IMG/VR virus record: IMGVR_UViG_3300030095_002502
Location: 1 to 58,559 of that record
Length of the DNA stretch: 58,559 nt
Reading direction: 5' to 3' (one strand)
From: a virus
Taxonomy: Duplodnaviria > Caudoviricetes
In this document: piece by piece, positions 1 to 58,559 of the stretch
How positions within the stretch are numbered: position 1 is the stretch's first letter
Layout of the letters: the number at the start of each line of letters is the position of its first letter
Notes under the pieces: model-generated
The model's database searches: none
The model's input: the letters and a program-made list of their open reading frames with translations, nothing else
What the model was told of the DNA's origin: nothing
Position numbers and translations under genes: made by a program

Positions 1-2
1 CA

Positions 3-125
3 GTCAATGCAGACGGTACTACAGAAGAAACAATGGAACTGTCTACATCAGTAATGCCAGCAATGGCTTACTCAACGACCGCAGCTACATTTAATACAAC
101 GCCTACAGTGAAGGGGATGTTCTAA
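3..125 (+). CDS. 3' end of an upstream tail tube-like protein (truncated by window start)
   Basis: Open frame VNADGTTEETMELSTSVMPAMAYSTTAATFNTTPTVKGMF*; its TAA overlaps the next ATG (TAATG); resembles the C-terminus of 125..751. Confidence 0.7.
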   Translation, partial: VNADGTTEETMELSTSVMPAMAYSTTAATFNTTPTVKGMF

Positions 126-751
126 TGGTCTATTTCGTAGGAAGAGATTTAGATGTTATTATATCTACCGAAGAAGCAGACAATGGTTTATTCTGGCAAT
201 CAGGAGCTACAGGACCATCTTGGGCTTTTGATGATGCAGTATCTAAAGCATCTTATTCATTAGTAGCAGTACCAAGAGGGCACGCAGATGCTCAAAACGT
301 CTCAGATGGAGTAACGTTAAAATATTTAATTGGTGCAGATTTATCCGTTGGTGCAATGGATGAAGATATAACATATGTAGGTTTCCGTGATGTTACGAAA
401 GTAGAAATCAAAAAGGAAACAACATTAACATTAACACGTAAGAAAGTCGATGCAGTATGGGATGATTGGTTTAACAATGCAAGATTTGGATTAACAGGAA
501 GTTCTATAATAGGTGCTTCTGATAATGAAGAACCAACCCAAACACGTGGATTTAGAATCTGGTTGAAACTAAAACCTAGTGGAAGTAGTCAAGGAGATAC
601 ATTTACTTTGAGGAACTGTTGCTTACAAAGTCATACAGTAACCACAAACGTAGATGGAACTTTTGATGAAACCATAGAGTTTATGTCATACATAGACCCT
701 AAGATAGGAAACACTGGTTCAACCGTTGTAACCCCAACAACTGACTTATAA
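125..751 (+). CDS. putative tail tube / major tail protein
   Basis: 208 aa, beta-rich; lies directly upstream of the chaperone pair and tape measure gene (canonical siphovirus order). Confidence 0.6.
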   Translation: MVYFVGRDLDVIISTEEADNGLFWQSGATGPSWAFDDAVSKASYSLVAVPRGHADAQNVSDGVTLKYLIGADLSVGAMDEDITYVGFRDVTKVEIKKETTLTLTRKKVDAVWDDWFNNARFGLTGSSIIGASDNEEPTQTRGFRIWLKLKPSGSSQGDTFTLRNCCLQSHTVTTNVDGTFDETIEFMSYIDPKIGNTGSTVVTPTTDL

Positions 752-765
752 GGTTATAAATAACT

Positions 766-786
766 AAGCAGGGCTGTGCCCTGTTT
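766..786 (+). terminator. hairpin plus T-rich tract after the tail tube gene
   Basis: AAGCAGGGC-TGT-GCCCTGTTT followed by GGTTTT. Confidence 0.45.
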
Positions 787-807
787 GGTTTTGTAAAGGA
801 GATAGAA

Positions 808-1185
808 ATGTCAAAAGAAGAAAAAGAAATAGAAACTTGGACAATAGAAAGCTTGATAGCTTTAACAGACGAAGTACAAAATGAAGAAATTGATTATAGA
901 GGAAAGGTTTTAAAAATACAATTCTGTGAGTTAACAGAAGAAGAAGAACCTACCGGCTCATTTAAAGATGACTTCGAGAATGAAGAAGAACGAATGACTT
1001 ATTATCAAGAATTAGGTACTTTAAGAGTACTTAAAATGATAGAAAAAGCAAACGAAAAAGTTCCTGAAAATAAAATTTTGGATAGTGAATCATGGGCAAA
1101 ATTACCTACTACCCTAAGATATGCCATTGCTAATAAAATAATGGCTATTAATGCGGAAGTGCGTGAAAATTTTACCATGGGATGA
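808..1185 (+). CDS. tail assembly chaperone (lambda gpG-like)
   Basis: Acidic 125 aa ORF between tail tube and tape measure, with a slippery site at its 3' end. Confidence 0.75.
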   Translation: MSKEEKEIETWTIESLIALTDEVQNEEIDYRGKVLKIQFCELTEEEEPTGSFKDDFENEEERMTYYQELGTLRVLKMIEKANEKVPENKILDSESWAKLPTTLRYAIANKIMAINAEVRENFTMG

Positions 1186-1209
1186 CCGAGACACCTAGAC
1201 CGGTCGTCC
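1167..1209 (+). promoter_or_regulatory. programmed -1 ribosomal frameshift signal
   Basis: In-frame A AAT TTT heptamer at 1167-1173; stem GGATGACCG (1180-1188) / CGGTCGTCC (1201-1209); the -1 frame runs into ORF 1182. Confidence 0.8.
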
Positions 1210-1475
1210 TTTACGTCCCTCTTATGAAAGAGTTAGGAATTTCATGGACTGAAATAAAAAATATGCCCGCTTATGAACTAGAAGGTTTACAAGGGGCACT
1301 TAATGAATACAATGCTCTCCATTCTATGGATGGATATACAGCAGATGAAGTGGGTGAAATAGCAAAAAACAAACCTCAAATAAGGTCTTCTTGGGCTAAT
1401 TACCAAGAAAAAAAGGCTAAGTTTGATGCTATGATTGGAAAGAAAAAAGAATTGTCATTCGATGGATTGATGTAG
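1182..1475 (+). CDS. tail assembly chaperone, frameshift extension (gpT-like)
   Basis: In the -1 frame relative to 808..1185; ELGISWTEIKNMP resembles gpT-type motifs; directly precedes tape measure. Confidence 0.7.
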   Translation: MTETPRPVVLYVPLMKELGISWTEIKNMPAYELEGLQGALNEYNALHSMDGYTADEVGEIAKNKPQIRSSWANYQEKKAKFDAMIGKKKELSFDGLM

Positions 1476-1476
1476 A

Positions 1477-4400
1477 ATGGGTGTAGCAGGTCAAATATTC
1501 GCAGCTAGAGTTGCTATTGGTTTAGCAGTCCCTTCTCCTAAGGCTTTAAGTCAAACAGGAGAAATGTTGGGCAACTTCTCTAAGAAGATGTATAAAAAAC
1601 TAAATAGTCAACATCTTGAAGCAGCACAAGAGAGAAGCCAAGCAACCACACAAGAGTTGCAGCGAGCGAATGCTCGTGTGGCTGAATTCCAAAAACGCTC
1701 TCAAGCCGAATTGATGCAATCTGCACAAAGGTCTTTAAATAGAACCAATAAAATGTTTTCTGGGCAGGTAGCAGAAGGTTCCCGACAAATTAACCAAATG
1801 CGAACCGGCTTACAGCGAGCTCGACCATCCGTAGCACCAAAATTATTTGCTAATCTTTCTAATGATATGAAATCTGCTGAAAAATATCAGCGGATAATGA
1901 AGAATTTTATACAATTAACTAACACTGAAAGACAATCTGTTCTCAAAGGTGTTGAAATAACACTTGAAGATGCTAAGGCTAGGTCAGTACGAGCCTTAGA
2001 AATGGCTAAAGAAAATGCAGAAATGAAAGAATACGCTGCTACACAAATAGAAGATGCTCAAAAATTAGAACAAACTTATGAGCAGATGATGATTTTAGAT
2101 AGTGAACGTTCACAAGAAAAAAGAAGACTTGCTGAAGAAGAGAAAAATCTATTAAAAGAACAAAAAGATGCACGAGATAAGGCAAATAGTTCTTTAGAAA
2201 TTCAAGAAAAGTTAACTAATGAAATGACAGAAGCCCAGAATAAGCTCCATGATGCCATGCACAAGGCAATTTATACCATGAAAGAGGGCTTTGGTCAAGT
2301 ATTAAGAGATTCTATCTCTATCTTAACTGGTTTCTACTACAAACTTGGTGAAACTACTTCTGCTTTACAAACATTTGAAAGAGAACTGTTAAATGCAAAT
2401 TCTGTGTTTAATCTTACTCGAGACGAATTATTTAAGACTTCTCAAACTATAGTACAATTTGGTCAAGAATTTGGTCTTGCTATGGATAACGGAGCCGCTG
2501 GTCTCTACCAACTTGCTTCGGCTGGTTTAGATGCTAATGAAGCTATGGCTGTTTTACCTCATACGTTAAAGCTTTCTATGGCTGTACAAGGAGACCATAA
2601 CACTATATCTAAGCTTACTGCACAGACATTGTTTGGTTTTGGTATGGAAATGGACCAAGCAGGCTTACTAACAGATAAATTTGCGCATGCTATTCAGAAA
2701 TCTCTTATTGAGTATGAAGATTTAACAAGCGCTATCAAGTTTGCTCTACCTTTCTTTACTGCTACAGGGCAAAGTATAGACCAACTATTGGGGTCTCTAC
2801 AGGTCTTGACTAATAGAGCTTTGGAAGCTGGTATTGCAGGTCGTGGTTTAAGACAAGCATTAGCTGAGTTTGCTGAAGGTGCAGAAGATAATGCTACTGC
2901 TTTTGCTAAAATGGGCATAAACATCCTTGATGCTAATGGTGAAATGCTTCAATTGACCGAAATAGCTAGGTTGTTTGCTGATGCAATAGGCCCAGAAACA
3001 GCTAGTAATACTGAATTATTAACAGCATTGATACAAGATTTGAATGTACGTGGTGCAACCGCGTTTATACACTTAGTTCAGAATGCTGAAGAGTTTGAAG
3101 ACGCAGTACATGCTACTGTAAATGCAGGTGGAGAATTAGATGAGATGGTTAGAATCCAGAACGAATCTATTCAAGCCCAAATGCAAATATTAAAGAATAA
3201 TGTTGAAGCAATTTTCTTTATGCGTGATGCTAATGCAGATGGAACCGAATCCCTAAACGAGTTCCACCAAGGTGTATTAGACGTTATCGCTTCACTTAGG
3301 GGATTAATCGTAGAAGAACTAGCAGATGGTACATATGCATTAACTGAATTTGGACGAGATATAAGAAAAATAGCAGTACAAGGTGTAGAATTATTTGCTG
3401 GTGCTGTAAAATCTATGGTTACTATCATTAGAGATTTTAGTAAAGAAGGTTTCTTTAACATCTCTATGCTTAAAGCTTACTTCCTACCAGTTTCTGCGGT
3501 TCTTAAAGTAGTACAGATGTTAGGTCCAAATGTACTTAAATTGGCATTATGGTTTAAAATTTTAACAGCAGTAATACCTATTAACACACTACTTACACTT
3601 GCAGACACTGTAGCCACTATAGCTAATAACACTGCTAAAGTAGCTAGTGCAGCAGCAAGTACTGCATTGGCAGGTGCAGAAGCAGGTAGAGCAACTGCAA
3701 CAAACGCAGCGACAGCAGCCACAATGGCACAGACTTCTTCATTTGCCTCATTAGGGGGAGCATTAAGAGCATTTGGTAGAGCACTATTGAATCCTTATGT
3801 ACTTCTTGGAGCTATAACAGCAGGTATAGTACTTCTTATTGCTAAAACTAGAGATTTATCTGCGATGTGGGAAGGTCTACGAATAGGTGGAATGGAAACA
3901 CTACGAATGTTAAAGTTTGCAGTAACACCACTTACAGAATTATTTGGTGAGTGGGGAGATGCTACAGAAAGAGCTATGAAATCTATGGGTTTTGCAGATG
4001 ATAGAGCTGCCATGATAGGTATAATGCAAGAGATAGGAGCTATAGTAGCTCTCATTGTATATGCAGTATCGGAGTCTATAGCTCGAATTTTAAGATTTAC
4101 GGTAGAGTTGGCTGGAAAAACAATAGATGTAGTATTAGGTCCTAATTTATCGAGATTAGTTTGGGCTGTTGGACAGCTCCAAGAATTGGATGAAAAGGGA
4201 GCTGGTAATTATACCAGAGACGTTGTGACTGCTGACGGGGCTAGTATGGTAAGAAACTATCAACAAGTCACTGGTTTGTCTACTTATGATATGCTAGCTC
4301 AACAAGGAGGCTCTGGTCAATTTGTAGCCGATACAGCATATGGTTCAGGTGGGGATGGATACTTGGGTACCAAATACTCACCCGGAGGTGCGTTTGATTA

Positions 4401-4674
4401 TGTTATGAATTTTGCTAATGGTGGTATGATTAAATCATATGCTAACGGAGGACCCGTTTTAGTAGGAGAAAGGGGTCCAGAACTGTTCGTTCCCCCTAGG
4501 ATGGGAGGACAAGTTTTAAATACTGACAGGACCCGAAATCTATTAAGAGGACAGACTGGCATGTCCAATGGTAACGGAATGATTAATACATTAATAGTAC
4601 AAAATTTAACAGCGGCTAATTCGACATCTAATAATAGTAAGATAGCCGTAGACACTTTTGCAGGAGTAGTATAA
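1477..4674 (+). CDS. tail tape measure protein
   Basis: 1065 aa helical, Ala-rich; TP901-type core (GLYQLASAG...AGRGLRQAL); C-terminal FANGG...VGERGPELFVP. Confidence 0.92.
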   Translation: MGVAGQIFAARVAIGLAVPSPKALSQTGEMLGNFSKKMYKKLNSQHLEAAQERSQATTQELQRANARVAEFQKRSQAELMQSAQRSLNRTNKMFSGQVAEGSRQINQMRTGLQRARPSVAPKLFANLSNDMKSAEKYQRIMKNFIQLTNTERQSVLKGVEITLEDAKARSVRALEMAKENAEMKEYAATQIEDAQKLEQTYEQMMILDSERSQEKRRLAEEEKNLLKEQKDARDKANSSLEIQEKLTNEMTEAQNKLHDAMHKAIYTMKEGFGQVLRDSISILTGFYYKLGETTSALQTFERELLNANSVFNLTRDELFKTSQTIVQFGQEFGLAMDNGAAGLYQLASAGLDANEAMAVLPHTLKLSMAVQGDHNTISKLTAQTLFGFGMEMDQAGLLTDKFAHAIQKSLIEYEDLTSAIKFALPFFTATGQSIDQLLGSLQVLTNRALEAGIAGRGLRQALAEFAEGAEDNATAFAKMGINILDANGEMLQLTEIARLFADAIGPETASNTELLTALIQDLNVRGATAFIHLVQNAEEFEDAVHATVNAGGELDEMVRIQNESIQAQMQILKNNVEAIFFMRDANADGTESLNEFHQGVLDVIASLRGLIVEELADGTYALTEFGRDIRKIAVQGVELFAGAVKSMVTIIRDFSKEGFFNISMLKAYFLPVSAVLKVVQMLGPNVLKLALWFKILTAVIPINTLLTLADTVATIANNTAKVASAAASTALAGAEAGRATATNAATAATMAQTSSFASLGGALRAFGRALLNPYVLLGAITAGIVLLIAKTRDLSAMWEGLRIGGMETLRMLKFAVTPLTELFGEWGDATERAMKSMGFADDRAAMIGIMQEIGAIVALIVYAVSESIARILRFTVELAGKTIDVVLGPNLSRLVWAVGQLQELDEKGAGNYTRDVVTADGASMVRNYQQVTGLSTYDMLAQQGGSGQFVADTAYGSGGDGYLGTKYSPGGAFDYVMNFANGGMIKSYANGGPVLVGERGPELFVPPRMGGQVLNTDRTRNLLRGQTGMSNGNGMINTLIVQNLTAANSTSNNSKIAVDTFAGVV

Positions 4675-4675
4675 G

Positions 4676-7600
4676 ATGGCAGCACCAATAGACGTAGAAA
4701 GAAATTGTTTTTATAGAAAACATAACATTACTACAGAAGGAGCTGTAGAATTAAGACCTTCTTTAACTGACTCGGCTTTTTCAGGAACAAGAGATATAAA
4801 ACTCAACGGAGGAACTAGTTCTAATATATTCTTATTATCGGGAGCAACCCCACCATCATTGACATATGGAGATGGACAATTGATAGGTGGTGATTTAGTT
4901 TTATACTGTAGTGGTACAGAACTCAGTTCTACAGGAGCTCCTCCTATAGTAGACCTTTATGCAGCAGTTTCTGGAACTACATTTAAAGAAGGAGATATGG
5001 AATTGTCGCATGGTTGGGAAAATTTAACCGGCCAAAGTGGTAGCGTAGCTGCTGGTTCGACAGTAATAAATGGAACAGGTACTACTTTTATGGCTGATTT
5101 TACAGTAGGGGATGATATAAAGATAGGACCTGCTGCATCTCCTGAAATCAAAATAGTTGCAGATATTACAAATGACACTACTCTTTCTTTTTCGGGGGCA
5201 GTTCATGGCTCTGGTATAGCAGCAACATCTAATAATTTATTTAAACCGCGTTTTTTTGGTGATGAATTATCGGTCTATACTGCTCACGCAGATAAAGATT
5301 TATATACTTATTCTGAAACTTTTGATGGGGGTCAAAGTATAGGAACTGCTTCTATTGCTGGGTTTAAAGTTTCCGAGCCTTATATTTTATTAAATAGTTT
5401 TAATGGTGATAAATTAGCAAGCGCACTTTATGCAGGTGGTAATTATTCATTAACTTACGGTTTATATCAATCATTAACTGGTGAAGACTCAGCACCCTCG
5501 GGTTCATCATTTTTCAAAGAATACTTTGGAACTAAAGAAGATAGTACGAGAGCTGAAAGTGTGGTAGAAGTTATAGAAACAACTTACACAGTAGGTCCTA
5601 CTCTTGATGCAGCAGCAGAACGCAGAACTGCTCATCAGACAGTAACAACTACTGGAAATAACCCTATAATGTATATCAAACCTCTTGACGACAATAAATT
5701 AGATGATTTATGGGTACCAGCCAACGATTATAGAGAAGGGATGGAAAATATATTTGCATTTACTCCTTATTGGAGATGGAAAGATATAAAGCACCTTGTA
5801 CAATATAGAACTAGAGAAAAAACTAACGTAGAAGAGTCTGAAGATGTTAATGAAAACAACACTATATTTGATAGTGGATTAATATATGCTAGTCCAAACA
5901 TAAGTACGTTTTACGGTGCAGGTGACAAAAGTGGTCTCCCCGTTAATAAATCTATAATTCAAATTTCAAATGAAGCATATGCCGATGGTGGCTCTTCTTT
6001 ACAACTGTATAACTTATGGAGTTATTCTAAACTCAATGCTTACCGCACAGACCAAGAGGGATTAGACCCTATGTATGGAATAAGTGGTGCAGCTAATCCA
6101 CAGTTTTGCTGTGTTGGTATGAAAAATGTACCATTCCCTCAACAAATAGATAATGCTTTTAATGTTAAAGCGCAAGCTGATGGCAACGGTGAAAATCATG
6201 CATGGGATAATGTTACATTACCAGAAATAAATATTAAATTTAATGTTAAAGAAATGGATGTAGTTCCTACTATAGCTAGTACACTCACAAATGAAGCTGA
6301 CCAGATAGCCAAGCAAGGTGTGTTTACAGATTACTGGGGTGCTAATATGACTACCGGTACTGGTGTAGATAGATATACTGATGCATGTTTTGTTAGTGGC
6401 ACTAAAGACTGGGAAGCTGGGACGGGACCTTTCGATTTTCAATTTAGAACATTGATGCGCAACTTTACTATATGTTTTTCTAATTATCCACCAGAAGAAG
6501 GAGAAGGTCTAGATAGTTTTATTCATCGCGGATTAAAAGATTATTATGATGGTACTTCACCGGGCGATAAATTTATAGGAGGTCTAACTGTATTTAAAGA
6601 CCGTCCGGCAAAAGGTGTTTATAGTAGTGCTGGAGCTTCTGGTACTGCATATGAAAAGGGTGATGGTAATGTATTAACTGCTATGTCTTTACAATGTGGT
6701 CAATCAAATTATGCCCAAGGTAATGCGTCTAGTGGTTATCAAGATGATGTATTAAACATTGAAAATGTAAGAAATCGTATTTTAAAATTTAACAATGCTA
6801 GTGGTACTTCTACCCAATCTGCTGGCCTAATGTGTTTTGCTGGTATACCTGCTAATGATGGTAATACTGATAATGGAACTGGAGTATATGGTCAAGAATT
6901 TGAACAATCAGTCAATTTATCTATGGACCAGTTTGTTAATGCTAAATTTGTTTTTAATGTACTAGGTGGCTCTGCCGCTGGAAGAATAGGTGCAGCAGGA
7001 GATAATATAGGAAAAGCTGACCAATGTAGGGTTTACTTTACCGATGGTATTATAAAAACCACAGGTAGTACCGAAACAGAAGGAGCGGACGTATTAAGCG
7101 CGGGTACTTTAGAAGAACCCGTTTCTTTACCTATTCTTTTCCCTTCATCTACTCATAACAGCACTTCTGGTATAGGGCAAACGTGGTTAGAACAACCATC
7201 TTTATGGCCTAGATATATGACGTTATGGGTAACCAACTATAGACAAACTAACTATCAATCAGGTACTACAGATGATTTAATGGGTGAACAACAACCATGG
7301 GCAGCTTACACTGGTTCCAAAGTCGATTTTGGTATAACTGGAGACTATCCAGCTGATTATGGTGCAGATAAACAAACTAACGTTTTTGTAGATAATATAC
7401 ACTTTTCTAATTTTACAAACGCAGTACACAACGCGTCTGTCAAAGCAACAGGGCGCACTGATAATATAGTAATTAAATCATGGCCTACTAAATCTCCAGT
7501 AACAACTCCACCTGACTACACATTATATGACGGAGTAGCATCTGCCAGTGAGAGACTACCGGGAAGTATGTTATCCCCTACCTTTACAAAATATTATATG

Positions 7601-10423
7601 CCTACTTATGTACTTTTAGGCTTTGATAATGGTCCTGCTGATTTTTATGCCTCTGGTGGTGCAGACCCGGGAACAACCCAATGGTATCAGTGGCATGGAT
7701 TTGGTACGAGTGCTTTTAGTAACTTAGACAGACAAACTCCTTATACTACAACACACAACATGTCGTGGTATAGGCACGCCGACCAAAATGGTTTGATGAA
7801 ATCGTATGGTAATTACTTACAAAATTCTTATTTTTCTTATGCATTTTATAATGGTGGTGCTGCTACTAAAGCTGTACCAAGTTTCGCAACTTCTACTCCT
7901 ACAAGAGGATTTATACAAACAACGCCTACTTTTGGTGCAACACAACCTACTGTGGCGTCTAATGAAATATTTAATTTCGCTACTGGTTCAGCAGCTTCTT
8001 TATTTACAGATGGCCTTACACAAAAGGGTTTTACACAGTTTGGCGCTAAAGGAGACGGCGGAAGTGATAATGATTATGATGGTTCTTGGTTAAAAAGAGA
8101 ACATCCCTTTGTAGCAGCTAAAATAACTAGTTTACCTTCAATTTATGATGAAGATGATGATTTAGAGGAAGGAGTTGTTGAAGTAGATAGAGGTGCTATA
8201 TTTGATATGCCTCTCTCTGATGAATATATAGTTTATACTGTTGGAGGAGGTACTGGTTCATTAAGACCTCATGCTAACATTATAGCTGAGGGTAGTGCAG
8301 ATAGCCCTTATTATGATTATGATACAAAGGCTACTACTATAACTTGGTCTGGGTCCTTAAGTTCTACAGGCACTACAATTGACATAGACAACGCCAGTGG
8401 TCTAGTACAACTAGACCCCGCTTTTGGTGTAAATGTTTCGGTATCAGATTATATTCATACTGGTGCTTTTGTGGCTTTACACAAACGAAGTGATAGTTCA
8501 GTTCCCGAAATTGTTAGAATAGATGGCTATGATAAAGATGGAGGGGCTACTAATTACGATAGAATAACTATATCACGAGCTCAGTTAGGTACTTCAGCTG
8601 CTGTAAGAGCACCAGCGGATTATTATTTATATCCTATTATTAATGTATTTTCTATAAAGGGAATTACACAAAGAAAACAAAGAGATGGTAATAAAATTTT
8701 CTTAAACGTTCCTCAATTAAGTTCTATAGTTAATGAACAAAATTTACCTTATTTATATATTTCACCTTACAAGTATTGGCAGTGGTTCCAAATGTGGCCC
8801 GGTGAAATGGCTATTGGTGCCCCTGCATCAGCAACGACAAATGCAGGAATGGCTGCGACTGAAGGGACTAAGTCAGGACCTAAAGCTTATAGTGCTATTA
8901 GTTTAATGAAGTCTGGTAGTGCTGCTACGACAGCTACAGGTACTACATATAGTGAAGAGGATTATACTTTCTTATCAACTATGACAGGAAGTGTAGGAAG
9001 AGTGTCACCTTACAATAGTTTATGGAGTTTGGATACCGCTACTAGTGGTTCTTCTATAGAAACTAACATAGATTATGGTTTCGGTCCTTATACTGAAGAT
9101 ACTAGAACAGGTGGTCAGGTAACATCAAGAGGAGTATATTCTCAAAATCCTATGGCATTTAATTTAGATGGTTTAATAGGAAGTAAATCTTGGGGTGTTG
9201 AAGAACCCGTAATGAATAAAATAGTATTGGGGGCTCCTTTACTTTCTTCTTCTGCTGTGTTTTACGGCAATGATTACACTACAACCACAGCAAGACAAGG
9301 TATAGCTTCAGGTAGTACAATCATACAAGAAGATGTTAAACCTTATTATTTATGGAAATATTTTGACCCAGTACCAACTGTATCTAATTTTACAGTAGGT
9401 CCGGCGTTTAATTTGTTAGATAGAGAAACTAACTTATATAATTTAACTAATGAAAATTTAAACGCTGTCAAATTCAATTGGTCTGAGAGTGGAGAAGACA
9501 TATGGTATAGAATGCTTATAGTAGACAATAAAGCTGTTACAACTAAATATCATGGATTTTCAAATGCTCCCCAATGTTTATTTCATGGGGCCATGAATGA
9601 TTTACCTACTAGCGTTACTTCAGCGCCAACTCTTACATTTACAGAAACTACCACAGATACTATTTACGGTACAACCTTTACAGTAGGACCAGTTGCGAAT
9701 AGTGAAGGTTCTATATTAGGTACAGGAGCACGTATGAGTCCTGAAGGACTTCAAGGTTACGCCTTTGATACCGGAGTATCAGGAGCAGCATCTAAAATAA
9801 CGATAACAAATACAAATTGTAAATTTATAAAAAGTTCTTCAACATATACAGCCATATTTCATTTAACGCCCGGAGTAGTTCCACCCGGTGCAGTGGCAGC
9901 TACCCAAACTATTTTCGAAAGAGGAACTCTTGGTAATGGTGGTTTAATAATAACAATGGAAAATGGTAAAGTTAAAGTAACTATGGGTGGTATTAATACA
10001 CTACAGTCACAGTCAGTAAGTCCACGAGATGGTAAACAACCTATGATGATAGCTGTAGTTTATGATAAAAATGGCGATGTTCCTTGTAAGTTATTTATTA
10101 ATGGTAAACTCGAAGATTACTCTATTACTGGTACAACTGACCCTAGTGAAGATATAAGTGCCTTTATGTGTAACAACACAGGAGACAGTCAACCCTATTA
10201 TGGATTACTAGAGGAAGTTATATTTTATAGTAATGTAATACACTTCCCAGATGACACAGGGCAATTTATTTTAGATGGGTCTAAATTTTTGGAACATGAT
10301 ACATTAGATGTGCAATCTTTACATTCTAAATTATTTATTATGGACTATCACAATATAAGAGGAGATGGAAAAGATGCAGTCTGTTCTACTCCTACAGTAT
10401 CATGGAGGGCTACGATAGCATGA
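4676..10423 (+). CDS. very large tail / adsorption protein with C-terminal LamG (concanavalin A-like) domain
   Basis: 1915 aa, G/S/T-rich; C-terminal IAVVYD...KLFINGKL...YYGLLEEVIFY matches LamG; follows tape measure. Confidence 0.7.
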   Translation: MAAPIDVERNCFYRKHNITTEGAVELRPSLTDSAFSGTRDIKLNGGTSSNIFLLSGATPPSLTYGDGQLIGGDLVLYCSGTELSSTGAPPIVDLYAAVSGTTFKEGDMELSHGWENLTGQSGSVAAGSTVINGTGTTFMADFTVGDDIKIGPAASPEIKIVADITNDTTLSFSGAVHGSGIAATSNNLFKPRFFGDELSVYTAHADKDLYTYSETFDGGQSIGTASIAGFKVSEPYILLNSFNGDKLASALYAGGNYSLTYGLYQSLTGEDSAPSGSSFFKEYFGTKEDSTRAESVVEVIETTYTVGPTLDAAAERRTAHQTVTTTGNNPIMYIKPLDDNKLDDLWVPANDYREGMENIFAFTPYWRWKDIKHLVQYRTREKTNVEESEDVNENNTIFDSGLIYASPNISTFYGAGDKSGLPVNKSIIQISNEAYADGGSSLQLYNLWSYSKLNAYRTDQEGLDPMYGISGAANPQFCCVGMKNVPFPQQIDNAFNVKAQADGNGENHAWDNVTLPEINIKFNVKEMDVVPTIASTLTNEADQIAKQGVFTDYWGANMTTGTGVDRYTDACFVSGTKDWEAGTGPFDFQFRTLMRNFTICFSNYPPEEGEGLDSFIHRGLKDYYDGTSPGDKFIGGLTVFKDRPAKGVYSSAGASGTAYEKGDGNVLTAMSLQCGQSNYAQGNASSGYQDDVLNIENVRNRILKFNNASGTSTQSAGLMCFAGIPANDGNTDNGTGVYGQEFEQSVNLSMDQFVNAKFVFNVLGGSAAGRIGAAGDNIGKADQCRVYFTDGIIKTTGSTETEGADVLSAGTLEEPVSLPILFPSSTHNSTSGIGQTWLEQPSLWPRYMTLWVTNYRQTNYQSGTTDDLMGEQQPWAAYTGSKVDFGITGDYPADYGADKQTNVFVDNIHFSNFTNAVHNASVKATGRTDNIVIKSWPTKSPVTTPPDYTLYDGVASASERLPGSMLSPTFTKYYMPTYVLLGFDNGPADFYASGGADPGTTQWYQWHGFGTSAFSNLDRQTPYTTTHNMSWYRHADQNGLMKSYGNYLQNSYFSYAFYNGGAATKAVPSFATSTPTRGFIQTTPTFGATQPTVASNEIFNFATGSAASLFTDGLTQKGFTQFGAKGDGGSDNDYDGSWLKREHPFVAAKITSLPSIYDEDDDLEEGVVEVDRGAIFDMPLSDEYIVYTVGGGTGSLRPHANIIAEGSADSPYYDYDTKATTITWSGSLSSTGTTIDIDNASGLVQLDPAFGVNVSVSDYIHTGAFVALHKRSDSSVPEIVRIDGYDKDGGATNYDRITISRAQLGTSAAVRAPADYYLYPIINVFSIKGITQRKQRDGNKIFLNVPQLSSIVNEQNLPYLYISPYKYWQWFQMWPGEMAIGAPASATTNAGMAATEGTKSGPKAYSAISLMKSGSAATTATGTTYSEEDYTFLSTMTGSVGRVSPYNSLWSLDTATSGSSIETNIDYGFGPYTEDTRTGGQVTSRGVYSQNPMAFNLDGLIGSKSWGVEEPVMNKIVLGAPLLSSSAVFYGNDYTTTTARQGIASGSTIIQEDVKPYYLWKYFDPVPTVSNFTVGPAFNLLDRETNLYNLTNENLNAVKFNWSESGEDIWYRMLIVDNKAVTTKYHGFSNAPQCLFHGAMNDLPTSVTSAPTLTFTETTTDTIYGTTFTVGPVANSEGSILGTGARMSPEGLQGYAFDTGVSGAASKITITNTNCKFIKSSSTYTAIFHLTPGVVPPGAVAATQTIFERGTLGNGGLIITMENGKVKVTMGGINTLQSQSVSPRDGKQPMMIAVVYDKNGDVPCKLFINGKLEDYSITGTTDPSEDISAFMCNNTGDSQPYYGLLEEVIFYSNVIHFPDDTGQFILDGSKFLEHDTLDVQSLHSKLFIMDYHNIRGDGKDAVCSTPTVSWRATIA

Positions 10424-13400
10424 GCTTACGATGGAATGGTGCAAGCGCTAGTAATGTAACAGGCGCTGTTTATACTACATGTACGGGTAACTTTGTTTTT
10501 ACTGATGATAATGTAAGAGCTGTTTATATAGATTGGGATGATGGAACTGACCCTCAAGGTAATAGGTCTAATAAAAAAGAGTATGCTAACTACCAATGGC
10601 AGCAAATAACCAAACCTACCGGAACTCTTAACGTAGAACATACCTATACTGCAACTGGTGTATATGCTCCAGTTATACAAGTACTAAACTCAGACGGTAT
10701 AGTATCTTCTTATTACGGTTCTGATACAACTAACACAGATGTTTCACCTTATTACGACAACTCTACTCACCAAACCTTTGAAGCTATAGATGGTCAAGCT
10801 ACAGGTATTATGAATGTAGAAAACAAATCTGTACTTAGTGGTATAGATAATTCAATTTTTTATAAGGAAGGTCCTAAAGATTTAACTTTTTGTGTTCCTC
10901 CATTACTTACTTCTGCCCAATTAACTGGTACTGTGGGTACTATAATATTAGAAATAGAGGCTGTAGTAGCAGAAAGTGTGAAATCTGATGTGGATTTAAC
11001 TGTACAGGTAGGGGCTACTCGTAGTATAAGAACGCTAAGAGTAGAACATACCATCAATGTAGCAACTGACCAACAAGTGGCTATACCTATAACTGGTGGT
11101 CGCGTTTTAGAAGTTAAGAAAGTTACATACATGAACCCTAAATACACAGGTTCAGCTAGTACAAGACCAGACAACTTTAAAGCAAACAATGTTTTTAATT
11201 ATTTAAAGATTTTTATCACTACTAAAGGTAATGATGGGCTCTATTACCCAGTGACATATGTATCAGCTGGTAGCCCAATAAAGAAGGCCGATGACGCTAG
11301 GCGTTATATAACTATGGACTTCTCGCAAAGTAGAGCTAAGGCTTCCAATGTGCTTAATAGCGCTTATAGATACGATGTCGGAAAGATGTGGTTAAACCCC
11401 GCATACCAATGGAATGCTATTACAGGTTCAACTGCTGGAGATTATGAATTCTTTGGAGATAATACTAGTGGGTCTAATTCTAATAAAATAGTAGCATATA
11501 CTTATGGAAGTACACGACCTGATGGTTTAGGTGGACAGACCTTTATAGGTAGTGCTGCCACTGGAACGAGTATACTTTTTTGTGACACTTCTCAGACAAG
11601 TAGTCCTCGTGGCTACTGGGATATACAGGCGTCAATCTCTGATAGAAAGTTCAGAACTAATCAGGTTTTGATAGATGAGTTTGGTGCATTTCAAGACCAA
11701 TATCACTTGGTAAGAAATTCTATGGCACCTACTAGCGCTACTACAAATACTGGTTCTGAAATAAGTTCATTGGTCGATAATAAACCTTTTGTATATAGGA
11801 TAACACCTCCTAGTGATGCTGATTGGACAAAGGTAGATAAAGACCCTGATAGTGCAACAGCAAGTTATACTCAAGAAGTATTTCAAAATACCTCAGGTAC
11901 TAGGTTATTACTTAGTGGTATGAATGACCAAGATTTTGAATATTTCAATGGTGATAATAGGTGGGAAAGTGGTGTAGCAGACCAGAACCGTAATTTTGAA
12001 TACTTATTAATGCTATGGCCTAAGAAAACTAATAAGGTATTTTTTAACATATCTAGTTATGCTTCTGAATTGATACAAGATTATATGTATCTTAATAACT
12101 CCCAAGACGACAGTGTGTGGTCTATAGCAGGGGTAGATTATCTTGTGATGGAAGAAACAGGGACAAAACTACAAAACGCCTATTGGCAATCAGTACCCTT
12201 TAATGATACTACTGCCGTTACTATGAACACGCGGTATACCTCGGGTTCTAATGAAACTTATAAGGATACAACTGTAGGTTTAGCTAAATCAGGTTATGTT
12301 GATTATGATATGCCTTTAGATTGGGCTAAAACTAACTTCACTAATTTGTGTGGAGGTATATTTAATCCTACAGTAGTTCCTACTGCTCCTGTAGCTGGTG
12401 ACTTTGATATAACTATTACAGGTACTGTAGCCACTGGTAGTGCAGATTCTACTTACGGTAAGAGTATTACCCTCAGTTCTATTACTGCTGCGGCTGGTAA
12501 CGCGCTCAGTACTTTAGGAACAGCAGATGACATAGGAGCTTTTAAATATATAGCTTTCGTTAAAACTGCTGCTGGTGCTGCTGATACTATAAACAGACCT
12601 ATATGGGTTGCAGGTGCTAATGGTACTAATGCAGCTAACGCTGGCCTTACAACTCTCACTATGATTTATGGAGAGAATGATGCAAGTGATTATAATATAG
12701 AAAATTTACATGGAGATAGTGGAGTGGTATTCGTTATACGTAGAATAAATGCTTATGATGTTTTAAATGGTGCTTCTATGGTAGACAAAGGTTCTAGTGC
12801 TATACTAACTCCTCCTGTCGATTATCTATCTGGTTCTAGCTTTCCTCATACTTATATGTTATCTGGTAACTCTACCACATTAACTTCGTTTGGTACAGCT
12901 TTCTCTGCTGCTTGGAAGACTGGCGAATATTATCCTCTACGAATAGCATTGAGTGGAGCTTCGAGAAACAGCAACGGAAACACATATCCAGAGATATTTA
13001 ATGTATTTGACGCTACTGAATCTCATGTAGAGATAGTTAAAGAAGTAGATGATAGTGCATATAATTTAAACGGAACTCCTATAACAAGTGATATATCTAT
13101 ATCCCGAACTGGAACTTTCTATCAAGCTATAACAAGAGGTGGTAAGGTATATATATCCAGAACTGGAGACTCTATTCAAAATATTAGTTTTACAAGTGCA
13201 GCTCTTGGAACTACTAATGGTAACTTTAATGATGTGTTTAGTAGAGACCCTGCGGCTGGAACAGTAGCCGATAACAAAGGAAGTATGTATTGGAACTTAC
13301 ACAATATAAGAATGTTACAGTCAAGAGCTAAAAGAGTTTATTGGGATAACCAACAAAAAGATGGTACATGGGTAAGATACTTTGGAGTTGTAACTTCATT

Positions 13401-13572
13401 ACAAGAAACCACACCACGGGGTGGACCAAATGTTCCTATAACATATACTTTCCAAATGACAGTAACGGAGATATGTCTGATTGATAGGAACAACGAACTT
13501 ATGACAGACTTATTCCCTCTTGGTGGTGTATCCACAGAAAAAGGATATACCAGTGGAGGAAGGCTTGATTAG
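10420..13572 (+). CDS. large virion tail protein with N-terminal PKD-like domain
   Basis: YIDWDDGT...VEHTYTATGVY is PKD-like; ATG 10420 overlaps the previous stop (ATGA); C-terminus may be distal-tail-like. Confidence 0.65.
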   Translation: MSLRWNGASASNVTGAVYTTCTGNFVFTDDNVRAVYIDWDDGTDPQGNRSNKKEYANYQWQQITKPTGTLNVEHTYTATGVYAPVIQVLNSDGIVSSYYGSDTTNTDVSPYYDNSTHQTFEAIDGQATGIMNVENKSVLSGIDNSIFYKEGPKDLTFCVPPLLTSAQLTGTVGTIILEIEAVVAESVKSDVDLTVQVGATRSIRTLRVEHTINVATDQQVAIPITGGRVLEVKKVTYMNPKYTGSASTRPDNFKANNVFNYLKIFITTKGNDGLYYPVTYVSAGSPIKKADDARRYITMDFSQSRAKASNVLNSAYRYDVGKMWLNPAYQWNAITGSTAGDYEFFGDNTSGSNSNKIVAYTYGSTRPDGLGGQTFIGSAATGTSILFCDTSQTSSPRGYWDIQASISDRKFRTNQVLIDEFGAFQDQYHLVRNSMAPTSATTNTGSEISSLVDNKPFVYRITPPSDADWTKVDKDPDSATASYTQEVFQNTSGTRLLLSGMNDQDFEYFNGDNRWESGVADQNRNFEYLLMLWPKKTNKVFFNISSYASELIQDYMYLNNSQDDSVWSIAGVDYLVMEETGTKLQNAYWQSVPFNDTTAVTMNTRYTSGSNETYKDTTVGLAKSGYVDYDMPLDWAKTNFTNLCGGIFNPTVVPTAPVAGDFDITITGTVATGSADSTYGKSITLSSITAAAGNALSTLGTADDIGAFKYIAFVKTAAGAADTINRPIWVAGANGTNAANAGLTTLTMIYGENDASDYNIENLHGDSGVVFVIRRINAYDVLNGASMVDKGSSAILTPPVDYLSGSSFPHTYMLSGNSTTLTSFGTAFSAAWKTGEYYPLRIALSGASRNSNGNTYPEIFNVFDATESHVEIVKEVDDSAYNLNGTPITSDISISRTGTFYQAITRGGKVYISRTGDSIQNISFTSAALGTTNGNFNDVFSRDPAAGTVADNKGSMYWNLHNIRMLQSRAKRVYWDNQQKDGTWVRYFGVVTSLQETTPRGGPNVPITYTFQMTVTEICLIDRNNELMTDLFPLGGVSTEKGYTSGGRLD

Positions 13573-13574
13573 TT

Positions 13575-14630
13575 ATGTTGACTAAGAATCCTCGTATATT
13601 CATAGATGGTAGGCAAGTTGATTTTATTAAAGCTTCTTACTCTCTACCGGGTGTACTTTCTGCTGCATCATTGTCCTTTGATGTTCCTTTAGCAATTGCA
13701 GGAAACGAAAACTTATGGGATAAAGAAGTAACTCTTTATGTTGACAAGAGTGATAGTAAACCTATCTTTAGAGGATGGGTCAATAGAACTAAGAAAAATT
13801 TTAATGAAGTAGAGATATATGCTGAAGATGGATTTGGATATATGGTGAAGGGTGGTGATACTACTGTATCAAAGGTACAACTAGACGAACGGCAGAATCT
13901 AGATGGTTTGACGGTTGGTGCAGCTATTATAAAGTTATTAGAATTAACTAAGTTAGATACAAAAATTAAAACTGATTATATAGGTGATACTTCTCCTCGC
14001 ATTGGTTCTGTTCAAAAAAGGCCTATCAGAGGAACTCTATTAGTGTTAGATGTTATAAAACAGTTATTATCTAAACCCATCAATTTGTCTGACCAAGATT
14101 TACCTAGACCTAATATAGCTAAATTAATAGATGATGGTACATACTCTCAGTTAGTTATAGAGGTAGAGTCTGCGTTAGATTCATCAAACATATCTTATAC
14201 GTTTAACGAAAATAAAAACATAACTACTCTTAATGTTATAAATAGAAAGGTTCCTACTATTGTAGTAGTAACTGGTAAAAATGGTGTAAAGGGTACCTTC
14301 TCTCACGATGGAGCTATCAAAGCACTAGACCGTACATATTTAGAAGTTAGCAATAACAATTTAGAATCCCCAGCTGCATGTAAAGAATTTGGTGCACGAT
14401 TATTCCAAGCTAATCTAGAAAATAAATTTGAATATCAGATAGGTGTTACAGAAGGTTTCTATTTAGCCGAAAATCAAGTTGTTAGAATACAAACAGATGA
14501 TAAAGATTTTTCAGGTAATTATAGAATAGTAGGTAAAAATATAAGTTTCGGAGATACCACGACTATAGGTATAACTATTAATAGAAAGCCTCCTACTCTA
14601 GCTGAGTACATTAGTAGTAGAGATAATTAA
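13575..14630 (+). CDS. baseplate hub / tail tip protein
   Basis: 351 aa; IFRGWV...VEIYAEDG and GNYRIVGKNISF patterns typical of hub proteins; last gene of the tail module. Confidence 0.6.
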   Translation: MLTKNPRIFIDGRQVDFIKASYSLPGVLSAASLSFDVPLAIAGNENLWDKEVTLYVDKSDSKPIFRGWVNRTKKNFNEVEIYAEDGFGYMVKGGDTTVSKVQLDERQNLDGLTVGAAIIKLLELTKLDTKIKTDYIGDTSPRIGSVQKRPIRGTLLVLDVIKQLLSKPINLSDQDLPRPNIAKLIDDGTYSQLVIEVESALDSSNISYTFNENKNITTLNVINRKVPTIVVVTGKNGVKGTFSHDGAIKALDRTYLEVSNNNLESPAACKEFGARLFQANLENKFEYQIGVTEGFYLAENQVVRIQTDDKDFSGNYRIVGKNISFGDTTTIGITINRKPPTLAEYISSRDN

Positions 14631-14920
14631 GACTTAGGATATGCTGCGTCGTTTATTTGTGGTTGGTTAGAACCAGATACATTATTTAATCTGTTAGTTC
14701 CCCATGCGTTACCTGCTTGACCATTACCACCATTGGATTCACCATTGGCTGGGTACATGGTTCGATAACTTACTGTTCCTGCTGGCATCCATTCTCCATC
14801 ACCAGTTGGTCCATCATTAGGTCCTAGATATACAGGACGGTCTATCTTACCGTTACCATTACCTCCAGCATTGAGGCCCATCTTGCGTCCGTATCCAGTT
14901 ATATCAGTTTGGTATTCCAT
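14627..14920 (-). CDS. hypothetical Gly/Asn-rich protein
   Basis: 97 aa ORF starting 2 bp after the RNR stop. Confidence 0.6.
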   Translation of the reverse strand: MEYQTDITGYGRKMGLNAGGNGNGKIDRPVYLGPNDGPTGDGEWMPAGTVSYRTMYPANGESNGGNGQAGNAWGTNRLNNVSGSNQPQINDAAYPKS

Positions 14921-14922
14921 GT

Positions 14923-16788
14923 TTAAATTTCACATTTATCGCCAACACAAGCATACTCAGCCTTACCTTGGGTATTGTCTGAATTCTCATATTGAGACAA
15001 ATCTGTATAATTAATTACGGGAAGCTTCTTTATAAGCCTTTCGTAGGTTCTAGCGTCAATCTCTTCATATGGAGCCAACTTATAATGACCACCATCATAC
15101 GGTAAGAATGATACACCATTAATAATATCCCAGTTCTGATATACCCAGTTTCCAACTTCAAACCATTCGTCATCTCTCACATACACAGTCATGCTAGCAT
15201 TGTGTTCACACCAATTATGTTGTAAATTTTTATAATGTTTCAACTGGTCTAGTGCTGTTACATCTTTGCGAGTTATACAATTCTCAGGAGATTTGACAGG
15301 GAACTCTAATACCCACGTAGAAGCAGTATCTTTATCTTGTCCTACTTCTGGAGTTGCCTTTATACCACTGTCTTTCATCAATCTAAACAGAGGGTCGTTG
15401 GCAGATATCCTATATCTACGTATGTAGTGTTGTGAATAACGTGGGTGGACACCTGATGCAGAATCCACTAACTGTGAAACTGTACCAGATGGCTTGACAC
15501 AAGTGGTAGCCGCTGGCATTTTTGTACCAAGTATGGTAGATGCTTTGCGAGATATGCGCAAAACACGGCTTTTAAGGGCCTTTAAGGCGTCCGAGGTCAA
15601 TACCGAGGGGTTATCCATCTGACCAGTCAAACTAACTCCTAGAAGCGCTTCTACGTCACAGTTCTTTTTCCACGAATCTCTGAGATATGGGAAGTATGTG
15701 AACGAGCTCTGTATAACACCGAGCCATGTAGCAGTCTCAACCTTATCTAAAAGGGTGTCTAAATCGTCCTCAGCTCTAACAACCACTTCACTTAAGTTGC
15801 AGAACTCCATATCCCTAAGCATTATTTCGCCACAAGGGTTAGTGCCTTGGATTAATGGAGCATATCTGCGAGATGGAGCTTTCTTCTGTGCAGCATCAAG
15901 ATTAAAGATGCCTCTTTCCCCTGTGCCTGATAGAGCTAGTGCTGCCCATTCTTTTAGAAATTCAGCAGCGGTTGGCTTTTCTCTGAATATAGCACTGTTG
16001 TTTGCCATAGCTCGCTTGATAGGGAATGGCCATTCTTTTGCATGACGCATATCTTTATCATTAATATCACTGAGAGATATTTGAGAACTACGTCTTACCC
16101 CACCTACTACCACTATCTCTGCTATCTGATTACATATATCGTGAGCTTCTAACGTAGTAAGTTTACGTCCTTGTGCGTTGTGCATTGTTTCACGAATGAA
16201 ATCGTGTAACTTAATTAGTGGAGCTGGTCCAGATGCGCGACCTCCCATAGTGTTTAGACGTGCGCCTTCTAATCGTATTAGTGAATAATCAAAGTAAATG
16301 TTTTGACCATCGTATAGATTATTCATTAACATCTTTACTGAGTCAGCCCATCCTGCTTTAGAATCAAAGATAGGTATAGTATCTAAACCCCTACCTGATT
16401 TGATAACAGGTATTACTGGAAGTTTATCTACCTCTTCTTTTTCTACTGAGAAACCAAATCCAGTTCCACACATTAAAATATATAAACATTCAGCGAATGC
16501 TTCTACTGTATTAATTTTAGCAAAGGAGCAATTATATATACAGGTATTATCAAACTTAGCAGCAGGCCCAGCTGCCCATAAGAAACGCATAGAGGGCATT
16601 ACTGCAAACTCAGACATATACTTCCTTATCTTGTTAACAGTTTTCTCTGGTATATCTGGTCTTTCTGAAATTATAAAACTAATAAATCTCTCTATTGTTT
16701 CTGGCCAATCTTCTCTACGATTCTCTTCTTCTATCCAACGTGAATACGTTCTCTTATAAATAAATTCTGATACTTGATTTTTAAACAT
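14923..16788 (-). CDS. nrdJ: class II (adenosylcobalamin-dependent) ribonucleotide reductase
   Basis: TNPCGEI, FCNLSEV, TTCVKPSGTVS, VVGGVRRS motifs and a C-terminal Cys pair (CVGDKC). Confidence 0.93.
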   Translation of the reverse strand: MFKNQVSEFIYKRTYSRWIEEENRREDWPETIERFISFIISERPDIPEKTVNKIRKYMSEFAVMPSMRFLWAAGPAAKFDNTCIYNCSFAKINTVEAFAECLYILMCGTGFGFSVEKEEVDKLPVIPVIKSGRGLDTIPIFDSKAGWADSVKMLMNNLYDGQNIYFDYSLIRLEGARLNTMGGRASGPAPLIKLHDFIRETMHNAQGRKLTTLEAHDICNQIAEIVVVGGVRRSSQISLSDINDKDMRHAKEWPFPIKRAMANNSAIFREKPTAAEFLKEWAALALSGTGERGIFNLDAAQKKAPSRRYAPLIQGTNPCGEIMLRDMEFCNLSEVVVRAEDDLDTLLDKVETATWLGVIQSSFTYFPYLRDSWKKNCDVEALLGVSLTGQMDNPSVLTSDALKALKSRVLRISRKASTILGTKMPAATTCVKPSGTVSQLVDSASGVHPRYSQHYIRRYRISANDPLFRLMKDSGIKATPEVGQDKDTASTWVLEFPVKSPENCITRKDVTALDQLKHYKNLQHNWCEHNASMTVYVRDDEWFEVGNWVYQNWDIINGVSFLPYDGGHYKLAPYEEIDARTYERLIKKLPVINYTDLSQYENSDNTQGKAEYACVGDKCEI

Positions 16789-16860
16789 TTATTACCACTC
16801 CTTTGCGGTTCATTACTATAGTATAGGGCTACTATAAAAGCCTTTTCTCAAATTAAAAAA

Positions 16861-16977
16861 TTACTGATAACTTGTTAAAATTCGGCGTGCGCAAGTGCAA
16901 TCCTCATCGGGTTCACACTTACACACTTGATTTGAGGTTTCGCAACCTGATGCTAAGTTATAATCTAACTCAGGCAT
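16861..16977 (-). CDS. Cys-rich micro-protein (38 aa, not in ORF track)
   Basis: MPELDYNLASGCETSNQVCKCEPDEDCTCARRILTSYQ*; TAATG-coupled to the upstream gene. Confidence 0.55.
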   Translation of the reverse strand: MPELDYNLASGCETSNQVCKCEPDEDCTCARRILTSYQ

Positions 16978-17168
16978 TACCCTTCAACTACGATATCGCC
17001 GTAGTATCCGTGTAACATTTCGCTACGAGGTACTTCCATCTTCTCTCTTTTATTGAAGACTTTATTGAATCTCATAACTGTAACCATTTCTACTTCTGGT
17101 TCTTTTACTTCTTCTTTAACAGCTTCCTTCTTTGCTGCTTCTTTCTTGGTTGTTTTCTTAGCTGCCAT
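16977..17168 (-). CDS. hypothetical Lys/Glu-rich protein
   Basis: MAAKKTTKKEAAKK...; ATG at 17168 follows the upstream stop. Confidence 0.65.
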   Translation of the reverse strand: MAAKKTTKKEAAKKEAVKEEVKEPEVEMVTVMRFNKVFNKREKMEVPRSEMLHGYYGDIVVEG

Positions 17169-17169
17169 A

Positions 17170-17310
17170 TTATGCACCCATGTTCATTAAACGACCATCT
17201 TCATATTTTCTATATGTTTCTCCACTGATTGTAACAATCGTGAATTGTTCTTCTGCTTTTGCAGCTGGTTTGACGTCAACGTCTTTTTTACTTGCTTTTT
17301 TATCTGCCAT
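17170..17310 (-). CDS. hypothetical protein (46 aa, not in ORF track)
   Basis: MADKKASKKDVDVKPAAKAEEQFTIVTISGETYRKYEDGRLMNMGA*; fills the operon gap. Confidence 0.6.
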   Translation of the reverse strand: MADKKASKKDVDVKPAAKAEEQFTIVTISGETYRKYEDGRLMNMGA

Positions 17311-17314
17311 GATA

Positions 17315-17467
17315 TCACTTTTTCTTTTTGCGGCGTCCCGCTTTCTTCTTTGGCTTTACTTTGCGGGGGAGTTTGGCGCCCTTAGGCGTCTCCTTCTCCC
17401 ACTTCTTCGCCATCTTCGGCTTGTTCTTGTACATCCAAGCTCTCTGTCTCTGACTTTTGAAGGGCAT
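17315..17467 (-). CDS. small basic protein (50 aa, not in ORF track)
   Basis: MPFKSQRQRAWMYKNKPKMAKKWEKETPKGAKLPRKVKPKKKAGRRKKKK*; resembles MPFKS-type basic phage proteins; overlaps the 3' end of 17382..17750. Confidence 0.65.
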   Translation of the reverse strand: MPFKSQRQRAWMYKNKPKMAKKWEKETPKGAKLPRKVKPKKKAGRRKKKK

Positions 17468-17750
17468 CTTGTTGTTCCTTATTTTTATTTTCTAGGAAAG
17501 CTTGCCATGGTATGACCAAGTCTTCTTTCTCTAGATATTCTTCTAAGTAAGCGTGGTTTGTTTGTAGAATATTATTCAGTTCTTGGTTTTGATTACTCAA
17601 GTTCTGCATCTGTTCTGCTAACATCCTTGTCTGCCCAACTAAGAAGTTGAGATTATCCATTGTCTGGGAGGGACCTGTTCCTTTCTCGTAGTCCTTTACC
17701 CAGTCTTCTATTTCGTTCACACGTTTCTCTAGTCTTTTCAATGTTGCCAT
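17382..17750 (-). CDS. hypothetical coiled-coil protein
   Basis: ORF track; likely start MATLKRLEK at 17750. Confidence 0.65.
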   Translation of the reverse strand: MATLKRLEKRVNEIEDWVKDYEKGTGPSQTMDNLNFLVGQTRMLAEQMQNLSNQNQELNNILQTNHAYLEEYLEKEDLVIPWQAFLENKNKEQQDALQKSETESLDVQEQAEDGEEVGEGDA

Positions 17751-17761
17751 TTCTCTTTCTC

Positions 17762-18835
17762 CTAAACACATCCACATTTATCTGTGCATATGTTCAATTG
17801 TATTAACTTATCCTTTGAATACCTATTTAAAGCTTTCGACCTAATGAGGTCTATTTGGCGACCTGCTTTATTAGGATTGTCAGTATACCAACCCCAGTCA
17901 CCACCGGGTTCATCATATATACTGCTAAAGATAAAGTAAATGTCTCTATTCTTATAACCTGCTGCTACTAATTCAGTAGCTATTATATTATTATTCTCGT
18001 GACTGCTATGTCCACGCTCTATATTATGCTCTATTAGCTTTATTATACACTCTCTAGGGGGCTTAATATATTCATTGCTTATACTATAGCTATGACTAAT
18101 AGAGCTTGTTGCTTCATCTATCTTGTTTAATAGATACTCTATGCTATATGATACTGTATGTTCTATCTTATAGTAATCACAAACAAATTCAACAAAGTTT
18201 CTCAAAGCTTTTTTACTTGGCTCTGATGATATAACTCTAGTGCTTTTTTCCATAGCCATTGCATATAGTTCTTCAACACCAGTCTTCATTACTTCATCGA
18301 CTGTAAACTGTGTACACCATACTCCAGTTGGTTCATTAGTTAACTTAGACATATAAGCAGTATTAACTATACGTCTCATACACGACACACTATTATTTAT
18401 ACATATGTCATCTAAAGTTTTTAAACTATACTTTTGTTTTAAGTGTTTTAAATATTCTTTGATTGCTGTTCTCTTTATATGCTGGGGCAAGTCCACAGGG
18501 CAATAGAAGTCTATATTCATTTGAAAGCCCTTTCCCCCTGTAAGATATATCCTTGGGGTAATTCCTAGTGGTTTGCAGAACCGGCGTATAAATCTCCTCA
18601 CATCCATCAAACATTTCTTTACATCCTTATTATCGTCAAAGTCAAACCACACTGTATTAAGAACGGCAGTCTCGTAATTAGTTTTGCCATCAGGTTTGTC
18701 CTGAGAACTGTCAAATACATATACACTTGCATAACAATTCTTTTTACCGTTGTACTTTTCTATTTGTTCTTCGAGCCCTTCGACTGAATCGCACTTGGCA
18801 ATTCTTGCTGGGATTCCAAATTCTCTATAATACAT
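17762..18835 (-). CDS. archaeo-eukaryotic primase, PriS catalytic domain fused to a PriL-like C-terminal domain
   Basis: REFG, WFDFDD, TGGKGFQ and MRRIVNT AEP motifs; C-terminal PPREC...H...NICTDKC resembles PriL-CTD. Confidence 0.85.
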   Translation of the reverse strand: MYYREFGIPARIAKCDSVEGLEEQIEKYNGKKNCYASVYVFDSSQDKPDGKTNYETAVLNTVWFDFDDNKDVKKCLMDVRRFIRRFCKPLGITPRIYLTGGKGFQMNIDFYCPVDLPQHIKRTAIKEYLKHLKQKYSLKTLDDICINNSVSCMRRIVNTAYMSKLTNEPTGVWCTQFTVDEVMKTGVEELYAMAMEKSTRVISSEPSKKALRNFVEFVCDYYKIEHTVSYSIEYLLNKIDEATSSISHSYSISNEYIKPPRECIIKLIEHNIERGHSSHENNNIIATELVAAGYKNRDIYFIFSSIYDEPGGDWGWYTDNPNKAGRQIDLIRSKALNRYSKDKLIQLNICTDKCGCV

Positions 18836-19128
18836 GGGTCTGTTATTTCTTCTCCTACTTTTTCTAATATCTCTATCTTCTGACACCAATCTCTAGGTAT
18901 CGCTAAGATATCCACACCATCTGTATCTGACCAATGCTGGACCAGTATTAAAGCTTTACTGTCCCTAAACACTAGTTCACCTATAGTCTCACATACTGCC
19001 ATGTGATTCATAGGATTATTAAAATCCAGTGTGTGTATTTTTATCTGCTGGGCTGCGTCATTCCATGTGACTTTTACTAAAGGGCCTTGGCCCCCTATTC
19101 CTCTTGCGTATTCTTCCATTCTTTCCAT
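18760..19128 (-). CDS. hypothetical phage protein
   Basis: LVKVTWNDA...ETIGEL...AIPRDWCQKIEIL pattern common in phage ORFs. Confidence 0.65.
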   Translation of the reverse strand: MERMEEYARGIGGQGPLVKVTWNDAAQQIKIHTLDFNNPMNHMAVCETIGELVFRDSKALILVQHWSDTDGVDILAIPRDWCQKIEILEKVGEEITDPCIIENLESQQELPSAIQSKGSKNK

Positions 19129-19454
19129 TCCTCAAATAGCATAGCTATTAGATTATTGTCCCCTACATTTCTATGATATTTAGCATTAGGGGGTGCTTCG
19201 TCTACAAAGTAGGCGTCTATCGGTCTATCAAACAAGAGCCTATCATATGGCACTTGCTGTAATTCTAACCATTGTTCTGTAACATACTTAGAATCTAAGG
19301 TATTAGGACGGGTTGTCCATATCGTTATGTGATGTTCATCATTCTTTAACCACTGCATAAATTCTATAACATTAGCAATTGGATGACAGAATTTCCATAA
19401 CACTTCATCCTCAGGCTTAAGTATAACGTTTTCTAAAGAGAACACTAAGCGCAT
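19095..19454 (-). CDS. HAD-fold protein with a degenerate catalytic motif
   Basis: HHITIWTTR, TEQWL, VPYDRLLFDRP, YFVDE match capless HAD phosphatases; motif I reads FSLENVI. Confidence 0.65.
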   Translation of the reverse strand: MRLVFSLENVILKPEDEVLWKFCHPIANVIEFMQWLKNDEHHITIWTTRPNTLDSKYVTEQWLELQQVPYDRLLFDRPIDAYFVDEAPPNAKYHRNVGDNNLIAMLFEEWKEWKNTQEE

Positions 19455-20938
19455 TCTTTCTCCCAACGTGCTGAAAGTTTCAGCCATCTTTCCTGTACTA
19501 CACTCCAATCATATTCCTTCTGAGCTTTCTTCCTAGCTGCTTGTGAAGTTTCTAGTTTTTTATCAGGGTTATGATAGTAATAGTCACACGCATCAGCTAT
19601 AGCATTTGCAGAACATATTGCCCTATGAGGGGCTGCACGAGCTGGTGTATCCCACCACATATCTTTATATGGTAACAATATACCAGCCTCACATATGTCT
19701 TCAGGTAATAACTTATCTCTACCATTAGTAGCTTCACTACCCAAAACATCTCCACCACATGGGTAGAGAGGTATATCCGCGGTCTCTGGGTTATCTTCTT
19801 TGATTATCTCCCATGCAGTTGTGTAATTAGTTACTGCAACAGGAGTACCACAAGCCATCGCTTCTATTGTTGGTATTCCAAATCCTTCACCAGCAGTAGG
19901 TAATACAAATACATCTAAACAGTTGTACAAGTCTACCATACCATCTTCTGATAAAGCCTGACCGTCATCTAAACGACCCATCAAAGGGGGCATTAAGAAA
20001 TCCTTTACACCATACTGTTCAGCGAAATCAGGGAATCTCCATCCCATTGAATCTAACCAATCCATATGTAATACTAATCTAGTATCCTTTGGTGTTAAAT
20101 CATTACGGTCTACAAACTCTTTAAATCCTTTAATTAATTGTGGTATGTTTTTACGGTGTTGATTACGTGCTACACACCCTACGATAAATGCATCTCCTGC
20201 TATATCCTTAAGTGGTTTATCACCATACTTAGGGTTCAGTTTAGGTTTGAAATAGCTACAGTCAACTCCATGTGGCATATAAATACTATCTTCACATCCT
20301 TCAAAGTATTCATTCATTACTACTTGACCATATCGAGACATACAAAGTTTATAATCCATTCTATCTATTGCTCTTTGCCATGTAGCTATAGGAGGTGTAC
20401 CATCTATAGGTATAACAGCCGCCCATTTCCACGGTGGTCCTTGACTAACCTTCTTAAACATTTGATTAAGCATATCACCTCTATCTTTACGAGACAATAA
20501 TAAATCATCATCACCATATAAAGGTATAGTGGCTTCCGTAGGTTTTTTATGTTCAGCTACATGTTGAAACATTTGGAAATCCAAATGAGTTAATACTACA
20601 TCTGGTCTAAAATTTTTAAGCCATGAAGGAAATGATTTTTCTCCATATCTTTCTTGACCTCCATATTGTATAGGTAAATTTTCTACTGTCTGTACTTTCT
20701 CTGTTTGATTAAGAGGCCACGGTATATCATAAGGTCTATGGGATTGATTTTGACATCCTCCATATCCTATATGATGTCCATCTTCAGATAGTAAAGCAGC
20801 TACGTTTTTAGTATTAGTACCAAAACCAGTAGGAGCCCATGCACTATCTGATATAGGCATTATCTTTAACTTACCTTTCTTTAGTGTTTTCCATTTATAA
20901 TTCTGGGCCGGTTGGCTAACGTCTGGGTTTTGTAACAT
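19445..20938 (-). CDS. glycosyltransferase, GT4 family
   Basis: PTGFG, YMPHGVD, VARNQHRKN, EGFGIPTIEAMACGTPV. Confidence 0.92.
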   Translation of the reverse strand: MLQNPDVSQPAQNYKWKTLKKGKLKIMPISDSAWAPTGFGTNTKNVAALLSEDGHHIGYGGCQNQSHRPYDIPWPLNQTEKVQTVENLPIQYGGQERYGEKSFPSWLKNFRPDVVLTHLDFQMFQHVAEHKKPTEATIPLYGDDDLLLSRKDRGDMLNQMFKKVSQGPPWKWAAVIPIDGTPPIATWQRAIDRMDYKLCMSRYGQVVMNEYFEGCEDSIYMPHGVDCSYFKPKLNPKYGDKPLKDIAGDAFIVGCVARNQHRKNIPQLIKGFKEFVDRNDLTPKDTRLVLHMDWLDSMGWRFPDFAEQYGVKDFLMPPLMGRLDDGQALSEDGMVDLYNCLDVFVLPTAGEGFGIPTIEAMACGTPVAVTNYTTAWEIIKEDNPETADIPLYPCGGDVLGSEATNGRDKLLPEDICEAGILLPYKDMWWDTPARAAPHRAICSANAIADACDYYYHNPDKKLETSQAARKKAQKEYDWSVVQERWLKLSARWEKECA

Positions 20939-20940
20939 AG

Positions 20941-21135
20941 TTATTGTTTAATAGCTATGATATCCCTTTTGTTAACTATAACGGTTCCCTTCTCACCACT
21001 AAGGTATACAAAATTTAAATCATCATTAATAATTTTTCCTCTTCCGACTTTCGTCTTATCCTCTTCTCGCCAAACCACTTTGACTTCTGCTTCTTTTAAA
21101 AAGGAAGCAACACTTCTATTATCATTTTCATCCAT
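20941..21135 (-). CDS. Sm/LSm-like (Hfq-fold) small protein
   Basis: 64 aa; short helix then VKVVW...RGKIINDDLNFVYL...TVIVNKRDIIAI resembling Sm1/Sm2 strands. Confidence 0.55.
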   Translation of the reverse strand: MDENDNRSVASFLKEAEVKVVWREEDKTKVGRGKIINDDLNFVYLSGEKGTVIVNKRDIIAIKQ

Positions 21136-21204
21136 TTTATCACACTTCTCAATGTAGTAGGAGTGACAGCTCGTGTCATCCTATTACTAGTTATGAGGAA
21201 TTAG

Positions 21205-21216
21205 TATATAAAGCTT
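21205..21216 (-). promoter_or_regulatory. archaeal BRE-TATA promoter (representative copy)
   Basis: AAGCTTTATATA on -; similar motifs upstream of operons at about 29517(-), 31447(-), 32878(-), 37053(-), 39544(-), 42401(+), 47453(+), 50384(+), 52914(+). Confidence 0.75.
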
Positions 21217-21219
21217 GCC

Positions 21220-23439
21220 CTATATCCAAGACATCAAACTCTGTTGTTTTTTATCCAATAAAGTGATAGGGGGTTTTTTCTTTACCCAATCAGCTAATTG
21301 AAACTTTTGTAGTAAGGTACTTATAGTATCCCAATAGTATCTTATATCTACTTCATCTATATCCTTCACAGTGGACTCTAACTTATAACCATCTTTACAC
21401 TTGATATAATAATATGTAGTGCCTTCAGATGGAATAATACCAATCTCTTTACCTTGGTCCATCAAAGTTAAAATCAAATCTGTTTCGGATTTATAGTCTT
21501 CTCTCTTACGACCCTGACTCTTACGCATAACAAAATCAGATAGCTCATACTCCTGTAAATCATATAGTTTATCTATAAAGGTAGGAGTTATAGTGTTGTT
21601 AATTCTATTATTTATAACCTTTTCTAAGACTTTAAGATAGAACTTAGACCTACTTGTAGCTTTGAATGTACTACCATGTTTAGTTAAAGAACCATCTTCA
21701 TTACGTAATACATAGTTACCTACTTGTAACCATACACCTTCCTTAAAGTAGTCCTTATCCATCGCAATATGTTCAGACTCAGCATTAGGAACAACATGTT
21801 TAAATAACATCCTTAATCGTTTGGTTAACCATTGTTCATCCACATCCACATTAGTATTAATCCCATCTGTATGTACATATACCACAGCATCTTCTCCATA
21901 TCGGCTACGGATAATATCCACGGCCGAGAGAAGTAACCAACGTGCCGTTGCCGTGATAGTAAGACCAACACCCATGTCACCATAAGAGATATAAGGATTA
22001 GCGTTTGCACCATAGAAAGTATTCACCATTATTTTAAGAGCATCGGATTTGCTCTTATCTTCTTTCGTTGAGCCAAGTTTATAAGGCTTTCGCATTTCTT
22101 TGAACTCCTTACACATGTTATATAGACAACTCTTCCTAGAGGTATCTATTTTAATCTTTAGTCTTTTACCTACTCGGTTATCAGGGATATAAAGAATGTT
22201 ATCTTTAAATTCTAAATCCTCAGTATAGTCTTCATATCCTACGATTTGTGTAGTATCTGGACCTAAATTAAGTGCCATCGCTATGGAAGGGTAGAAAGAA
22301 CTAAAATCTACCTTCACATTCCTAGCATGAAATCCGGGGCGATAAAGCTCTATGTGGGCAGCTTGATAGTTACCCCTGTCTGCTTTATATATCTCCGGAT
22401 GTCTTTCTCTATTCTTATCAAGCGTTACTATGCCTTGCTCGAATAAGCTCCTTCCTTGTAATATTTTAGTTATATAACTAGATGGAGCATTGACATATGT
22501 TGCCAGTGGAACGCATAAAGTTTCTGCGATATACTGAATCTGAGGGAAGTAGTGATTAAACAGATACATAGTTGCGTCTACATCACTAAGGACGTAGTCG
22601 TGTATCTCTTCAATCGGGTAGTCCAGTAAGTCATTGTTAGCAAAGTCGAGCTCGATAGGTTCGAGACCGAAGTTTCTAGCAACACTCTTCAGACCGCGTG
22701 GTATGCCTGATAGGGAGTAATCTAGGCGTGTCCATCTCAGTAAATCGAGAACTATGCGTCCTCCAGCTTGCATCTTAAGTTCTTTTTGATTCTCGGGGGT
22801 CTCCCAACCCCACTCTGTGTTATCTCTGTTAAGTATCTTTTTGTACCCTTTTAAGCCATGATAGTTAGCTCTATGTAATATCTGAGGTATATCATACCCC
22901 ACAAGGTTATAACCACACATAATGTCTGGGTCATAATCATTGACATAAGCAGCAAACTTCAGTAAAACATCTCTGTCATCTTCACCATCCCATAGAAATA
23001 CCTCACGCTCTCCAGAAGACGTGACTATACCTATAGCAACAACTGGGTAATCTTCACCAAAGGGAAAACTACCATCAGGAGAGTGAGTTTCTATATCAAA
23101 GACTAATGTCTTTACATCATCAGTATTAGGAAACTGACCAAAGAACTCAGGGTGTTCTATACACAACCTCTCCATCAAGGCTTCACGTCCACCATCATAA
23201 AGCGCATGAGGCGGCACGGCATCTCTCTTAGGAACATATTCATGTTTTGAGAGCTTAACGTTCTTATCACTAGCAACTAATCTATACTCCTTACCCTTAT
23301 CATCTTCGGTGAAGTAATAAGGAACATAAGGACTGGTAGCTGCTTCGGTAGAACTATTACGATATATCTTTACTTTTAAAGAACCATCTCTTAAGTCTAT
23401 GGTTCTATGGTTTACTGTGGCTATAAGGGGTACTTTCAT
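21220..23439 (-). CDS. polB: family B DNA polymerase
   Basis: Exo motifs FDIET, GYNLVGYD, YVLSDV; Pol motifs DFSSFYPSI, KIMVNTFYG, YVHTDG. Confidence 0.95.
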   Translation of the reverse strand: MKVPLIATVNHRTIDLRDGSLKVKIYRNSSTEAATSPYVPYYFTEDDKGKEYRLVASDKNVKLSKHEYVPKRDAVPPHALYDGGREALMERLCIEHPEFFGQFPNTDDVKTLVFDIETHSPDGSFPFGEDYPVVAIGIVTSSGEREVFLWDGEDDRDVLLKFAAYVNDYDPDIMCGYNLVGYDIPQILHRANYHGLKGYKKILNRDNTEWGWETPENQKELKMQAGGRIVLDLLRWTRLDYSLSGIPRGLKSVARNFGLEPIELDFANNDLLDYPIEEIHDYVLSDVDATMYLFNHYFPQIQYIAETLCVPLATYVNAPSSYITKILQGRSLFEQGIVTLDKNRERHPEIYKADRGNYQAAHIELYRPGFHARNVKVDFSSFYPSIAMALNLGPDTTQIVGYEDYTEDLEFKDNILYIPDNRVGKRLKIKIDTSRKSCLYNMCKEFKEMRKPYKLGSTKEDKSKSDALKIMVNTFYGANANPYISYGDMGVGLTITATARWLLLSAVDIIRSRYGEDAVVYVHTDGINTNVDVDEQWLTKRLRMLFKHVVPNAESEHIAMDKDYFKEGVWLQVGNYVLRNEDGSLTKHGSTFKATSRSKFYLKVLEKVINNRINNTITPTFIDKLYDLQEYELSDFVMRKSQGRKREDYKSETDLILTLMDQGKEIGIIPSEGTTYYYIKCKDGYKLESTVKDIDEVDIRYYWDTISTLLQKFQLADWVKKKPPITLLDKKQQSLMSWI

Positions 23440-23558
23440 AGTTTCTTATATTCTCTTAACAATAAGACATCTAGTATCTTATCTAACACTTCTCTTATCT
23501 TCTTGAGTTCCGTTATAGTTCCCGGAAACCCACGAGTGGTAAAGTCTTTATCACTCAT
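23436..23558 (-). CDS. hypothetical protein (40 aa, not in ORF track)
   Basis: MSDKDFTTRGFPGTITELKKIREVLDKILDVLLREYKKL*; overlaps both neighbours' start/stop. Confidence 0.55.
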   Translation of the reverse strand: MSDKDFTTRGFPGTITELKKIREVLDKILDVLLLREYKKL

Positions 23559-23904
23559 CTTCTTTTTCTTCAGGTGTACTCCACCCAGCCTCTTCTCTAT
23601 ATGCAGCCGCTTGTTCAGGTGTCATTCTTTGAAAGAGTTTATCAATATTATTTGTCATTAACTCAGACACTTTGATACCATAGACATCACATAGTCTGGT
23701 GAGATACCATAGTACATCACCCATTTCATCTATGATTAAGTCTGTGTTATCTACGTGGTCTCTTATCTCTTTCTTAAATGCTCCACCAACTTCACCGGCT
23801 TCGTTCATTAAACCTATCATTAGGTATTCTTTTTCTCTACGCTTAGGATACTTCGCAGTTCTGCGAGTGAAATCCATATACGTAGCTTCTACTCCTGTTA
23901 CCAT
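23551..23904 (-). CDS. MazG-like NTP pyrophosphohydrolase
   Basis: GLMNEAGEV...KKEIRD...DEMGDVLWYL...NIDKLFQR. Confidence 0.88.
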   Translation of the reverse strand: MVTGVEATYMDFTRRTAKYPKRREKEYLMIGLMNEAGEVGGAFKKEIRDHVDNTDLIIDEMGDVLWYLTRLCDVYGIKVSELMTNNIDKLFQRMTPEQAAAYREEAGWSTPEEKEDE

Positions 23905-24227
23905 ATATTTAATTCCTCTGGTATTATTTTCTTTCTTATTATCCAATTCCTTTCCGCAGGTAAGTATCTATATACTAAATCTGCTTTTTCATTTTCTTGA
24001 ATAGTCCAAGGTTTAATAAGTATCAGGTCATTAACTCTGACCCACATACGTCTTTTAAACTTTCCTCCTATCCTTATCATACGTGTATGACCATCTGCAC
24101 ACATCGCTGTCATTCTTGACCCCCCTTGCATCTCCATTACAACTGCAAAAAGTTCACCTCGTTTAGGTAGTCTAGCTCTTTTTACTTGACCATCTTCTAA
24201 CAATTTCTTTGATTTCTTTTGAGTCAT
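23898..24227 (-). CDS. eif1a: archaeal translation initiation factor aIF-1A
   Basis: RLPKRGELFAVV...GG...CADGHTRMIRIGGKFKRRMWVRVNDLILIKPW...KADLVYRY. Confidence 0.92.
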   Translation of the reverse strand: MTQKKSKKLLEDGQVKRARLPKRGELFAVVMEMQGGSRMTAMCADGHTRMIRIGGKFKRRMWVRVNDLILIKPWTIQENEKADLVYRYLPAERNWIIRKKIIPEELNIW

Positions 24228-25665
24228 AGTCTCCTTCTGCTTTTCTTAGGAAGTCTCCTTCTATATCTTTGCCCTCATACGTTTCAACAAATAAATAATC
24301 TTTATGTGTCTTGAAAGGTTTAGGTGCACTTTCTTCTACTTCTTTTGCGCTCTTTGCTCTCTCACCCAATTCAATGTTGTCCCCGCTAAACGGGTCAACA
24401 AGCTGGATACAGCCACAACTGCGCCCAATGTACTCACTAGCCACTTCAGGCCAGTTAGTTCGTACAAACTTTTTTGTTTCTTCAATTAGCTCACTCCAAT
24501 TTATTTTTGCTACGGGTTCATCTATCAATGGACTCTTGTAATACATACGCTTACCTTTGTCATCATCCATCTCTAGGAAACCTGTCATCACCAACCCCAT
24601 TAGTATAGGGTCTAGCTTAGTGAATGGTAAACCAACAGCCTTAGCTGCTTTCTTAATTTCATTAGTAGACATTCTTATGGTGTCTCCATCTGCAAAACCA
24701 AATCTATCTAGTCTAGTGTCTGGAAACAGTTTAAGTATATCAGTTCCATGACTTGGCATATGCAAACACTCCTCTACGAATGAGTTAAGATATATACGTA
24801 ACCCTAACCAATTATGTTTAGGAGTTACTAAGCCATACCTTACACCATCCTTACTTACCTTAAGTATTTCATCTGGATAAAATCTAGCAACAGCATTGAT
24901 TAATCTCAGAAGGTATTGAACCTTAGACCTAGAAACTGGGAAAGCACTAGGTATAGCTTCGAATAAGAAGGGAGCACATGGATTCTTTAGAATCATAGCT
25001 TCTTCACTATCTCTTCTAACAACGGCATCTAATATATGTTTTTGTAAACCGCTTATCTCTGAGTCAGTCATAGTAGTGATAGTAGACTTAGGAACAGCAG
25101 CATCAAGTAGCTTATGTTTTACTACTCTTTCAGTCTGCGCTACCGTAGGATTAGTATGCATAATCATACACCTCCTTTCTAACTCAGCATCAAAATAAGA
25201 ACTACCCTTATCATTTTCTACTGCTACACACATAAAAACATATTTAGGATTTAATGTTTGTGTAATAGTTTCTTTGATAGTTATATCAGTTCTCTTACGT
25301 TGTGCAGCTCTACCATCTCCCCACGTCTTTATTACTTCCATTACTGGTTCAGGTAACTTCTGAGCTTCAGGTATAGCTACAAATCTAGAACGATTTATCT
25401 TATCCATCTCATACCATACAGCTGTCTCAGATAGATGTTCCATCGTATGATAGAACTCTTCTGGTAAAAGACCAAAGATAGCCTCCATGATAACAGTTTT
25501 ACCTGTACCACTGTATGCTTTGATTACAAAGTTAGTGTCTTCTAGTAAGTAAGATAGACACGCTGTAAGTGCGGTAGCATCTTCACCAAGTATAGGATTT
25601 AGAGTGCCGTCTTTCTTTCTTACATTATGAAAGTATCTCGTTAGGTCATGTATTTCGTATTTCAT
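24172..25665 (-). CDS. AAA+ ATPase, probable replicative (MCM-like) helicase
   Basis: Walker A AYSGTGKT, Arg finger ELERR, C-terminal winged-helix-like segment; in the replication module. Confidence 0.6.
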   Translation of the reverse strand: MKYEIHDLTRYFHNVRKKDGTLNPILGEDATALTACLSYLLEDTNFVIKAYSGTGKTVIMEAIFGLLPEEFYHTMEHLSETAVWYEMDKINRSRFVAIPEAQKLPEPVMEVIKTWGDGRAAQRKRTDITIKETITQTLNPKYVFMCVAVENDKGSSYFDAELERRCMIMHTNPTVAQTERVVKHKLLDAAVPKSTITTMTDSEISGLQKHILDAVVRRDSEEAMILKNPCAPFLFEAIPSAFPVSRSKVQYLLRLINAVARFYPDEILKVSKDGVRYGLVTPKHNWLGLRIYLNSFVEECLHMPSHGTDILKLFPDTRLDRFGFADGDTIRMSTNEIKKAAKAVGLPFTKLDPILMGLVMTGFLEMDDDKGKRMYYKSPLIDEPVAKINWSELIEETKKFVRTNWPEVASEYIGRSCGCIQLVDPFSGDNIELGERAKSAKEVEESAPKPFKTHKDYLFVETYEGKDIEGDFLRKAEGDYDSKEIKEIVRRWSSKKS

Positions 25666-25746
25666 TATTAGTTATTTTCCTGTATAGTAAGTAAAACAAA
25701 CCAAAGATAGGACCATCTAGTATAGCTATCACTGTGATATATTCTA

Positions 25747-26436
25747 TTAAATCCATTTCTTTCTCGCTTTCCTTAGGTTTAAGACATTGTTTTCACAGAG
25801 TCTTACTGCATACATCTTTAAATCTTTCTCTGGCATACCCCCAAAGTTATCCTTCAATAGTAAGAATAAATCTATCAGAGACATGGGGTCTCCATCTTTA
25901 TCACTTAAGAAGGTTACAATCTCTTCGGGGACTACCCAAGTATACTCTTGTTCGTCTGAGTTAAATAAGGAGGGCCGGAACTTCTCTGCTATAAATGCGT
26001 CGTTATCAGTTCTTTCTAACATATAACCATTTACAGTTCTACCTGATGATGTTTTGATTTTTGTTCGCTTCATTTCAAATACTACGTCTGTAGGGTTTAC
26101 ATTTTCATCTATCAGTTCAGAGAATACTTTTTGAAAGTGTGTATGTGTAGCTAATGTAGCGGTGAGGTATGAGACTTCTGTCTTACCTCCTCCACTATAC
26201 TGTGACCCATCATGGTATATTCCATAAGTAAATTCATTTATCTTAGGTATATTTTGGTCACAGAATACACAATCACCTTCTCCAGCCCAACACTTGACTC
26301 TACGTCTGGAAGATTGGTTCCAATGTTTTATTCTATGGATTGGGGATATAAAGGCAAATTGCCCTAAAGCTGACATGGATTCTTCTAACCATACTCTTTG
26401 ACTTTTAGGGGATTGAATCCAATCGCTATATCTCAT
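25747..26436 (-). CDS. putative Zn-binding single-stranded DNA-binding protein
   Basis: H...KCWAGEGDCVFC pattern reminiscent of gp32-type SSBs; next to the helicase. Confidence 0.45.
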   Translation of the reverse strand: MRYSDWIQSPKSQRVWLEESMSALGQFAFISPIHRIKHWNQSSRRRVKCWAGEGDCVFCDQNIPKINEFTYGIYHDGSQYSGGGKTEVSYLTATLATHTHFQKVFSELIDENVNPTDVVFEMKRTKIKTSSGRTVNGYMLERTDNDAFIAEKFRPSLFNSDEQEYTWVVPEEIVTFLSDKDGDPMSLIDLFLLLKDNFGGMPEKDLKMYAVRLCENNVLNLRKARKKWI

Positions 26437-26819
26437 TTGATTTTTATATCTTTACCTTTATGTTCCTCAGCCTTCTGGATTTTTATATCTAGAACACCAT
26501 TGTTGAATTTCGCAGTCACTTTTTCTGGATTTAATTCAACCTTAAACTCTTCAGTAAAGCCATAGTCTCTACCACCATCTTCATTAGTGGCAGATACTAC
26601 AACCTTATGAGTGTCTACTGTTAGTTTAATATCTTTCTTATCTATACCGGGCATGTCAACAGTGATAGATATATCACCGTTTCTATCCTCCCAATCACCA
26701 ATACTCTTAGGTTTCTTTACGCTAGTCATTGGTCGATTAGATACAGACATTAAGTCCATCCATGCATCCATTAGTTCTGTCAATGCATCATCCATTGGAT
26801 TACGCTTGACCATGTTCAA
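26433..26819 (-). CDS. small heat shock protein (Hsp20)
   Basis: VDMPGIDKKDIKL...AKFNNGVLDIKI alpha-crystallin signature. Confidence 0.92.
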   Translation of the reverse strand: MNMVKRNPMDDALTELMDAWMDLMSVSNRPMTSVKKPKSIGDWEDRNGDISITVDMPGIDKKDIKLTVDTHKVVVSATNEDGGRDYGFTEEFKVELNPEKVTAKFNNGVLDIKIQKAEEHKGKDIKIK

Positions 26820-27028
26820 TCCTCTATGGCTGCTGGTGCTTTGGCACCTGCTCTTTTCATTATACGGAAGTATGGTTTACTTGCCCCTTCCTTCCAGTAT
26901 GTATTTCTAAACATAACATATTCGTCTCCACCTTCACTCTTTCCAGTGTAGTATATGTTTCCGTTCTTATCTGTGTTCCGGAACAATCCGGCTACCAATT
27001 CCAATTCTGTTTTCTTTTGTTCTGGCAT
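26816..27028 (-). CDS. hypothetical phage protein
   Basis: 70 aa, GLFRNTDKNGNIYYTG...KPYFRI. Confidence 0.7.
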   Translation of the reverse strand: MPEQKKTELELVAGLFRNTDKNGNIYYTGKSEGGDEYVMFRNTYWKEGASKPYFRIMKRAGAKAPAAIED

Positions 27029-27032
27029 TATA

Positions 27033-27275
27033 TCACTCCTTACCCAGTGTTACTGGGCTATTTAAGCTTTTGCTTTTCTTTAGGCGTATAACTTTGACAA
27101 GCCTACGCCTCGGGGCTTGACTACTTATCAGCTTACCTGTCTTCGGATTGACATGGTAGCCGTAGGTTTCTTGAGAATTTATATGTATCTTTTCCTCTTT
27201 CTCTTCTTCTATCTGTCTTCTTAGTTCTTTCAATTCTCTATTCATAAATGGTTCTTTAACCATACATCTTTCCAC
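27033..27275 (-). CDS. hypothetical protein
   Basis: ORF track, tightly packed operon; start uncertain. Confidence 0.55.
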   Translation of the reverse strand: MERCMVKEPFMNRELKELRRQIEEEKEEKIHINSQETYGYHVNPKTGKLISSQAPRRRLVKVIRLKKSKSLNSPVTLGKE

Positions 27276-27525
27276 TTTGACTAATTAATCCTTCTCCGGA
27301 TTCTATAAGTTTTTCATCATATCTTTCCATTAAAGACTTCAATGTCTTTTCAAACATCTTCTCTACGTCTATTGATTGGTCAGGAACTATCTCCATGTGG
27401 AAACTTCCTATACGTAAGACGTGAGTCATCTGTCCTTCTTTCTTTGCGGCATCCATCTTGACACTCATAAGTTCAGAGGCCATGTCTACCATATCCTTTT
27501 TCATTTCAGAAGATGAATCTGTCAT
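27256..27525 (-). CDS. hypothetical protein
   Basis: ORF track; GGAGGT Shine-Dalgarno upstream. Confidence 0.7.
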   Translation of the reverse strand: MTDSSSEMKKDMVDMASELMSVKMDAAKKEGQMTHVLRIGSFHMEIVPDQSIDVEKMFEKTLKSLMERYDEKLIESGEGLISQSGKMYG

Positions 27526-27772
27526 CTATAACCTCCAACTTAATTAATATCTTTCTTAGATTTTTAATCTTGCCATCTACTTCTCCTATACGATTCTCTA
27601 TATCATCAAACCGTTGAGTCATATGCTCTATACGAGATAGTATATCTTCTACGTTTTGAACGAAGGGCCACCAGTCACCTAGTTCTTCATACTGCTTATG
27701 TCTAGCACGTACGGTTTCTGCCCATCTAACGTGATGATTTTCTTCTGCTCTTTTTTCTTCTTTTATTGTCAT
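27506..27772 (-). CDS. hypothetical coiled-coil protein
   Basis: ORF track, overlapping neighbours. Confidence 0.65.
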   Translation of the reverse strand: MTIKEEKRAEENHHVRWAETVRARHKQYEELGDWWPFVQNVEDILSRIEHMTQRFDDIENRIGEVDGKIKNLRKILIKLEVIDDRFIF

Positions 27773-28007
27773 ATCTATTTCTCTTTAATGCTTTCATTAA
27801 TATTTTATTCTTTCTAGGATTAACGTGGTAATCTATACCACTATGTGCATCTTTGTAGTATCTCACATAACCCATCCAATAATCTCTACAGTTCTCTTCA
27901 GTAGGTTCTAAACCTCTTATCTTACACTTTTCCATTAGTCTTTGAACCATCTTGTTAGTCTTACCTTTAGCCCATATACGGTCAAAGGTGTCCCATCTAC
28001 TACTCAT
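27726..28007 (-). CDS. hypothetical basic protein
   Basis: Likely start MSSRW at 28007 overlapping the upstream stop. Confidence 0.6.
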   Translation of the reverse strand: MSSRWDTFDRIWAKGKTNKMVQRLMEKCKIRGLEPTEENCRDYWMGYVRYYKDAHSGIDYHVNPRKNKILMKALKRNRYDNKRRKKSRRKSSR

Positions 28008-28489
28008 AACTCTTCCTCCCATCTTGTTCCTGTTCTGTCTGGTGTAGACACTTTCCATCTATTGCCTACAGGCCAGTAGTAGGGATATTCTTCTATCTCG
28101 TTTACGTGTTGCATAGCTTCTTCAGGCCAGTGTTTGGCATAGTATACAAAATCTTTACGCATTAGATTGAGTCGGTGTGACTTGTGTATGCGTTCATTAC
28201 CTAACCAGTCAGGATAAGATACCCAACCTTCTATATCATAATGTTTCATTGTATTGTTATACCCTCGTGATACCCATTCGTCTATCATTACGTTAACATA
28301 TAACTTGAGTGCGTTTTGGTATCCGGTCCACATAACAGTGGCGGGGTGGTTGAGCCAACCTTTCTTATCATAGTCAGGTTGCATAGCGTTGAGTAGTTGC
28401 ATACCTTCTACTCTTTGCTTACCAAGACGTTTGTAGTCTAAATATTTAGCAGACTCTTTAAAGTCAGCTACAGGTAGAAACGTTTGCAT
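28004..28489 (-). CDS. pyrimidine dimer DNA glycosylase / endonuclease V-like protein
   Basis: MQTFLP...LDYKRLGKQRVE...GWLNHPATVMW...HKSHRLNLMRKD (MSMEG_6728-type). Confidence 0.85.
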   Translation of the reverse strand: MQTFLPVADFKESAKYLDYKRLGKQRVEGMQLLNAMQPDYDKKGWLNHPATVMWTGYQNALKLYVNVMIDEWVSRGYNNTMKHYDIEGWVSYPDWLGNERIHKSHRLNLMRKDFVYYAKHWPEEAMQHVNEIEEYPYYWPVGNRWKVSTPDRTGTRWEEEL

Positions 28490-28584
28490 TATAACCAGTA
28501 TACTCCTATTACCATACCTACACCTATTCCTACTAACATACCTGCTATGGTATCCATAACTCTGTTAAAAGTTTCATCATCCAT
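28489..28584 (-). CDS. 31 aa single-pass membrane peptide
   Basis: MDDETFNRVMDTIAGMLVGIGVGMVIGVYWL*; TAATG-coupled to the downstream gene. Confidence 0.5.
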   Translation of the reverse strand: MDDETFNRVMDTIAGMLVGIGVGMVIGVYWL

Positions 28585-28699
28585 TTAATAACCTCGTATA
28601 ACATATATGACAGTAAGGGTTGCCTGCTGTATCTCTAAATCTAACATACTCAAGGGCTAACCTACACTTACACGTGTTACAAGCGGTATAGTTGTTCAC
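28577..28699 (-). CDS. Zn-finger micro-protein (GTG start)
   Basis: CNTC...CHIC, 40 aa; GTGA overlap with the upstream stop. Confidence 0.5.
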   Translation of the reverse strand: MNNYTACNTCKCRLALEYVRFRDTAGNPYCHICYTRLLNG

Positions 28700-29004
28700 C
28701 CGAACATACTCCCGTCATATTCAGTTTGTAGTTGTGGGTCCAAACCTTTGTTCTCTGCTTCTTTTACCATAAGCTCCATCATTTTAATCAAAGCAAGGAT
28801 AGATATCTCTTGCCATCTTTCTAAATTATAAAACTTAGATATACGTGTTAAGTCAGTTGCTATCGATGTAACATTCATTTCACCATAACACTTAACTAAC
28901 AGTTCCCACTCGTCTATCTCTTTATCATTCATCAGTTCAGCTATGGAGAGTTTATCTTCATCACCCTCCATTAAGGATACAAATCCATCTAGTAGTTCTC
29001 CCAT
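28696..29004 (-). CDS. hypothetical acidic protein
   Basis: ORF track. Confidence 0.65.
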   Translation of the reverse strand: MGELLDGFVSLMEGDEDKLSIAELMNDKEIDEWELLVKCYGEMNVTSIATDLTRISKFYNLERWQEISILALIKMMELMVKEAENKGLDPQLQTEYDGSMFG

Positions 29005-29006
29005 GT

Positions 29007-29174
29007 TTAATCTAAGATATCTACTTGAACTTTCTTGATAAGGTATTGTCCGTCATCATTCTGGAACCAAACTATGTTGTCTCCGGAATCTAACTGCATA
29101 TCTTCCAGAATTACATCTGGGATATAGACTGACTTATATTCACTTATTCTTTTTATGCTACTTATTTGTTTCAT
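29007..29174 (-). CDS. AbrB/SpoVT-like DNA-binding protein (55 aa, not in ORF track)
   Basis: SVYIPDVILEDMQLDSGDNIVWFQNDDGQYLIKK swapped-hairpin pattern. Confidence 0.7.
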   Translation of the reverse strand: MKQISSIKRISEYKSVYIPDVILEDMQLDSGDNIVWFQNDDGQYLIKKVQVDILD

Positions 29175-29479
29175 TTCATCACCATTCTATCAATGCGGTA
29201 TGACCTAACGTGTTGTGGGTATTGACCGGCATACTGTTTAAGGTGATACCTGTTGTCTACGCCTATAGCGTATACCATACCTTGACTTGATACTCTGACA
29301 TCCTCTACTAGGATTTTTCTAACTGAGTCACTATCACTATCATGTTTCCATGTAGCAAAGTCAAACTCTGTTCTTACTTCAGGGTTATACCTAAAGCTTA
29401 CTTGCTTATGTTTACCTGTCCTCTGATAATACTCAGCGGCTTTGTAAACTTGGTCGAATATTTCTGTTCTTTTTGACAT
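29171..29479 (-). CDS. stand-alone WYL-like domain protein
   Basis: QVSFRY...VRKILV...VYAIGVD...VRSYRIDRM; start 29479 after GGA and a TATA box at 29517. Confidence 0.65.
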   Translation of the reverse strand: MSKRTEIFDQVYKAAEYYQRTGKHKQVSFRYNPEVRTEFDFATWKHDSDSDSVRKILVEDVRVSSQGMVYAIGVDNRYHLKQYAGQYPQHVRSYRIDRMVMK

Positions 29480-29609
29480 TTGTATTACTTCCTTGAATCT
29501 AACATTATCTACACAGTATATAAAGCTTTCGCCATCGTGTAGCATATAACTTGTAAAGTATAAACCTTAAACTGGTCTATACGTGAAATCTCTAATGGTA
29601 TTATATCCA

Positions 29610-29714
29610 TTAATTCTTATCCTTGTATGGAGAACATACTACGCATCTCTTGTTGCCTTCTATATCTACAAAGAAAGCTCTCCCAAAACATTTATTGCAT
29701 TCTATATATGTCAT
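29610..29714 (-). CDS. Zn-finger micro-protein (34 aa)
   Basis: MTYIECNKCFGRAFFVDIEGNKRCVVCSPYKDKN*. Confidence 0.5.
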   Translation of the reverse strand: MTYIECNKCFGRAFFVDIEGNKRCVVCSPYKDKN

Positions 29715-29716
29715 AA

Positions 29717-29971
29717 TTATTTAAACCACAAATAATATGCGATTACTCCTAAACATAATATGTTTCCTAATGTATATAAGGTTATCTCTGCCCATGATAT
29801 ATCTTTTTTCTTTACCTTACGTTTAACTGGTTTGGCTTGAACTATATAATGAGGAACTGAGTTCCAACATTCATCACATAGATAGGCTTTGAGGTGTGGT
29901 TCTTCACTCATATAATGGGTTCTACACTTATTGCAGTTATGCCATAAGGCTTTATAGTAAGTTGGCTGCAT
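29717..29971 (-). CDS. Zn-finger protein with C-terminal membrane anchor
   Basis: CNKC...CDEC and a hydrophobic tail. Confidence 0.6.
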   Translation of the reverse strand: MQPTYYKALWHNCNKCRTHYMSEEPHLKAYLCDECWNSVPHYIVQAKPVKRKVKKKDISWAEITLYTLGNILCLGVIAYYLWFK

Positions 29972-30554
29972 GTGCCACCTCTATGTAAGATTGATTAGCC
30001 CTAAGGATAGGACCACGTAATTCTTCAGGAATATAACTTAACCCCTCTACTCCTGTTTGTAAGTCTTCCATAAATAATTTAATGTATAAATTAAAATCGT
30101 TTGTTATGTAGTGGAATCCGTTAGCTACATCTTCATCATAATCTCTAACAAAGTTTATTATTTGGTATGCTCTACCTAAAGCTCTAGCGTGTATCTCTGC
30201 TCTTGGGTCACAACCTAGTATAGCAGCCATCATCATACCTACTGATTCAGCTGAACCTTTACAATACTCAAGCATAGAAGTCACAGTATGTTCTTTCTTA
30301 ACTAAGTCAGTATACATTGATAGGTGGAAGTCTGCTAACCATTCACCTTTGAACTGATACTTATCGCTTACTTCATAGAACTGCTCTATCACTTCTCTCC
30401 AATGTTTAAAATCTTTTAACTCAGCACCCTCTACCATCTCGTCACATACTCTAAGATATGCGTAGAGTTTGTATATATCTTCTTTTATATCTTTAGGCCA
30501 CTCAGACATAGCATCAAAAAACGTGGTGCTATATTTTTCCATTATCTCTTTCAT
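29952..30554 (-). CDS. phytoene/squalene synthase family protein (CrtB/HpnD-like)
   Basis: STTF, LYAYLRVCDEMVE, EYCKGSAESVG, ARALGRAYQIINFVRDYDED. Confidence 0.85.
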   Translation of the reverse strand: MKEIMEKYSTTFFDAMSEWPKDIKEDIYKLYAYLRVCDEMVEGAELKDFKHWREVIEQFYEVSDKYQFKGEWLADFHLSMYTDLVKKEHTVTSMLEYCKGSAESVGMMMAAILGCDPRAEIHARALGRAYQIINFVRDYDEDVANGFHYITNDFNLYIKLFMEDLQTGVEGLSYIPEELRGPILRANQSYIEVAHAANLL

Positions 30555-30712
30555 TCGCCTATACGCCCACCAAAATCTGCTACGTTAGATATCATCTTAC
30601 TACCACACTTAGGACAAGTCCATGTCCATGTAGAATTTTCACTACGTTCTATTTCTCTCTCTATGTCACAGTATGGACACATCTCTTGTTGTATTATTCT
30701 TTTCTGTTTCAT
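30551..30712 (-). CDS. Zn-ribbon micro-protein (53 aa)
   Basis: CPYC...WTCPKCG; ATGA overlaps at both ends. Confidence 0.6.
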   Translation of the reverse strand: MKQKRIIQQEMCPYCDIEREIERSENSTWTWTCPKCGSKMISNVADFGGRIGE

Positions 30713-30864
30713 TGTTTGCTCCTTTTTATCTTTACTTTCCTCACCGGCACTCTTGTTGGTGCTTCTTTATATGCTTGTTTGAAGTCTATAAACTGTCCAC
30801 CCTTCTCAGCGGATGGGGGTAGTGTATATCCCTCGTATGGTATCTTTGTTGCTCTCTTTTTCAT
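30709..30864 (-). CDS. hypothetical basic protein (51 aa)
   Basis: MKKRATKIPYEGYTLPPSAEKGG...; ATGA-coupled at both ends. Confidence 0.55.
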   Translation of the reverse strand: MKKRATKIPYEGYTLPPSAEKGGQFIDFKQAYKEAPTRVPVRKVKIKRSKQ

Positions 30865-31370
30865 ATTAACTTCTCATATAGTTGTTGTAGGTTCCATCTT
30901 AATGGTGCCTTGAGTCTCTCTACCTTTATGGCGTGTTCCTCAAACCATGCCCACTTAACTGATTTCTTATCATATGCCTTACTATATAAATATTTCGCTT
31001 GGCTAGGTGTTACTGCGTATACCTTTTTGTTTCTATATTCTTCACGTCTAATTAATATCACTGATAACCCACCTTTTCTCTCTAATTTAACTCCTTCATC
31101 TATCTGATGCTTAGCGATAGCCCTACCACTACCATAATAAAGAGGGAAAGAAGTAAGGTTCCTACTTGTTTTAGCCTCAACCATAATAGGTCTTCCTCTG
31201 TATACGCTAAAGAAGTCCGCTGGTTGTTTCTCTGCGACTGCCTGTTTAATAAATCTATTAACGTCATTAGTATCTTGTATCCTAAACCACCATATATGTT
31301 TAGATGATTTTAAGCTCCTACGTATCTCGCTTTCAAAGTTCTTTCCTGTGTCTCTCTTCTTCCTTCCCAT
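30861..31370 (-). CDS. Holliday junction resolvase (RecU-like PD-(D/E)XK)
   Basis: GKNFESEI...PADF...MVEAKT...HQ. Confidence 0.8.
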   Translation of the reverse strand: MGRKKRDTGKNFESEIRRSLKSSKHIWWFRIQDTNDVNRFIKQAVAEKQPADFFSVYRGRPIMVEAKTSRNLTSFPLYYGSGRAIAKHQIDEGVKLERKGGLSVILIRREEYRNKKVYAVTPSQAKYLYSKAYDKKSVKWAWFEEHAIKVERLKAPLRWNLQQLYEKLI

Positions 31371-31470
31371 ACAGCATCACTACGCTTTATATAGTAGAAC
31401 ACTGTCGTAATAGAGTAGTGCTCTATATAGTAATACTATAAGGAGATATATAAAGCTTGCTGTATAGAGC

Positions 31471-31590
31471 TTAGAGCCCTAATATATCTATAACTCCTAC
31501 AGAACATATGTCACAACATCCTGCGTATAAATCTGCTTCTGCCAATGATATGCGTTTACCACACATCCTACAATATCTATCTATCATCAT
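31471..31590 (-). CDS. Zn-finger micro-protein (39 aa)
   Basis: MMIDRYCRMCGKRISLAEADLYAGCCDICSVGVIDILGL*. Confidence 0.55.
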   Translation of the reverse strand: MMIDRYCRMCGKRISLAEADLYAGCCDICSVGVIDILGL

Positions 31591-32429
31591 CTCATTATCT
31601 CAGGTATTTGCTCAAAAGAACATTCTTCTGCTGTCTTATCTTCACGCCATGTCTTGAACTTAGGGTGACGTATGGAACCGGATGGATACCACCCATTACC
31701 TTTAGCTGTAAATACTTTACCGATATAGTCATCACCGTTAGCAGTATACTCTAAGCGTTCTGCGTCTGTCAAACCACTACAGGTAACATATACTTCTTTG
31801 TCATCGAGTGTGCCTATAACAGCACCCACTTGACCTTCGTAACGTGTGCCTTCATCTGCTGGTCTAAAACTATGACATATGTATTCTATCTCTATTACAT
31901 TCTTTAGTCTTGCCCATGCACCTTTATCACTGTATTTACTGTTACTATCTTTGAATACTAAACCCTCGTATTGTTTCTCAGTTACAAGGTTATCCCACAT
32001 AGTAGACCAATCTTGTGATGGAAAGGTTCCTAACATAGCTATGAAAGAACTTTCACACGACTGTCTTACTAACATAAGAAAAGCCTCAGCCATCTGTAAA
32101 CGTTCTGTCAGTGGCATATCTGTAATGTCTTCACCATTGTAGTTGATACAGTCAAACACATAGAAGTTACCATCTATGCCCATCTTGTGACCCCAATGAC
32201 TACCTTTCATATATTCACCTAAGAGTATACCTTCAATAGGTGAGTTTTCTTCGAGTGGTTTCTCGAACTTAACTTTACCTGTGCGTGAGTATATAGTTAG
32301 TTGGCCATCTTTGATAACCATACAACCCCATATACCATCCATCTTTACTTGAACTAAGTCATAATTCTCAGGCACACTGTCTGTCACCTGTTCATATGTT
32401 AGTTCTTTAAACTTTGGTCTATCTATCAT
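31587..32429 (-). CDS. lig: ATP-dependent DNA ligase
   Basis: KMDG, GEY, FYVFD, EGLVFK, RLK and RHPKFKTWREDK motifs. Confidence 0.93.
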   Translation of the reverse strand: MIDRPKFKELTYEQVTDSVPENYDLVQVKMDGIWGCMVIKDGQLTIYSRTGKVKFEKPLEENSPIEGILLGEYMKGSHWGHKMGIDGNFYVFDCINYNGEDITDMPLTERLQMAEAFLMLVRQSCESSFIAMLGTFPSQDWSTMWDNLVTEKQYEGLVFKDSNSKYSDKGAWARLKNVIEIEYICHSFRPADEGTRYEGQVGAVIGTLDDKEVYVTCSGLTDAERLEYTANGDDYIGKVFTAKGNGWYPSGSIRHPKFKTWREDKTAEECSFEQIPEIMR

Positions 32430-32607
32430 CTATCTTTCCTCTTATATATTCTCTTACCATCTTTATACTATCTCTCAAAGACTCGTTATCAGTAGTCTCA
32501 GCTACCTCAAAGTCTAAGTCAGAGATAAACATAGAACACACTCGTGGTGTCATATAGTCCATGAGTATCTTCATTATATGTATAGCCTCAGTCTTACTTG
32601 TTACCAT
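32419..32607 (-). CDS. hypothetical protein
   Basis: ORF track; GAGG upstream. Confidence 0.6.
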   Translation of the reverse strand: MVTSKTEAIHIMKILMDYMTPRVCSMFISDLDFEVAETTDNESLRDSIKMVREYIRGKIDDR

Positions 32608-32682
32608 AATTCCTCGGTCTAAGTATAATCTTTTTCTTACTACGCCCTAAGCGTTTATCTAACCATACTAATAGTTCTCTTA

Positions 32683-32856
32683 TCATTCTAATTCCTCCGG
32701 TTTCCATATACCTGCATCCACTATACTCTCAAGCCATCGGTCTTGATATCTCAGTGGCATTTGCATATGTATAATCTCAGCTATCGTAGAGATAGCGTAT
32801 GTCAATGCTTCTATTTCTTGTTTATAGTCTTGTTTTGATTTCATTTTTAACTCCAT
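32683..32856 (-). CDS. hypothetical protein
   Basis: ATG about 22 bp downstream of a TATA box (leaderless-type start). Confidence 0.55.
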   Translation of the reverse strand: MELKMKSKQDYKQEIEALTYAISTIAEIIHMQMPLRYQDRWLESIVDAGIWKPEELE

Positions 32857-32889
32857 TAATATCATATAATTTCAAATTATTTAAAGGTT

Positions 32890-33156
32890 TTGGTAGAGAG
32901 AGATATAACCCCAAACAAAACTGTTGTTGTTGGCGTATAACACCAAACCGTTATACTTATGGCTACTATGTAGCATTGCTTCTATGGTTCGGCCAACAGT
33001 ATAGTTATTTGACAATTTTATGGAAAGTCTTCACGTTAACTATACTCAGCGGCTTTGGGGCGTATGTATCAGGTCTCTACCAATATAGTGGGATAGAAGC
33101 AACGAGAGGTAAATGAGTCAAACAACGAATGTGTAAAAAATTTGTCACTTCTATCC
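32890..33156. ncRNA. candidate multibranch structured RNA
   Basis: Seven nested or adjacent inverted repeats of 5-10 bp in a gene-free gap; strand unresolved. Confidence 0.55.
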
Positions 33157-33168
33157 TATCACCTTAGG

Positions 33169-33288
33169 TTAAGTCCACCATACGAACATCCACATCCATA
33201 CTACAATGAATATGCCAAACAGTATATACCATTCAGCTTCTTGTATGGCTCGTGGATTATTCCATATGATTTTTAATCGGTCTATCAT
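33169..33288 (-). CDS. 39 aa Trp-rich membrane peptide
   Basis: MIDRLKIIWNNPRAIQEAEWYILFGIFIVVWMWMFVWWT*; TAATG-coupled to the VWA gene. Confidence 0.6.
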   Translation of the reverse strand: MIDRLKIIWNNPRAIQEAEWYILFGIFIVVWMWMFVWWT

Positions 33289-35435
33289 TATACTTTAATC
33301 ACCTTCCTTATTATCTTGCCTATCTTAGGGGCTAAGTCGTATAATTTATCTACAAAGATATGATTACTAAACATCTCTGCTTGAGCATATGTGTCAGCAC
33401 CTCGTATACCTACCTGTATGACACTCCATCCTTGTGACTCTAAATGCTTTACTACTTTCTTAACGTGGGCTCTACCATCCATACCACCGTAGCCATATGC
33501 GGCTGGTTGTCCGTCTGATATTACAATCATTAACTTGTTAGACATAGGCTGGTGGGATTCTTTCTTTACTCGTAAAGATGCGGCGTGTATAGCAGTGCCG
33601 TCTCTATTCTCGTATCGGGCCTGCATACTACCTAAAGCCATAGGTCTATCTTTCATAGTTGGTGACCAATACTCAGTTAGATTAGTAGATAGTTTATCGC
33701 TATGCCACTCGTCATGACCGTCAGCAGTATGACCATACACCCATAAGTTTAGCTTAGGGTTATCATGTAATGCTTCTTTGATTGCTATCGTTGACTGTCG
33801 AGCCATATCCATCTTATCGTAACCCATACTACCAGACTCATCTACTAATATACATACGTCTAAAGGTTTGTCATCTTGTTGTATGTCTACCTTGAATAAG
33901 TCTTGTCTACCTACAGGTATACGATGTAACATACGCTTATCTATCTTACCACGTTTTTGGTTGCGGATGATATGTGTCTGCGTGTTACCATATAAGTCTA
34001 TCTTTCTTTTAAGTTGTGTTGTTACTTTCTTCATAAGCTTAGACTCTTGCGTATATCGTTCTTTGTCACGAGCAGTAGGCATAGCACGTCTCCATGTTAC
34101 CTTCTTAGCGTTGTGGTATATGAGTGCAACATCTTTTAACTTCTCTTCTGAGAAATCACTATCTTCTAAATCTTTTAGCTTAGATGTAAACTGCTTGGAT
34201 AGAGGACTGTCTTGTGCGTCTGCACTCCAATCTACTATCTTAGTCAATCCATCTATATCTGAATGACTTAGTATTTTACTCAGTGCTTCGGCTCGTGCAT
34301 CTCTTTGTGTCATATCACGGGTAACTGCTTCTTCTATCTTATCCCAATCTCCCTCAGTTAGACCTTCGTCACCCATCTCTTCACGCATGGACTCCATCTT
34401 TTCATTTATCTTATCTTCTAATGAGTCATCATCTTTAGCCATAGCCTCTGCTACTTTACGTAAGTATTGGTAGATAACAGATATACAGTGGTATGTATCG
34501 TCTCTACTATCTAAACCTTTAGCTAACGCACGGGCAAAGAACTGTATATGCTTAGCGTGTTTCTTCTTACGCTCTGCACTTAAGTTGTTAGGCCAACGGA
34601 TAAATGCTAACAGTGTATTTAGTATATCAATGAATGGAGTATCGTCATCATCTTCTAATCTCCCTTCCATCTTTGTGTCAAAGTAATGTTTCTTAACTGC
34701 TTCTATGTATGTTACGAAACCTGCATTAGATTTACCTAATTGCTTTTCTATGTATTCGTCTTCTATAGAGTTTGCTATACTATGTAGTAACTTACCCTCC
34801 ATCTGTGAAAGGTCATTCTTATATCTATAATCCTTCTCCCACTGTATCAGTGGCTTGGAGTGTATAAGATGTAGCTTCTCGTGTATAGCCAGACCAGCAG
34901 TAATATCTAAGTTATCGTCACTATCTTTCAGCATAGTGCCGTCTATGTATATTCTGCCGAGTCTCATGTCTGAGTATGATGACCTACCACTCGAGTAGTC
35001 TAACACGTGTGATACAGTAGGGTCTACAACTTTACATAGAGAATCTAAATGTCTCTTATGCTTTAGCATACGTGCCGCATCCGACTGCGACTGAGATGAA
35101 CTACCACCCCAGCTACCCCACATACTTGATACAGTGCTACCGGTATGGGCAGTGTTACCACTATTCCACCAGCTACCACCACCCCATACGTAACTCTTAC
35201 CACGATTCCATATGTCACCGGTGTAAGAATTAATCTTAGGTGCGTCAGACGTAGCTACCTTAGCTGTCTCTGCTGAGTCCCACTTATCTGAGTAGTCGAG
35301 TTTACTCTCGCATATAGGGCAACAGTCATCTTGTGTTGCTTCTATCCACTTAGAACATTCATAACAGTAGTCGTCTTCTGCTATCTCTGCCCAACTATCT
35401 ACGTCAGTGAAGTGCTTGTCATGTTTAATAACCAT
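33288..35435 (-). CDS. VWA-domain protein with N-terminal HExxH region (CobT-like partner of a MoxR ATPase)
   Basis: MIDAS DESGSM and ISDGQP; HEKLH...NSIEDEYIE; N-terminal Cys pairs. Confidence 0.88.
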   Translation of the reverse strand: MVIKHDKHFTDVDSWAEIAEDDYCYECSKWIEATQDDCCPICESKLDYSDKWDSAETAKVATSDAPKINSYTGDIWNRGKSYVWGGGSWWNSGNTAHTGSTVSSMWGSWGGSSSQSQSDAARMLKHKRHLDSLCKVVDPTVSHVLDYSSGRSSYSDMRLGRIYIDGTMLKDSDDNLDITAGLAIHEKLHLIHSKPLIQWEKDYRYKNDLSQMEGKLLHSIANSIEDEYIEKQLGKSNAGFVTYIEAVKKHYFDTKMEGRLEDDDDTPFIDILNTLLAFIRWPNNLSAERKKKHAKHIQFFARALAKGLDSRDDTYHCISVIYQYLRKVAEAMAKDDDSLEDKINEKMESMREEMGDEGLTEGDWDKIEEAVTRDMTQRDARAEALSKILSHSDIDGLTKIVDWSADAQDSPLSKQFTSKLKDLEDSDFSEEKLKDVALIYHNAKKVTWRRAMPTARDKERYTQESKLMKKVTTQLKRKIDLYGNTQTHIIRNQKRGKIDKRMLHRIPVGRQDLFKVDIQQDDKPLDVCILVDESGSMGYDKMDMARQSTIAIKEALHDNPKLNLWVYGHTADGHDEWHSDKLSTNLTEYWSPTMKDRPMALGSMQARYENRDGTAIHAASLRVKKESHQPMSNKLMIVISDGQPAAYGYGGMDGRAHVKKVVKHLESQGWSVIQVGIRGADTYAQAEMFSNHIFVDKLYDLAPKIGKIIRKVIKV

Positions 35436-35797
35436 TCGTCTATATCCTCTGTTGGCTTCTTTGCCATATGTGTTAATTTATACTCGAAACACTTAAGAGT
35501 TCTCTTGGCTGAGCCTATACTACATTTGTAAACAAACATATCATCTTGCCCAACCATTCCTTCTACCATATTGTATGCAGTCTGCATATCTATAGTCTTA
35601 GGAAGGTTCTTCTCTAACATATTATCATTGATAAGTCTTCGTTTATATGCACCGACGTGTCTACCTGTTATATTAGTTAGGGGAAATATTATCTTTATAG
35701 CTTTAGCTACTTCAGTAGGAGACATACCGTGTTCTAATAGAACTTTAGCAGTGTCATGCCAATACATATGTTTCTTAGGTCTACTCTTCGTTGCCAT
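35399..35797 (-). CDS. putative helix-turn-helix protein
   Basis: LLEHGMSPTEVAKAI segment; between the AAA and VWA genes. Confidence 0.5.
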   Translation of the reverse strand: MATKSRPKKHMYWHDTAKVLLEHGMSPTEVAKAIKIIFPLTNITGRHVGAYKRRLINDNMLEKNLPKTIDMQTAYNMVEGMVGQDDMFVYKCSIGSAKRTLKCFEYKLTHMAKKPTEDIDEWLLNMTSTSLT

Positions 35798-36843
35798 TAT
35801 TCACCCATAGATTGTATAGCTTGTATTACTTTTACTCTATCAGTGTCATCACCGGCGGTGATAGGATAGAATGGTAATACTGTATGCTTGAGTGCATCTA
35901 ATAAACTCATACCATCTACTACTAACTCAGCTACAGACAAACACATACGTGTAGACACAGCTACGTTTAACTCTTCTGCTTTATATAAATCTCTGATTTT
36001 CTTAGCAAACTCTGTTATACGTCTTGCGTCTTCCTTGTCTACCTGTGGAACACGAACCATAAGTAGCTCTTGTTCTTTCTTCTGAGGTAGATAATCTAAC
36101 TCATATATACCACCGGTAAATCTATCTTTCCATGCACGGTCTAAATCATTAGCGGCTCCGAGATACTCACGACCAATGTTAGCAGTAGCAAAGAAAAATA
36201 CATTGTTGTTTAACTGAACTACGTCTGCGTCATCACTTTCGTCTAAGGCTAAGTATCTTTGACCATCTAATACAGGCATAAGGATATTACCTAAGTCACC
36301 TGTCCTATCTCTTGTGACCTCGTCAAGCATAATAAACGCACCACTACTATCTTGTAGAGCTGATACGAATCTGCTTGGCTTAAACCACGTTCCGTCTTCT
36401 TGGTTATACTTAGTGTCCCCGAGTAGCTTAGCTGCCGGATTCATAGTATCACCGAAGTTGAACTGATGGAATGGTTTGGAAGTTATATCTGCAAGTATCT
36501 TGCCTAAACTACTCTTACCACAACCAGATGGACCTGTTACTAATATATACTTATTCCTAAAAATATTCCTAAGCATAGTATAGAACGTCATCTTATCTGC
36601 AAACTTGAATTCCTCAGGGATATCCACACTTGCTTTTAGTTTGCCAATCACACTATCGTCAATGATAGGGGTCTCGACTATTTTCTCAGTAGAAGGGGCC
36701 GTTGCATCTTCTACGTCTCCGCCGAATAACGCATCTAACCCACCTGTGGTTTCTACGTCTTCTGACTCTGTTTTATATTCGTCTTCATACATTCGTTTGA
36801 TTCCTTTTTTTATAATCTTAATATCTGATAGGAACTTAGCCAT
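35797..36843 (-). CDS. MoxR/CbbQ/CobS-like AAA+ ATPase
   Basis: GPSGCGKS, IMLDEVTR, FATAN, LDRAWKDRF, STR. Confidence 0.9.
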   Translation of the reverse strand: MAKFLSDIKIIKKGIKRMYEDEYKTESEDVETTGGLDALFGGDVEDATAPSTEKIVETPIIDDSVIGKLKASVDIPEEFKFADKMTFYTMLRNIFRNKYILVTGPSGCGKSSLGKILADITSKPFHQFNFGDTMNPAAKLLGDTKYNQEDGTWFKPSRFVSALQDSSGAFIMLDEVTRDRTGDLGNILMPVLDGQRYLALDESDDADVVQLNNNVFFFATANIGREYLGAANDLDRAWKDRFTGGIYELDYLPQKKEQELLMVRVPQVDKEDARRITEFAKKIRDLYKAEELNVAVSTRMCLSVAELVVDGMSLLDALKHTVLPFYPITAGDDTDRVKVIQAIQSMGE

Positions 36844-37000
36844 TCCTTATCATATGTAGTATACTCATTACTATACTTCTTACCTCTTCGTCAGGTATAC
36901 GGTCATCTAAGTTATACGATAACTTCTTAGATATAGTATCATCTAACATTATCGCTAACTTGTATATCTCATCTTTCTTATACATTTCTATGTCTGTCAT
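36836..37000 (-). CDS. hypothetical protein (54 aa)
   Basis: MTDIEMYKKDEIYKLAIMLDD...; downstream of the TATA box at about 37053. Confidence 0.55.
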   Translation of the reverse strand: MTDIEMYKKDEIYKLAIMLDDTISKKLSYNLDDRIPDEEVRSIVMSILHMIRNG

Positions 37001-37121
37001 TTTCTCACTTTCTCAGTTGTTTGTGGGGCTGGAACTTAACATAGTTCTCAGCTTATTTAAAGGTTTGGGTAGGTGCTATACGCTTAGCTACTCCTACCCT
37101 TATGCCTTTGTCAGTTAATCT

Positions 37122-37229
37122 TTATACTTCTCCTGTTATCTCGTCATATACTCCGCAAGCGGGACAGTCATACTTACTCTTGAATACTGCTAAGTGTCTA
37201 TACGCTTGGCAATGTTTGCATCCTTCCAT
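37122..37229 (-). CDS. Zn-finger micro-protein (35 aa)
   Basis: CKHC...CPACG; TAATG-coupled. Confidence 0.55.
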   Translation of the reverse strand: MEGCKHCQAYRHLAVFKSKYDCPACGVYDEITGEV

Positions 37230-37588
37230 TAGTTTACTCTCCTACGTCTAATCATCTTACCATCTACTCTACTCTTGTCATAACCATACATACGCTTACC
37301 TGTGACACCACCCATACCTTCACCTTTTACTTCATACTTTTTAAAGATGTTTATTATACGACTGATGTCTTGTGTTTCCATACTTCTCATACCTTCAACC
37401 ATACGTGTAAAGGATGCAGTTATATTATGTCTGTAATCCTCTGTATCTGGCTTAGCTCCTATGACTATACGTCTGATGCTCTTGTATAGAGGGTCTTCCT
37501 CATCTCTTATATGCATGATAGGAGTAAGATGTTCACTCCTAAGCATAGATTTTAAATCCTCTATAGTTATCTTTGTATCCATCACCAA
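37229..37588 (-). CDS. hypothetical protein
   Basis: ORF track; start may be 37582. Confidence 0.65.
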   Translation of the reverse strand: MVMDTKITIEDLKSMLRSEHLTPIMHIRDEEDPLYKSIRRIVIGAKPDTEDYRHNITASFTRMVEGMRSMETQDISRIINIFKKYEVKGEGMGGVTGKRMYGYDKSRVDGKMIRRRRVN

Positions 37589-37683
37589 CCTCGCATATCA
37601 CATAAGCAGGTGTTGTTCTCTACTGCACAGTCGCAGTTGATACATACTTCTATACCAAACTCATCTATAGTTGTTGGTTCCAT
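37582..37683 (-). CDS. Cys-rich micro-protein (33 aa)
   Basis: MEPTTIDEFGIEVCINCDCAVENNTCLCDMRGW*. Confidence 0.5.
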   Translation of the reverse strand: MEPTTIDEFGIEVCINCDCAVENNTCLCDMRGW

Positions 37684-37691
37684 ATCTTTAT

Positions 37692-37928
37692 TCATAAGTC
37701 TACCCCACTCAATACCTGTTCACGTATAGCTTCTGACTCTAACTTATATTCTTCGAAGGAAGACTTGTAAGGTAGTGGTGCTACGTCAAAGTATAGTGCA
37801 GTCTTTGCATTCTTACGTAGTCGGTGACTTGTGTCTACTGTTCGTCTGTTGTTTTGTTTTATGCTTGCCATAACAGCTGCTATCTGCTCTGCTGACATAC
37901 TCTCTATCAATGTTGTTATATCTTTCAT
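37692..37928 (-). CDS. hypothetical protein
   Basis: ORF track; GGAG upstream and a TATA box at about 37978. Confidence 0.7.
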   Translation of the reverse strand: MKDITTLIESMSAEQIAAVMASIKQNNRRTVDTSHRLRKNAKTALYFDVAPLPYKSSFEEYKLESEAIREQVLSGVDL

Positions 37929-38100
37929 GTTTTGACTCCGGCTTTACCGTTTCCGGTATTTAAGAGAAGGTTTCAAAGTATTTAAAGGTGCCGGTCGTTT
38001 TTGGGTGTTAAACATATAAACTCGTGCTTAGTTGTTTCTACCCCATTTTCCGCTCATCATCCGCAGAAATCGGGGGAGCTTTAATATAGAACCCCCTTCC

Positions 38101-38410
38101 TATATATTATACTATATTAAGAATATTGCTCTATTATGCAATAATAAAGCATTGCTCTATTACTAAATAAAATAGATTAATAGAGCCAATTGCTGAATAG
38201 AGCATATAATATTAAGCTAACATATGCTTACACTACTTTTTTCTTGTTCACATATAACAAAAAAAAGCTCTATATCGAACTTAAACTATCGGTTTTAGTT
38301 TATAGGCTCTATTAGTCATGACCAATTACTCACTTATAGGGTGCGACGTAGAGCAAATTTTCTCTTCTGCGCCTACCGACAGACATAGGGCCCGATTGAG
38401 CTCTATTTCT
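38101..38410. repeat. AT-rich cluster of eight GCTCTA/TAGAGC hexamers (candidate origin)
   Basis: Copies at 38128, 38154, 38181(rc), 38198(rc), 38267, 38306, 38349(rc), 38400 in a divergent intergenic region. Confidence 0.6.
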
Positions 38411-38493
38411 CACGTGCGGATAACGACGGACGGCTTTATCGAGCTTGGTTTTAATATAGTATTTATACCTTTCGGTTTATATCGCTCGTCATG

Positions 38494-38596
38494 ATATCAC
38501 TGCGGGTTTTTCTAAAAAGTGCAAGCGGAACTTATATGCCCCTATATATACGTCCCCGAGCTTTATATACTCTTTTGACCCCAACCTTTATATACT
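38494..38596 (+). promoter_or_regulatory. multi-TATA promoter cassette, copy A
   Basis: GCGG..TATA..CCTATATA..CGAGCTTTATATAC..AACCTTTATATAC aligns with the reverse complement of copies B-D. Confidence 0.7.
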
Positions 38597-38631
38597 TCGA
38601 AACCATGTGTAATATAGAGGAAAGTGATAAG

Positions 38632-38982
38632 ATGCCATCAACAACAGAAACGCAGAAAAGCACAGCTATGGATTATTTATCGGCCCCAAGAAATGAAGGC
38701 CTTGTAAAAAATCTGATGACTTTAATTGGATTTACAGCTCCAGAAGGCGGTCGTCTTCCGGCAGGTGTAAAGTATGACACAATTATAGCATTAAATGATG
38801 TCGTAGGTAACAATGCAGAAATGCAAAGTATGCTCGCTACTCGTGTATTTGAATTACAAGCTCAAAGACGAACGGCTAACCCAAAAGTTAGTGCAACTCC
38901 TGAGTCTGTAATAAATGCAGTCAAAGCTGGAAAAATATCTTTAGATGAGTTAAAAGCTCAGATAAAATTATTAGAAGGCTAA
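38632..38982 (+). CDS. hypothetical protein, sole + strand gene of the early region
   Basis: MPSTTETQK..., 116 aa; GAGG upstream and cassette A promoter. Confidence 0.7.
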   Translation: MPSTTETQKSTAMDYLSAPRNEGLVKNLMTLIGFTAPEGGRLPAGVKYDTIIALNDVVGNNAEMQSMLATRVFELQAQRRTANPKVSATPESVINAVKAGKISLDELKAQIKLLEG

Positions 38983-39000
38983 AAGCGTTCAATGCTCAAA

Positions 39001-39211
39001 GGGTGACGAGAGAATAAGAGGTTCACCCATTTATGTTTAAAGAGATAGCTTCTCTTTATCGTTAGTGGCCGAATAAGTCCTACCCAACGGACTAAGGCAC
39101 ACGAACCTGCTCCAACGGACAAGTGTCTGAGGAGGTGGTAAGTGGTAAGCAATTACAAATTAACTACTTAGGTAGTTGGGAGTTGCTTTGGGGGTTAACC
39201 AAGAATCCCCC
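39001..39211 (+). ncRNA. candidate structured RNA (hairpin chain)
   Basis: At least five consecutive hairpins with no ORF. Confidence 0.45.
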
Positions 39212-39239
39212 CTAACACCTTTTATGATTATATGCATAT

Positions 39240-39520
39240 ATAGGTCGTGAGTTATCAGTCGCCACTTAAATTAAAGAACTCGAGTTATCACTCTTCGAAA
39301 CTAAAAGAGTATCCGTCACTCCATTGGAATCGATTGTTTAGGTATATATTTAAAGTTAAACTAACGCCTATTCTCAGACCTCCGAATGCGTAAACGATGT
39401 ATCCAATTATTCCCTCAACAGTAGACTAACCCTTCTTTTACAATTTATCCGATGGCTAACTAATAACGTCTTTCTCACGTGAAGTGTAAAACTTTTGTTT
39501 GGAAGCACGACCGACTTATG
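39240..39520 (-). ncRNA. candidate ~280 nt ncRNA with its own promoter
   Basis: TATA at 39544-39551 on - with no start codon or ORF behind it; terminal stem GGTCGTG/CACGACC. Confidence 0.55.
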
Positions 39521-39635
39521 ATTAAGCCTAGTGGAGAGCAACCTATATAAAGGTATAAGACTCTCAACTATTTTTTTCGCTCGTAGTGAATCACTGTGGT
39601 GGGGGCCACTAGCCCCCGAGGTAAAACAGTTCAGC

Positions 39636-39872
39636 TTATTTTATTTGAACTCCATAGGATTTAATATCAGAGATATAAGTGTCTCCGTATTCGAATTCTC
39701 CGTAAGTCATATCTGACTTAACCGCACAATACCATCTGGCATATGGATTCTTAGCCTCGTTCTCAGGAGCTTGGTATTTCTTTAATACTCTCCACTCAAA
39801 CCCGGAAGGGCCACTCCAAACCTCGTATGGATTGTCTAACTTTCTCGTTTTACCGCATTCGTTTTTAGTCAT
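39636..39872 (-). CDS. hypothetical phage early protein
   Basis: ORF track; TATA about 22 bp upstream; GGGGGC/GCCCCC hairpin downstream. Confidence 0.75.
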   Translation of the reverse strand: MTKNECGKTRKLDNPYEVWSGPSGFEWRVLKKYQAPENEAKNPYARWYCAVKSDMTYGEFEYGDTYISDIKSYGVQIK

Positions 39873-40015
39873 AATATACCAATAGCAGGGTTATATTTAA
39901 AGGTTCGCACCCTGATATCACCCCGGCCGCGGGGCCTACTCGTATTTTTTAAGTAGGCGTTTAAGGAGAGCCTCGTTTATATAGGCGTCCCCTAGCTTAT
40001 GCCACATATCAGTTT

Positions 40016-40174
40016 TCATTCAATCCTCGAATGTGGGTCTGCGTCTTCTTCGTCGATGAAATAATATAAACAGGTTTCGATTGTTTCCAAATTATAACTA
40101 TTGGATTTGATACCTGTAGTTTCTACCTCATGCCTTAGAGTATTAAGACGTGCTATTAATTCACTTCTTCGCAT
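40016..40174 (-). CDS. hypothetical protein (52 aa)
   Basis: Likely start MRRSEL after GAGGAG, 1 bp from the upstream stop. Confidence 0.55.
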   Translation of the reverse strand: MRRSELIARLNTLRHEVETTGIKSNSYNLETIETCLYYFIDEEDADPHSRIE

Positions 40175-40175
40175 T

Positions 40176-40364
40176 CTACCACTCCTCGTATTCGTAATCT
40201 TCTGATTCTTTATCCATAAGCGTATGAAGTTTTTCAGCCATACCACAGGTGCAATTATCATAAACCCAATCGCAACCCTCCTTATGCTCGAACTCTTGAC
40301 CGGTAGCACCACTTATTTCATATCCGAAATCATGACCGGCATACTCATAATTGTAATCCGGCAT
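40176..40364 (-). CDS. hypothetical acidic protein
   Basis: MPDYNYEYAGH...; TAATG-coupled. Confidence 0.6.
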   Translation of the reverse strand: MPDYNYEYAGHDFGYEISGATGQEFEHKEGCDWVYDNCTCGMAEKLHTLMDKESEDYEYEEW

Positions 40365-40516
40365 TAGTCCCACCCCTTGAGTTTAGCGTATAAGGCTTCA
40401 TATTCTGGGCCTCGCTTCTTTGCACCTTCTGGCGTCATACTTGAAAAAGCTTTAACTCTTTTTCGACCTTGCACTTTTCGAACCCTGTTAGGGTTTCTTC
40501 TTATGTTTTTCCACAT
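40364..40516 (-). CDS. hypothetical basic protein (50 aa)
   Basis: MWKNIRRNPNRVRKVQGRKR...; GAGGT Shine-Dalgarno. Confidence 0.55.
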   Translation of the reverse strand: MWKNIRRNPNRVRKVQGRKRVKAFSSMTPEGAKKRGPEYEALYAKLKGWD

Positions 40517-40529
40517 TTTTATTTACCTC

Positions 40530-40652
40530 TTAAATTCCTGTTTCCTCAAAACAGTCTTCGCATACTTCTAAGCCTCGGCTTATATGTTTAGCGTCTCTGA
40601 ATAATCTTTTATCGTCTGCGCATATTTCGCAGAAGGGATAGTCGTAAACCAT
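40530..40652 (-). CDS. Zn-finger micro-protein (40 aa)
   Basis: CEIC...CEDC. Confidence 0.55.
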   Translation of the reverse strand: MVYDYPFCEICADDKRLFRDAKHISRGLEVCEDCFEETGI

Positions 40653-40820
40653 TTATTCGTCCCTCATTAAGTCACCGCTTACGGCATCCTCTGAATATCC
40701 GAGTTCGATTAATTGGTCTTCGTCCTCTGAATATTGCATTTGTGCTTTTGCTTTAATTAAAGCTAAATCTATTTCTTCTATCATTCGATTAAGAATGTTC
40801 ATTGTTGTTTTATGATTCAT
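40653..40820 (-). CDS. hypothetical protein (55 aa)
   Basis: MNHKTTMNILNRMIEEID...; first gene behind cassette B, GAGGT Shine-Dalgarno. Confidence 0.6.
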   Translation of the reverse strand: MNHKTTMNILNRMIEEIDLALIKAKAQMQYSEDEDQLIELGYSEDAVSGDLMRDE

Positions 40821-40821
40821 A

Positions 40822-40950
40822 TTTTACCTCTATCCTAACTCTAACAAGAGAGTATATAAAGGTTTGTCTCTAAAAGGTATATAAAGGCCGAGGAGCCTTA
40901 TATAGGGTAATATAGAACCCGAACGCGTTTTTTGAAAAAACCGCACTGAT
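40822..40950 (-). promoter_or_regulatory. multi-TATA promoter cassette, copy B
   Basis: 40822-40921 matches 41618-41717 at 94 of 100 positions by hand alignment; includes the SD. Confidence 0.8.
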
Positions 40951-41040
40951 TCTATTAAATCACCCTGAATCTAGGGGTCAAAGGGTGTAATACTATTTTA
41001 CTATTTTCATCTTCCTTTGACCGGTGAAGCTTTAAACTAT

Positions 41041-41193
41041 TTACAGTTCAAGACCGCAAGCCTCATAAAAACGGGCACGGTCAAAATTGCTATTTTCATT
41101 ATAACAAAATTGGGCCATGTCCCTTATTAGGACGCCGTCGGCTTTATGTTCTTTTAATATTTGGGCTAATGCTATAAAATGTTTACGAGTCAT
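41041..41193 (-). CDS. small phage protein (50 aa)
   Basis: MTRKHFIALAQIL...NSNFDRARFYEACGL, a recurrent phage micro-protein pattern. Confidence 0.7.
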   Translation of the reverse strand: MTRKHFIALAQILKEHKADGVLIRDMAQFCYNENSNFDRARFYEACGLEL

Positions 41194-41271
41194 TATTTAG
41201 CCCTCCCTATATTCTATATATTTTTTAGCAAAATATTTACTATGCCATTTTATTGGTTTAATGTCACTCAT

Positions 41272-41616
41272 TTAAATACCTCCAATTGGAAAACCTTGTT
41301 CGTAGCCGGTTAAACCGTCGTATGGCATTTGTCCGGTATAGTAGTTCATAGGTATATGGACTTCATCCACTGATGGATATTTTACAAATCTAGCACCTAC
41401 GCTTACAAGTAAGTCCCAAATTTCTTGGTCATCCAATGAACCTTTTTTGGTTCCGAAGCCGTGCAAATTAGCCCAGCCTACCGTATGGCAGTATAAACTA
41501 TTTGGTCCTTCCATTAAAGAACCTGCTACTTCCACATAAAAGTTGTGGATACTCATTAGTCGACCGTTCCAGTCAACGAAGCCAATTTTGTTAGTTGTAT
41601 ATGTTGTTTTACTCAT
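41272..41616 (-). CDS. hypothetical protein
   Basis: ORF track; first gene behind cassette C. Confidence 0.7.
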   Translation of the reverse strand: MSKTTYTTNKIGFVDWNGRLMSIHNFYVEVAGSLMEGPNSLYCHTVGWANLHGFGTKKGSLDDQEIWDLLVSVGARFVKYPSVDEVHIPMNYYTGQMPYDGLTGYEQGFPIGGI

Positions 41617-41617
41617 C

Positions 41618-41730
41618 TTTTACCTCTATCCTAACTCTAACGACAGAGTATATAAAGCTTTGTCCCTAAAAGGTATATAAAGGTCGAGGACCCTTATATA
41701 GGGTAATATAGAACCCGCTCGTGTTTTTTA
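41618..41730 (-). promoter_or_regulatory. multi-TATA promoter cassette, copy C
   Basis: Near-identical direct repeat of copy B. Confidence 0.8.
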
Positions 41731-41807
41731 GGCCCCCGGGGGTAGTTAGAGGGCCCGGGGGGTATCGTGGTGATATCACCCTGAATGTTAAGTATAAGGT
41801 TTTGGGG

Positions 41808-42038
41808 TCGTAGGTCGTGAGAACCCACTCGAGCTAACCACGGGCTTCCAACCGCGTCAGTCATGAGCTGTCGAATCAATAGCAACCTAGACACGCGTGT
41901 CTCTTGCTACTATTGTCCTTTTGCCCTTCGCCATTCTTGTCAAGCAACCCCATTATTTTTATTCGGGTATTAGCCGAACCTAAATAAGGTGTATCCCTTC
42001 CTCAAGGGAAATCTTACTTCATCCATTTAGACCTACGA
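41808..42038 (-). ncRNA. candidate structured RNA behind a 27-codon ORF
   Basis: Closing stem TCGTAGGTC/GACCTACGA enclosing four hairpins; G-U pairs favour the - strand. Confidence 0.5.
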
Positions 42039-42097
42039 GTAGACGTTGGTAAACGCCCAATCTTAAGCCATAACTTCTGAACCTGTGTTAGTGTCAT
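42014..42097 (-). CDS. 27 aa basic micro-ORF
   Basis: MTLTQVQKLWLKIGRLPTSTRRSKWMK*; GAGGT Shine-Dalgarno from cassette D. Confidence 0.45.
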   Translation of the reverse strand: MTLTQVQKLWLKIGRLPTSTRRSKWMK

Positions 42098-42102
42098 TAT
42101 TC

Positions 42103-42205
42103 TTTTACCTCTATTTTAACTGTAGCGACAGAGTATATAAGGGTTTGGTCCATTTTAGTATATAAGGCACGAGGGAGTATATATACTGCGTTATAGTTTC
42201 CGCTC
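42103..42205 (-). promoter_or_regulatory. multi-TATA promoter cassette, copy D (diverged)
   Basis: TTTTACCTCTAT..CGACAGAGTATATAA..GTATATAAGG..CGAGG..TATATA..CCGCTC. Confidence 0.7.
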
Positions 42206-42446
42206 ACCTTTTTCTGTTTTATTTTTCACACACCCCCCGTCTAAAAAAGAGGCACCCCCTCCCTTTCTTCTTATCGTCTAGGGGTTTAAACAAATCGAGC
42301 TATTTTTTGAAAGTGCTTAATTAATATCTATATATAGGTAAAACATTATGGAGCCTACTATCTCTATATATCTCTTAAGAGACTATAACAGTGTTAACAG
42401 AAAGTTTTATATACTGTGATTGCTTACTTAGAAACAGTGAAAAAAA

Positions 42447-42977
42447 ATGTCAAGAAAAACTCAGAATTCAATCAAGTGGACTTGTAATGAAATCCGCGAC
42501 TTGCTATTGAGCAAGAACAAGGCTTATGGTGATTCAGCCATAGAGCCAGACAATATTTTTAGTAAGCTCGATAATGCACAAGCAATCTGTGCACGTATCG
42601 ACGACAAGCTCAGTCGTATTAAGAACAGTGGGCTCGATGATGCAACTGAAGACACGCTCGATGATTTGATAGGATATCTTATCCTGTTAAAAATATCTAG
42701 AAGCGAGGCGGCAGCTAATGTTACAATTATGACAAGCTGTAATTGTGAACTTGGGTGCACTATGTGTAGTAAGGATTGTGAATGCGTTTGCAACATAGAG
42801 CCTGAAGAAGGATACATTCCTCCATGGGCTCACGAAGTTAAGGTATTCACGAATGTGCAACCCGATTTGAACAAGATGCGTCAAGAGAAAGAATACTCTC
42901 AACCCTTAGAACCTAAAAGAGTTGTAAGGACAGGACCTCGTAAAGAGACTATTGTTATCAGTGAAGCTGAAGATTAA
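42447..42977 (+). CDS. nucleotide-modification-associated domain 1 (Nmad1/DUF1599-like) protein
   Basis: KNKAYGDS...RIDDKLSRI...EDTLDDLIGYLIL, followed by a Cys cluster. Confidence 0.75.
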   Translation: MSRKTQNSIKWTCNEIRDLLLSKNKAYGDSAIEPDNIFSKLDNAQAICARIDDKLSRIKNSGLDDATEDTLDDLIGYLILLKISRSEAAANVTIMTSCNCELGCTMCSKDCECVCNIEPEEGYIPPWAHEVKVFTNVQPDLNKMRQEKEYSQPLEPKRVVRTGPRKETIVISEAED

Positions 42978-44044
42978 TGGAGCTTAATACAATGATTAAA
43001 TTAAAAGATTATATTGAACAACCTTTAGTTGATAAAGCCTTAGAAGAAGGAGGCAGAATAGAGCCTCTTATAATACCAAACGAAGAATCAGGCGGACTAG
43101 GATTATGCAACCCGTCAATTCTTAAGATGAAAGCCAAGAGTTCATACTTAGTTAACGTTAGAAACGTATCCTATTACTTACACCACTGTGTAGGTGAACA
43201 GAAATATCAGACACCATGGGGACCCCTAAACTATGTAAGACCTGATAATGACCCTTACCTAAGAACAGATAACTTCATTTGTGACTTCAGTTTAAGAAAT
43301 AACAAACTAACCAACCCGCGAAAGTTAGATACTAGCAAATTCCCTAAACAACCAGAGTGGGACTTTGTAGGATTAGAAGATGGACGTCTAGTAGAATGGG
43401 ATGGTAAGATGTATATGACTGGAGTAAGAAGGTATGCGCCTGACGGTAAAGGTAGGATGGTACTCTCTGAAATAGATATAAGCAGAAAGAAAGTTAAAGA
43501 AGTAAAGAGATATGTCATAGAACCACCGAAAGGGGAAGAAGACGCTTACTGTGAGAAAAACTGGATGCCTATATTAGATAGTCCGTTTCACTACGTGAAA
43601 TGGTCAAACCCTTTACAAGTCGTAAAGGTAGATATAACATCAAGCCAACCTTCCAAACTTAAAGAAACCTATGCATGCGAGTCTACTACAGTATTCCAAA
43701 GTGATGAAACATTAGACTTACAACTAGACCCTCGTGGTGGTTCACAAGTTATACCATGGAAAGATAACACTTATCTAGCTATAGTACACGAATGTGACTA
43801 CTGGCACAATGAAAAGAATGATAGAGATTCACATTACTATCATAGGTTTATGCAATGGGATAAAGATTGGAATCTAATAAACCACTCTCAACCATTTAAG
43901 TTTATGGATGGTAGAATAGAATTCTGTTGTGGTATGGCTATGCACCCAGATAATAATGACGTTTATGTTACATTTGGTTTCCAAGATAACTCAGCCTACT
44001 TAGCTCATATACCACTTGCTGTTATTGAAGACATATGGCTTTGA
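42977..44044 (+). CDS. five-bladed beta-propeller glycosidase/phosphorylase-like protein (GH130/GH43 clan)
   Basis: CNPSI, GLEDGRL, EKNWMP, RGGSQ, IEFCCG, FGFQD. Confidence 0.75.
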   Translation: MELNTMIKLKDYIEQPLVDKALEEGGRIEPLIIPNEESGGLGLCNPSILKMKAKSSYLVNVRNVSYYLHHCVGEQKYQTPWGPLNYVRPDNDPYLRTDNFICDFSLRNNKLTNPRKLDTSKFPKQPEWDFVGLEDGRLVEWDGKMYMTGVRRYAPDGKGRMVLSEIDISRKKVKEVKRYVIEPPKGEEDAYCEKNWMPILDSPFHYVKWSNPLQVVKVDITSSQPSKLKETYACESTTVFQSDETLDLQLDPRGGSQVIPWKDNTYLAIVHECDYWHNEKNDRDSHYYHRFMQWDKDWNLINHSQPFKFMDGRIEFCCGMAMHPDNNDVYVTFGFQDNSAYLAHIPLAVIEDIWL

Positions 44045-45627
44045 AAGAATACTGGAGAGTTACAGAGTGGCCTACGTTAGAAATAACGACGTCCATACCT
44101 AAAGCAGGTTGTATAGTAGACTGTGTGTTTTGTCCACAAAGAGTATTACAAAAAGTATGGAACTCTGAACACTTCACTACAGAAAAAGAAAGAACATTGA
44201 CCCTAGATAACTTTAAGATGGTAATAGATAAATTACCTAAAGAAGTTAGAATTACCTTGTCAGGTTTTACAGAACCTTGGTTAAATAAGCGTGCTACTGA
44301 TATGTTGTTATACGCTCACAGTAAAGGTCACCCAGTATCAGTGTTTACAACTGCCGTAGGCATGTCTCTTAAAGATGTTGAAAGAATAAAGGATATCCCT
44401 TTCTGTGGAGGACCCAATGGTGGTTTTACTTTACATTTACCTGATAAAGAATATAAAGCTAAACACCCAGTCAATAAAAAATACATTCAAGTATGTGAAG
44501 CCCTAAAGAAAGCTAATATACAAAACTTTGCTACGATGGCAATGGGAACAGTACACCCTGAAGTAGAACACCTATACCCAGACGAAGAAGTAAACAAATA
44601 TGAAATGTGGCATAGGGCAGGTAATCTTTTAGGTGAAGCACAACTTAAACCAGAAGTAAAAGAAGTATGGAATGAATTTAAATCTATACTACATGAAAAA
44701 CCTAAGACCTGTGGTTGCATAGAAGACCTTTATCACAATATACTATTACCTAATGGTGAAGTATCTTTATGTTGTATGGATTACAACTTAGAAGAAATAA
44801 TAGGTAACCTATTTACTCAAGAGTATGATGACATTCTACCTAAGCCAAATACTACATTTGATATGTGTATGCGTTGTGAAAACGGTATCAACCCAAAGAA
44901 CTTAACTACTGTAAGGGTTGCAGAAGAAGATAAAATTACTTCATTCGACCCTGATAATTTTTTATTGCCTGAATCAATGGTACAATACTTAGACGTATCT
45001 ACTAAACCATTCTTAGTTCCTGAATCTGAAGTTATACAATGGTGTAAGAAATTTACTAACAAAGATAAAGACTTTGTAGACATAGGGGCCCACATTGGAA
45101 CCTATACTTGGAATTTAGCGCCTGACTTTAAACACACACACTCCTTTGAACCTACCAAGGTTACATACAATTTTTTATGTTCTAATATATTAATTAAAGG
45201 ATTATCAGATAAAGTTGATGCCTATAACACAGCTTTAAGTGAATCACAAAAAATAATGACTTTCTATGAAAGAAGTCCAGATGGAGGAACCAATGGATTA
45301 GACTTAGATTTCTACGATGGTAAATGGACTGGTAATAACCAAGATAGCTACAATGTAGAGGTTAATACGTTAGATGATTATAAACTAAGAAATGTAGGAT
45401 TCATAAAAATAGATGTAGAAGGATATGAACTGCCTGTTTTACAGGGTGCTATACAGACTATCCAGAACAACGGCTACCCACCTATCTTATTCGAAAGTTG
45501 GCCTTCCAATAACAAAACAAACACAAAACTTAAACACAACCTTTTTAACTACCTATTTGCATTAGGGTATACAATAGGAAGTACACCACACCCAGAAATA
45601 TATATAGCGATAAAGGAATTACATTAA
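44035..45627 (+). CDS. radical SAM/SPASM domain fused to an FkbM-family methyltransferase
   Basis: CIVDCVFC, SGFTEP, LPNGEVSLCCMD...CMRC; then DIGAHIG, SFEP, FIKIDVEGYE. Confidence 0.88.
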   Translation: MALKEYWRVTEWPTLEITTSIPKAGCIVDCVFCPQRVLQKVWNSEHFTTEKERTLTLDNFKMVIDKLPKEVRITLSGFTEPWLNKRATDMLLYAHSKGHPVSVFTTAVGMSLKDVERIKDIPFCGGPNGGFTLHLPDKEYKAKHPVNKKYIQVCEALKKANIQNFATMAMGTVHPEVEHLYPDEEVNKYEMWHRAGNLLGEAQLKPEVKEVWNEFKSILHEKPKTCGCIEDLYHNILLPNGEVSLCCMDYNLEEIIGNLFTQEYDDILPKPNTTFDMCMRCENGINPKNLTTVRVAEEDKITSFDPDNFLLPESMVQYLDVSTKPFLVPESEVIQWCKKFTNKDKDFVDIGAHIGTYTWNLAPDFKHTHSFEPTKVTYNFLCSNILIKGLSDKVDAYNTALSESQKIMTFYERSPDGGTNGLDLDFYDGKWTGNNQDSYNVEVNTLDDYKLRNVGFIKIDVEGYELPVLQGAIQTIQNNGYPPILFESWPSNNKTNTKLKHNLFNYLFALGYTIGSTPHPEIYIAIKELH

Positions 45628-46352
45628 TGACAATACAAAATAAAATAGAAGAATACATCCTAGACCCGGATGAACCTACCAATAGCTTTGCTTTAGGTTA
45701 CGAGTATGAACTCTTAGGGCAATATGCATCTGCAATGGGGTATTACTTAAAGTGTGCCGAATTGACAGATGATGATAAGTTAGCATATGAATGCTTACTT
45801 CGTAAAGCGCAATGTTATAATACATTACCTGATAGACAATCCCATTTTAAAAACTGCTGCTTATTAGCCATAGGTATTTTACCTAATCGTCCTGAAGCAT
45901 ATCATTTGTTAAGTGTTTATTATGAGAAATCATCACAATGGCAAGAATCGCATGCTTGGGCTGTTGCAGGTCAAAGACTTAATGGTATAGCTAAAGGTGA
46001 TACATTATCTACCTTTGTCAACTTTCCGGGATTCTTTGTACTACCTTTCCAAGAAGCAGTTGCTTTGTGGTGGATGGGTAGATTTGAAGACTCCCTTAAT
46101 AAATTTAAAGAATTAAAAACTTCAGGTGATTTAAATACTGAATACTCTGGTCATGTACAGTGGAACATAGACAATCTTGAAGGTAAAGATGCTGATGCAG
46201 AAGTAGAGAATGTTATCACAGACAAAGATGTAATAGCTGCTTCAATGACGAACGTAGGGTTTATATCATCTAAAGATTTTAAAGAGATGAGAGAGTTAGG
46301 TATAGATAGTCCTGACCAATATCTTGCATATAAGGAGGCTAAGAATGAGTGA
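45627..46352 (+). CDS. TPR-repeat protein
   Basis: ALGYEYELLGQYASAMGYYLKCAE, PNRPEAYHLLS. Confidence 0.75.
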   Translation: MTIQNKIEEYILDPDEPTNSFALGYEYELLGQYASAMGYYLKCAELTDDDKLAYECLLRKAQCYNTLPDRQSHFKNCCLLAIGILPNRPEAYHLLSVYYEKSSQWQESHAWAVAGQRLNGIAKGDTLSTFVNFPGFFVLPFQEAVALWWMGRFEDSLNKFKELKTSGDLNTEYSGHVQWNIDNLEGKDADAEVENVITDKDVIAASMTNVGFISSKDFKEMRELGIDSPDQYLAYKEAKNE

Positions 46353-46479
46353 TGGTAAGAAGTGGAGAACTCGAGTTGAGAAGAAGATTACTAAAATCGA
46401 AGCTAAGCTTGCAGATTTACACGCTCGCAAATTAGAGCTTAATATCAAATTAAAGAAATGGAAGGATAGATTAATATGA
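46345..46479 (+). CDS. basic coiled-coil micro-protein (44 aa)
   Basis: MSDGKKWRTRVEKKITKIEAKLADL...; GGAGG upstream; overlaps both neighbours. Confidence 0.6.
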   Translation: MSDGKKWRTRVEKKITKIEAKLADLHARKLELNIKLKKWKDRLI

Positions 46480-47450
46480 GTGAAGATAAATGGACAGCAA
46501 GTCATATGAGGCTTAGTCCTTCTAAAATAAATACTTATCTGAAGTGTCCTCGCGAATTCTATTACAATTATATAGCTAAATTACCACAAAAGAAAACTAT
46601 ACATTTATTCCGTGGCACTCTAGTACATCAAGTATTAGAAGATTTATTCAAGAAACAATTCCGTACCCTCCCTCAATGGGAGAAAGGAGTACCTAAAGCT
46701 TGGGTACAAGAGCAGTTCGAGACTGGATGGGAAGAGAAGATAGCTAAACATAAATGGCTATGGGATGTACACACCAAGGAAGAGATGGATTCTATGTATA
46801 CTGAGACAGAAGCGTTACTACAGAACTTCGTAGACTCTGTCGACAAGAAACTAACAGAGATGGTTACATGGAAGATATTTAAAAACAAACAACAAGCTTG
46901 GAATGCAGTAGCACCTAAGTATGCTGAGAAATGGGTTAAGTCTCAGGAGTATGCAATAGTAGGAGTTATAGATGTTGTATGTAGTGATTTTGATGGTGGT
47001 ACTACACTATTAGATTACAAGACGAGTAAGCGCTATGGTGCATACCTCCCAGAAGAATACTATCGCCAATTAATCATATATGCTTTCCTATATACTTTAG
47101 AGATGGGAGAGATGCCTAGCTTTGTTGGAGTTAGTTACTTAAGGTTCGATGATACATTCTTTGTTAAAGTAAATCAACAAGTGCTCGATGAAGCAAAAGA
47201 TTTAATTAAGATGGTTCATGACTGTATCAAAGAGCGTGAAGAGTACGAAGACAGATATGAGCAGAAGCCTCAGAACTTATGTAAATGGTGCTCGTTCTAT
47301 AAAGGTAACGGGGGCCCTTGCGATGTAAAGATACCTAAGTGGAAGCCTAAATATTCCAAAAGGAAAAAAGAGACATATGCAGATATTGATTCTAAAGCGA
47401 AAGGACTAATAGAGCTTGAAAATCAAGACCAATTTCCTGAGTTCGACTAA
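46476..47450 (+). CDS. Cas4/RecB-like PD-(D/E)XK exonuclease
   Basis: LSPSKINTYLKCP, GTLVH, GVID, DYKT, QLIIYA, CKWC...C. Confidence 0.88.
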   Translation: MSEDKWTASHMRLSPSKINTYLKCPREFYYNYIAKLPQKKTIHLFRGTLVHQVLEDLFKKQFRTLPQWEKGVPKAWVQEQFETGWEEKIAKHKWLWDVHTKEEMDSMYTETEALLQNFVDSVDKKLTEMVTWKIFKNKQQAWNAVAPKYAEKWVKSQEYAIVGVIDVVCSDFDGGTTLLDYKTSKRYGAYLPEEYYRQLIIYAFLYTLEMGEMPSFVGVSYLRFDDTFFVKVNQQVLDEAKDLIKMVHDCIKEREEYEDRYEQKPQNLCKWCSFYKGNGGPCDVKIPKWKPKYSKRKKETYADIDSKAKGLIELENQDQFPEFD

Positions 47451-47487
47451 GGAAACCTTTAAATATGCGCGTTGTGTAAAATGATAC

Positions 47488-48444
47488 ATGGCGCGCGATG
47501 ATTACGGAGCTATTTCTGTAATCTCTGATGAAGAACGAGAAGCATTAGGGATAGGAGGTAGAAAACCCGATGAAGAAGAAGAAGGTCTTTTTGAGACGAT
47601 TGGCAAAGCTGGAGATAAGCTAGGAGAAACACAATTCGGTAAAAAACTAGGTTCAATATTAACAGTACTTCTTTTAGCTATGTTTGGTAGTGGTACCGTA
47701 GACGTTGGCGTTTTACAAGACATTTTCGGAGGAGAGGAAGAGCCCATATCAAAGGGTGGATGTATGGACGTTTCAGCTATCAATTTTAAAAAGGACGCTA
47801 CTTTTGACAATGGTAGTTGTGTATTCCCTCCCCCTGTTGTGTATGGTTGTACTAACCCTGACGCCGATAATTATAATGCGCAAGCTACCCATGATAATGG
47901 GCGATGTCAATTTCTTGGCGGCCCAATCAATAATAACACGGGTAACAATGAGACCCAGACCAATGAGACCGTTTATGGTTGTATGGACATAGAAGCTCAT
48001 AACTATAATGACCGAGCTGAAGAAGATGATGGAAGTTGTGAATATGAAGACTATGATTGTGCAGCTAACCAAACTTATTTTTATAATGGTTTACAATATG
48101 GAAACTATTCTAGAGAAGACAACTCTTTAAATATTACAGTAGATATAGATACAGATTGTGACCAAGACACATTACCAGTTATGGTTTATTATGATATAGG
48201 TCACGTAAAGATAGAAGATAACGAAACAGTATGGAATGGGTATATGTATAACAATTACTTCTTTAATGTTACTGGATGGGAAAGTAATGAGTACCAGTTA
48301 TCATCAGGACCAGAATACTTTACAGAACCTTATACAGGATGGTATATGGTATATGTAAATTTATACGCCGACTACGATAGAGATGGCGTTTACGATTATG
48401 TGAATTATTTTTACATAGAAGAGATTATATTGGAGGAGGAATGA
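47488..48444 (+). CDS. membrane-anchored protein with three GCxD-type Cys repeats
   Basis: TM helix, then GCMD..AINF..ATFDNGSC, GCTN..ADNY..ATHDNGRC, GCMD..AHNY..AEEDDGSC; leaderless start after TATA 47453. Confidence 0.75.
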   Translation: MARDDYGAISVISDEEREALGIGGRKPDEEEEGLFETIGKAGDKLGETQFGKKLGSILTVLLLAMFGSGTVDVGVLQDIFGGEEEPISKGGCMDVSAINFKKDATFDNGSCVFPPPVVYGCTNPDADNYNAQATHDNGRCQFLGGPINNNTGNNETQTNETVYGCMDIEAHNYNDRAEEDDGSCEYEDYDCAANQTYFYNGLQYGNYSREDNSLNITVDIDTDCDQDTLPVMVYYDIGHVKIEDNETVWNGYMYNNYFFNVTGWESNEYQLSSGPEYFTEPYTGWYMVYVNLYADYDRDGVYDYVNYFYIEEIILEEE

Positions 48445-48578
48445 AGGCTAGAGAAATGCTAGTCCTTACCAATATGTTAGCGAAAATTATATCTGAAGTG
48501 GATGACTTAAAAAGAATGATTAGACAATCAGTCAATCTTGAATTTATAGAAAACTACGAAGAGGGTGAAGAGGAGTGA
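48441..48578 (+). CDS. hypothetical protein (45 aa)
   Basis: MKAREMLVLTNMLAKIISEVDDLK...; ATGA/TGATG coupling. Confidence 0.6.
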   Translation: MKAREMLVLTNMLAKIISEVDDLKRMIRQSVNLEFIENYEEGEEE

Positions 48579-49108
48579 TGGAATGGATAAGTATACTAGA
48601 AGTACTGGCAGTAACTATGGCAGCGTCAGCTACCATGCTTATGTTGCTAATACTAATGCAATTTGCGCGCCGCATAATGCCAAGTATACCACAAAAAGTA
48701 ATGGTGATGCCAAAACATCAAAAAGAAGAAAAGGAGAAAACAAAGATGAGTAAAGAAGCAAGCGAAGGAATTACATTTAACGATATCTTCATGTTCATGA
48801 TTGCTGTACCTTTAGTTTTACTCTGGGTTGGGTTTGCAGGGTTCGTTATACACACAGGACTTAATAACTCGTCTGTTCTTGAAAACATAGAAGCATATAC
48901 AACTTTAATAGCTATACTAGGAGGCCCAGCGCTTCTTATCATTAAAGATGCATTAGATGTTTGGAAACAAGAACAAGCAGAGAAGACTGCGTTTTATAAA
49001 GTAAAAGCACAAGCTGTTATTGACTTTAACGATGCAAACCAGAAACAAGCTCAGATGATAGAATCTAAAGCACAAGAACAAGAACACAAGATGGAGTCTA
49101 AAAAATGA
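48578..49108 (+). CDS. membrane protein with about three TM helices (possible holin-like role)
   Basis: Three hydrophobic stretches and a charged C-terminus; function inferred only. Confidence 0.6.
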   Translation: MEWISILEVLAVTMAASATMLMLLILMQFARRIMPSIPQKVMVMPKHQKEEKEKTKMSKEASEGITFNDIFMFMIAVPLVLLWVGFAGFVIHTGLNNSSVLENIEAYTTLIAILGGPALLIIKDALDVWKQEQAEKTAFYKVKAQAVIDFNDANQKQAQMIESKAQEQEHKMESKK

Positions 49109-49236
49109 ATGACTTCGAACTAAGAGAATTGTACCATCAAGTACAAATCATAGAAGAGGAACTAAAGATGATAAAAGAAAATAGCAGCTGTTGCTGCAAT
49201 GAATGCAACTGTGACTGTTGCGAGAAGGAGGAATAA
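49105..49236 (+). CDS. 43 aa protein with a metallothionein-like Cys cluster
   Basis: ...SSCCCNECNCDCCEKEE*; coupled at both ends. Confidence 0.6.
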   Translation: MNDFELRELYHQVQIIEEELKMIKENSSCCCNECNCDCCEKEE

Positions 49237-49568
49237 TGCCAACTAAAGAGATGTATGAAAAATACGAAGCTAACCAAACTAAAGATAAGGTAGTTAAATC
49301 TTCAGCTGGTGGTTTATTCGAAGGAGAACACTTTGATGGAAGTAACCCATCAGGTAAATTATTCTTTGAACACCCATCACAAGAGGAAATAAACGCTATG
49401 GCAGCAGCATCCCATAAACCTATAACAAGTTATAAGGATATGCCAGAATCTATAAAGGATAAGTACAGCTGCGACTCAAGTGACCTTACACCGAATGTAA
49501 GTTACTTAGAAGCAGTAGGTGCTACACAAAAACCCGGCGACCGTAAATACGGTGCACAAGACGACTAA
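49236..49568 (+). CDS. hypothetical protein
   Basis: MPTKEMYEKY...; GGAGG and TAATG coupling. Confidence 0.65.
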   Translation: MPTKEMYEKYEANQTKDKVVKSSAGGLFEGEHFDGSNPSGKLFFEHPSQEEINAMAAASHKPITSYKDMPESIKDKYSCDSSDLTPNVSYLEAVGATQKPGDRKYGAQDD

Positions 49569-49858
49569 TGGCCCCTGCCAAAAAGAAGTCTGCCGCCAAG
49601 AAGAAACAAGCAGCCGCTCGGAAAAGAAAGGGTGGTTCAAACGTAGGAAAATATAAGAAGGGTATAGCATTTGCTGGACCTTCTGGAGGCGCGCCAGCCG
49701 GAAGTTATCCTATCAACACTCTAGCTAGAGCTAAGTCTGCATTAAAATTAGCGCACAATGCCCCAAGACCAGCAGGTATCAAACGAGCAGTATATAAAAA
49801 ATACCCTCAATTGAACCCTAAAAGAAAAACTAAAAAAACTACAAGGAGAAAGAAATAA
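49568..49858 (+). CDS. highly basic protein
   Basis: K/R-rich; FAGP...SYPINTLARAKSAL motif. Confidence 0.75.
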   Translation: MAPAKKKSAAKKKQAAARKRKGGSNVGKYKKGIAFAGPSGGAPAGSYPINTLARAKSALKLAHNAPRPAGIKRAVYKKYPQLNPKRKTKKTTRRKK

Positions 49859-50010
49859 TGGCAAATCTATATGACAATATGCGAAAAGCTCGCAAAAAAA
49901 GAAAGAAAGGCAAGAAGACAGCAGGAGTTAAACCTAAAACTTATAAACAGATGAAAAATAAGACAGGACCTTTCAAGAAGAAGAAAAAAACTACAAGGAA
50001 AAAGAAATAA
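49858..50010 (+). CDS. highly basic protein (50 aa, not in ORF track)
   Basis: MANLYDNMRKARKKRKKGKK...KKTTRKKK*; TAATG-coupled at both ends. Confidence 0.7.
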   Translation: MANLYDNMRKARKKRKKGKKTAGVKPKTYKQMKNKTGPFKKKKKTTRKKK

Positions 50011-50333
50011 TGGCTGTTAAAAAGAAAGCCACTAAAAAAAGAAAGAAAGGTAAGGCTATACGTAAAACAACTAAAGGTAAAGGAGCTAACTATCGTAAAA
50101 CAAAATCTGGAGCTGGTATGACTAGAAAGGGAGTTAAAGCTTATAGAAGAGCTAATCCCGGTTCTAAACTTAAAACAGCAGTTACAGGTAAAGTTAAGAA
50201 AGGTAGTAAAGCTGCTAAAAGACGTAAATCTTATTGTGCTAGGTCACTAGGACAGAAAAAGAGAAGTTCTAAGAAAACACAAAATGACCCTAATTCAAGA
50301 ATTAATCAAGCAAGAAGAAGATGGAAGTGCTAA
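50010..50333 (+). CDS. highly basic phage protein (DUF6321-like)
   Basis: GMTRKGVKAYRRANPGSKLKTAVT...RRKSYCARS...DPNSR...RRWKC. Confidence 0.8.
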   Translation: MAVKKKATKKRKKGKAIRKTTKGKGANYRKTKSGAGMTRKGVKAYRRANPGSKLKTAVTGKVKKGSKAAKRRKSYCARSLGQKKRSSKKTQNDPNSRINQARRRWKC

Positions 50334-50501
50334 ATGGCTTATAAGAAGAAGAAAAAAAAGACATTAAAGAAAAGGTACTAAGCAAGCTTTATATAGTAGG
50401 GGTGCCTACTATGTATAGGCTCTCGCAAAAGGGCCAAGGCTCCACAGGAAAACTTAACGCAAGTGCCACGTGGGAGTCCCAAATATGGAGATATATCACA
50501 T

Positions 50502-50930
50502 ATGAATGAAACAAATAATAACACAGCTGCAAACGAGACAGCAGACGATGGAAACATAACTGCACTCCTTGACACTGTAGAAGAATCTGGAATGTTAGAT
50601 ACTTTAATGGATGAACCATTACTTATGGCATTAGCTGCATTAGTATTAGGTCTAGGTGCGTACGTCGCTTATACCGTACCAGCAGTTAAAGCAATGGTCT
50701 TTAAATACTTAAAGAACAATGAAGCAGAATTGATGGGCATGTTAGATAAGAATCTATCTAAAGCACAGATGAAAGCTTTTGAAAAGCTTGACGAAACAGC
50801 ACAAAAGCACGTTAAAGACTCATTAGTTCGAAATGTATTGGTCACAGCATGGGATGAGAAAGATGATGAACTTGCCGCATTGGTTAAGTCCAAAGTCAAA
50901 TCAGCCCTTGATGAAGGCAAAACACTTTGA
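50502..50930 (+). CDS. single-pass membrane protein
   Basis: GGAG upstream of ATG 50502; TM segment LLMALAALVLGLGAYVAY. Confidence 0.7.
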   Translation: MNETNNNTAANETADDGNITALLDTVEESGMLDTLMDEPLLMALAALVLGLGAYVAYTVPAVKAMVFKYLKNNEAELMGMLDKNLSKAQMKAFEKLDETAQKHVKDSLVRNVLVTAWDEKDDELAALVKSKVKSALDEGKTL

Positions 50931-51271
50931 ACGAACAGGAATACGAGCAAAGACTACGTGAGCGAGTGGGTGAAGGTGAATATGAACGTCATAAAGAACT
51001 TGTACGCCTGCTGGCTCGCAATCTTGCTCTTGAAGACATACTGTGGGAAGAAATTACTCTACATATTCGGGACATTAACTTACGAACAGAGCTCTTGCGC
51101 CAAAGAAATTCAATCGTTCGTGACATACATACGGAATTCAGAGCTTTAAATATAGAAATACCAACAGTTGTTGAAAAAAGAACAGAAGGTTTTGCAGATT
51201 TTCTAGAAGGTTTAACAGATGACACAACAAGTAGCGAAGGAAAAGGGACTGAAAGCAGCACTGACAGGTAA
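50927..51271 (+). CDS. putative terminase small subunit (TTG start)
   Basis: Helical 114 aa ORF overlapping the large terminase start; positional inference. Confidence 0.5.
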   Translation: MNEQEYEQRLRERVGEGEYERHKELVRLLARNLALEDILWEEITLHIRDINLRTELLRQRNSIVRDIHTEFRALNIEIPTVVEKRTEGFADFLEGLTDDTTSSEGKGTESSTDR

Positions 51272-52910
51272 AGGTTCCTTTGATTCAAGGAACTTAGAAG
51301 ATATATTCGAAAAATGTAGACATAGTGAAGCTAAAATGCTTCAATTAGTTAGAGGGTTCTGTCAAACTTATTTAATAGATAATAAACAAAGACCTTTGAA
51401 ACTTAGACCATTACAAGAAGAGATTATAGTAAAGTCTTTAACTTACCCAAAAGGTGGTAAACAACGCAAATTGGCTATCTTAGCTCCACGAGGCAGTGGT
51501 AAATCTTACGCTTTAGCAGTTGCAGTTACTATTTATATGTTTTTTAAGAGATTTAGAGATTTAATATTCGTTTTAGCTCCATCAGAAGACCAAGCAGCTC
51601 TAATTTTCAATTATGTGTATAGAAATTTCAAAGATAATGCTTTTTTAGATAGCTTAGTAGATAATTATCGTTTTCATAACAAGCCCAATATAACACTTAA
51701 GGGGGGCACAGTAATGCGTAGGGCTCCATTAGCGCCTACTAATCAAGGTCAGGCTATACGTGGACAACACCCTACTATGTGTATTGTAGACGAAAGTCCT
51801 TTAATTGATGATAGATTGTTTGTGGATAACGTAGAACCAGCGATAGTTTCAAATAAGGCCCCGTTCATAAATTTAGGTACACCAAAGTCAAAAGAGAATC
51901 ATATGTATAGATATTTGTACGATGAAGCGTACGAAAATAGCTTTACAAGATTACACTTTACTTGGAGAGACGCGATTAAACCGGGCGATGCTTATACAGC
52001 GCCTTATACTGAACTTGAAATGTTGGATAAGATGACTGAATGGGGGGAAGATTCTATCTACTGGAAGACAGAATACGAATGTGAGTTTGTAGAGAGTGTA
52101 TCGAACATATTTACTCCAGAAAAACTAAAGGATTGCTTTGATGACTATAGACCATGGACCAGAGACACGCTTGGAGAAGGTGGAGATTTTCCTTCTAACA
52201 TCACTGTCGGTGTTGATGTTGGTAAATCTATCAATTCTACTGTTATTACCGGATGGACAAGGGAAAAGTCTATGGGACCGGATAATAGCGAAGATTATGC
52301 AAGACTCGTCTACATTGAAGAAATTAGTCCTCGAAGTGGGGGACATGATATTCCATACCAACGTAAACGTATCATTGATGTTTGTCGTTTGTTGGGTGCT
52401 GATAAGCTTATTGTTGATTGTACAGGTATTGGTGGGGCGATTGAACAAGATTTAAGAATGGAATGTATTAATAGTAGTCCTCAGATAAACTTTATACCTT
52501 TCATTTTTACAGGGGGACCTAGAGGTACTAAGACCCAGATATATAGAGATTATGTTTCTTATATCCAACAAAAGAGAATTAAAGTACCAAACCCTGAACA
52601 TTTACCTGCATCTCATAAAAAATTAGTTTTGAAGTGGTATGCAGAACATAGAGACTTAGAATACACAATGGACGCCTCTAATAAGACAGAAAAGATATCT
52701 GCTCCATCTGGAAAGCACGATGACTACTGTGATAGCTCAGTTATGGGAATACATGGAACATTAAGTGTATTACCGGGCTCTGCTACATTTACATCTACTA
52801 ACAGAGGTAGTTCTAGAAGATTACATACAGAACCCAAAACTTATTCTAAAGGTGGGTTATTTACAACCAGAGGACGCAATCATCGCGTTAATAAAGGTTT
52901 CCCTCTCTAA
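51219..52910 (+). CDS. terL: terminase large subunit
   Basis: LRPLQ, APRGSGKS, CIVDE, GTP, EYECEF, GVDVG, VDCTGIG, HDDYCDS. Confidence 0.95.
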   Translation: MTQQVAKEKGLKAALTGKGSFDSRNLEDIFEKCRHSEAKMLQLVRGFCQTYLIDNKQRPLKLRPLQEEIIVKSLTYPKGGKQRKLAILAPRGSGKSYALAVAVTIYMFFKRFRDLIFVLAPSEDQAALIFNYVYRNFKDNAFLDSLVDNYRFHNKPNITLKGGTVMRRAPLAPTNQGQAIRGQHPTMCIVDESPLIDDRLFVDNVEPAIVSNKAPFINLGTPKSKENHMYRYLYDEAYENSFTRLHFTWRDAIKPGDAYTAPYTELEMLDKMTEWGEDSIYWKTEYECEFVESVSNIFTPEKLKDCFDDYRPWTRDTLGEGGDFPSNITVGVDVGKSINSTVITGWTREKSMGPDNSEDYARLVYIEEISPRSGGHDIPYQRKRIIDVCRLLGADKLIVDCTGIGGAIEQDLRMECINSSPQINFIPFIFTGGPRGTKTQIYRDYVSYIQQKRIKVPNPEHLPASHKKLVLKWYAEHRDLEYTMDASNKTEKISAPSGKHDDYCDSSVMGIHGTLSVLPGSATFTSTNRGSSRRLHTEPKTYSKGGLFTTRGRNHRVNKGFPL

Positions 52911-52956
52911 CAGAAGCTTTATATACTATGGTGTGTTTATATAATAGTTGATAGCC

Positions 52957-54264
52957 ATGTCCATATTCGATAGAGTGCGAAGAACCTTCGCTAGAGTAGG
53001 GAGCAATCCTCCCACGAAAAAGGATGACCCAGTAAGTTACGGAGCAGGTATAATCAGAAGACTCAAGCTCCAAAACAAACAATTTACCGGTCGAGGGAAA
53101 GGAGAATTTGAACCACATATAGGTCAACCAAGAACTTATATGAACGTTTATCTTCAAGACCCTATTATAAGAACATTAATTGATTTACCATGTTTTTATG
53201 CAGTAAAAGATAATTTTGATATTGTTACAGATAATGACGATACCAGAGATAAAGTAGAAGAAATGTTTAGAGATATAAACATTGAACAGTTACTTTACGG
53301 TTGGGTTAGAAATGCCCGAGTGTTTGGAACTGGCTACTTGGAGTGGACCGGAGATAACTTAGTTCTTCGTTCTAGCCAAAACATGTTTGTAAAAAGAAAC
53401 GAACATGGTCAGGTAATGTATTATTATCAAGAGATAGGTGATGATAAAGAAAACATAAGATTCGAACCTGAAGAAATTATAGAACTGAAAAACAATCCTT
53501 TTGATGATTATGCTTATGGCTTATCAGACATACACCCTATTATATATTTAGTAGATTTAAAAGATTACGCAGAACGAGACATAGGAGCAGCATTAAACAA
53601 ATATGCCATCTCTCGATTTGATATATCTTGTGGTTTACCAGATATACCTTATGGACCAGATAAAATAAACGAAGTTGTTGACGCGTTTAATAATTTAGGT
53701 CCGGGTGAAGATATAATACACGGTAATGATATTACCATTAAAGAGTTGGGAGGAACCCAACGAGCATTTGAATATGGAAAGTATACTGATGATTTATTAA
53801 GAAAGATACATATGGCACTTAAAGTTCCTATGACTATGTGGAGTGACCCTGATAAGGCACGTCCTATATTTGAACCATATGTCAATTATTTACAGTCTGC
53901 AATAGAAGGAGCACTTAATGCTCAACTAATGCCTCAACTAGAAACTGGTGAAGCTAAGTTTAAGTTCCGCCAAGTAAACATTGAAGATGCATTTACTAAA
54001 GCTAAGACAGACATGATATATTTATCTGAAGGTGTTTTATCACCCGGCGAAGTTCGAGAAGAACGTGGCCTTGACCCTGAAGGAGTAGTAGAATTAGATA
54101 TGGAAACTTCAGAAGATGTAAAGGCATCTCCACTTGAAGGAGGACCGGGCAGTAAAAACATCAATGTATCTGGAGGAAAAGGTACAGATAAAAAAGAAGA
54201 AAGTGCTAGAAAGCAAAACAGAGGTAACAAACCCTCTGCTAATGCAACAGGAGATAGAAAATGA
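52957..54264 (+). CDS. portal protein
   Basis: Follows terL; ARVFGTGYLE, YGLSDI, GVLSPGEVREERGL. Confidence 0.88.
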   Translation: MSIFDRVRRTFARVGSNPPTKKDDPVSYGAGIIRRLKLQNKQFTGRGKGEFEPHIGQPRTYMNVYLQDPIIRTLIDLPCFYAVKDNFDIVTDNDDTRDKVEEMFRDINIEQLLYGWVRNARVFGTGYLEWTGDNLVLRSSQNMFVKRNEHGQVMYYYQEIGDDKENIRFEPEEIIELKNNPFDDYAYGLSDIHPIIYLVDLKDYAERDIGAALNKYAISRFDISCGLPDIPYGPDKINEVVDAFNNLGPGEDIIHGNDITIKELGGTQRAFEYGKYTDDLLRKIHMALKVPMTMWSDPDKARPIFEPYVNYLQSAIEGALNAQLMPQLETGEAKFKFRQVNIEDAFTKAKTDMIYLSEGVLSPGEVREERGLDPEGVVELDMETSEDVKASPLEGGPGSKNINVSGGKGTDKKEESARKQNRGNKPSANATGDRK

Positions 54265-55517
54265 CTTACGAAAAATGTAAAACATCCGTTAGTGCAACAC
54301 TAAAGAAAAGGGGTTTTGATGACCCTAGTGAGCTTGCCGCCGGCATGTGTAGCATGTGGGCAACTGAAAATGGCGTAGAGCGTCAATTTGCAGCAGATGG
54401 AATGCCTACTGAACCAGTACGCAGAACATTTGGTATTTCCATGGGAGAAGAATCCCAACTTAAATTTAATAGCGATGAGGGAATTGACTCAGTCACCTTT
54501 CCAGTGATAGCTATTACTTCCGGCCTTCATACTTACGAAGAAGAAGGCTCGGAGCAAAAGGTTTATATAGAACCAACCATCCTAAAAAGTAATATGGAAG
54601 CTTTTAAAGAGCTACCAATTTACATAAACCATCAACGAACGCCTGAGGATTTAATCGGCATGGCTACTGAGCCTCAGTTGATTCAGATGGAGAATGGTAA
54701 GAGTGCAGTGCAAATGATGGCCAAGGTCGATAATAAGACCGGACATGGTCAGGAAGTGTTGAACAAAGTCAAAGACGGGGATATGACTCATGTTAGTATC
54801 GATTGGTTTTCCAATGATATTGACGTCATGGGTGACACCTATGCCACACAGTTACGTCCCACGGAAGTTAGTTTCATTGATAATGAAAAAATGGACCCCG
54901 TCTGCAAGGAATGTAAAATAGGAGAAAAGGAATGTGATTCACACGCTAAAGATGACGACCACGACTGTGGTTGTGGTGGACATGAAGAAGCATGTGAATG
55001 TGACGACGGACCATCAGAGGAAGAAACTATGACAGAAGAAGACTCTAAAAAATCCGACGCAGAGAATATCGTCGAACGCGAATTCGCTTCTCTACGTACA
55101 CAACTCGAAGACGCAGAAGCATCTAAGAAGCAAATCGAATCTGATTTCAAAGCAGCTATGAAAGAGCTAGAAGCATTCAAAGCAGCAGAAGAAGAGAGAG
55201 CAGCAAAAGAAGCAGAAGCTAAAAAGTTGGAAACTATAGAAGCAATTATATCTAAGGAAGTCATTTTTGGTACAACCAAAGAAGACACCAAAGATGCTCG
55301 TGTCGAAGAATTAACTGCTTGGGATGAACCAAGGCTGACTGGATTCAGCGACGCACTCGCAGCAATGCCTGTCCCTGAGGAGACAGAGAGACAATTTGGA
55401 AAGGGTAAAACCCAAGAAAAAGAGTCCCCTGTTGAAGAGACAGAAAGAACATTCGCTGTTGAGATGAACAAAGACGGAAAAATTCGTCTAAATAAAGAAT
55501 TACTAAGAGGTAATTAA
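54261..55517 (+). CDS. prohead protease with C-terminal scaffolding domain
   Basis: PIYINH, VSIDW, EVSFI protease motifs followed by an acidic coiled coil. Confidence 0.8.
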   Translation: MTYEKCKTSVSATLKKRGFDDPSELAAGMCSMWATENGVERQFAADGMPTEPVRRTFGISMGEESQLKFNSDEGIDSVTFPVIAITSGLHTYEEEGSEQKVYIEPTILKSNMEAFKELPIYINHQRTPEDLIGMATEPQLIQMENGKSAVQMMAKVDNKTGHGQEVLNKVKDGDMTHVSIDWFSNDIDVMGDTYATQLRPTEVSFIDNEKMDPVCKECKIGEKECDSHAKDDDHDCGCGGHEEACECDDGPSEEETMTEEDSKKSDAENIVEREFASLRTQLEDAEASKKQIESDFKAAMKELEAFKAAEEERAAKEAEAKKLETIEAIISKEVIFGTTKEDTKDARVEELTAWDEPRLTGFSDALAAMPVPEETERQFGKGKTQEKESPVEETERTFAVEMNKDGKIRLNKELLRGN

Positions 55518-55519
55518 AT

Positions 55520-55909
55520 ATGGCAACAGAAATTTTAATAAATGACGGTGGAGCGCCAGCAAGAATTTTACCATTCACAGCTGCATCCGCTGTAACGGCA
55601 GGAGATGCCCTAACCATAGACAGCGCAGGAAAAGTTGTTCCCGGAGCAACTGGATTAGCTACAGGATTTAAGGAATACGTCCTTGGATACGCACTAACAA
55701 CTGTGTCAGCAGAAGAACTTTGCAGTGTTATCACTGGTAAAGGAGTTTTGCTTAAGGCAAACGCAGCAGCAGACGTGTTAACCGGAAAAGGTGCACATCT
55801 AAGCTCAACAGCAGGAAGATTAGCATTGAACACTACACTTGGACAACCAAGCGCAGTATGTACTTCCGGCGCAGCATCGATAGCATTAAAACCTATCGTA
55901 ACGGTATAA
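55520..55909 (+). CDS. capsid decoration / cement protein
   Basis: 129 aa Ala/Gly-rich ORF between protease and MCP. Confidence 0.6.
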   Translation: MATEILINDGGAPARILPFTAASAVTAGDALTIDSAGKVVPGATGLATGFKEYVLGYALTTVSAEELCSVITGKGVLLKANAAADVLTGKGAHLSSTAGRLALNTTLGQPSAVCTSGAASIALKPIVTV

Positions 55910-55919
55910 GGAGTAAACA

Positions 55920-56987
55920 ATGGTCGCACTTAACGAAAATTTAGCAGCCGGTGTACTTACGTCCCTGAATACAGGTGCCGTAGACGGTGGTGTAGGAGAA
56001 AGAGTATTAATTGATTATAAAGACGCAATAGAAGACTACAAAGTAGTTAATCTACCAGCGCTATCAATGTTCTGTGAACCTATGACTACAGAAACTGGCG
56101 GTGATATTGATATCACTTTCGCAAAACCCTCAATGGGTATGCAAGAAATCAGCGAAGGTAACACTCCGCAATACCAACACACTAACTTACGCTCCGAGAG
56201 AGTGTCAGTTGATGAATGGGGTATAGCAATTGGTGTAACCCGAAGAATGATTGAAGACTCACGATTTAACGAAGTAGAAATGGCTTTGAACGAAGCTCGC
56301 AGAGCTGTCGACAGACACGTAACCAAACACGTTGTATATGCACTTTTCGGAATTGCAGATGCAACATTAAAAACCGGTCTAACTGGTGGTACCGTCTCTA
56401 TTCAAGACAACACAGCAGAATCTGTTATCACAACTTTCGCAACCGCCCCAAACGGTGGTTTCTTAGGAAGCGGTGGTACAGTTAACGAAGGACGTATCTA
56501 CTCATACGGTAATACATCAGACGCAATCCTAGAAGGCGCCCACTATGTGGACGACGGAGGTTCAGCAGGAGCAGTTGTCTTATCAAAAATTACCGATTCT
56601 ATGGAACTAATCGGTGGTCACGGATTCAACGCATCAGCTTTGATGATTTCACCCGGACACTACAAGACTATCTTAAATATGGCAGACTTTACAACTGCGG
56701 TATCAAACGAGAACAGATATGTTCTAGATACTCCAGTCAATAAGACTTCCATCACAGGACTCATTGGAAGCATATACGGATTAAAAGTATATGTTAACGC
56801 ATGGTGTCCACCTGACAGATATCTTGTTTGGGATGAAGCAGAAAAGCCTATGGCTTATGTTGAAAGAAGACCATTGACTGTTGAAGAGGCAAATCCCGGA
56901 TTTGGAATTGTCGGTTCATACATGTCTATGAGATACGGTTTGAAAATTACGAAACCAGCAGCTGGTGTAGTAATAATTAACGCTTAG
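55920..56987 (+). CDS. major capsid protein (HK97 fold)
   Basis: 355 aa; ISEG, VTRRMIEDS, GSIYGLKVYV, MRYGLKI; canonical gene order. Confidence 0.9.
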   Translation: MVALNENLAAGVLTSLNTGAVDGGVGERVLIDYKDAIEDYKVVNLPALSMFCEPMTTETGGDIDITFAKPSMGMQEISEGNTPQYQHTNLRSERVSVDEWGIAIGVTRRMIEDSRFNEVEMALNEARRAVDRHVTKHVVYALFGIADATLKTGLTGGTVSIQDNTAESVITTFATAPNGGFLGSGGTVNEGRIYSYGNTSDAILEGAHYVDDGGSAGAVVLSKITDSMELIGGHGFNASALMISPGHYKTILNMADFTTAVSNENRYVLDTPVNKTSITGLIGSIYGLKVYVNAWCPPDRYLVWDEAEKPMAYVERRPLTVEEANPGFGIVGSYMSMRYGLKITKPAAGVVIINA

Positions 56988-57027
56988 ATTTAATCTAACT
57001 TAATTTAAACTCAAACGCAAAAAGGCT

Positions 57028-57070
57028 TGGAGGAGGGCCTTAATCTCCTCCACTTTACACTTATTTATTT
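57028..57070 (+). terminator. hairpin and T-rich tract after the MCP gene
   Basis: TGGAGGAG (57028-35) / CTCCTCCA (57045-52), then TTATTTTATT. Confidence 0.55.
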
Positions 57071-57073
57071 ATT

Positions 57074-58559
57074 ATGGGAAAGAACGAACTAATTAATGGA
57101 AACCCCGCACAGGGGACTACCAAACCATGGGTTCTCTCTCAAGTCACATCTGGTGCACAGGGAGGAACAGGTGCACAAGGTGGTGACGGACCACAAGGTA
57201 CAGCTGGTACAACAGCATCTCAAGGTACAACTGGTGCACAAGGAACTACAGGAACTCAAGGTACAAATGGTACTACGGGTTCTCAAGGTACTACTGGTAA
57301 CACAGGTACACAAGGTAATACTGGTTCACAAGGTGCGCAAGGAAATATAGGACCTACAGGAGCACAAGGTAATACTGGTTCACAAGGTACTACAGGAACT
57401 ACTGGTTCTCAAGGTACAACAGGTAATACAGGTTCACAAGGAACTACAGGTAATACAGGAAGTCAAGGTGCTATAGGAGCACAGGGTACAACAGGTAATA
57501 CAGGAAGCCAAGGTGCTATAGGTGGTCAAGGTATCCAAGGACTTCAAGGTCTTCAAGGTATACAAGGACTTCAAGGAACACAAGGTACACAAGGTAATCA
57601 AGGAATACAAGGTAATCAAGGAATACAAGGTATTTTAGGACTTTTCGGTGGTAACAGTATAGAATTTAATTATAGTAGTTTTGATATTACCGCTGGTTCT
57701 CCGGGACAAACTAATTTTGGATTTAATATTGCATTGCCCGGTGGTGGAGGTGTACCTAATTACGGTTTAATTTCTAAAGTAGGAATATCTAATTTTGATA
57801 TTAATACTACTGATGTTAGTGATTGGGTGGATTCACTTGATGATGGTACTGGTTCAGTACGAGGACATTTAAGAGTTTTTGAAACAACTGATTCTACTAC
57901 ATGGGTTACTTTTAATATCACTGGAGCTAATGCAGCAGGAGGTGCAGGCACAACAGCGTATGAAGAGCTTCAAGTACAATATGTAGATAGTAATAGTTAT
58001 TTTTCTAATGGTGATGATTGTGTAATTACTTTTGTACAAGCTGGTGCACAAGGAACTGCTGGTAGTACTGGAGGTGGTGGAAGTCAAGGAACTACAGGTA
58101 ATACAGGAAGTCAAGGTGCTATAGGAGCACAGGGTACAACAGGTAATACAGGTTCACAGGGTACAGTAGGTAATACAGGAAGTCAAGGTGCAATAGGAGC
58201 ACAAGGAACAGACGGTGCTACAGGTTCACAAGGAACAGATGGTGCTACTGGTGGAGTTGGTGCACAAGGTATCCAAGGTAATCAAGGAATACAAGGACTT
58301 CAAGGAATACAAGGAATACAAGGTATTAAAGGAGACACAGGAGATACTGGTACTCAAGGTAATACTGGTGCTACTGGAGGCGTAGGAAGTCAAGGAGCTA
58401 CGGGTACTACAGGTAATACAGGTTCACAGGGTACAGTAGGTAATACAGGAAGTCAAGGTGCAATAGGAGCACAAGGAACAGACGGTGCTACAGGTTCACA
58501 AGGAACAGATGGTACTGTAGGTGCACAAGGTATTCAAGGTCTTCAAGGAATACAAGGTA
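57074..58559 (+). CDS. collagen-like fibre protein (runs off window end; absent from ORF track)
   Basis: [14 protein letters not shown]... followed by Gly-X-Y repeats (GAQ, GSQ, GNT, GIQ) interrupted by a globular domain at about 57640-58040; no stop seen. Confidence 0.9.

Follow-up and report, generated by a model that had tools for sequence, protein, structure and literature searches.

Among viruses, translation factors have until now been characteristic of giant viruses and huge phages. Genes for eIF1A are present in giant viruses of eukaryotes (Klosneuvirinae, Tupanvirus), and IF1 is the bacterial homologue of the archaeal member of the family, aIF1A. Huge phages carry IF1 together with IF3, for which the available text of Al-Shayeb et al. 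(2020, PMC7162821) proposes a role in intercepting or redirecting translation by the host. Haloarchaeal tailed viruses encode ribosomal protein L21e and Trm112 according to the accessible part of Liu et al. (2021, PMC8651126), and in an excerpt of a 2026 provirus survey (PMC13573593) five proviruses are listed with "translation initiation factor IF1" as a component, which might be either a related case or a gene at the provirus boundary. On the side of the host, the portion available of a preprint on HFTV1-infected Haloferax (10.64898/2026.09.13.751334) reports that most translation genes fall, and that the ribosome densities of aIF1, aIF5B and aIF1A are sustained or rise. In the literature searched we came across no aIF1A or eIF1A reported from a virus of archaea, although some supplements could still list the gene. 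The term "initiation factor" is absent from the main text of PMC5434244, PMC10160649, PMC11706807, PMC8651126 and the preprint 10.1101/2025.08.23.671958, and from the supplementary text of PMC11706807 and PMC10160649 (the latter seemingly auxiliary metabolic gene lists).

Here, we analysed a stretch of DNA of 58,559 nucleotides (the window), a linear IMG/VR virus record with an estimated CheckV completeness of 83%. Genes for terminase, portal, capsid and tail proteins are present, and the replication module of this tailed virus record is the site of a gene for aIF1A (Table 1). The reading that we favour, with a probability of about 0.55, is that this ORF is a functional virus-borne orthologue of aIF1A, near-core in widespread marine tailed archaeal viruses, where it keeps or tunes initiation. 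Its basis is the identity of the protein, its fold, its viral location, its placement in a single viral clade, purifying selection and the retention of conserved residues.

Table 1. Coordinates of the aIF1A gene, its neighbours and the associated signals in the window.
Feature	Position	Strand	Evidence or remark
Family B DNA polymerase (PolB)	21220..23439	-	PF03104 and PF00136; same strand and module as aIF1A
MazG-like nucleotide pyrophosphohydrolase, downstream of aIF1A	23551..23946	-	PF03819 E 9.9e-8; phrog_229 E 1e-21
aIF1A gene, 109 aa, ATG start	23898..24227	-	Pfam, NCBIfam and PDB-sequence matches
P-loop ATPase (GTGKT), 497 aa, predicted divergent MCM-like helicase, upstream of aIF1A	24172..25665	-	AlphaFold/Foldseek
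Shine-Dalgarno-like AAGGAG	24231..24236	-	3 nt before the aIF1A ATG, within the 3' end of the upstream gene
BRE/TATA-like motif, same as at 47455	32878..32888	-	ATG 32856 is 20 nt past the TATA element; 57-aa ORF
BRE/TATA-like motif, same as at 47455	39894..39904	-	ATG 39872 is 20 nt past the TATA element; 78-aa ORF
BRE/TATA-like motif ACCTTTAAATA	47455..47465	+	ATG 47488 is 21-22 nt downstream; leaderless-type arrangement

The original prediction of a full-length aIF1A was borne out by Pfam, by NCBIfam subfamily models, by PDB sequences and by superposition of an AlphaFold model. The Pfam family eIF-1a (PF01176) matches the ORF along the whole of its 64-position model (E 4.1e-17; 62 bits, cut-off 30.2), and two NCBIfam subfamily models are passed (NF003084 with 108.7 bits, cut-off 91; NF003085 with 95.1, cut-off 92). 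The equivalog cut-offs are failed (TIGR00523, 90.5 vs 102.9; NF003082, 85.1 vs 108) and NF003086 is also below its threshold (94.7 vs 202). With phmmer against PDB sequences the protein matched aIF1A of Pyrococcus abyssi (4mno_A, E 9.2e-25, residues 5-105 in both query and chain) and of Methanocaldococcus jannaschii (E 1.9e-21), eukaryotic eIF1A reaching just 1e-12 to 1e-10 against 1e-24 for archaeal aIF1A. The match to solved aIF1A is thus colinear over the full length and extends C-terminally past the OB barrel. PHROGs holds no family that matches it.

The AlphaFold model (mean pLDDT 80.6) shows a basic, disordered N-terminal tail, with residues 1-11 below pLDDT 50, followed by a five-stranded OB barrel at residues 26-87 (strands 26-35, 38-43, 48-52, 68-73 and 81-87) and a C-terminal helix at 90-98; the terminus, PEELNIW, is conserved. 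Foldseek ranks P. abyssi aIF1A first, both alone and bound to the 30S subunit (TMt 0.88-0.90, rmsd 1.1-1.4 A, 41% identity); eukaryotic eIF1A from 43S/48S complexes comes next and bacterial IF1 after it. Ribosome contacts were judged by conservation and by alignment with P. abyssi aIF1A, not from coordinates. At 19 positions a residue that is the consensus in at least 90% of 96 viral rows is also found in at least 60% of 136 non-viral homologues; these family-wide residues include G35, C43, D45, R49, R52, G55, R60, W62 and R64, as well as D67, P73, W74, Q77, K81, D83, R87 and Y88, and the basic loop GK-K-RR-W-R falls within them. Loss of ribosome-contact residues, which would have spoken against a working factor, is not apparent from the alignment. 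At nine other positions a residue shared by at least 90% of the viral copies occurs in at most 15% of the non-viral homologues, among them E32, A41, G54 (Pro in cells), I69, L84, L89, R93 and W109 (Phe in cells). Since these residues are conserved in viruses and rare elsewhere, the viral protein may behave differently from the host factor.

One might speculate that an OB-fold protein was recruited to the replication module to act off ribosomes, as an SSB-like protein or an RNA chaperone. The gene does lie between the MCM-like helicase and MazG/PolB, with overlapping reading frames, and neither the window nor the complete relative G002 shows an SSB family among its Pfam matches. Yet, the whole aIF1A architecture is kept, including the C-terminal helix, the terminal motif and the family-wide residues, none of which is needed for generic binding of single-stranded DNA, and the identity to the P. 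abyssi factor is at odds with such a change of function. We thus hold exaptation to be quite improbable.

The gene was predicted to sit between a helicase and a MazG gene and to overlap both, and it does. Upstream, the last 56 nt of the 497-aa ORF overlap the start of aIF1A. This ATPase has no Pfam family, gave no match to PDB sequences with a profile of 9 sequences and belongs to phrog_12057, of unknown function. Its AlphaFold model (pLDDT 73) matches MCM chains throughout the Foldseek matches listed (best E 3.4e-10, TMq 0.36-0.41), which makes the label of helicase a reasonable one for the predicted fold. A 229-aa neighbour gave nothing useful against PDB sequences. Downstream, the overlap with MazG measures 49 nt with a TTG start at 23946 and 7 nt with an ATG start at 23904; the longer overlap is favoured because in relatives the similarity to the MazG of the window begins ahead of the aIF1A stop.

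The gene might instead be host DNA at the edge of a provirus, come from a chimeric assembly or have been copied recently from a host as a passenger, and one related IMG/VR contig does look chimeric, with two copies of the region (L229 and L230), one with the gene and one without. But all 111 related loci that we examined (31 from IMG/VR and 80 from metagenomes, the latter drawn from records under several naming schemes) share the viral neighbourhood and the gene order, and every one of them has at least one homologous viral flanking gene. The MCM-like gene flanks 30 of 31 IMG/VR and 77 of 80 metagenome loci, MazG 30 of 31 and 78 of 80, and PolB all 31 and 65 of 80. Four relatives of 69-81 kb with a CheckV completeness of 100% carry the gene. 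Hence, neither host flank nor mis-assembly, the latter named beforehand as a way in which the prediction could fail, accounts for it. The overlaps on both sides, the lack of any break in composition (GC is 0.37-0.39 around the gene, as in the remainder of the window), the monophyly of the viral copies and the distance to all full-length homologues outside their clade point the same way. As far as sequence data reach an artefactual origin is refuted, and we give it a negligible probability.

The gene is present in 37 of the 43 relatives that cover the site and absent from the other 6, and a 55.8-kb relative, 81% complete, has no aIF1A anywhere in its record. It is thus common and near-core, yet dispensable. 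We found 324 clusters of homologous proteins in a collection of 5.8 billion proteins and 326 contigs with homologues in one metagenome collection; viruses bearing aIF1A are common in ocean metagenomes. Six sequencing data sets of unrecorded kind, from three studies, were listed as containing the sequence, none of them marked as RNA. In the complete relative G002 aIF1A is the sole translation-related Pfam family among 71 ORFs, accompanied by one tRNA gene. A terminal repeat first suspected in that genome proved to be merely a local repeat of 100 nt.

In phylogenies, 28 viral rows and 3 unlabelled representatives form one clade (SH-aLRT 97; UFBoot/SH-aLRT 98/86 in a second tree). Among 1.84 billion cluster representatives only one matched at E<1e-30, with 63% identity, and it falls inside the viral clade; the next has 56% identity and the others at most 50%, save four fragments of 58-84 aa at 55-66%. 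Since, fragments aside, nothing outside the clade exceeds 56% identity, the viral aIF1A appears to be an old virus-borne lineage and not a recent copy from a host. A single-protein query of species-representative genomes had as its sole match a Micrarchaeota aIF1A with 47% identity, and the ESM Atlas returned viral clusters and one Bathyarchaeota cluster for the viral query, and Methanobacteriota/Thermoplasmatota for the query P0152. The divergence of aIF1A follows that of the neighbouring genes (Spearman 0.54-0.72). For 94 distinct coding sequences the median dN/dS is 0.176 and the maximum 0.588 (1255 of 4371 pairs, those with 0.05<dS<1.5), values that indicate purifying selection on the viral copies.

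A divergent, virus-only lineage with fixed substitutions, present in some close relatives and absent from others as is typical of accessory genes involved in conflicts, could also be a spare part in counter-defence, insensitive to a mechanism by which the host or a competitor inactivates or withdraws the cellular factor. But dN/dS is low throughout, with no sign of an arms race, and no anti-defence genes were identified among the neighbours. Furthermore, we know of no defence system that targets aIF1A. Such a role seems to us very unlikely.

The phylogeny was also expected to reveal the host. This expectation failed: the viral copies do not branch from within the putative Poseidoniales aIF1A clade, and the gene therefore gives no host assignment. 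The putative Poseidoniales proteins (P0165, P0201 and others) carry acidic tails of the type DDDDLFG. The viral protein ends in EELNIW, where such a tail would begin, and has none. The labels of magrovirus and Poseidoniales in the original prediction found no confirmation. The affinities of the virus itself can be compared with the magroviruses (Magrovirales; Philosof et al. 2017, PMC5434244), which have a head-tail module, PolB, MCM, an archaeo-eukaryotic primase, clamp, clamp loader and RadA, with a chaperonin (thermosome or GroEL) reported for several groups and many replication proteins seen only by profile-profile search. The window has a head-tail structural module (MCP, portal, terminase) and PolB. 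In the window record and the four complete relatives the Pfam MCM family was found in none of the 5 records, the 497-aa neighbour being predicted to fold like MCM, and chaperonin PF00118 in none of the 5. The same holds for Pfam DNA_primase_S (0 of 5, four of them at CheckV 100%), in a search at Pfam level that is blind to homologues visible only by profile-profile comparison. Among the 71 ORFs of G002 no primase, clamp, clamp loader or RadA family appeared, again at the level of Pfam. Against the "phages" collection PolB had just 22-23% matches, to Salinibacter and Microcystis phages, and aIF1A had no match with tblastn, a negative of little weight, as this collection appears to be without a close relative of the virus.

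The mixture of leaderless-looking and SD-led starts in the genome, also part of the original prediction, was confirmed: a BRE/TATA-like motif lies about 20-22 nt before three ATGs (Table 1) and AGGAG-type sites precede other genes of the window. The motif at 32878 heads a minus-strand block with ligase, RecU, HSP20, the MCM-like gene, aIF1A, MazG and PolB, in which aIF1A itself is an SD-led internal cistron. An equivalent of its SD-like site was found in 83 of 86 distinct upstream contexts of relatives, a conservation that may partly mirror the overlapping coding sequence (AEGDY).

This mixture raises the possibility that the viral aIF1A competes with the host factor and shifts the choice of start sites or mRNAs to viral messages, for instance between leaderless and SD-led ones. 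The nine virus-fixed positions would fit such selective reprogramming. If the host belonged to Poseidoniales, the viral protein would be a tail-less competitor of a factor with a long acidic C-terminal tail; but several non-viral relatives in the same region of the tree also lack acidic tails, and viruses of the group exist without the gene. To our knowledge, a role of aIF1A in leaderless versus SD-led initiation in archaea has not been established. The idea has a precedent in the redirection of translation proposed for huge phages with IF1/IF3 (PMC7162821, in the text available). Still, the notion that initiation is tilted towards viral mRNAs is pure conjecture, and we consider this reading possible if doubtful. 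Its stronger version, in which a compact, virus-only aIF1A, long kept by an abundant group of marine archaeal viruses, is a specialised ribosome-reprogramming factor that occupies the A site of the host and alters initiation via start selection or aIF5B-dependent subunit joining, we judge unlikely. If true, this would mark the first case of a virus taking over translation initiation in archaea and would supply a natural means of dissecting that process; with a Poseidoniales host, the viral protein would be a tail-less rival of the host's acidic-tailed aIF1A that favours viral messages.

We therefore return to a functional orthologue that keeps or tunes initiation. The protein would be translated as an SD-led internal cistron of a transcript shared with the MCM-like helicase, MazG and PolB. 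It would probably occupy the A site of the host's small subunit in the manner of cellular aIF1A, and thereby keep or raise the capacity for initiation while host gene expression declines. The lineage-specific substitutions may tune it further. This suggests that aIF1A is a limiting or contested step in archaeal infection, in agreement with its sustained expression in HFTV1-infected Haloferax as given in the part of that preprint at hand. The role of aIF1A could be probed with naturally occurring variants (P54G, F109W and others) and by comparing close relatives that have the gene with those that lack it. Leaderless and SD-led initiation in archaea are poorly understood and the viral variants offer material for their study. 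The gene is also a handy marker for the virus lineage.

How does this locus compare with known systems? Cellular aIF1A (P. abyssi 4MNO, 5JB3 and 7ZAI; M. jannaschii 1JT8) is of the same family, length and fold as the viral copy, and shares with it the basic loop and the aromatic, acidic C-terminal end. Yet, the viral gene stands inside a replication operon and not in a cellular gene neighbourhood, and its product is fixed for G54 (Pro in the cellular factor), R93 and W109 (Phe) and remains below the NCBIfam equivalog cut-offs. The haloarchaeal virus and provirus studies (PMC8651126 and PMC13573593) describe, in the parts available, no aIF1A lineage that is conserved across free marine viruses. 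Giant viruses, too, carry a member of the eIF1A/aIF1A family, but theirs belongs to very large genomes with eukaryotic hosts, has tails of eukaryotic type and is unrelated to the viral aIF1A clade. The huge phages, as far as the accessible text describes them, are alike in being prokaryotic viruses with a small-subunit initiation factor, but their factors are bacterial and accompanied by many other translation genes in genomes of more than 200 kb. What is new here is a single initiation factor of archaeal/eukaryotic type, forming an apparently old clade of its own and near-core in archaeal viruses of ordinary size, of about 69-81 kb.

The virus carries a conserved and constrained aIF1A gene whose family signature is intact. 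The original prediction of a full-length factor coincides exactly with an ATG-started ORF, which matches PF01176 (eIF-1a) over the entire Pfam model (E 4.1e-17, 62 bits for a cut-off of 30.2). It passes the NCBIfam cut-offs of two aIF-1A subfamilies (NF003084, 108.7 bits for 91; NF003085, 95.1 for 92) and misses those of the equivalogs TIGR00523 (90.5 for 102.9) and NF003082 (85.1 for 108). Among sequences of solved structures, 19 distinct ones matched at E<=0.01, and archaeal aIF1A came out on top, from P. abyssi (4MNO, E 9.2e-25, 5-105 aligned to 5-105) and M. jannaschii (1JT8, E 1.9e-21), whereas eukaryotic eIF1A matched more weakly (1e-12 to 1e-10). The AlphaFold model, made from a 32-sequence alignment (mean pLDDT 80.6), has a disordered basic N-terminus (residues 1-11), then five strands and a C-terminal helix. 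Foldseek gave 49 matches to this model at E<=0.001: P. abyssi aIF1A ranked first, both 30S-bound and free (TMt 0.88-0.90, rmsd 1.1-1.4 A, 41% identity), followed by eukaryotic eIF1A in 43S/48S complexes and then by bacterial IF1.

Using our own Nei-Gojobori script on 94 distinct viral coding sequences, we obtained a median dN/dS of 0.176 (quartiles 0.141-0.214, maximum 0.588) over the 1255 of 4371 pairs with 0.05<dS<1.5; synonymous sites were saturated in 3099 of the remaining pairs. Residues at least 90% conserved in the viral consensus and shared by 60% or more of the 136 non-viral homologues occupy 19 positions (P21, G35, C43, D45, R49, R52, I53, G55, R60, W62, R64, D67, P73, W74, Q77, K81, D83, R87, Y88). 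Nine others are fixed in viruses and rare in non-viral homologues, including E32, A41, G54, I69, L84, L89, R93 and W109. At position 54, Gly in the viruses, the non-viral rows have Pro in 65% and Gly in none, and the terminal W109 is Phe in cells. The basic loop presumably faces the decoding site, as we take from IF1 and eIF1A rather than from coordinates. The viral protein would bind the A site of the host small subunit and act in initiation. Supply or maintenance of an initiation factor is the role we favour. A ribosome profiling preprint on HFTV1 infection (10.64898/2026.09.13.751334) reports that most translation genes drop while aIF1, aIF5B and aIF1A are sustained or go up, which suggests a need for them in the late stages of infection.

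The window is a linear virus record (CheckV completeness estimate in IMG/VR, 83%) with large terminase, portal, HK97-type capsid and tape-measure genes, and with family B polymerase, class II RNR, ATP-dependent ligase, RecU, Cas4-like nuclease, HSP20 and a CobS/CobT-like AAA+/vWA pair; it has no tRNA genes. As first proposed, the aIF1A ORF overlaps both neighbours, the upstream ORF by 56 nt and the downstream MazG ORF by 49 nt (TTG start) or 7 nt (next-ATG start). The upstream protein, initially called a helicase, has a Walker A motif, belongs to no Pfam family, and has as sole PHROG phrog_12057, of 'unknown function'; its 9-sequence profile matched no PDB sequence. Yet the predicted fold agrees with the initial label, since the Foldseek matches listed for its AlphaFold model (pLDDT 73) are MCM helicase chains throughout (best E 3.4e-10), with low TM-scores (0.36-0.41), as expected of a multi-domain model. 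We thus read it as a putative, very divergent viral MCM-like helicase.

Coordinates of the features discussed, in the window unless another record is named
Feature	Position	Strand	Remark
aIF1A gene	23898..24227	-	ATG-started ORF, 109 aa
MCM-like gene	24172-25665	-	497 aa
Class II (B12) RNR	14923-16788	-	
HSP20	26433-26819	-	
DenV-type pyrimidine-dimer glycosylase	28004-28489	-	
Squalene/phytoene-synthase-like protein	29952-30554	-	200 aa
Radical-SAM/SPASM-FkbM methyltransferase fusion	44035-45627	+	
Collagen-repeat protein	57074-58558	+	continues past window end
ACCTTTAAATA copy	32878-32888	-	ATG at 32856
ACCTTTAAATA copy	37054-37064	-	
ACCTTTAAATA copy	37979-37989	-	
ACCTTTAAATA copy	39894-39904	-	ATG at 39872
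ACCTTTAAATA copy	47455-47465	+	ATG at 47488
Tandem promoter pair CCTTTATATAC..CTTTATATAC	41657-41682	-	then TAGAGTTAGGATAGAGGTAAAA(G/T)ATG
Tandem promoter pair CCTTTATATAC..CTTTATATAC	40861-40886	-	then TAGAGTTAGGATAGAGGTAAAA(G/T)ATG
tRNA-Glu(TTC), sole tRNA of G002	74849-74924	-	complete relative virus record

The gene belongs to a family of viral loci. A collection of 5.8 billion proteins holds 324 homologous clusters, of which the 120 listed are 64-93% identical to the viral aIF1A and 96-132 aa long. Scans found 31 loci in IMG/VR and 326 metagenome contigs, the best 80 of which were analysed; the scan patterns were built from viral proteins, so distant cellular genes lie beyond their reach. 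Every one of the 111 loci has one or more neighbouring genes with homology to those flanking aIF1A in the window. The loci are not independent samples because some IMG/VR and metagenome loci are one contig; 95 distinct aIF1A coding sequences occur among 114 loci. Counted separately for IMG/VR and for the best 80 metagenome loci, the MCM-like gene occurs in 30/31 and 77/80 loci, MazG in 30/31 and 78/80 of them, PolB in 31/31 and 65/80. Loci that stop close to aIF1A account for the misses, along with one distant relative without MazG. This viral gene order, together with GC content that stays even across the gene, bears out the claim that it is not flanking host DNA. The replication neighbourhood speaks for a rival reading, in which aIF1A was exapted as an OB-fold protein of replication, and the residues shared with non-viral homologues speak against it.

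Anchoring on the MCM-like gene (alignment of 9 sequences) gave 46 IMG/VR loci. The downstream site is covered in 43, with aIF1A present in 37 and absent from six (L218, L220, L225, L227, L229, L239), a sub-lineage in which the site, between the MCM-like gene and PolB, holds a recurrent 151-aa ORF, a 133-aa ORF, other small ORFs, or MazG directly. PF01176 was found nowhere in five of these six records, including one of 55.8 kb estimated to be 81% complete. A more distant subgroup (L236, L238, L242-L245; MCM-like protein about 55% identical) keeps aIF1A and lacks MazG at this site. Anchoring on the capsid gene gave PF01176 in one of 12 related records, the 81,208-base G002, the only one covering the aIF1A site; a second stops inside the MCM-like gene. 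Four records that CheckV deems 100% complete (69-81 kb) all carry aIF1A, and in G002 a Pfam scan of 71 ORFs gave no translation-related family besides it. Since some relatives lack it, the gene is helpful but not essential. It might be a counter-defence spare part, a rival to supply or maintenance of an initiation factor, which we prefer. Two side observations concern these records. The loci L229 and L230 lie on one 31,465-base contig that carries the MCM-like-to-PolB region twice in opposite orientation, once without aIF1A, and probably joins two related viruses in a chimeric assembly. A terminal repeat in G002 was rejected: its first 100 nt recur at 77220, but the sequences diverge beyond.

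AAGGAG lies 3 nt 5' of the aIF1A ATG. Of 86 distinct upstream contexts, 83 have an SD-like site 3-10 nt 5' of the start, a conservation that may partly come from coding since the site falls inside the end of the MCM-like gene. The aIF1A gene is a putative SD-led cistron in the interior of the minus-strand replication block. Elsewhere, the BRE/TATA-like motif ACCTTTAAATA occurs 13 times with at most one mismatch (eight copies have one), for 3.6 expected, and none of 100 shuffles reached 13. Three exact copies lie 20-21 nt 5' of an ATG, the spacing expected of archaeal TATA boxes before leaderless genes. Many copies cluster in the short-ORF region at 37-42 kb, where those at 41657 and 40861 have a 31-nt spacer containing a GAGGT site; these near-identical tandem pairs are a candidate duplicated regulatory cassette before a 114-aa and a 55-aa ORF. 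With a crude survey finding some SD-like match at 24 of 54 ORF starts, the predicted mixture of leaderless and SD-led starts is borne out as far as sequence goes, and speaks for an archaeal host. The accompanying idea, that viral aIF1A selectively reprograms initiation, is a rival to the supply or maintenance of the factor, which we favour.

Exhaustive phmmer against 1.84 billion cluster representatives gave 1280 matches at E<=0.001. The single one below 1e-30, the representative P0144 (63% identity), is itself a member of the viral clade; the second best has 56% identity and the rest at most 50%, except four fragments of 58-84 aa at 55-66%. A quick tree of 167 rows comprised 26 viral rows (hand-thinned from 35 picked at <82% identity among 94), another two viral rows, a Micrarchaeota protein and 138 of 150 representatives (12 under 95 aa were dropped). 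Viral rows and three unlabelled representatives form one clade (SH-aLRT 97), recovered at 98/86 in a careful tree of 80 rows, which holds the viral rows, 36 of 37 other neighbourhood rows (the long-branched P0213 was omitted) and, as outgroup, 16 rows from the opposite side of the quick tree. Deeper branches of the careful tree are unreliable because bootstrap convergence was incomplete and the alignment offered no more than 109 columns. Proteins with long acidic tails (..DDDDLFG..; P0165, P0201 and others) form a tight clade within the same larger set as the viral clade (95 in the quick tree; 94/81, unstarred, in the careful one). The viral sequences do not branch from within this putative Poseidoniales clade; identity between the two clades is only about 45%, and the viral C-terminus falls where the acidic tail would start. 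In six acidic-tailed proteins (P0157, P0174, P0182, P0188, P0196, P0197) the tails resemble out-of-frame, low-complexity sequence, which suggests frameshift errors in a repetitive acidic region of metagenome assemblies. Across loci, which are not independent, the distance of aIF1A to the window's copy rises with the corresponding distances of the MCM-like gene (Spearman 0.57), PolB (0.54) and a 229-aa gene (0.72) and not with that of MazG (0.04, no correlation); MCM-like and PolB divergence correlate at 0.87. This fits mostly vertical inheritance with some exchange.

Giant viruses carry eIF1A. Huge phages carry IF1 and IF3 (PMC7162821), and a 2026 provirus survey (PMC13573593) lists 'translation initiation factor IF1' as a component of five proviruses. 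Our full-text literature search found no description of aIF1A in archaeal viruses, and 'initiation factor' is absent from the main text of three magrovirus papers (PMC5434244, PMC10160649, PMC11706807), the Caudoviricetes survey of Liu et al. (PMC8651126) and a Nitrososphaeria virome preprint (10.1101/2025.08.23.671958). Public pipelines do label these genes, as 'translation initiation factor 1A' at JGI, and ESM Atlas has two viral-marked clusters of the proteins; as far as searched, viral aIF1A has therefore been annotated but not discussed. At the Pfam level, MCM, AEP primase and chaperonin are missing from the window record and four complete relatives, a weak negative because the Pfam-negative 497-aa neighbour has an MCM-like predicted fold. 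What the window does share with the magroviruses described by Philosof et al. (PMC5434244) is a head-tail module, PolB, ligase and nucleases.

Follow-up and report, generated by a model that had tools for sequence, protein, structure and literature searches.

Large and intricate non-coding RNAs are rare, and RNase P, the group I and group II introns, OLE, ROOL and GOLLD have each opened new biochemistry. The Rfam accessions of ROOL and GOLLD we take to be RF03087 and RF01998, respectively. Both (Kretsch et al. Nature 2025, PMC12286853) are large ornate RNAs that often occur in phages and prophages. Here we report an RNA element in a tailed phage genome which, like ROOL and GOLLD, is hundreds of nucleotides long, phage-borne and non-coding, has many conserved helices and loops, and carries variable peripheral parts around a conserved frame. 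Unlike them, it matches neither model, has no adjacent tRNAs, lies in a fixed AAA+/VWA operon neighbourhood, and varies five-fold in size by module exchange. Being longer than 150 nt and non-coding, with multiple covarying helices and conserved loops, it falls in the descriptive class of large ornate phage-borne non-coding RNAs.

Three other systems bear comparison. Y RNAs are non-coding RNAs encoded beside Ro60/Rsr, a VWA-containing RNA-binding protein. Our element is likewise a structured non-coding RNA that tightly adjoins a VWA-protein gene, and by analogy its conserved bulged stem may be a protein-binding site joined to a variable effector domain. However, the VWA protein next to the element, unlike Ro60, belongs to the NorD/CobT/Rea1-MIDAS type and is paired with a MoxR AAA+ protein; moreover, the element matches no Y RNA model. 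The c4 RNA of phages P1 and P7 (Rfam C4) is a phage antisense RNA, and our element resembles it in exposing a loop complementary to a ribosome-binding site and, by analogy, in being probably made from a longer phage transcript. It differs from c4 in lacking a C4 model match and in being far larger, and its loop has candidate targets. Like the element, the manA RNA (RF01745) is a structured RNA motif that comparative analysis brought to light in marine phages; their sequences and folds are unrelated, and manA, at about 190 nt, stands before genes whereas the element closes an operon.

Position, strand and fold of the element

The DNA analysed, called the window below, is the whole 58,559-nt stretch of IMG/VR virus record IMGVR_UViG_3300030095_002502 (Caudoviricetes). 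A gap of 303 nt without ORF contains the element, which follows genes for a MoxR-type AAA+ protein, a MIDAS/VWA protein and a 39-aa membrane peptide, and is followed by a repeated promoter-like motif and then a DNA ligase module (Table 1). We are highly confident that positions 32890-33163 of the window encode a genuine structured RNA on the minus strand.

Table 1. Coordinates of the RNA element, its parts and its neighbours in the window
Feature	Position	Strand	Remarks
Next gene downstream, 60-aa ORF	32683..32865	-	homologues follow the element in L002, L004 and L019
Promoter-like motif ACCTTTAAATA	32878..32888	-	adjoins P2 3' end
Whole structured RNA element	32890..33163	-	P1 base to P2 3' strand, 274 nt
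P2, 3' strand	32890..32899	-	UCUCUACCAA
P3, 3' strand	32908..32915	-	UUUGGGGU
Variable interior cassette	32921..33049	-	about 130 nt; relatives have 50-600 nt
'UAUGG' module hairpin	32935..32956	-	loop GGUUUGGU, consensus R-U-W-U-G-G
Small hairpin GCUAC-AUA-GUAGC	32962..32974	-	in minimum-energy fold
Single-stranded AUAGAAGCAAU	32975..32985	-	can pair with P1 3' strand, 33093-33102
Module hairpin M1	32998..33046	-	10-bp stem around internal loop UAACGUGAAG / GUCAAAUA
P4, 5' strand	33047..33050	-	GCUG, pairs with CAGU at 32920-32923
P3, 5' strand	33054..33061	-	GCCCCAAA; partner 32908-32915
P2, 5' strand	33074..33083	-	UUGGUAGAGA; partner 32890-32899
P1 hairpin	33087..33163	-	4-bp base GGUG/CACU, bulge, 13-bp stem, apical region about 40 nt
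P1 apical-loop motif	33104..33117	-	CUCAU (33113-17), then UUACCUCUC (33104-12)
39-aa hydrophobic ORF	33169..33288	-	start overlaps VWA stop (TAATG); ends 5 nt before P1
715-aa protein, C-terminal MIDAS/VWA domain (NorD, CobT, Rea1 type)	33288..35435	-	Pfam VWA, CobT_C
MoxR/CobS-like AAA+ ATPase gene	35797..36843	-	PHROG 249, ATPase families

The minimum-energy fold of 32876-33166 has z scores of -4.87 (minus strand) and -4.79 (plus strand), and on either strand none of 200 shuffles folds as well; with the adjoining small ORF included, the z scores are -4.12 and -3.30. The strands are not separable by folding energy, at about -4.9 on both. The comparative data give the minus strand, which is the sense of the flanking genes, because G-U pairs are abundant on the minus strand only and because of the scores of the P1 covariance model: 98.6 bits against 19.6 on the minus and plus strands of the window, and overall 39-107 bits in the gene sense against at most 20 bits in antisense. 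The helices which a first-pass annotation made from the letters had listed, leaving the strand unassigned, are all present in the minimum-energy fold (33074-83/32890-99, 33054-61/32908-15, 32992-97/32929-34, 32949-56/32935-42, 32970-74/32962-66, 33037-46/32998-33007 and 33144-56/33091-33103), and relatives confirm by covariation P1, P2, P3 and P4 together with the inner hairpins 32935-56 and 32998-33046.

The element is taken as non-coding because no conserved ORF lies in the gap and because its length, from 168 to about 830 nt across relatives, varies regardless of reading frame. The longest ORF in the gap has 44 aa (TTG start, minus strand), the opposite strand has a 105-aa ORF running into the neighbouring gene, and the longest sense-strand ORFs of the relatives, at most 56 aa, are mutually unrelated. 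A scan of the minus strand within 32866-33168 gave no terminator-like stem with a U tract. After P1 comes CUAUAUUGG and after P2 AAAACCUUUAAAUA, unlike an intrinsic terminator, in which a U run follows a G+C-rich stem. Neither a terminator nor a known processing site delimits the element, so the RNA might never occur as a molecule of its own. None of the 24 sequencing runs listed for the stretch is an RNA run, and the one run labelled metatranscriptomic covers just 32600-32754, by a relative of 90-95% identity.

Searches with known RNA models agree with the earlier suggestion of a new non-coding RNA. Rfam 15 (4227 models, including ROOL, GOLLD, OLE, HEARO, raiA, C4, riboswitches and self-cleaving ribozymes) gave manA, elsewhere in the same phage at 39038-39221, as its only match in the whole window. 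At E<=10, region 32600-33500 had three chance-level matches of at most 18 bits, and in positions 5300-6400 of L002 the best match was drum, at 19 bits (its gathering score is 43). The loci of 20 relatives (137,741 bases) had no Rfam match, and ARAGORN detected no tRNA or tmRNA gene in the window or in the loci of 16 relatives.

Conserved frame and exchanged interior

Overall, the frame consists of the helices P1 to P4, of which P1 and P2 are common to all relatives, while P3 and P4 are shared within the clade of the window. The P1 hairpin has a 3-nt A-N-A bulge, here AUA at 33157-33159, below its 13-bp stem. In 41 distinct P1 sequences none of the 17 pairs is broken, and in 18 divergent sequences all 306 of 306 cells are paired, against 34-56% in slid controls, with changes on both sides in 10 of the 17 pairs. 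The lower P1 stem is invariant in alignments A3 and A4 because the metagenome set was gathered with a fixed P1 pattern, and it is tested solely by A5, A6 and the loci inspected by eye; A5 was built against the covariance model and is thus biased towards pairing. The long-range helix P2, 10 bp in the window, shows compensatory changes within the window's clade, and across clades at least 12 other complementary sequences take the place of the whole helix, as seen in 24 of the 30 loci examined. In P3, the pair of alignment columns 137-1262 occurs as AU 13, UA 8 and CG 2 times, and pairs 140-1260 and 141-1259 have changed on both sides too. The 5' strand of P4 is GCUGAG in most relatives, and its pair 148-1251 occurs as GC 19, AU 6 and GU 3 times. 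Over P1 to P4 together, counted in 29 distinct full elements, pairing holds in 97.5% of 1155 cells and drops to 42-52% once the partners are slid; 15 pairs have changed on both sides against 2-4 in slid controls, and four of five measures are unmatched by any of 500 shuffles.

The apical loop of P1 carries two blocks, CUCAU and UUACCUCUC, which together are exactly antisense to a Shine-Dalgarno sequence plus AUGAG. The motif is nearly invariant in alignment A3, with a spacing of 0-7 nt between the blocks, and the anti-Shine-Dalgarno block is lost in part of the distant clade.

Inside the frame, the cassette of the window is not alignable to that of relatives. Logan contigs from three DNA runs leave the sequence of the window near 32920 and 33050 and continue differently, and one contig connects 32920 to 33050 across other sequence; many metagenome contigs stop 40-200 nt past P1. 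The cassette is thus seen to be exchanged between near-identical phages inside single samples, and exchange of the interior between otherwise near-identical phages is a signature of loci under diversifying selection. On the whole, the loops of the modules are conserved while their stems covary. The internal-loop sequences of M1 recur on different stems in L108 and L098, and its stem has two compensatory changes relative to L108. A script scan for loops of the 'UAUGG' type gave 35 distinct hairpin forms, most of them with covarying stems and the distant clade included. The hairpin 32962-74 recurs solely as an identical sequence (L017, L079 and L111), leaving no covariation to judge, and for helix 32929-34/32992-97 the only comparator is the identical L103. 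The window's cassette is without several modules common in relatives, and therefore could be a degenerate copy.

A two-way switch or pseudoknot had also been suggested for the element. The underlying pairing is real in the window as a perfect 10-mer between 33093-33102 and 32976-85, which none of 300 shuffles equals; as a property of the family it is not supported, since the 10-bp alternative occurs only in the window variant and the identical L103, and in 15 relatives the longest complement is 5-7 nt, which is chance level.

Some further candidates were dropped. An outer helix 'P0' (UAAGG before P1 with CCUUUA after P2) varies in register between clades, and its apparent compensation arises because the 3' partner is part of the promoter-like motif with its C/G alternation. 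Helix 'P2b' (GAUA/UAUC, 33067-70/32902-05) is in the minimum-energy fold and is not retained in relatives. Small ORFs antisense to the P1 loop, of which the window has MSQTTNV, range from 4 to more than 17 aa, are conserved only at MS, and have no ATG in L014. The 5' strand of P1 has a 15-nt perfect match within the AAA+ gene (35857-71) in the window only; the match covers 13 of 17 positions in G001, is absent in 8 of the other 9 relatives' records, and in G010 reaches 13 of 17 at a non-homologous place. A duplex-energy scan for targets of the P1 loop was dominated by loopy G-rich artefacts.

Family and gene neighbourhood

The element is one member of a conserved family of modular structured RNAs that is specific to phages. 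Relatives occur in 21 of 21 usable viral loci and in 58 metagenome loci, the latter being the yield of one strict pattern. Members of the family run from the 168 nt of L012, the smallest version, to about 830 nt, and that of the window is the third-shortest. The covariance model recovers P1 in 19 of 22 VWA loci and three more were recognised by eye, the last locus being truncated. The end of a VWA gene lies 160-1161 nt upstream on the same strand in 44 of the 45 metagenome loci with enough upstream DNA. P1 is present in single copy in both whole phage records searched, and the P1 pattern is absent from 185,579 cellular species genomes. The stretch of the window itself is present in DNA runs from 12 studies.

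A distant blastn search of 32600-33500 against 50,697 phage records gave no match. A single-protein search detected no VWA relatives in viral contigs, and an alignment-based search then succeeded. A 16-mer of the P2 3' strand matched 37 viral stretches, the true ones being five contigs already known, and a second composite pattern returned the same four contigs. Full-text literature searches found no description of the family. Fremin and Bhatt 2023 (PMC10690425) list 10,006 candidate viral RNAs, and part of the family may be among them.

The promoter-like motif beyond P2 is strongly repeated in the window, with 28 copies at no more than one mismatch against 6.7 expected; the form A[CG]CTTTAWATA has 18 exact copies, every one oriented in the gene sense and most of them 30-70 nt ahead of a start codon. 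Relatives likewise have the motif at the 3' end of their element, 4-6 nt past P2 in all clades. Judged by these sequence patterns, the copy at 32878-88 probably marks the start of the next transcription unit. Its first gene is in the window the 60-aa ORF, which probably starts at ATG 32842-32844, after GGAG, and the gene downstream of the element differs between clades. On the other side, the AAA+ gene, preceded by a promoter-like motif at 37054-37064, is presumed to be the first gene of the operon ending with the RNA. Between the VWA start and P1 the motif is missing in 14 of 17 loci, and L022 has one 17 nt before P1. The 39-aa ORF has a homologue in L002 and is not upstream of P1 in every relative.

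The VWA protein is the steady companion of the RNA, with 47-62% identity among element-carrying phages. Pfam assigns VWA, VWA_CoxE and CobT_C to the 715-aa protein, and no TROVE. PDB profile matches are to NorD and CobT, and fold matches, which residues 476-715 fill, are to the Rea1/MDN1 MIDAS and NorD, with Z of 19.7-22.9.

Possible functions

We tentatively favour, at a confidence somewhat short of even, a trans-acting modular binding scaffold or decoy, that is, an operon-terminal non-coding RNA. The RNA would form the tail of the transcript of the AAA+/VWA operon, and in a few relatives it may have its own promoter motif just before P1. It would act as a non-coding RNA and not as the leader of the next gene, because the promoter-like motif separates the two. 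The P1/P2 frame would serve as a stable body that resists nucleases. Partners, either proteins or other RNAs, would bind at the P1 apical loop and at the interior modules, and the set of modules would be under diversifying exchange between co-occurring phages. An alternative that we hold to be unlikely, while giving it weight, is a cis-acting element at the 3' boundary of the AAA+/VWA mRNA without trans function, serving for protection against 3' exonucleases, for insulation from the next promoter or as a processing site, in which the bulged P1 hairpin could be a site of a double-strand-specific RNase. Its constant position at the end of the VWA unit right before the promoter-like motif, the narrow spacing of P2 from that motif in every clade, and the many loci without a promoter motif of their own all agree with such a role. 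However, a stabiliser needs only a stable stem, yet the loops, the A-N-A bulge and the internal-loop motifs persist among phages with VWA proteins diverged to the extent given above, the interior contains up to about 600 nt of conserved modules, and the L022 motif lies 17 nt before P1.

The exact antisense character of the P1 loop, with its natural variation in spacing, invites the idea of an antisense regulator whose loop (CUCAU...UUACCUCYC) pairs with a ribosome-binding site and start codon and blocks translation, the large domain serving stability or recruitment. We regard it as distinctly unlikely. Its candidate targets are two genes that share the leader GGAUAGAGGUAAAAUAUGA (40817-37 and 41613-33) and are the top start-codon-anchored matches of 171 candidates in the window (15/21 and 14/21 positions), and the 3' half of P1 is similar to the antisense of that leader; however, 15/21 is no higher than the 95th percentile for shuffled queries, the match is surpassed by others in G001 and falls short of the threshold in G002, the energy-based duplex scan placed the site fourth, the target gene is missing in 8 of 10 relatives' records, and part of the distant clade is without the anti-Shine-Dalgarno block or CAU. 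The location among genes for DNA polymerase, ligase, RecU and RNR, the single copy per genome in two whole records and the 170-830 nt gap without ORF would suit a replication origin or primer RNA, perhaps a structured pre-primer at the origin in the manner of ColE1 RNA II. This we consider very unlikely, as no iterons or AT-rich unwinding region were noted and the turning point of the cumulative GC skew is near 42 kb, away from the element. A riboswitch or attenuator controlling the downstream gene, the latter already proposed in the first-pass annotation, is highly improbable even though a multibranch fold with a 10-bp alternative pairing lies upstream of a gene in the window: in the window and in relatives the promoter-like motif intervenes between element and gene, the minus strand within the element is without a terminator-like stem and U tract, 15 relatives have no alternative pairing, the gene itself differs by clade, and the size range of 170-830 nt with swapped modules is unlike a ligand pocket. 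For a ribozyme, self-cleaving or other, speak the complexity of the conserved fold and a CUGAUGAG-like string in one module of some relatives. This suggestion fares worst and is extremely improbable: ribozyme families, the self-cleaving models included, are unmatched at gathering or relaxed thresholds, and CUGAUGAG is absent from the window and not conserved (CAGAUGAG in L108).

A further reading is that the element is the RNA subunit or a substrate of the MoxR-AAA+/MIDAS-VWA machine, with P1 for docking and the modules directed against host factors. We think it improbable. The invariant bulged P1 would then be the docking site on the AAA+/VWA machine, and the modules would be decoys or adaptors, each directed at a host factor of its own, for instance a defence nuclease or an RNA-binding protein.

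The family is abundant in the ocean, its frame tolerates a five-fold change in size, and its fixed gene partner is the MoxR AAA+ gene with the MIDAS/VWA protein. It offers a natural series for structural work, from the minimal L012 to the maximal version, and a testable link between an RNA and the AAA+/VWA pair annotated as 'CobS/CobT' in marine phages. If the RNA were indeed a subunit of that machine, near-identical phages would differ in the host factors they neutralise, and this would be the first RNA-guided or RNA-loaded AAA+/VWA remodeller, with an RNA that swaps its cassettes in an arms race.

Genomic setting and boundaries of the element

The window is the entire IMG/VR virus record of 58,559 bases, with a completeness estimate of 83%, and belongs to a tailed phage encoding tape-measure protein, terminase, portal and major head protein, as well as DNA polymerase, ribonucleotide reductase, ATP-dependent DNA ligase and a RecU-type resolvase. 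The replication module also contains an unusual auxiliary gene, for a 200-aa protein of the squalene/phytoene synthase family (29952-30554, minus strand; Pfam SQS_PSY, E 1.8e-24). The element lies in a gap inside a minus-strand gene block of about 14.6-42 kb, and the 303 nt at 32866-33168 hold no credible ORF. The features concerned are collected in the table.

Features of the element and its neighbourhood
Feature	Position	Strand	Remarks
MoxR/CobS-like AAA+ gene	35797-36843	-	upstream of the element in transcription sense
132-aa ORF			upstream of the element
715-aa protein	33288-35435	-	VWA domain C-terminal; Pfam VWA + CobT_C
39-aa hydrophobic ORF	33169-33288	-	ATG overlaps VWA stop codon as TAATG
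P1, bulged hairpin	33087-33163	-	4-bp base, 3-nt bulge always A-N-A, 13-bp stem, ~40-nt apical region
P2, long-range helix	33074-83 with 32890-99	-
P3, helix	33054-61 with 32908-15	-
P4, helix	33047-50 with 32920-23	-
R-U-W-U-G-G module, window copy	32935-56	-	GUAUAACG-GUUUGG-UGUUAUAC
Hairpin with internal loop UAACGUGAAG/GUCAAAUA	32998-33046	-	loop recurs on other stems in relatives' loci L108 and L098
60-aa ORF	32683-32865		downstream of the element
Exact A[CG]CTTTAWATA, examples	37054-64, 37979-89, 39894-904, 40853-63, 41674-84	-
Exact A[CG]CTTTAWATA, examples	38584-94, 47455-65, 52915-25	+

By fold search (model pLDDT 76.6), the VWA domain lies nearest to the MIDAS domains of Rea1/MDN1 (Z 22.9 and 21.8) and to NorD (Z 19.7), a VWA protein serving as adaptor for the MoxR-type ATPase NorQ. 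Pfam and fold searches, the latter filled by the VWA domain (residues 476-715) and not by the helical N-terminal domain at about residues 120-480, show no TROVE domain, so that the pairing of an RNA with a VWA protein resembles Ro60/Y-RNA by analogy only. The small hydrophobic peptide after the VWA gene, to which it is translationally coupled, is conserved at 39-51 aa (...W.NPR.I.EAEWYIL...) in the window and in a relative's locus, L002 (5320-5475); other clades have, immediately upstream of P1, a basic protein of 64-96 aa instead.

The conserved tail after P2, ACAACCUUUAAAUA, is a motif not specific to the RNA. Allowing at most one mismatch, A[CG]CTTTAWATA has 28 copies in the window against 6.7 expected, a count that 0 of 100 shuffles reaches, and its 18 exact copies all lie in the local gene sense, mostly 30-70 nt before a start codon. 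Even relatives with VWA protein identity below 50% keep it, and it is probably the promoter consensus of the phage family. The preceding copy upstream of the element stands before the AAA+ gene (37054-64), and 14 of 17 relatives have none between the VWA start and P1, the next one lying at the 3' end of the element. Therefore the element closes the AAA+/VWA unit, and since the motif separates it from the next gene, it is not the leader of that gene. With this separation, and with no terminator-like site found within the element on the minus strand, the attenuator proposed in the first-pass annotation is not supported. The exceptions are L020, with the motif 122 nt before P1, and L022, where it lies 17 nt before P1 (5611-5621), which may make the RNA a separate transcription unit in that relative.

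Conserved helices P1-P4

Every helix listed in the first-pass annotation can be traced in the sequence and forms part of the minimum-energy fold. For 32876-33166, the minus strand folds at -78.9 kcal/mol against -55.4 ± 4.8 when shuffled (z -4.87, 0 of 200 as good) and the plus strand at -84.1 against -62.3 ± 4.6 (z -4.79, none as good). The fold is thus far beyond chance, and the energy does not pick the strand.

A DNA search of phage GenBank records gave no match to the region. At the protein level, 361 marine relatives of the VWA protein were found at E <= 0.001, and an alignment of 30 VWA relatives retrieved 22 viral-contig loci, the closest of which are alignable with the gap at both ends only, the middle being different and 400-530 nt long against about 120 in the window. 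A strict pattern of the first hairpin led to 58 metagenome loci, with 0 matches in 185,579 bacterial and archaeal species (one genome each). These 58 were fished by the RNA pattern alone, which frees the synteny count from VWA bias: in 44 of the 45 with at least 700 nt upstream, the VWA C-terminus lies 160-1161 nt away from P1 and shares its strand, and DNA ligase lies downstream in 29 of the 58. P1 is single-copy in both complete records searched whole. The element of L103 is identical to that of the window throughout.

In 41 distinct P1 hairpins from the pattern-found loci, all 17 pairs are intact throughout and five change on both sides; the invariance of the lower stem is uninformative here, because the search pattern fixed most of it. 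A covariance model of P1 finds it in 19 of the 22 VWA loci, scoring 39-107 bits in the gene sense and no more than 20 bits in the antisense; these include phages that share just 44-49% VWA protein identity with the window. In an 18-sequence alignment, which was fitted to the model and is hence biased toward pairing, 306 of 306 cells are paired, with changes on both sides in 10 of 17 pairs, while slid controls, with the 3' partners shifted along the alignment, give 34-56%. In L008, L010 and L012, the three loci that the model missed, a similarly shaped hairpin of different sequence occurs, for example GGCG-AUA-GGUGCUGAG...CUCAGCAUC-CGUC in L008. With L003 a contig stopping at the VWA gene, P1 is therefore present in 21 of 21 loci having downstream DNA.

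The covariation in relatives bears out the other helices as well. In a set of 29 distinct full-length elements (311-727 nt) of the same type as the window's, 97.5% of 1155 cells in the 40 pairs of P1-P4 are paired against 42-52% when the 3' partners are moved by 1-3 columns, and 15 pairs change on both sides against 2-4. None of 500 shuffles reaches the observed percentage paired, the double changes (pairs and cells) or the covariation score; 34 of 500 reach the observed value for further pair types. Most of the unpaired cells in P2 come from three rows (L071, L079, L092) misaligned by 3 columns in its 3' strand. P2, which reads GGUAGAGA/UCUCUACC in the window, is entirely rebuilt in other clades, as GCACGAAGA/UCUUCGUGC, GCACAAAGG/CCUUUGUGC, AGUCGUAUAGA/UCUAUACGACU, GAUAGCAGAA/UUCUGCUAUC, GUGUGGACU/AGUUCACAC and others. 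On the whole, 24 of 30 loci examined have a helix of 9-12 bp that joins the stretch immediately following P1 to the stretch immediately preceding the downstream motif; four have no motif within 1.1 kb and two no convincing P2 helix. G-U pairs are frequent on the minus strand, in 15 of 29 sequences at column pair 12-104 and 21 of 29 at 29-90, with U-G in 27 of 29 at 28-91. They would be A-C mismatches on the plus strand, which assigns the RNA to the window's minus strand.

An exchangeable interior

The content between the P4 strands, an assembly of recurring modules, can be almost nil, as in L012 with its whole gap of 168 nt, or reach about 600 nt. The commonest across loci is a hairpin with the loop R-U-W-U-G-G; a script scan detects 35 distinct forms with this type of loop, the distant clade included, most of which have complementary stems differing in sequence. 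Other modules are common elsewhere and absent from the window, e.g. ...UAGCUAAUCAUUAUGC...CGUCAAGCGAACC... and CCCCUGUAAAUCUAUCG-hairpin-GAUGAGUUUGG. The cassette is swapped between very close phages. Logan contigs from three DNA runs match the window at 32600-32920 and again from about 33050 or later, with identity of at least 99%. They break at both points and continue into other sequence, and one run has a contig of depth 118 that links 32920 to 33050 via something else. Among the metagenome contigs, 14 of 58 end within 200 nt after P1. Natural miniatures also occur, in L012 (4598-4765) and L010 (4577-4828, gap about 250 nt), retaining only P1, P2 and a short hairpin, with one UAUGG module in L010; these would serve well as minimal constructs.

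As to the two-way switch or pseudoknot proposed earlier, the alternative 10-bp pairing of 33093-33102 with 32976-85 is present in the window and beyond chance (0 of 300 shuffles). A switch is not supported for the family: the longest such complement in 15 relatives is 5-7 nt, at shuffle level. The 10-nt complement is a trait of the window's cassette, not of the RNA family.

Identity and possible function

No Rfam 15 family matches the element or 137,741 bases of relatives at gathering score, relaxed thresholds give chance-level matches only, and ARAGORN detects no tRNA or tmRNA. The suggestion of a new non-coding RNA is supported and widened to a family, while the ribozyme reading finds no support in these Rfam searches. 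Full-text searches gave no description of the family, though the 10,006 candidate viral RNAs catalogued in PMC10690425, accessible in part, may include part of it. The sole Rfam match in the whole window is a manA RNA at 39038-39221 (plus strand), after the plus-strand ORF 38491-38982, with 57.5 bits against a gathering score of 55.2 and full length (1-192); therefore the phage carries at least two structured RNAs.

The P1 loop contains CUCAU and, 0-7 nt on, UUACCUCYC, jointly antisense of GAGGUAA...AUGAG. A real small gene opposite the loop was rejected: the ORFs run from 4 to more than 17 aa, are unrelated past MS, and have no ATG in L014. An antisense regulator acting through the loop, ranked third, appears improbable. 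The window genes with starts at 40820 and 41616 have the leader UAGGAUAGAGGUAAAAUAUGA in common and are the two best start-anchored matches to the loop antisense among 171 candidates (15 and 14 of 21), and their leader resembles the antisense of the P1 3' half; however, 15 of 21 is no higher than the 95th percentile for shuffled queries, in the relative's record G001 the match is outranked, and the gene is missing from 8 of 10 relatives' records. These leaders belong to two near-identical units (40817-40888 and 41613-41684, minus strand), each made up of promoter-like motifs in tandem and a leader of 21 nt with its start, TAGGATAGAGGTAAAATATGA, one position different in the second copy; the units precede unrelated small genes of 55 and 114 aa. 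Separately, 35857-35871 (minus strand) in the AAA+ gene, 2.7 kb upstream of P1 on the same presumed transcript, is a 15-nt perfect complement of the P1 5' strand, bulge included (0.00 expected). G001 has 13 of 17 positions at the homologous place, G010 13 of 17 at a non-homologous one, and the complement is absent from 8 of the 9 relatives' records other than G001. It is probably a coincidence.

A purely cis-acting boundary or stability element ranks second, and we consider it rather unlikely, though less so than the antisense regulator. The reading we tentatively favour, at somewhat short of even chances, is a putative operon-terminal non-coding RNA, whose rigid frame would present the exchangeable modules as binding surfaces.

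Follow-up and report, generated by a model that had tools for sequence, protein, structure and literature searches.

Promoter-early stem-loops (PeSLs) of T4-type phages are composite cassettes that join a terminator to a strong early promoter (PMC2839356, PMC4122927). For archaeal viruses, the accessible parts of the literature describe three related arrangements. In one arm of the HGTV-1 genome, most ORFs are preceded by a TATA-like box with an inverted repeat, a motif that its authors liken to PeSLs and propose to regulate transcription and shuffle genes (PMC3950731). The intergenic repeats of halovirus HF2 are proven promoters (class I, 58 bp; class II, 29 bp, three AT motifs; PMC8707807), and SIRV2 and other crenarchaeal viruses place virus-specific consensus regulatory sequences before early and anti-defence genes (PMC11065993). 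The multi-TATA cassette reported here is a variant on these earlier promoter cassettes of archaeal viruses and T4-like phages; the remark in an earlier sequence-only reading that it knew of no such description for archaeal viruses does not hold, given the HGTV-1, HF2, and SIRV2-type precedents.

Copies, anatomy, and conservation of the cassettes

The stretch analyzed (the window) is an entire 58.6-kb viral genome, that of a marine tailed virus whose host is most likely an archaeon. Its repeats probably serve putative early genes as composite expression cassettes, a reading drawn from sequence comparison. Four full copies of ∼125 nt each (A–D) and one partial copy (E) were detected.

38502..38631 (+), cassette A; nhmmer E 7.8e-32 (four-copy HMM) and 1.1e-28 (52-copy HMM)
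40815..40945 (−), cassette B; E 2.1e-34 (four-copy HMM)
41610..41739 (−), cassette C; E 9.1e-36 (four-copy HMM)
42096..42226 (−), cassette D; E 1.5e-30 (four-copy HMM)
37943..38021 (−), partial cassette E, proximal half only; E 5.1e-6 (52-copy HMM, model positions 52–121)

The four-copy HMM matched cassettes A–D at E 9e-36 to 1.5e-30, and the 52-copy HMM, composed of copies from relatives, matched them at E 5e-31 to 8e-28. After the cassettes, the best remaining match of the latter model in the 58.6-kb genome had an E of 7e-4, and its opposite-strand self-matches arose from the palindrome within the cassette. By this model, the cassettes are confined to 37.9–42.2 kb of the window. Repeat detection returned a direct family of 128 nt (40806–40933, 41602–41729 at 89%, and 42087–42214 at 64%), with 38505–38596 as an inverted repeat of each member (71–73%). 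Repeat detection and HMMs thus bore out the earlier count of four clear copies and one degenerate copy, the latter being E, as well as the identity of B and C at 94 of 100 positions (40822–40921 versus 41618–41717). With at most one mismatch, TATATAAAGG occurred 32 times in the genome as compared to 11.0 ± 3.1 times in shuffled sequence, and none of 100 shuffles reached 32.

Each cassette runs from an A/T tract through a GAGCGG-like motif, a weak box 1, boxes 2 and 3, a BRE/TATA core (box 4), and a GAGG leader to an ATG.

38507, 38514, 38523, 38532 (+), cassette A 5′ parts: T5 run, A5 run, AAGCGG, and box 1
38543, 38564, 38589 (+), cassette A TATATA cores: boxes 2, 3, and 4
38617, 38632 (+), cassette A 3′ parts: GAGG and ATG
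40940–40928, 40924 (−), cassette B 5′ parts: T6/A6 tract and GTTCGG
40904, 40883, 40858, 40830, 40820 (−), cassette B: three TATATA cores, GAGG, and ATG
41729, 41720 (−), cassette C 5′ parts: A6 run and GAGCGG
41700, 41679, 41654, 41626, 41616 (−), cassette C: three TATATA cores, GAGG, and ATG
42205, 42185, 42164, 42139, 42111, 42097 (−), cassette D: GAGCGG, three TATATA cores, GAGG, and ATG

The similar box spacing noted earlier is 21 and 25 bp between TATATA cores in all four window copies, and the (G)AGCGG-like motif, which had been placed about 70 bp upstream of the last box, begins 66 bp upstream of its core (AAGCGG in A, GTTCGG in B, GAGCGG in C and D). A leader with GAGG had been ascribed to B–D, where it is present; its restriction to those copies was incorrect, as A carries the GAGGA form and all four window copies have the motif. 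The leader extends 9–14 nt from GAGG, the A-rich first few codons also lie inside the cassette, and every window cassette ends in an ATG-initiated ORF. Boxes 2 and 3 form an imperfect palindrome with half-site GTATATAAGG and ∼9 bp between its arms, centered ∼60 bp upstream of the presumed start site. Box 4 is a BRE/TATA core such as this genome typically has, followed by an initiation region of TAATATAG type.

Fifty-two distinct copies recovered from related contigs, the basis of all counts out of 52, exhibited rigid spacing, with no indels between boxes 2, 3, and 4 in any copy. All 52 copies have TATATA as box 2, and 51 of the 52 have TTATAT as box 3, while box 4 is less fixed (TATATA in 30, TAAATA in 11, TATATG in 9, other in 2). 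In every copy, 6–9 of 10 positions agree between the box 2 10-mer and the reverse-complemented box 3. Box 2 takes the form TATATATA in 19 copies and TATATAAG in 24, the reverse complement of the latter being the box 3 form CTTATATA; of the spacers between the two boxes, 37 are C-rich and 15 have the complementary, G-rich form. GAGCGG is exact in 30/52. Upstream, a run of at least five T was present in 24/52 copies versus 6.7% of random windows, and of at least five A in 32/52 versus 13.5%; a clear oligo-T run is limited to about half of the copies. An exact pattern scan across IMG/VR gave 66 matches at 57 loci on 29 contigs, which the HMM sorted into 53 true cassettes and four chance loci; therefore, 25 contigs, all of this virus's clade, carry the design. 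In two 100%-complete relatives, the cassette matches fall within ∼2.5 kb.

As far as the published descriptions available go, the T4 PeSLs share with these cassettes transcriptionally self-contained units and many repeats in one hyperplastic region, heading small genes of unknown function. The promoter is of archaeal BRE/TATA type in place of sigma-70, and the oligo-T/A tract stands where PeSLs have a GC stem-loop. The present cassette is about twice the length of a PeSL, adds the palindrome of two TATATA boxes and the GAGCGG motif, and, unlike a PeSL, runs through the ribosome-binding site and first codons. HGTV-1, like this virus, is archaeal and tailed, with a repeated TATA motif and inverted repeat before many small ORFs; its host is a haloarchaeon, its motif was compared by description only, and in the present cassettes the inverted repeat is made of the TATA-like boxes themselves. 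The HF2 repeats, conserved within their genus, are likewise intergenic repeats of an archaeal tailed virus, and those of class II, in which C residues part several AT motifs, can drive transcription in reverse as well. The present cassettes exceed the HF2 repeats in length and head short units, whereas transcripts headed by the HF2 repeats reach 35 kb; HF2 positions are strongly conserved, whereas number and cargo vary here; and HF2 promoter activity and start sites come from measurements, whereas those of the present cassettes are predicted from sequence. With the SIRV2-type sequences the cassettes share a 75–100-bp virus-specific conserved sequence around a strong BRE/TATA core, common to several small, fast-evolving genes per genome; inverted repeats in some of those sequences are presumed binding sites of a viral repressor. 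SIRV2-type sequences, from rod-shaped or filamentous Sulfolobales viruses and with early expression established by transcriptomics, mostly have one TATA core each, as compared to multiple TATA-like boxes and structured RNAs in the cargo of a marine tailed virus.

Small genes and RNAs headed by the cassettes

In the window and ten related loci, an ATG ORF of 27–118 aa directly follows each cassette examined, with the exception of a 10-aa call (L089, 3933–4019). Cassette E heads a conserved 78-aa gene (37692–37928). These observations support the earlier view of promoter-type cassettes heading separate small gene or RNA units.

38632..38982 (+), A unit: 116-aa protein of family F0, an ORF with homologues in seven related loci
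39038..39221 (+), A unit: manA RNA (RF01745), 57.5 bits versus a gathering score of 55.2, model 1–192
40016..40820 (−), B unit: five micro-ORFs of 55, 40, 50, 62, and 81 aa
41041..41616 (−), C unit: ORFs of 114 aa (F12), 24 aa, and 50 aa (F8)
42014..42097 (−), D unit: conserved basic 27-aa micro-ORF
41804..41966 (−), D unit: structured RNA with a conserved fold (D element)

The F0 protein had no Pfam or PHROG match. Two of the five B-unit micro-ORFs are Cys-rich, and most are equipped with a separate GAGG-type ribosome-binding motif. All five compared genomes with F12 have it as the first gene behind a cassette, as do L081 and L025; the 27-aa micro-ORF is kept directly 3′ of a cassette in L081, L082, L098, and L087. 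RNAalifold on eight D-element sequences gave 36 pairs, 19 with compensatory changes, and 96.8% of cells paired, a value equaled by 0 of 500 shuffles; slid controls gave at most seven pairs. No Rfam match to the element was found at E ≤ 1.

Contigs from RNA libraries of two studies cover only 39255–39456, 40043–40290, and 41943–42091; they give neither strand nor ends and may contain DNA. In related viruses, two RNA-library contigs of low depth extend across entire cassettes, which would fit read-through or upstream starts, not box 4 alone.

Plasticity and recombination of the region

Relatives carry three to seven cassettes per genome and differ in cargo and cargo order. Families F4, F8, F11, and F13 vary in unit and order, the B-unit families F19, F4, and F11 stand in different contexts, manA homologues occur in other cassette units, and manA and the D element lie in different units and strands. 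The motif search in relatives suggested by the sequence-only reading thus found varying cargo with upstream boxes kept (52/52 and 51/52); invariant cargo combined with unconserved upstream boxes, which that reading had named as counting against it, is therefore not the pattern observed.

Two orthologous cassettes (L082_8645 and L092_3865) differ along their length at 0/64, 11/40, and 0/23 positions, and the divergent 40-nt tract differs at only 2/40 from another cassette in the same genome. Read from these alignments, this is gene conversion between cassette copies, with tract ends that vary within the cassette. In the window, B resembles C at 90%, and neither exceeds 73% similarity to any other copy; D is 98% identical to its orthologous copy in L001/L081, and L081 has a different cassette type at the C position despite 83% identical flanks. 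In a DNA run from another study, depth spikes on the cassettes, and contigs of the same run part exactly at cassette ends (38621 joined to 41621; loose ends at 38623 and 41625). Three close genome pairs show 18 major synteny breakpoints, of which, by our reading, only two fall 25 bp or less from the edge of a cassette. Gene shuffling also occurred inside units, so the cassettes do not serve as the principal sites of recombination. The 796-bp B–C excision circle that the earlier reading suggested looking for did not appear, as neither a deletion nor a circle joint between B and C was found in the contigs compared.

The analogy to PeSLs drawn in that reading is partly supported and holds at the level of function: the composite layout, the single plastic region, and the conversion tracts speak for it; the breakpoints, the shuffling inside units, and the missing B–C joint speak against it. 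In the available accounts, T4 PeSLs also recombine mutually and their cargo differs between close relatives; unlike them, this virus has most breakpoints away from the cassettes and no mini-circles in the contigs compared. Each cassette offers ∼125 bp of common sequence, and therefore the copies recombine with one another, by analogy in the manner proposed for T4-type PeSLs and the HGTV-1 and HF2 promoter repeats. Such exchange may homogenize the copies and allow self-sufficient units to be gained, lost, or re-headed.

Promoter signals, alternative readings, and host

The genome-wide intergenic motif consists of an A-rich BRE with TTTATATA or TTTAAATA. From its TATA 3′ end to three start codons are 21, 22, and 22 nt, which fits leaderless mRNAs; to the cassette ATGs the distance is 32–37 nt. 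Box 4 would be the working promoter, with transcripts starting ∼22–25 nt after it, and the cassette units would be early genes. The oligo-T/oligo-A tract may stop archaeal RNA polymerase arriving from either side. The upstream palindrome may be an orientation-independent control element; tentatively, and with confidence a little short of an even balance, it could be the site for a putative dimeric regulator or TBP pair that boosts or co-ordinates box 4.

Several other explanations of the extra boxes were considered. Three independent tandem promoters (P2, P3, and P4) firing toward the gene to maximize output, as at rRNA and phage early promoters, are somewhat unlikely. Box 3 is forward-oriented in every copy, the TATATATA box 2 (19/52) can be read as a TATA box in the forward direction too, every presumed start falls within the following box given the 21- and 25-bp spacing, and the related viruses' RNA-library contigs span the upstream boxes. 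However, boxes 2 and 3 lack a BRE-like A-rich flank, the TATATAAG box 2 (24/52) is the reverse complement of box 3 form CTTATATA, and a spacer found in either orientation is more in keeping with a symmetric site than with a directional promoter; P2 and P3 transcripts would also carry long TATA-containing leaders, of which the sole sign is those low-depth contigs, possibly DNA. That same absence of the A-rich BRE seen at box 4 and the genome's promoters weakens the improbable notion of a TBP/TFB sponge, raised in the earlier reading, in which the extra boxes soak up or pre-load host TBP/TFB and replicating viral DNA starves host promoters. Boxes 2 and 3 do share the TTATATAC core with the presumed promoters of this genome, at three strong boxes per cassette and three to seven cassettes per genome, but a dozen or two sites are few for titration, TAAATA occurs in 0/52 copies at boxes 2 and 3 versus 11/52 at the TBP-site box 4, and palindromic pairing at a fixed distance from box 4 suggests a local role. 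Dedicated, integron-like site-specific recombination, as opposed to passive homology, is highly improbable: the GAGCGG motif and palindrome are conserved beyond promoter needs and the palindrome spacer occurs in both orientations, yet Pfam and PHROGs revealed no integrase or recombinase in the window except a RecU-like resolvase and a PD-(D/E)XK nuclease, conversion tracts end variably inside the cassette, and most breakpoints lie elsewhere.

A bacterial host, with the boxes as −10-like or phage-specific promoter elements, is very unlikely. Weak hints toward it are the RecU-like resolvase, the manA RNA, earlier known in the literature available from bacteria (gammaproteobacteria) and cyanophages (PMC2864571), and a single genome-contig match, a TerL relative on a 2.7-kb contig binned in a gammaproteobacterial Ruthturnera MAG. 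Against this, sigma-70-like sites numbered 17 versus 12.1 ± 2.7 in shuffles, with none above 9/12 and, in the window, no −35/−10 pair in register with box 4; bacterial-type terminators numbered 4 versus 4.1 in shuffles, and Pfam/PHROG scans showed no viral RNA polymerase or sigma factor. The BRE/TATA consensus and 21–22-nt leaderless spacing fit archaea, and an archaeal host, as read earlier, is supported by this TATA-to-ATG spacing and a viral aIF1A. The latter is full-length and scores 108.7 bits against the NF003084 cut-off of 91 (NCBIfam); its closest solved structures are archaeal aIF1A, and for the viral Hsp20 an archaeal model scores best.

Anatomy of the repeated cassette

Four full copies and one partial copy of a repeat of about 125 nt, in which a GAGCGG-like motif and four TATA-like boxes (boxes 1–4) precede a GAGG leader and an ATG, are all confined to 37.9–42.2 kb of the window:

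38502–38631 (+), cassette A
40815–40945 (−), cassette B
41610–41739 (−), cassette C
42096–42226 (−), cassette D
37943–38021 (−), partial cassette E

Repeat detection returned a direct family (40806–40933, 41602–41729 at 89% and 42087–42214 at 64%), each member of which is an inverted repeat of 38505–38596 (71–73%). A profile built from the four window copies recovered A–D across the genome at E values of 9e-36 to 1.5e-30. A profile of 52 copies from relatives recovered the same four (5e-31 to 8e-28) and a partial copy at 38021–37943 (−) that comprises the proximal half only (E 5e-6), the next best match anywhere in the genome having an E value of 7e-4. Spacing between successive TATATA cores is 21 and 25 bp in all four full copies, and the GAGCGG-like motif starts 66 bp upstream of the last core in each. 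Repeat search, profile search and fixed spacing thus bear out the repeated multi-TATA cassettes described in the sequence-only reading; its degenerate copy at about 37970–38055 is the partial copy, and its count of 94 of 100 identical positions between B and C was reproduced. The GAGG leader that it assigned to B–D is present there but is not limited to them, since A carries one too.

Related IMG/VR loci were fetched with the 355-aa gene (42977–44044) and TerL as anchors. Full cassette matches above 30 bits were present in 10 of the 56 related loci of one fetched set, several of the other 46 holding too little upstream DNA; in a profile search of the fetched loci, none was found in relatives at 41–48% identity. 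The 71 matches whose flanks are complete represent 52 distinct sequences. Read along transcription, these carry an A run that often has a T run before it, then GAGCGG, box 1, box 2, a 9-bp spacer and box 3; next come an A-rich BRE and box 4, a leader with a TAATATAGAGG-type sequence at its end, and an ATG with A-rich first codons. GAGCGG is exact in 30 of the 52 copies and box 1 reads CTATA in 20; T runs of at least five occur in 24 copies and A runs of at least five in 32, as compared to 6.7% and 13.5% of random windows, respectively.

Box 2 is TATATA in every copy and box 3 is TTATAT in 51 of 52, and none of the 52 has an indel between boxes 2, 3 and 4, while box 4, the presumed working core, varies (TATATA in 30, TAAATA in 11, TATATG in 9 and other sequences in 2). 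In every copy, 6–9 of the 10 positions of the box 2 10-mer agree with the reverse complement of box 3. The spacer takes a C-rich form in 37 copies and the complementary G-rich form in 15, and the profile matches the opposite strand at precisely the box 2–spacer–box 3 part. An A-rich flank, present at box 4 and at the other promoters of the genome, is absent at boxes 2 and 3. Judged by sequence conservation, boxes 2 and 3 form a symmetric and apparently orientation-independent element that is constrained more tightly than the core promoter. Because they are invariant and palindromic, take the spacer in either orientation and lack the A-rich flank, they are probably not spare TATA boxes.

Cargo and structured RNAs of the cassette units

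In the window and in 10 related loci, every cassette examined leads immediately into an ATG ORF of 27–118 aa, the sole exception being a 10-aa call (L089, 3933–4019). The units headed by cassettes A–D carry the following cargo, including two structured RNAs:

Unit A, a conserved 116-aa protein, then the manA RNA
Unit B, five micro-ORFs
Unit C, ORFs of 114, 24 and 50 aa
Unit D, a conserved basic 27-aa ORF, then a structured RNA (the D element)
39038–39221 (+), manA RNA (RF01745), 57.5 bits against a gathering score of 55.2, model positions 1–192
41804–41966 (−), D element, 36 predicted pairs, 19 with compensatory changes

At the D element 96.8% of cells are paired, a value reached by none of 500 shuffles, slid controls gave at most 7 such pairs, and Rfam returned nothing there at E ≤ 1. 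The manA RNA scores above the gathering score across the full model, the copy in the related locus L082 reaching 55.4 bits. Homologues lie in eight related loci (L072, L094, L096, L097, L098, L092, L025 and L082), some of which share a contig or are near-identical, and belong there to other cassette units, on either strand. In relatives, manA and the D element occur in one unit, with the D element directly after manA, on either strand; in the window, manA is in unit A and the D element in unit D.

Cargo proteins matched no Pfam family, and a PHROGs search with 14 small proteins gave just one match, to a family of unknown function. The layout of the units suggests that the cargo comprises early genes. 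Contigs from the RNA libraries of two studies match 39255–39456, 40043–40290 and 41943–42091 at 99–100% identity, placing parts of three units in RNA libraries, although such contigs carry no strand, end or level information and may include DNA carry-over; next to none of the queried words were present in RNA runs X21–X24. The segment 39255–39456, matched at 100% identity in both independent studies, is lineage-specific and contains no convincing ORF. Around it (39250–39460), no excess folding was detected on either strand (z 0.43 and 0.80), nor any homologue among the fetched relatives.

The partial cassette heads a 78-aa helical protein (37692–37928, −) that is encoded in all four cassette-bearing viral records and was not found in the one related record without cassettes; the distribution of the 116-aa protein shows no such match to cassette presence. 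As the comparison spans five records only, the 78-aa protein is a weak lead to a cassette-binding factor. Between the partial cassette and cassette A, an AT-rich stretch (38100–38410) holds at least seven direct or inverted copies of a GCTCTAT-type word and is conserved in six related loci; it is a candidate replication origin or cluster of regulator sites.

Distribution and exchange of cassettes

Scanning all IMG/VR contigs for the exact three-box pattern gave 66 matches in 57 loci on 29 contigs. By profile, 53 of these loci hold a true cassette (52 of them near full length), and the remaining four are chance occurrences, each on a single-match contig, leaving 25 contigs that carry the design. 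BLAST matches all fall within about 2.5 kb in each of two relatives that are 100% complete (72.5 and 70.4 kb). Another relative, 94% complete and 68% identical, yielded no cassette by BLAST; it has a different, shorter repeat that combines a single TATA box with a GAGCGG-type motif, the form recorded for L083 among the more distant relatives. No repeat of 40 nt or longer was found in the distant relative L129, and in L115, L102 and L108 long repeats occur only inside coding sequence. At least 17 DNA runs, drawn from several studies, contained the virus or close kin. Taken together, the cassette is a real, sharply defined and clade-wide feature.

Cassette number differs among relatives: four and one partial copy in the window, five in L082, L098 and L087, seven in L093 and L089, and three in L096 and L094. 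The ORF family F12 directly follows a cassette in all five compared genomes and is itself followed by F8 in the window, F11/F14 in L082 and F13–F8 in L096, and the family F4 is fourth in its unit in the window, second in L082 and L087, and first in L093 and L089. Thus, cargo between repeats varies among relatives in cassette number, gene order and RNA placement. The sequence-only reading had staked its proposal against invariant cargo combined with unconserved upstream boxes; since cargo varies and the upstream boxes are invariant in 51–52 of 52 copies, the proposal stands on this point.

Exchange between cassettes is visible in several comparisons. L082 and L098 are 92–95% identical across 8.4 kb, and one orthologous pair of their cassettes has no differences in 64 upstream and 23 downstream positions but 11 in the 40 around box 4; in the L098-lineage copy, this divergent 40-nt tract differs at just 2 of 40 positions from another cassette of its own genome, which marks it as a gene-conversion tract. 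Window copies B and C are 90% alike and at most 73% like any copy elsewhere. In the closest relative (L081), flanks of 83% identity enclose another type of cassette at the position of C. Depth in a DNA run from another study rises from about 50 to 800–1280 on the cassettes and manA, and contigs of the same run part exactly at the leader/ATG edge (a joint at 38621/41621, with loose ends at 38623 and 41625). C and D are also joined within the cassette by one contig, a weak joint because the contig side is only 22 nt. Among the joints listed for matching assembled contigs there was no 796-bp B–C deletion, back-joint or circle joint, a result that does not bear on absence because such contigs drop rare forms. 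Of 18 major collinearity breakpoints counted here across three close pairs, only 2 fall 25 bp or less from a cassette edge, which is roughly the chance level, and genes change neighbors within units too. Cassettes, we conclude, recombine with one another and can give a unit a new head; the evidence does not establish them as the chief driver of gene shuffling.

Host type, proposed mechanism and known counterparts

The 58,559 bp in one contig represent the whole genome of a tailed virus, with genes for a tape measure, class II ribonucleotide reductase, family B DNA polymerase, ATP-dependent ligase, CobT/CobS-like proteins, large terminase, portal and major capsid protein. Genes lie on the plus strand at 1–14630, on the minus strand at 14627–37928 and 39636–42100, and on the plus strand from 42447 on, so that the cassette region sits in the divergent zone separating the two arms. 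An A-rich stretch followed by TTTATATA or TTTAAATA recurs in intergenic regions genome-wide, and the TATA-box 3′ end is 21, 22 and 22 nt from the start codon at three genes (39872−, 47488+ and 52948+), a spacing that fits the geometry of archaeal leaderless mRNAs; at the cassettes the distance to the ATG is 32–37 nt. Sigma-70-like sites show no clear enrichment (17 in the genome versus 12.1 ± 2.7 in shuffles, none above 9/12), and the cassette has a BRE/TATA core instead of a −35/−10 pair, none being found in register with it. Bacterial-type terminators are at chance level genome-wide, and none of four terminator-like sites is at a cassette. The virus also encodes an initiation factor whose best solved (PDB) relatives are archaeal:

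23898–24227 (−), full-length aIF1A, 109 aa (NCBIfam NF003084, 108.7 bits against a cut-off of 91)

The BRE/TATA motif, the leaderless spacing, the absence of sigma-70 and terminator enrichment and the viral aIF1A lead us to regard the virus as very probably archaeal. A bacterial host would fit the record of manA so far, which according to PMC2864571 comes from marine metagenomes, gammaproteobacteria and cyanophages, as well as the RecU-like resolvase of the virus and a 2.7-kb contig binned in a gammaproteobacterial (Ruthturnera) MAG. That contig, the single match in genome contigs, was judged uninformative as a host clue. Major capsid protein homologues numbered 932 at E ≤ 1e-10, a nucleotide search of the cassette region against GenBank phages gave no match, and a tRNA scan found no tRNA.

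In the proposed mechanism, box 4 would be the working promoter, with transcription starting at a conserved TAATATAG-type sequence to give a 9–14-nt leader that begins at GAGG. The T/A tract would be a two-way archaeal terminator or insulator, because runs of at least five T or A exceed those of random windows, and the box 2/3 palindrome would be an upstream control element. Of the readings of this palindrome, a regulator or paired-TBP site is the favored one, at slightly less than even odds. That the boxes are instead tandem promoters is rather unlikely, given the missing A-rich flank at boxes 2 and 3, and the suggestion of the sequence-only reading that they titrate TBP/TFB is highly improbable. 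No viral regulator was found, two fold attempts being uninformative (the 116-aa family F0 at an unusable pLDDT of 51.6; family F2, all-helical at pLDDT 71.9, with no Foldseek PDB match at E ≤ 0.001). As a long shot, the palindromic pair of invariant TATATA boxes, whose distance to the core promoter is fixed, could be a dedicated viral take-over device that docks two host TBP(/TFB) or a virus-specific factor in either orientation, with recombination moving units between viruses. If so, each cassette would be a pre-loaded, insulated and portable expression unit, inter-cassette recombination would carry whole units, structured RNAs such as manA included, between viruses, and this could explain one RNA family common to viruses of archaea and of bacteria.

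PeSLs, to which the cassettes had been likened, are cassettes of a sigma-70 promoter and a stem-loop terminator in the hyperplastic regions of T4-type phages, and they recombine and form mini-circles (PMC2839356 and PMC4122927). The likeness extends to function and to confinement to a plastic region of small ORFs (37.9–42.2 kb here, about 2.5 kb in the complete relatives). It does not extend to the strong sigma-70-like early promoter, replaced here by a BRE/TATA core, or to the adjacent GC-rich terminating stem-loop, in place of which there are T/A runs that may be its archaeal equivalent; as these defining features fail, the cassette is not a PeSL member. On changes bounded by the elements, as in PeSLs, the observations point both ways: only 2 of 18 breakpoints lie at cassette edges, yet there are conversion tracts inside cassettes, a cassette swap within conserved flanks and contigs diverging at cassette ends.

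The statement that nothing of the kind had been described in archaeal viruses did not hold. The archaeal tailed virus HGTV-1 is reported to have PeSL-like TATA-plus-inverted-repeat motifs (PMC3950731); intergenic repeats of HF2 are promoters by experiment, with measured activity and a TSS about 26 nt after the TATA start, one class having three AT motifs and reverse activity (PMC8707807); and in SIRV2-like viruses, virus-specific 75–100-bp sequences around a strong BRE/TATA head early or anti-defence genes (PMC11065993). The present repeat matches in kind the consensus regulatory sequence of the last source: a virus-specific sequence around a BRE/TATA core that several genes of one genome share, here as four full copies plus a partial one (E 1e-28 to 1e-36). 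A word search of open-access text found no description of a multi-TATA cassette at invariant spacing whose upstream pair forms a palindrome and exceeds the core in conservation.

Promoter-cassette architecture with concerted evolution, as in T4-like phages and haloviruses, thus extends to marine archaeal tailed viruses. To our knowledge, next to nothing has been established about how viruses of the abundant, uncultured marine archaea control transcription. The cassette offers a family-wide regulatory element, a core promoter with a more conserved upstream palindrome, that can be synthesized and tested in archaeal in vitro transcription, and it points to the genes, micro-proteins and two structured RNAs among them, that probably make up the early or host-takeover set of a widespread ocean virus clade. 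The presence of manA within a cassette unit widens the known range of this RNA family to an archaeal-type virus, one with archaeal-type promoters and a viral aIF1A, and together with a previously undescribed structured RNA it adds to the significance of the cassette, which would gain further should the palindrome turn out to be a site of TBP docking or of virus-specific control.

Elsewhere in the genome, a 53-aa zinc-ribbon protein (30551–30712, −) weakly resembles the TFIIB zinc ribbon, its PF08271 score of 21.7 bits falling below the cut-off of 29. Auxiliary genes include the following:

26433–26819 (−), Hsp20, best model an archaeal Hsp20
29952–30554 (−), squalene/phytoene-synthase-like protein, 200 aa
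44035–45627 (+), radical-SAM/SPASM protein fused to FkbM methyltransferase

ORFs at 3–125 (+) and 57074–58558 (+) run past the two ends of the record, across which a collagen-like tail-fibre gene may continue; this would mean a circular or permuted assembly.

Follow-up and report, generated by a model that had tools for sequence, protein, structure and literature searches.

Small RNAs that end at intrinsic terminators, including those derived from 3' untranslated regions (UTRs), exist in bacteria. EutX and Rli55, of Enterococcus and Listeria, are non-coding RNAs (ncRNAs) controlled by a B12 riboswitch, and antisense RNAs of the lambda OOP type are short RNAs made from a promoter that points toward the 3' end of a transcript of the other strand. 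IMES motifs are abundant structured RNAs of marine metatranscriptomes. The manA motif, known from marine metagenomes and cyanophages, is an orphan riboswitch candidate (Weinberg et al. 2010, PMC2864571), and the passages that deal with it in that paper and in PMC9964418 place it in the 5' UTRs of protein genes.

The locus compared here with these systems lies in an IMG/VR record of 58,559 nt (58.6 kb, estimated to be 83% complete), all of which was analysed and is hereafter called the window. It encodes siphovirus-type genes for a tape measure, large terminase, portal, major head protein, ribonucleotide reductase and DNA polymerase; the large terminase (TerL) is at most ~25% identical to that of any cultured phage, and the source is an uncultured marine siphovirus-like lineage. 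From ~14.6 to 42.4 kb the genes are on the − strand, except for a small + strand island with two tandem upstream motifs (38559 and 38584), a 112-aa gene and a manA RNA. The region of interest, 39240-39556, is bounded by this manA RNA and the 3' end of a 78-aa gene that converges on it. The surrounding features are:

38559-38594, + strand: phage upstream motif, present twice in tandem with a spacing of 25 bp and preceding the 112-aa gene
38644-38982, + strand: 112-aa gene, the constant 5' neighbour of the element described below
39038-39221, + strand: manA RNA motif (RF01745), 57.5 bits against a cut-off of 55.2, minimum free energy (MFE) z score −3.78
39604-39620, no strand assigned: GC-rich hairpin between the terminal hairpin T2 (below) and the stop codon of the 78-aa gene, read from the sequence
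39636-39872, − strand: 78-aa gene converging on the element

For this region the preliminary description had proposed a ~280-nt viral ncRNA that starts at a promoter on the − strand, folds into five helices and converges on a chain of hairpins on the + strand. The chain is the manA RNA. A non-coding structured element of about the proposed size and bounds is indeed present; the strand and the inner fold given for it did not stand up. Judged by the comparisons below, the region is a divergent version of a ~330-nt element that is conserved, structured and non-coding, and we favour, with a little more than even confidence, the reading that it is the window's + strand copy of this element in a cassette with the 112-aa gene. 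As such it appears to be a structured RNA encoded by a phage and closed off by a putative terminator of its own, a kind of RNA already known. Its parts in the window are:

39226-39242, + strand: A/T-rich box abutting the 5' arm of the closing helix; the box of the relatives here is A/T-rich too, and TATAAT-like in several
39243-39249, + strand: 5' arm of the closing helix, 7 bp with 39506-39512
39336-39373, + strand: stem-loop B, the best-conserved sequence block, located by profile match
39470-39505, + strand: hairpin C, with an inner stem (39477-39485/39491-39498) and a possible outer stem (39470-39474/39501-39505) that was read by eye
39506-39512, + strand: 3' arm of the closing helix, with an equivalent helix in 11 of 11 members
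39513-39528, + strand: linker, the diverged counterpart of the relatives' CCTTATAATGAC block, containing the hairpin with which the transcript had been proposed to open
39529-39577, + strand: terminal hairpin T2 (39529-39570) followed by a run of seven T (T7, 39571-39577), resembling an intrinsic terminator
39544-39554, − strand: ACCTTTATATA promoter motif at the tip of T2, an exact 11/11 match

Twelve contigs, the window included, carry the whole element, always directly 3' of the 112-aa gene and on the same strand. An nhmmer profile recovered it in full and in this orientation behind the gene in L002-L008, and a motif scan of IMG/VR added L083, L087, L088 and L090, each with the full element behind a 112-aa homologue. 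Partial copies follow the gene in L010 and L011; in L009/L019, and as a second match in L010/L011, the T2-like part alone is found upstream of it. The 112-aa gene and manA are present, and the element absent, in L016, L020, L023 and L024. The window order, identical in L090, is the 112-aa gene (ending at 38982), manA and the element (39243-39577). L004 has, in order, the 112-aa gene, T1 (a GC hairpin), an ORF-free stretch of ~320 nt, a long hairpin whose tip carries the motif, another GC hairpin in the position equivalent to 39604-39620 and a converging 78-aa-type gene, which is the window order with T1 replacing manA. An equivalent ORF-free stretch follows the 112-aa gene of L015 in a different neighbourhood. 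The far-side neighbour varies, from the converging 78-aa-type gene (window and L004) to co-directional non-coding DNA and genes (L015), and through these rearrangements the element remains co-oriented with the 112-aa gene whatever lies beyond it. Homologues of that gene were 56-65% identical in 10 loci, and four further loci carry homologues; its product had no Pfam or PHROG match and no usable ESM Atlas match, and with a pLDDT of 57.5 its AlphaFold model is unusable. Like the 3' UTR-derived small RNAs, the element directly follows a protein gene in the same orientation, has a hairpin and U run at its end and appears in RNA contigs; unlike them, it is longer and more structured (~330 nt, with a long-range closing helix) and is separated from the ORF by T1 or manA.

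This homology emerged only through synteny and profiles. Neither 38980-39640 nor manA had a blastn match among 50,697 phage records. With the two flanking proteins as queries 48 related loci were obtained, and because blastn and tblastx of the region against these loci matched only manA and the 11-20 nt motif, the region looked unique at first. Exact-word scans of IMG/VR with three window probes returned 0, 1 and 0 matches; a word match in L050 lies inside an unrelated gene, extends to just 23 nt and was taken as chance. A metagenome scan yielded 25 stretches, two of which (L056 and L065) are the same phage and, being identical to the window over 39222-39640, hold no covariation information for the region. 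An exact 22-nt match between window positions 39390-39411 and a Prochlorococcus single-cell genome (L076:1501-1522) is probably also due to chance: it is on the opposite strand within a glycosyltransferase-like ORF, and that genome is otherwise without similarity.

The window is a distant member of the family. A profile of seven relatives, with the window left out, had its top match in the window at 39315-39395 on the + strand (E = 0.0031). A covariance model of the 3' part from six relatives (R1) missed the window copy under default filters, its best match being elsewhere (54489, E = 0.047); with filters off over 1 kb the best local match was 39471-39574 on the + strand (12.4 bits), with an E value of 0.0034 that applies to this small 1-kb search and an alignment of the window that needed a large deletion. 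Weak matches of this kind indicate a diverged member. Stem-loop B is recognizable in the window from the match of the windowless profile together with its inner helix, which is kept, the outer three to four pairs being lost (A·C cells). T2 retains its outer stems and T run and is without the inner GGGACGCCC hairpin typical of the family. In hairpin C the pair G39481·T39495 is kept, and two pairs are changed on both sides relative to the other members. Outside the full element, a T2-like module with the inner GGGACGCCC hairpin occurs alone upstream of the 112-aa gene (L019:3444-3581 and L010:2729-2815), and the outer stems of T2-like hairpins differ in sequence among L019, L004 and L015 with complementarity retained.

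The stem proposed to close the RNA (39243-39249/39506-39512) is the part of the earlier fold that is borne out by the relatives. An equivalent helix of 6-9 bp occurs in 11 of 11 members, with eight distinct arm sequences, and encloses 249-263 nt (7 bp and 256 nt in the window); in the relatives its 3' arm lies just before the CCTTATAATGAC block. On a single sequence such a stem proves nothing, since by our own arithmetic a perfect 7-bp complement is expected ~2-3 times by chance within 317 nt. Read on the − strand alignment, the closing stem has 81% of cells paired and three pairs with compensatory change. The other four proposed helices can likewise pair in the window sequence but are not conserved: the non-closing helices are 44%, 40.5% and 51% paired on the − strand alignment, one lies inside a window-only insertion, and the hairpin said to open the transcript is 51% paired in the relatives.

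Covariation was assessed on alignment A4 (8 sequences, 43 pairs), drawn from a set of 8-11 related sequences with some near-duplicates, using the RNAalifold structure without T1. In A4 93.8% of cells are paired, compared with 76.0% in shuffles, and 27 pairs show compensatory change, compared with 14.2 ± 2.1; none of the 500 shuffles reached either value. In A4 the closing helix of the window is not correctly aligned. Partners slid by 1-3 columns were 34-51% paired, a control that is biased because the structure was derived by RNAalifold from the same alignment. The helix of stem-loop B (columns 185-192/218-225) is 91.7% paired, the inner stem of hairpin C 100%, and the hairpins homologous to T2 have covarying stems. 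On an 11-sequence MAFFT alignment, poor alignment of the 5' half limited the RNAalifold prediction to hairpin C and T2. Folding energies showed no excess over shuffles for 39240-39556 (MFE z of −0.33 on the − strand and +0.17 on the + strand) or for 39250-39460 (+0.80 and +0.43); the manA control gave −3.78.

The lack of excess stability would suit a functionless spacer left by rearrangement of the 112-aa cassette, with the motif an orphan that once served a gene. In five relatives (L015, L017, L020, L023 and L024) the motif after the 78-aa gene does precede a gene of 78-86 aa, which is absent from the window without a remnant in the region, and the cassette is inverted relative to the L015 order. 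We nevertheless consider a spacer highly improbable: neither compensatory change in 27 of 43 pairs nor a closing helix kept in 11 of 11 members, with eight sequences and a constant enclosed length, is expected of one. As separate observations in relatives, a conserved ORF-free stretch of ~400 nt with a mean column identity of 70% follows the 78-aa gene in four contigs (L016:3232-3715, L020:3235-3660, L023:3226-3615 and L024:3226-3660), a profile of which (A2) had no match in the window, and the Rfam family DUF805b RNA (RF02914) matched L022:2937-2971 at 46.5 bits, just upstream of the 78-aa homologue.

Coding does not account for the region either, a point on which the earlier reading of a region with no ORF holds. 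The longest ORFs are of 48 aa (GTG start, + strand) and 44 aa (TTG start, − strand), neither with a Pfam match; no Shine-Dalgarno-like sequence precedes any ATG-started ORF of at least 8 codons in the region; and tblastx against the 48 related loci gave a best E value of 0.43. Among 11 members of the element the longest ORFs vary in place, strand and length. The ORF, Pfam and tblastx results together offer no conserved peptide that would explain the region. A conserved leader peptide was considered in the form of a short ORF of 10-18 codons that runs from a conserved ATG in the linker to the T2 tip in the members examined (39518-39550 on the + strand in the window, and the equivalent place in relatives); it has no Shine-Dalgarno sequence and by manual reading is frame-shifted in L002 and L003, which makes a conserved peptide unlikely. 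A tRNA or tmRNA in the region was ruled out by scan. At E values up to 10, Rfam 15 matched only manA in the window and no family over 39240-39556, manA itself (RF01745) included, and the element of the related loci was unmatched at gathering cut-offs. A word search of the literature, where a sequence search is not possible, found no account of the element. With no Rfam 15 match, the element is likely a new RNA family. A mobile element with terminal repeats was also considered, and a 9-nt direct repeat and the inverted repeats are within chance expectation.

Several features point to the strand on which the element is read, and we hold the + strand to be quite probable. Hairpin C has a G·U pair on this strand in 11 of 11 members and a U·G pair in 5 of 11, which on the − strand would be C·A or A·C and thus favour the + strand; on the reverse strand RNAalifold did not predict hairpin C. 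The consensus energy is −31.96 kcal/mol with 38 pairs on the + strand and −27.32 kcal/mol with 34 pairs on the − strand, and the − strand fold has a U·G pair of its own at one position in 7 of 8 rows, so the G·U counts are not one-sided. A run of T7-T9 follows T2 on the + strand in 7 of 11 members. T2 in the window (−10.8 to −11.5 kcal/mol, with a gap of 0 before the T7 run) looks like an intrinsic, Rho-independent terminator, a putative assignment made from its sequence. A simple terminator scan did not list T2, probably because its loop is longer than the limit of the scan. On the − strand no terminator-like site was found near 39250.

The ACCTTTATATA motif, on which the proposed − strand promoter was based, is real: allowing up to one mismatch, the expected number of copies in the window is 3.72 and the observed number is 24, which none of 100 shuffles reached. 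The majority are upstream of ORFs and face them, and some form arrays with 25-bp spacing. The exact copy at 39544-39554 is at the tip of T2, where the site is palindromic; the position weight matrix (PWM) scores it 8.6 on the − strand and its + strand partner at 39541 8.1. The score of 8.6 ranks 26th, under the 22 sites that score above 10. A promoter of this type would face a gene, ~22-45 nt before its start codon, and no − strand ORF follows this copy. Among 10 relatives aligned, the T2-tip motif faces + in seven (L004, L083, L088, L090, L002, L003 and L087) and is degenerate in three (L005, L007 and L008); it faces − in the window only.

These data bear on the original proposal, in which the − strand promoter at 39544-39554 yields, as the main product, an ncRNA of ~280 nt running toward manA, with a start taken here as ~39537. 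The core motif is exact, strongly enriched and unlikely to be there by chance, a TATATAGG variant lies ~25 nt upstream of ATGs in relatives, and on the − strand a run of A and a CGAGCG box stand upstream, as in the promoter array at 41.7 kb. On that strand G also exceeds C (62 versus 47), one U·G pair is specific to its fold, and the RNA-library contig of X19 (see below) ends at 39515, 22 nt from the predicted start. The motif orientation in the relatives runs against it, as do the synteny, four of five proposed helices that are unconserved, a hairpin C and a T run after T2 that function on the + strand only, the lack of a − strand terminator-like site near 39250 and a PWM score that the + reading nearly equals. 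Although the motif is sound, a − strand main product is therefore unsupported and in our judgement unlikely, and the strand and promoter first assigned are most likely wrong. The proposal resembles the lambda OOP arrangement in having a − strand promoter that faces the end of a + strand unit; it differs in that the − motif belongs to this phage only, no − strand terminator was found and the conserved structure is on the + strand.

The + strand element may be accompanied by a window-specific antisense transcript from the − motif. Such a combination, with the element as in the relatives and a flipped T2-tip motif firing antisense in this phage only, would accommodate all of the + strand evidence together with the exact − motif and its upstream context, as well as a palindromic site that scores about equally on each strand. 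Against this, the relatives show no conserved antisense feature, the contigs carry no strand information and transcription would have to start inside a stable hairpin; we see it as a doubtful addition to the + strand element. Since the promoter motif of this lineage can occupy a terminator-hairpin loop, the motif alone is insufficient to assign a strand, which is a caution for promoter spotting from motif presence. A + strand promoter at 39234-39244 was also considered, and the PWM reported neither this site nor any other + strand site directly before the element at its print threshold of 4; the A/T-rich box at 39226-39242 may act as a promoter.

Elsewhere in the window, the − strand has arrays of three motifs with 25-bp spacing and a palindromic distal copy at 40853-40915, 41649-41704 and 42134-42190; ahead of the arrays stand a CGAGCGG-type box, an A run and a GC hairpin, a layout shared with relatives. 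Another stretch, 37990-38560, has ~570 nt without an ORF between diverging upstream motifs (37979 on the − strand and 38559 on the + strand) and includes a T8 run as well as the G+C minimum of the neighbourhood (0.245 at 38100-38299).

Contigs of three marine RNA libraries from three studies cover 39255-39515. They span 39255-39444 (0 differences), 39260-39456 (0 differences) and 39385-39515 (2 differences), the last of which (from X19) continues leftward into sequence unlike the window; as assembled contigs they carry neither strand nor ends, and DNA can occur in RNA libraries. The boundaries of two contigs, at 39255 and 39260, fall within 5 nt and show no loose end, which hints weakly at an RNA terminus. 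Neither arm of the closing helix is included in the two zero-difference contigs; the helix may thus function only in a longer precursor, or play no part in the RNA that they represent. Of the 24 runs listed, 20 contain the stretch or part of it, 14 of these (13 studies) with at least half of its words; in five RNA runs the share is small. X20 contributes only a portion of the 112-aa gene, and two X15 pieces derive from relatives. Parts of 38600-39900, flanking genes included, that are uncovered in X15, X16, X19 and X20 are not evidence, and the contig depth (52 in X16) is unfit for ranking genes. These contigs are the first evidence of the presence of the element in ocean RNA libraries. Like the IMES motifs, the element is marine, structured and present in metatranscriptome assemblies, and unlike them its region matches no Rfam 15 family at E values up to 10.

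The helices could alternatively act in DNA, for instance in single-stranded form during replication or packaging, or as inverted repeats bound by protein, and the RNA contigs would then be incidental. Watson-Crick covariation suits folded DNA equally, the T2 tip is a palindrome of a DNA motif and the RNA fold has no excess stability. The conserved G·U pairs and the T run after T2 are RNA features, however, RNA-library contigs come from three studies and the neighbours are RNA elements (manA), so that we think a role in DNA improbable.

If the region is the + strand element, transcription from the promoters of the 112-aa gene would pass a gate after the gene, which is T1 or, in the window, L090 and L083, manA; alternatively, it would start at the A/T box before the 5' arm. 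The element would be copied and transcription would stop at T2, giving a stable RNA whose ends are held by the closing helix and which would persist in folded form. The predicted RNA would comprise the closing helix enclosing stem-loop B and hairpin C, the linker and T2 with its T7 run, with the A/T box at its upstream edge.

manA lies between the 112-aa gene and the element in the window, in L090 (72.6 bits) and in L083 (48 bits, below the Rfam cut-off). The remaining nine contigs with the whole element have no manA, and in most relatives a plain terminator hairpin, T1, takes its position. Since the next feature downstream of manA is a non-coding element, manA may gate an ncRNA, and the tandem in three contigs makes read-through into the ncRNA a candidate output for manA; relatives with T1 provide a natural comparison. 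This would resemble EutX/Rli55 in that a candidate aptamer is followed on the same strand by an ncRNA and no ORF (window, L090 and L083), and would differ in that most members of the element family have a plain hairpin in place of manA. The element shares with manA its marine phage setting and is likewise a conserved multi-helix RNA, with a different architecture. A fuller version, in which manA replaced T1 as a ligand-controlled gate on the ~330-nt phage RNA and the flipped motif adds an antisense brake, is speculative and rather unlikely as a whole; were it true, manA would here control an RNA instead of a protein. Natural variants of the manA copy exist in the two records of the same phage: L065 combines a change of G39190 to A with one of C39211 to T, two positions that pair with each other in the final hairpin of manA, and the changes in L056 are only at the manA loop positions 39202 and 39205.

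A further conserved candidate for a structured RNA, unmatched in Rfam at E values up to 10, is found in the window at 41779-41985 on the − strand (six-relative profile E = 1.9e-38; MFE z = −2.11), with compensatory change in 26 of 44 predicted pairs in a 7-sequence alignment. It lies directly downstream of manA in L002, L003, L004, L014, L015 and L017, and in L004 its counterpart is followed by a tRNA. Downstream of manA in L016, L020, L023 and L024, ~650 ORF-free nt precede the next gene. This stretch contains repeated GAGAAA/CTCAG-type words and iteron-like AGCTCTACTAAG-type repeats, and could be an origin or regulatory region.
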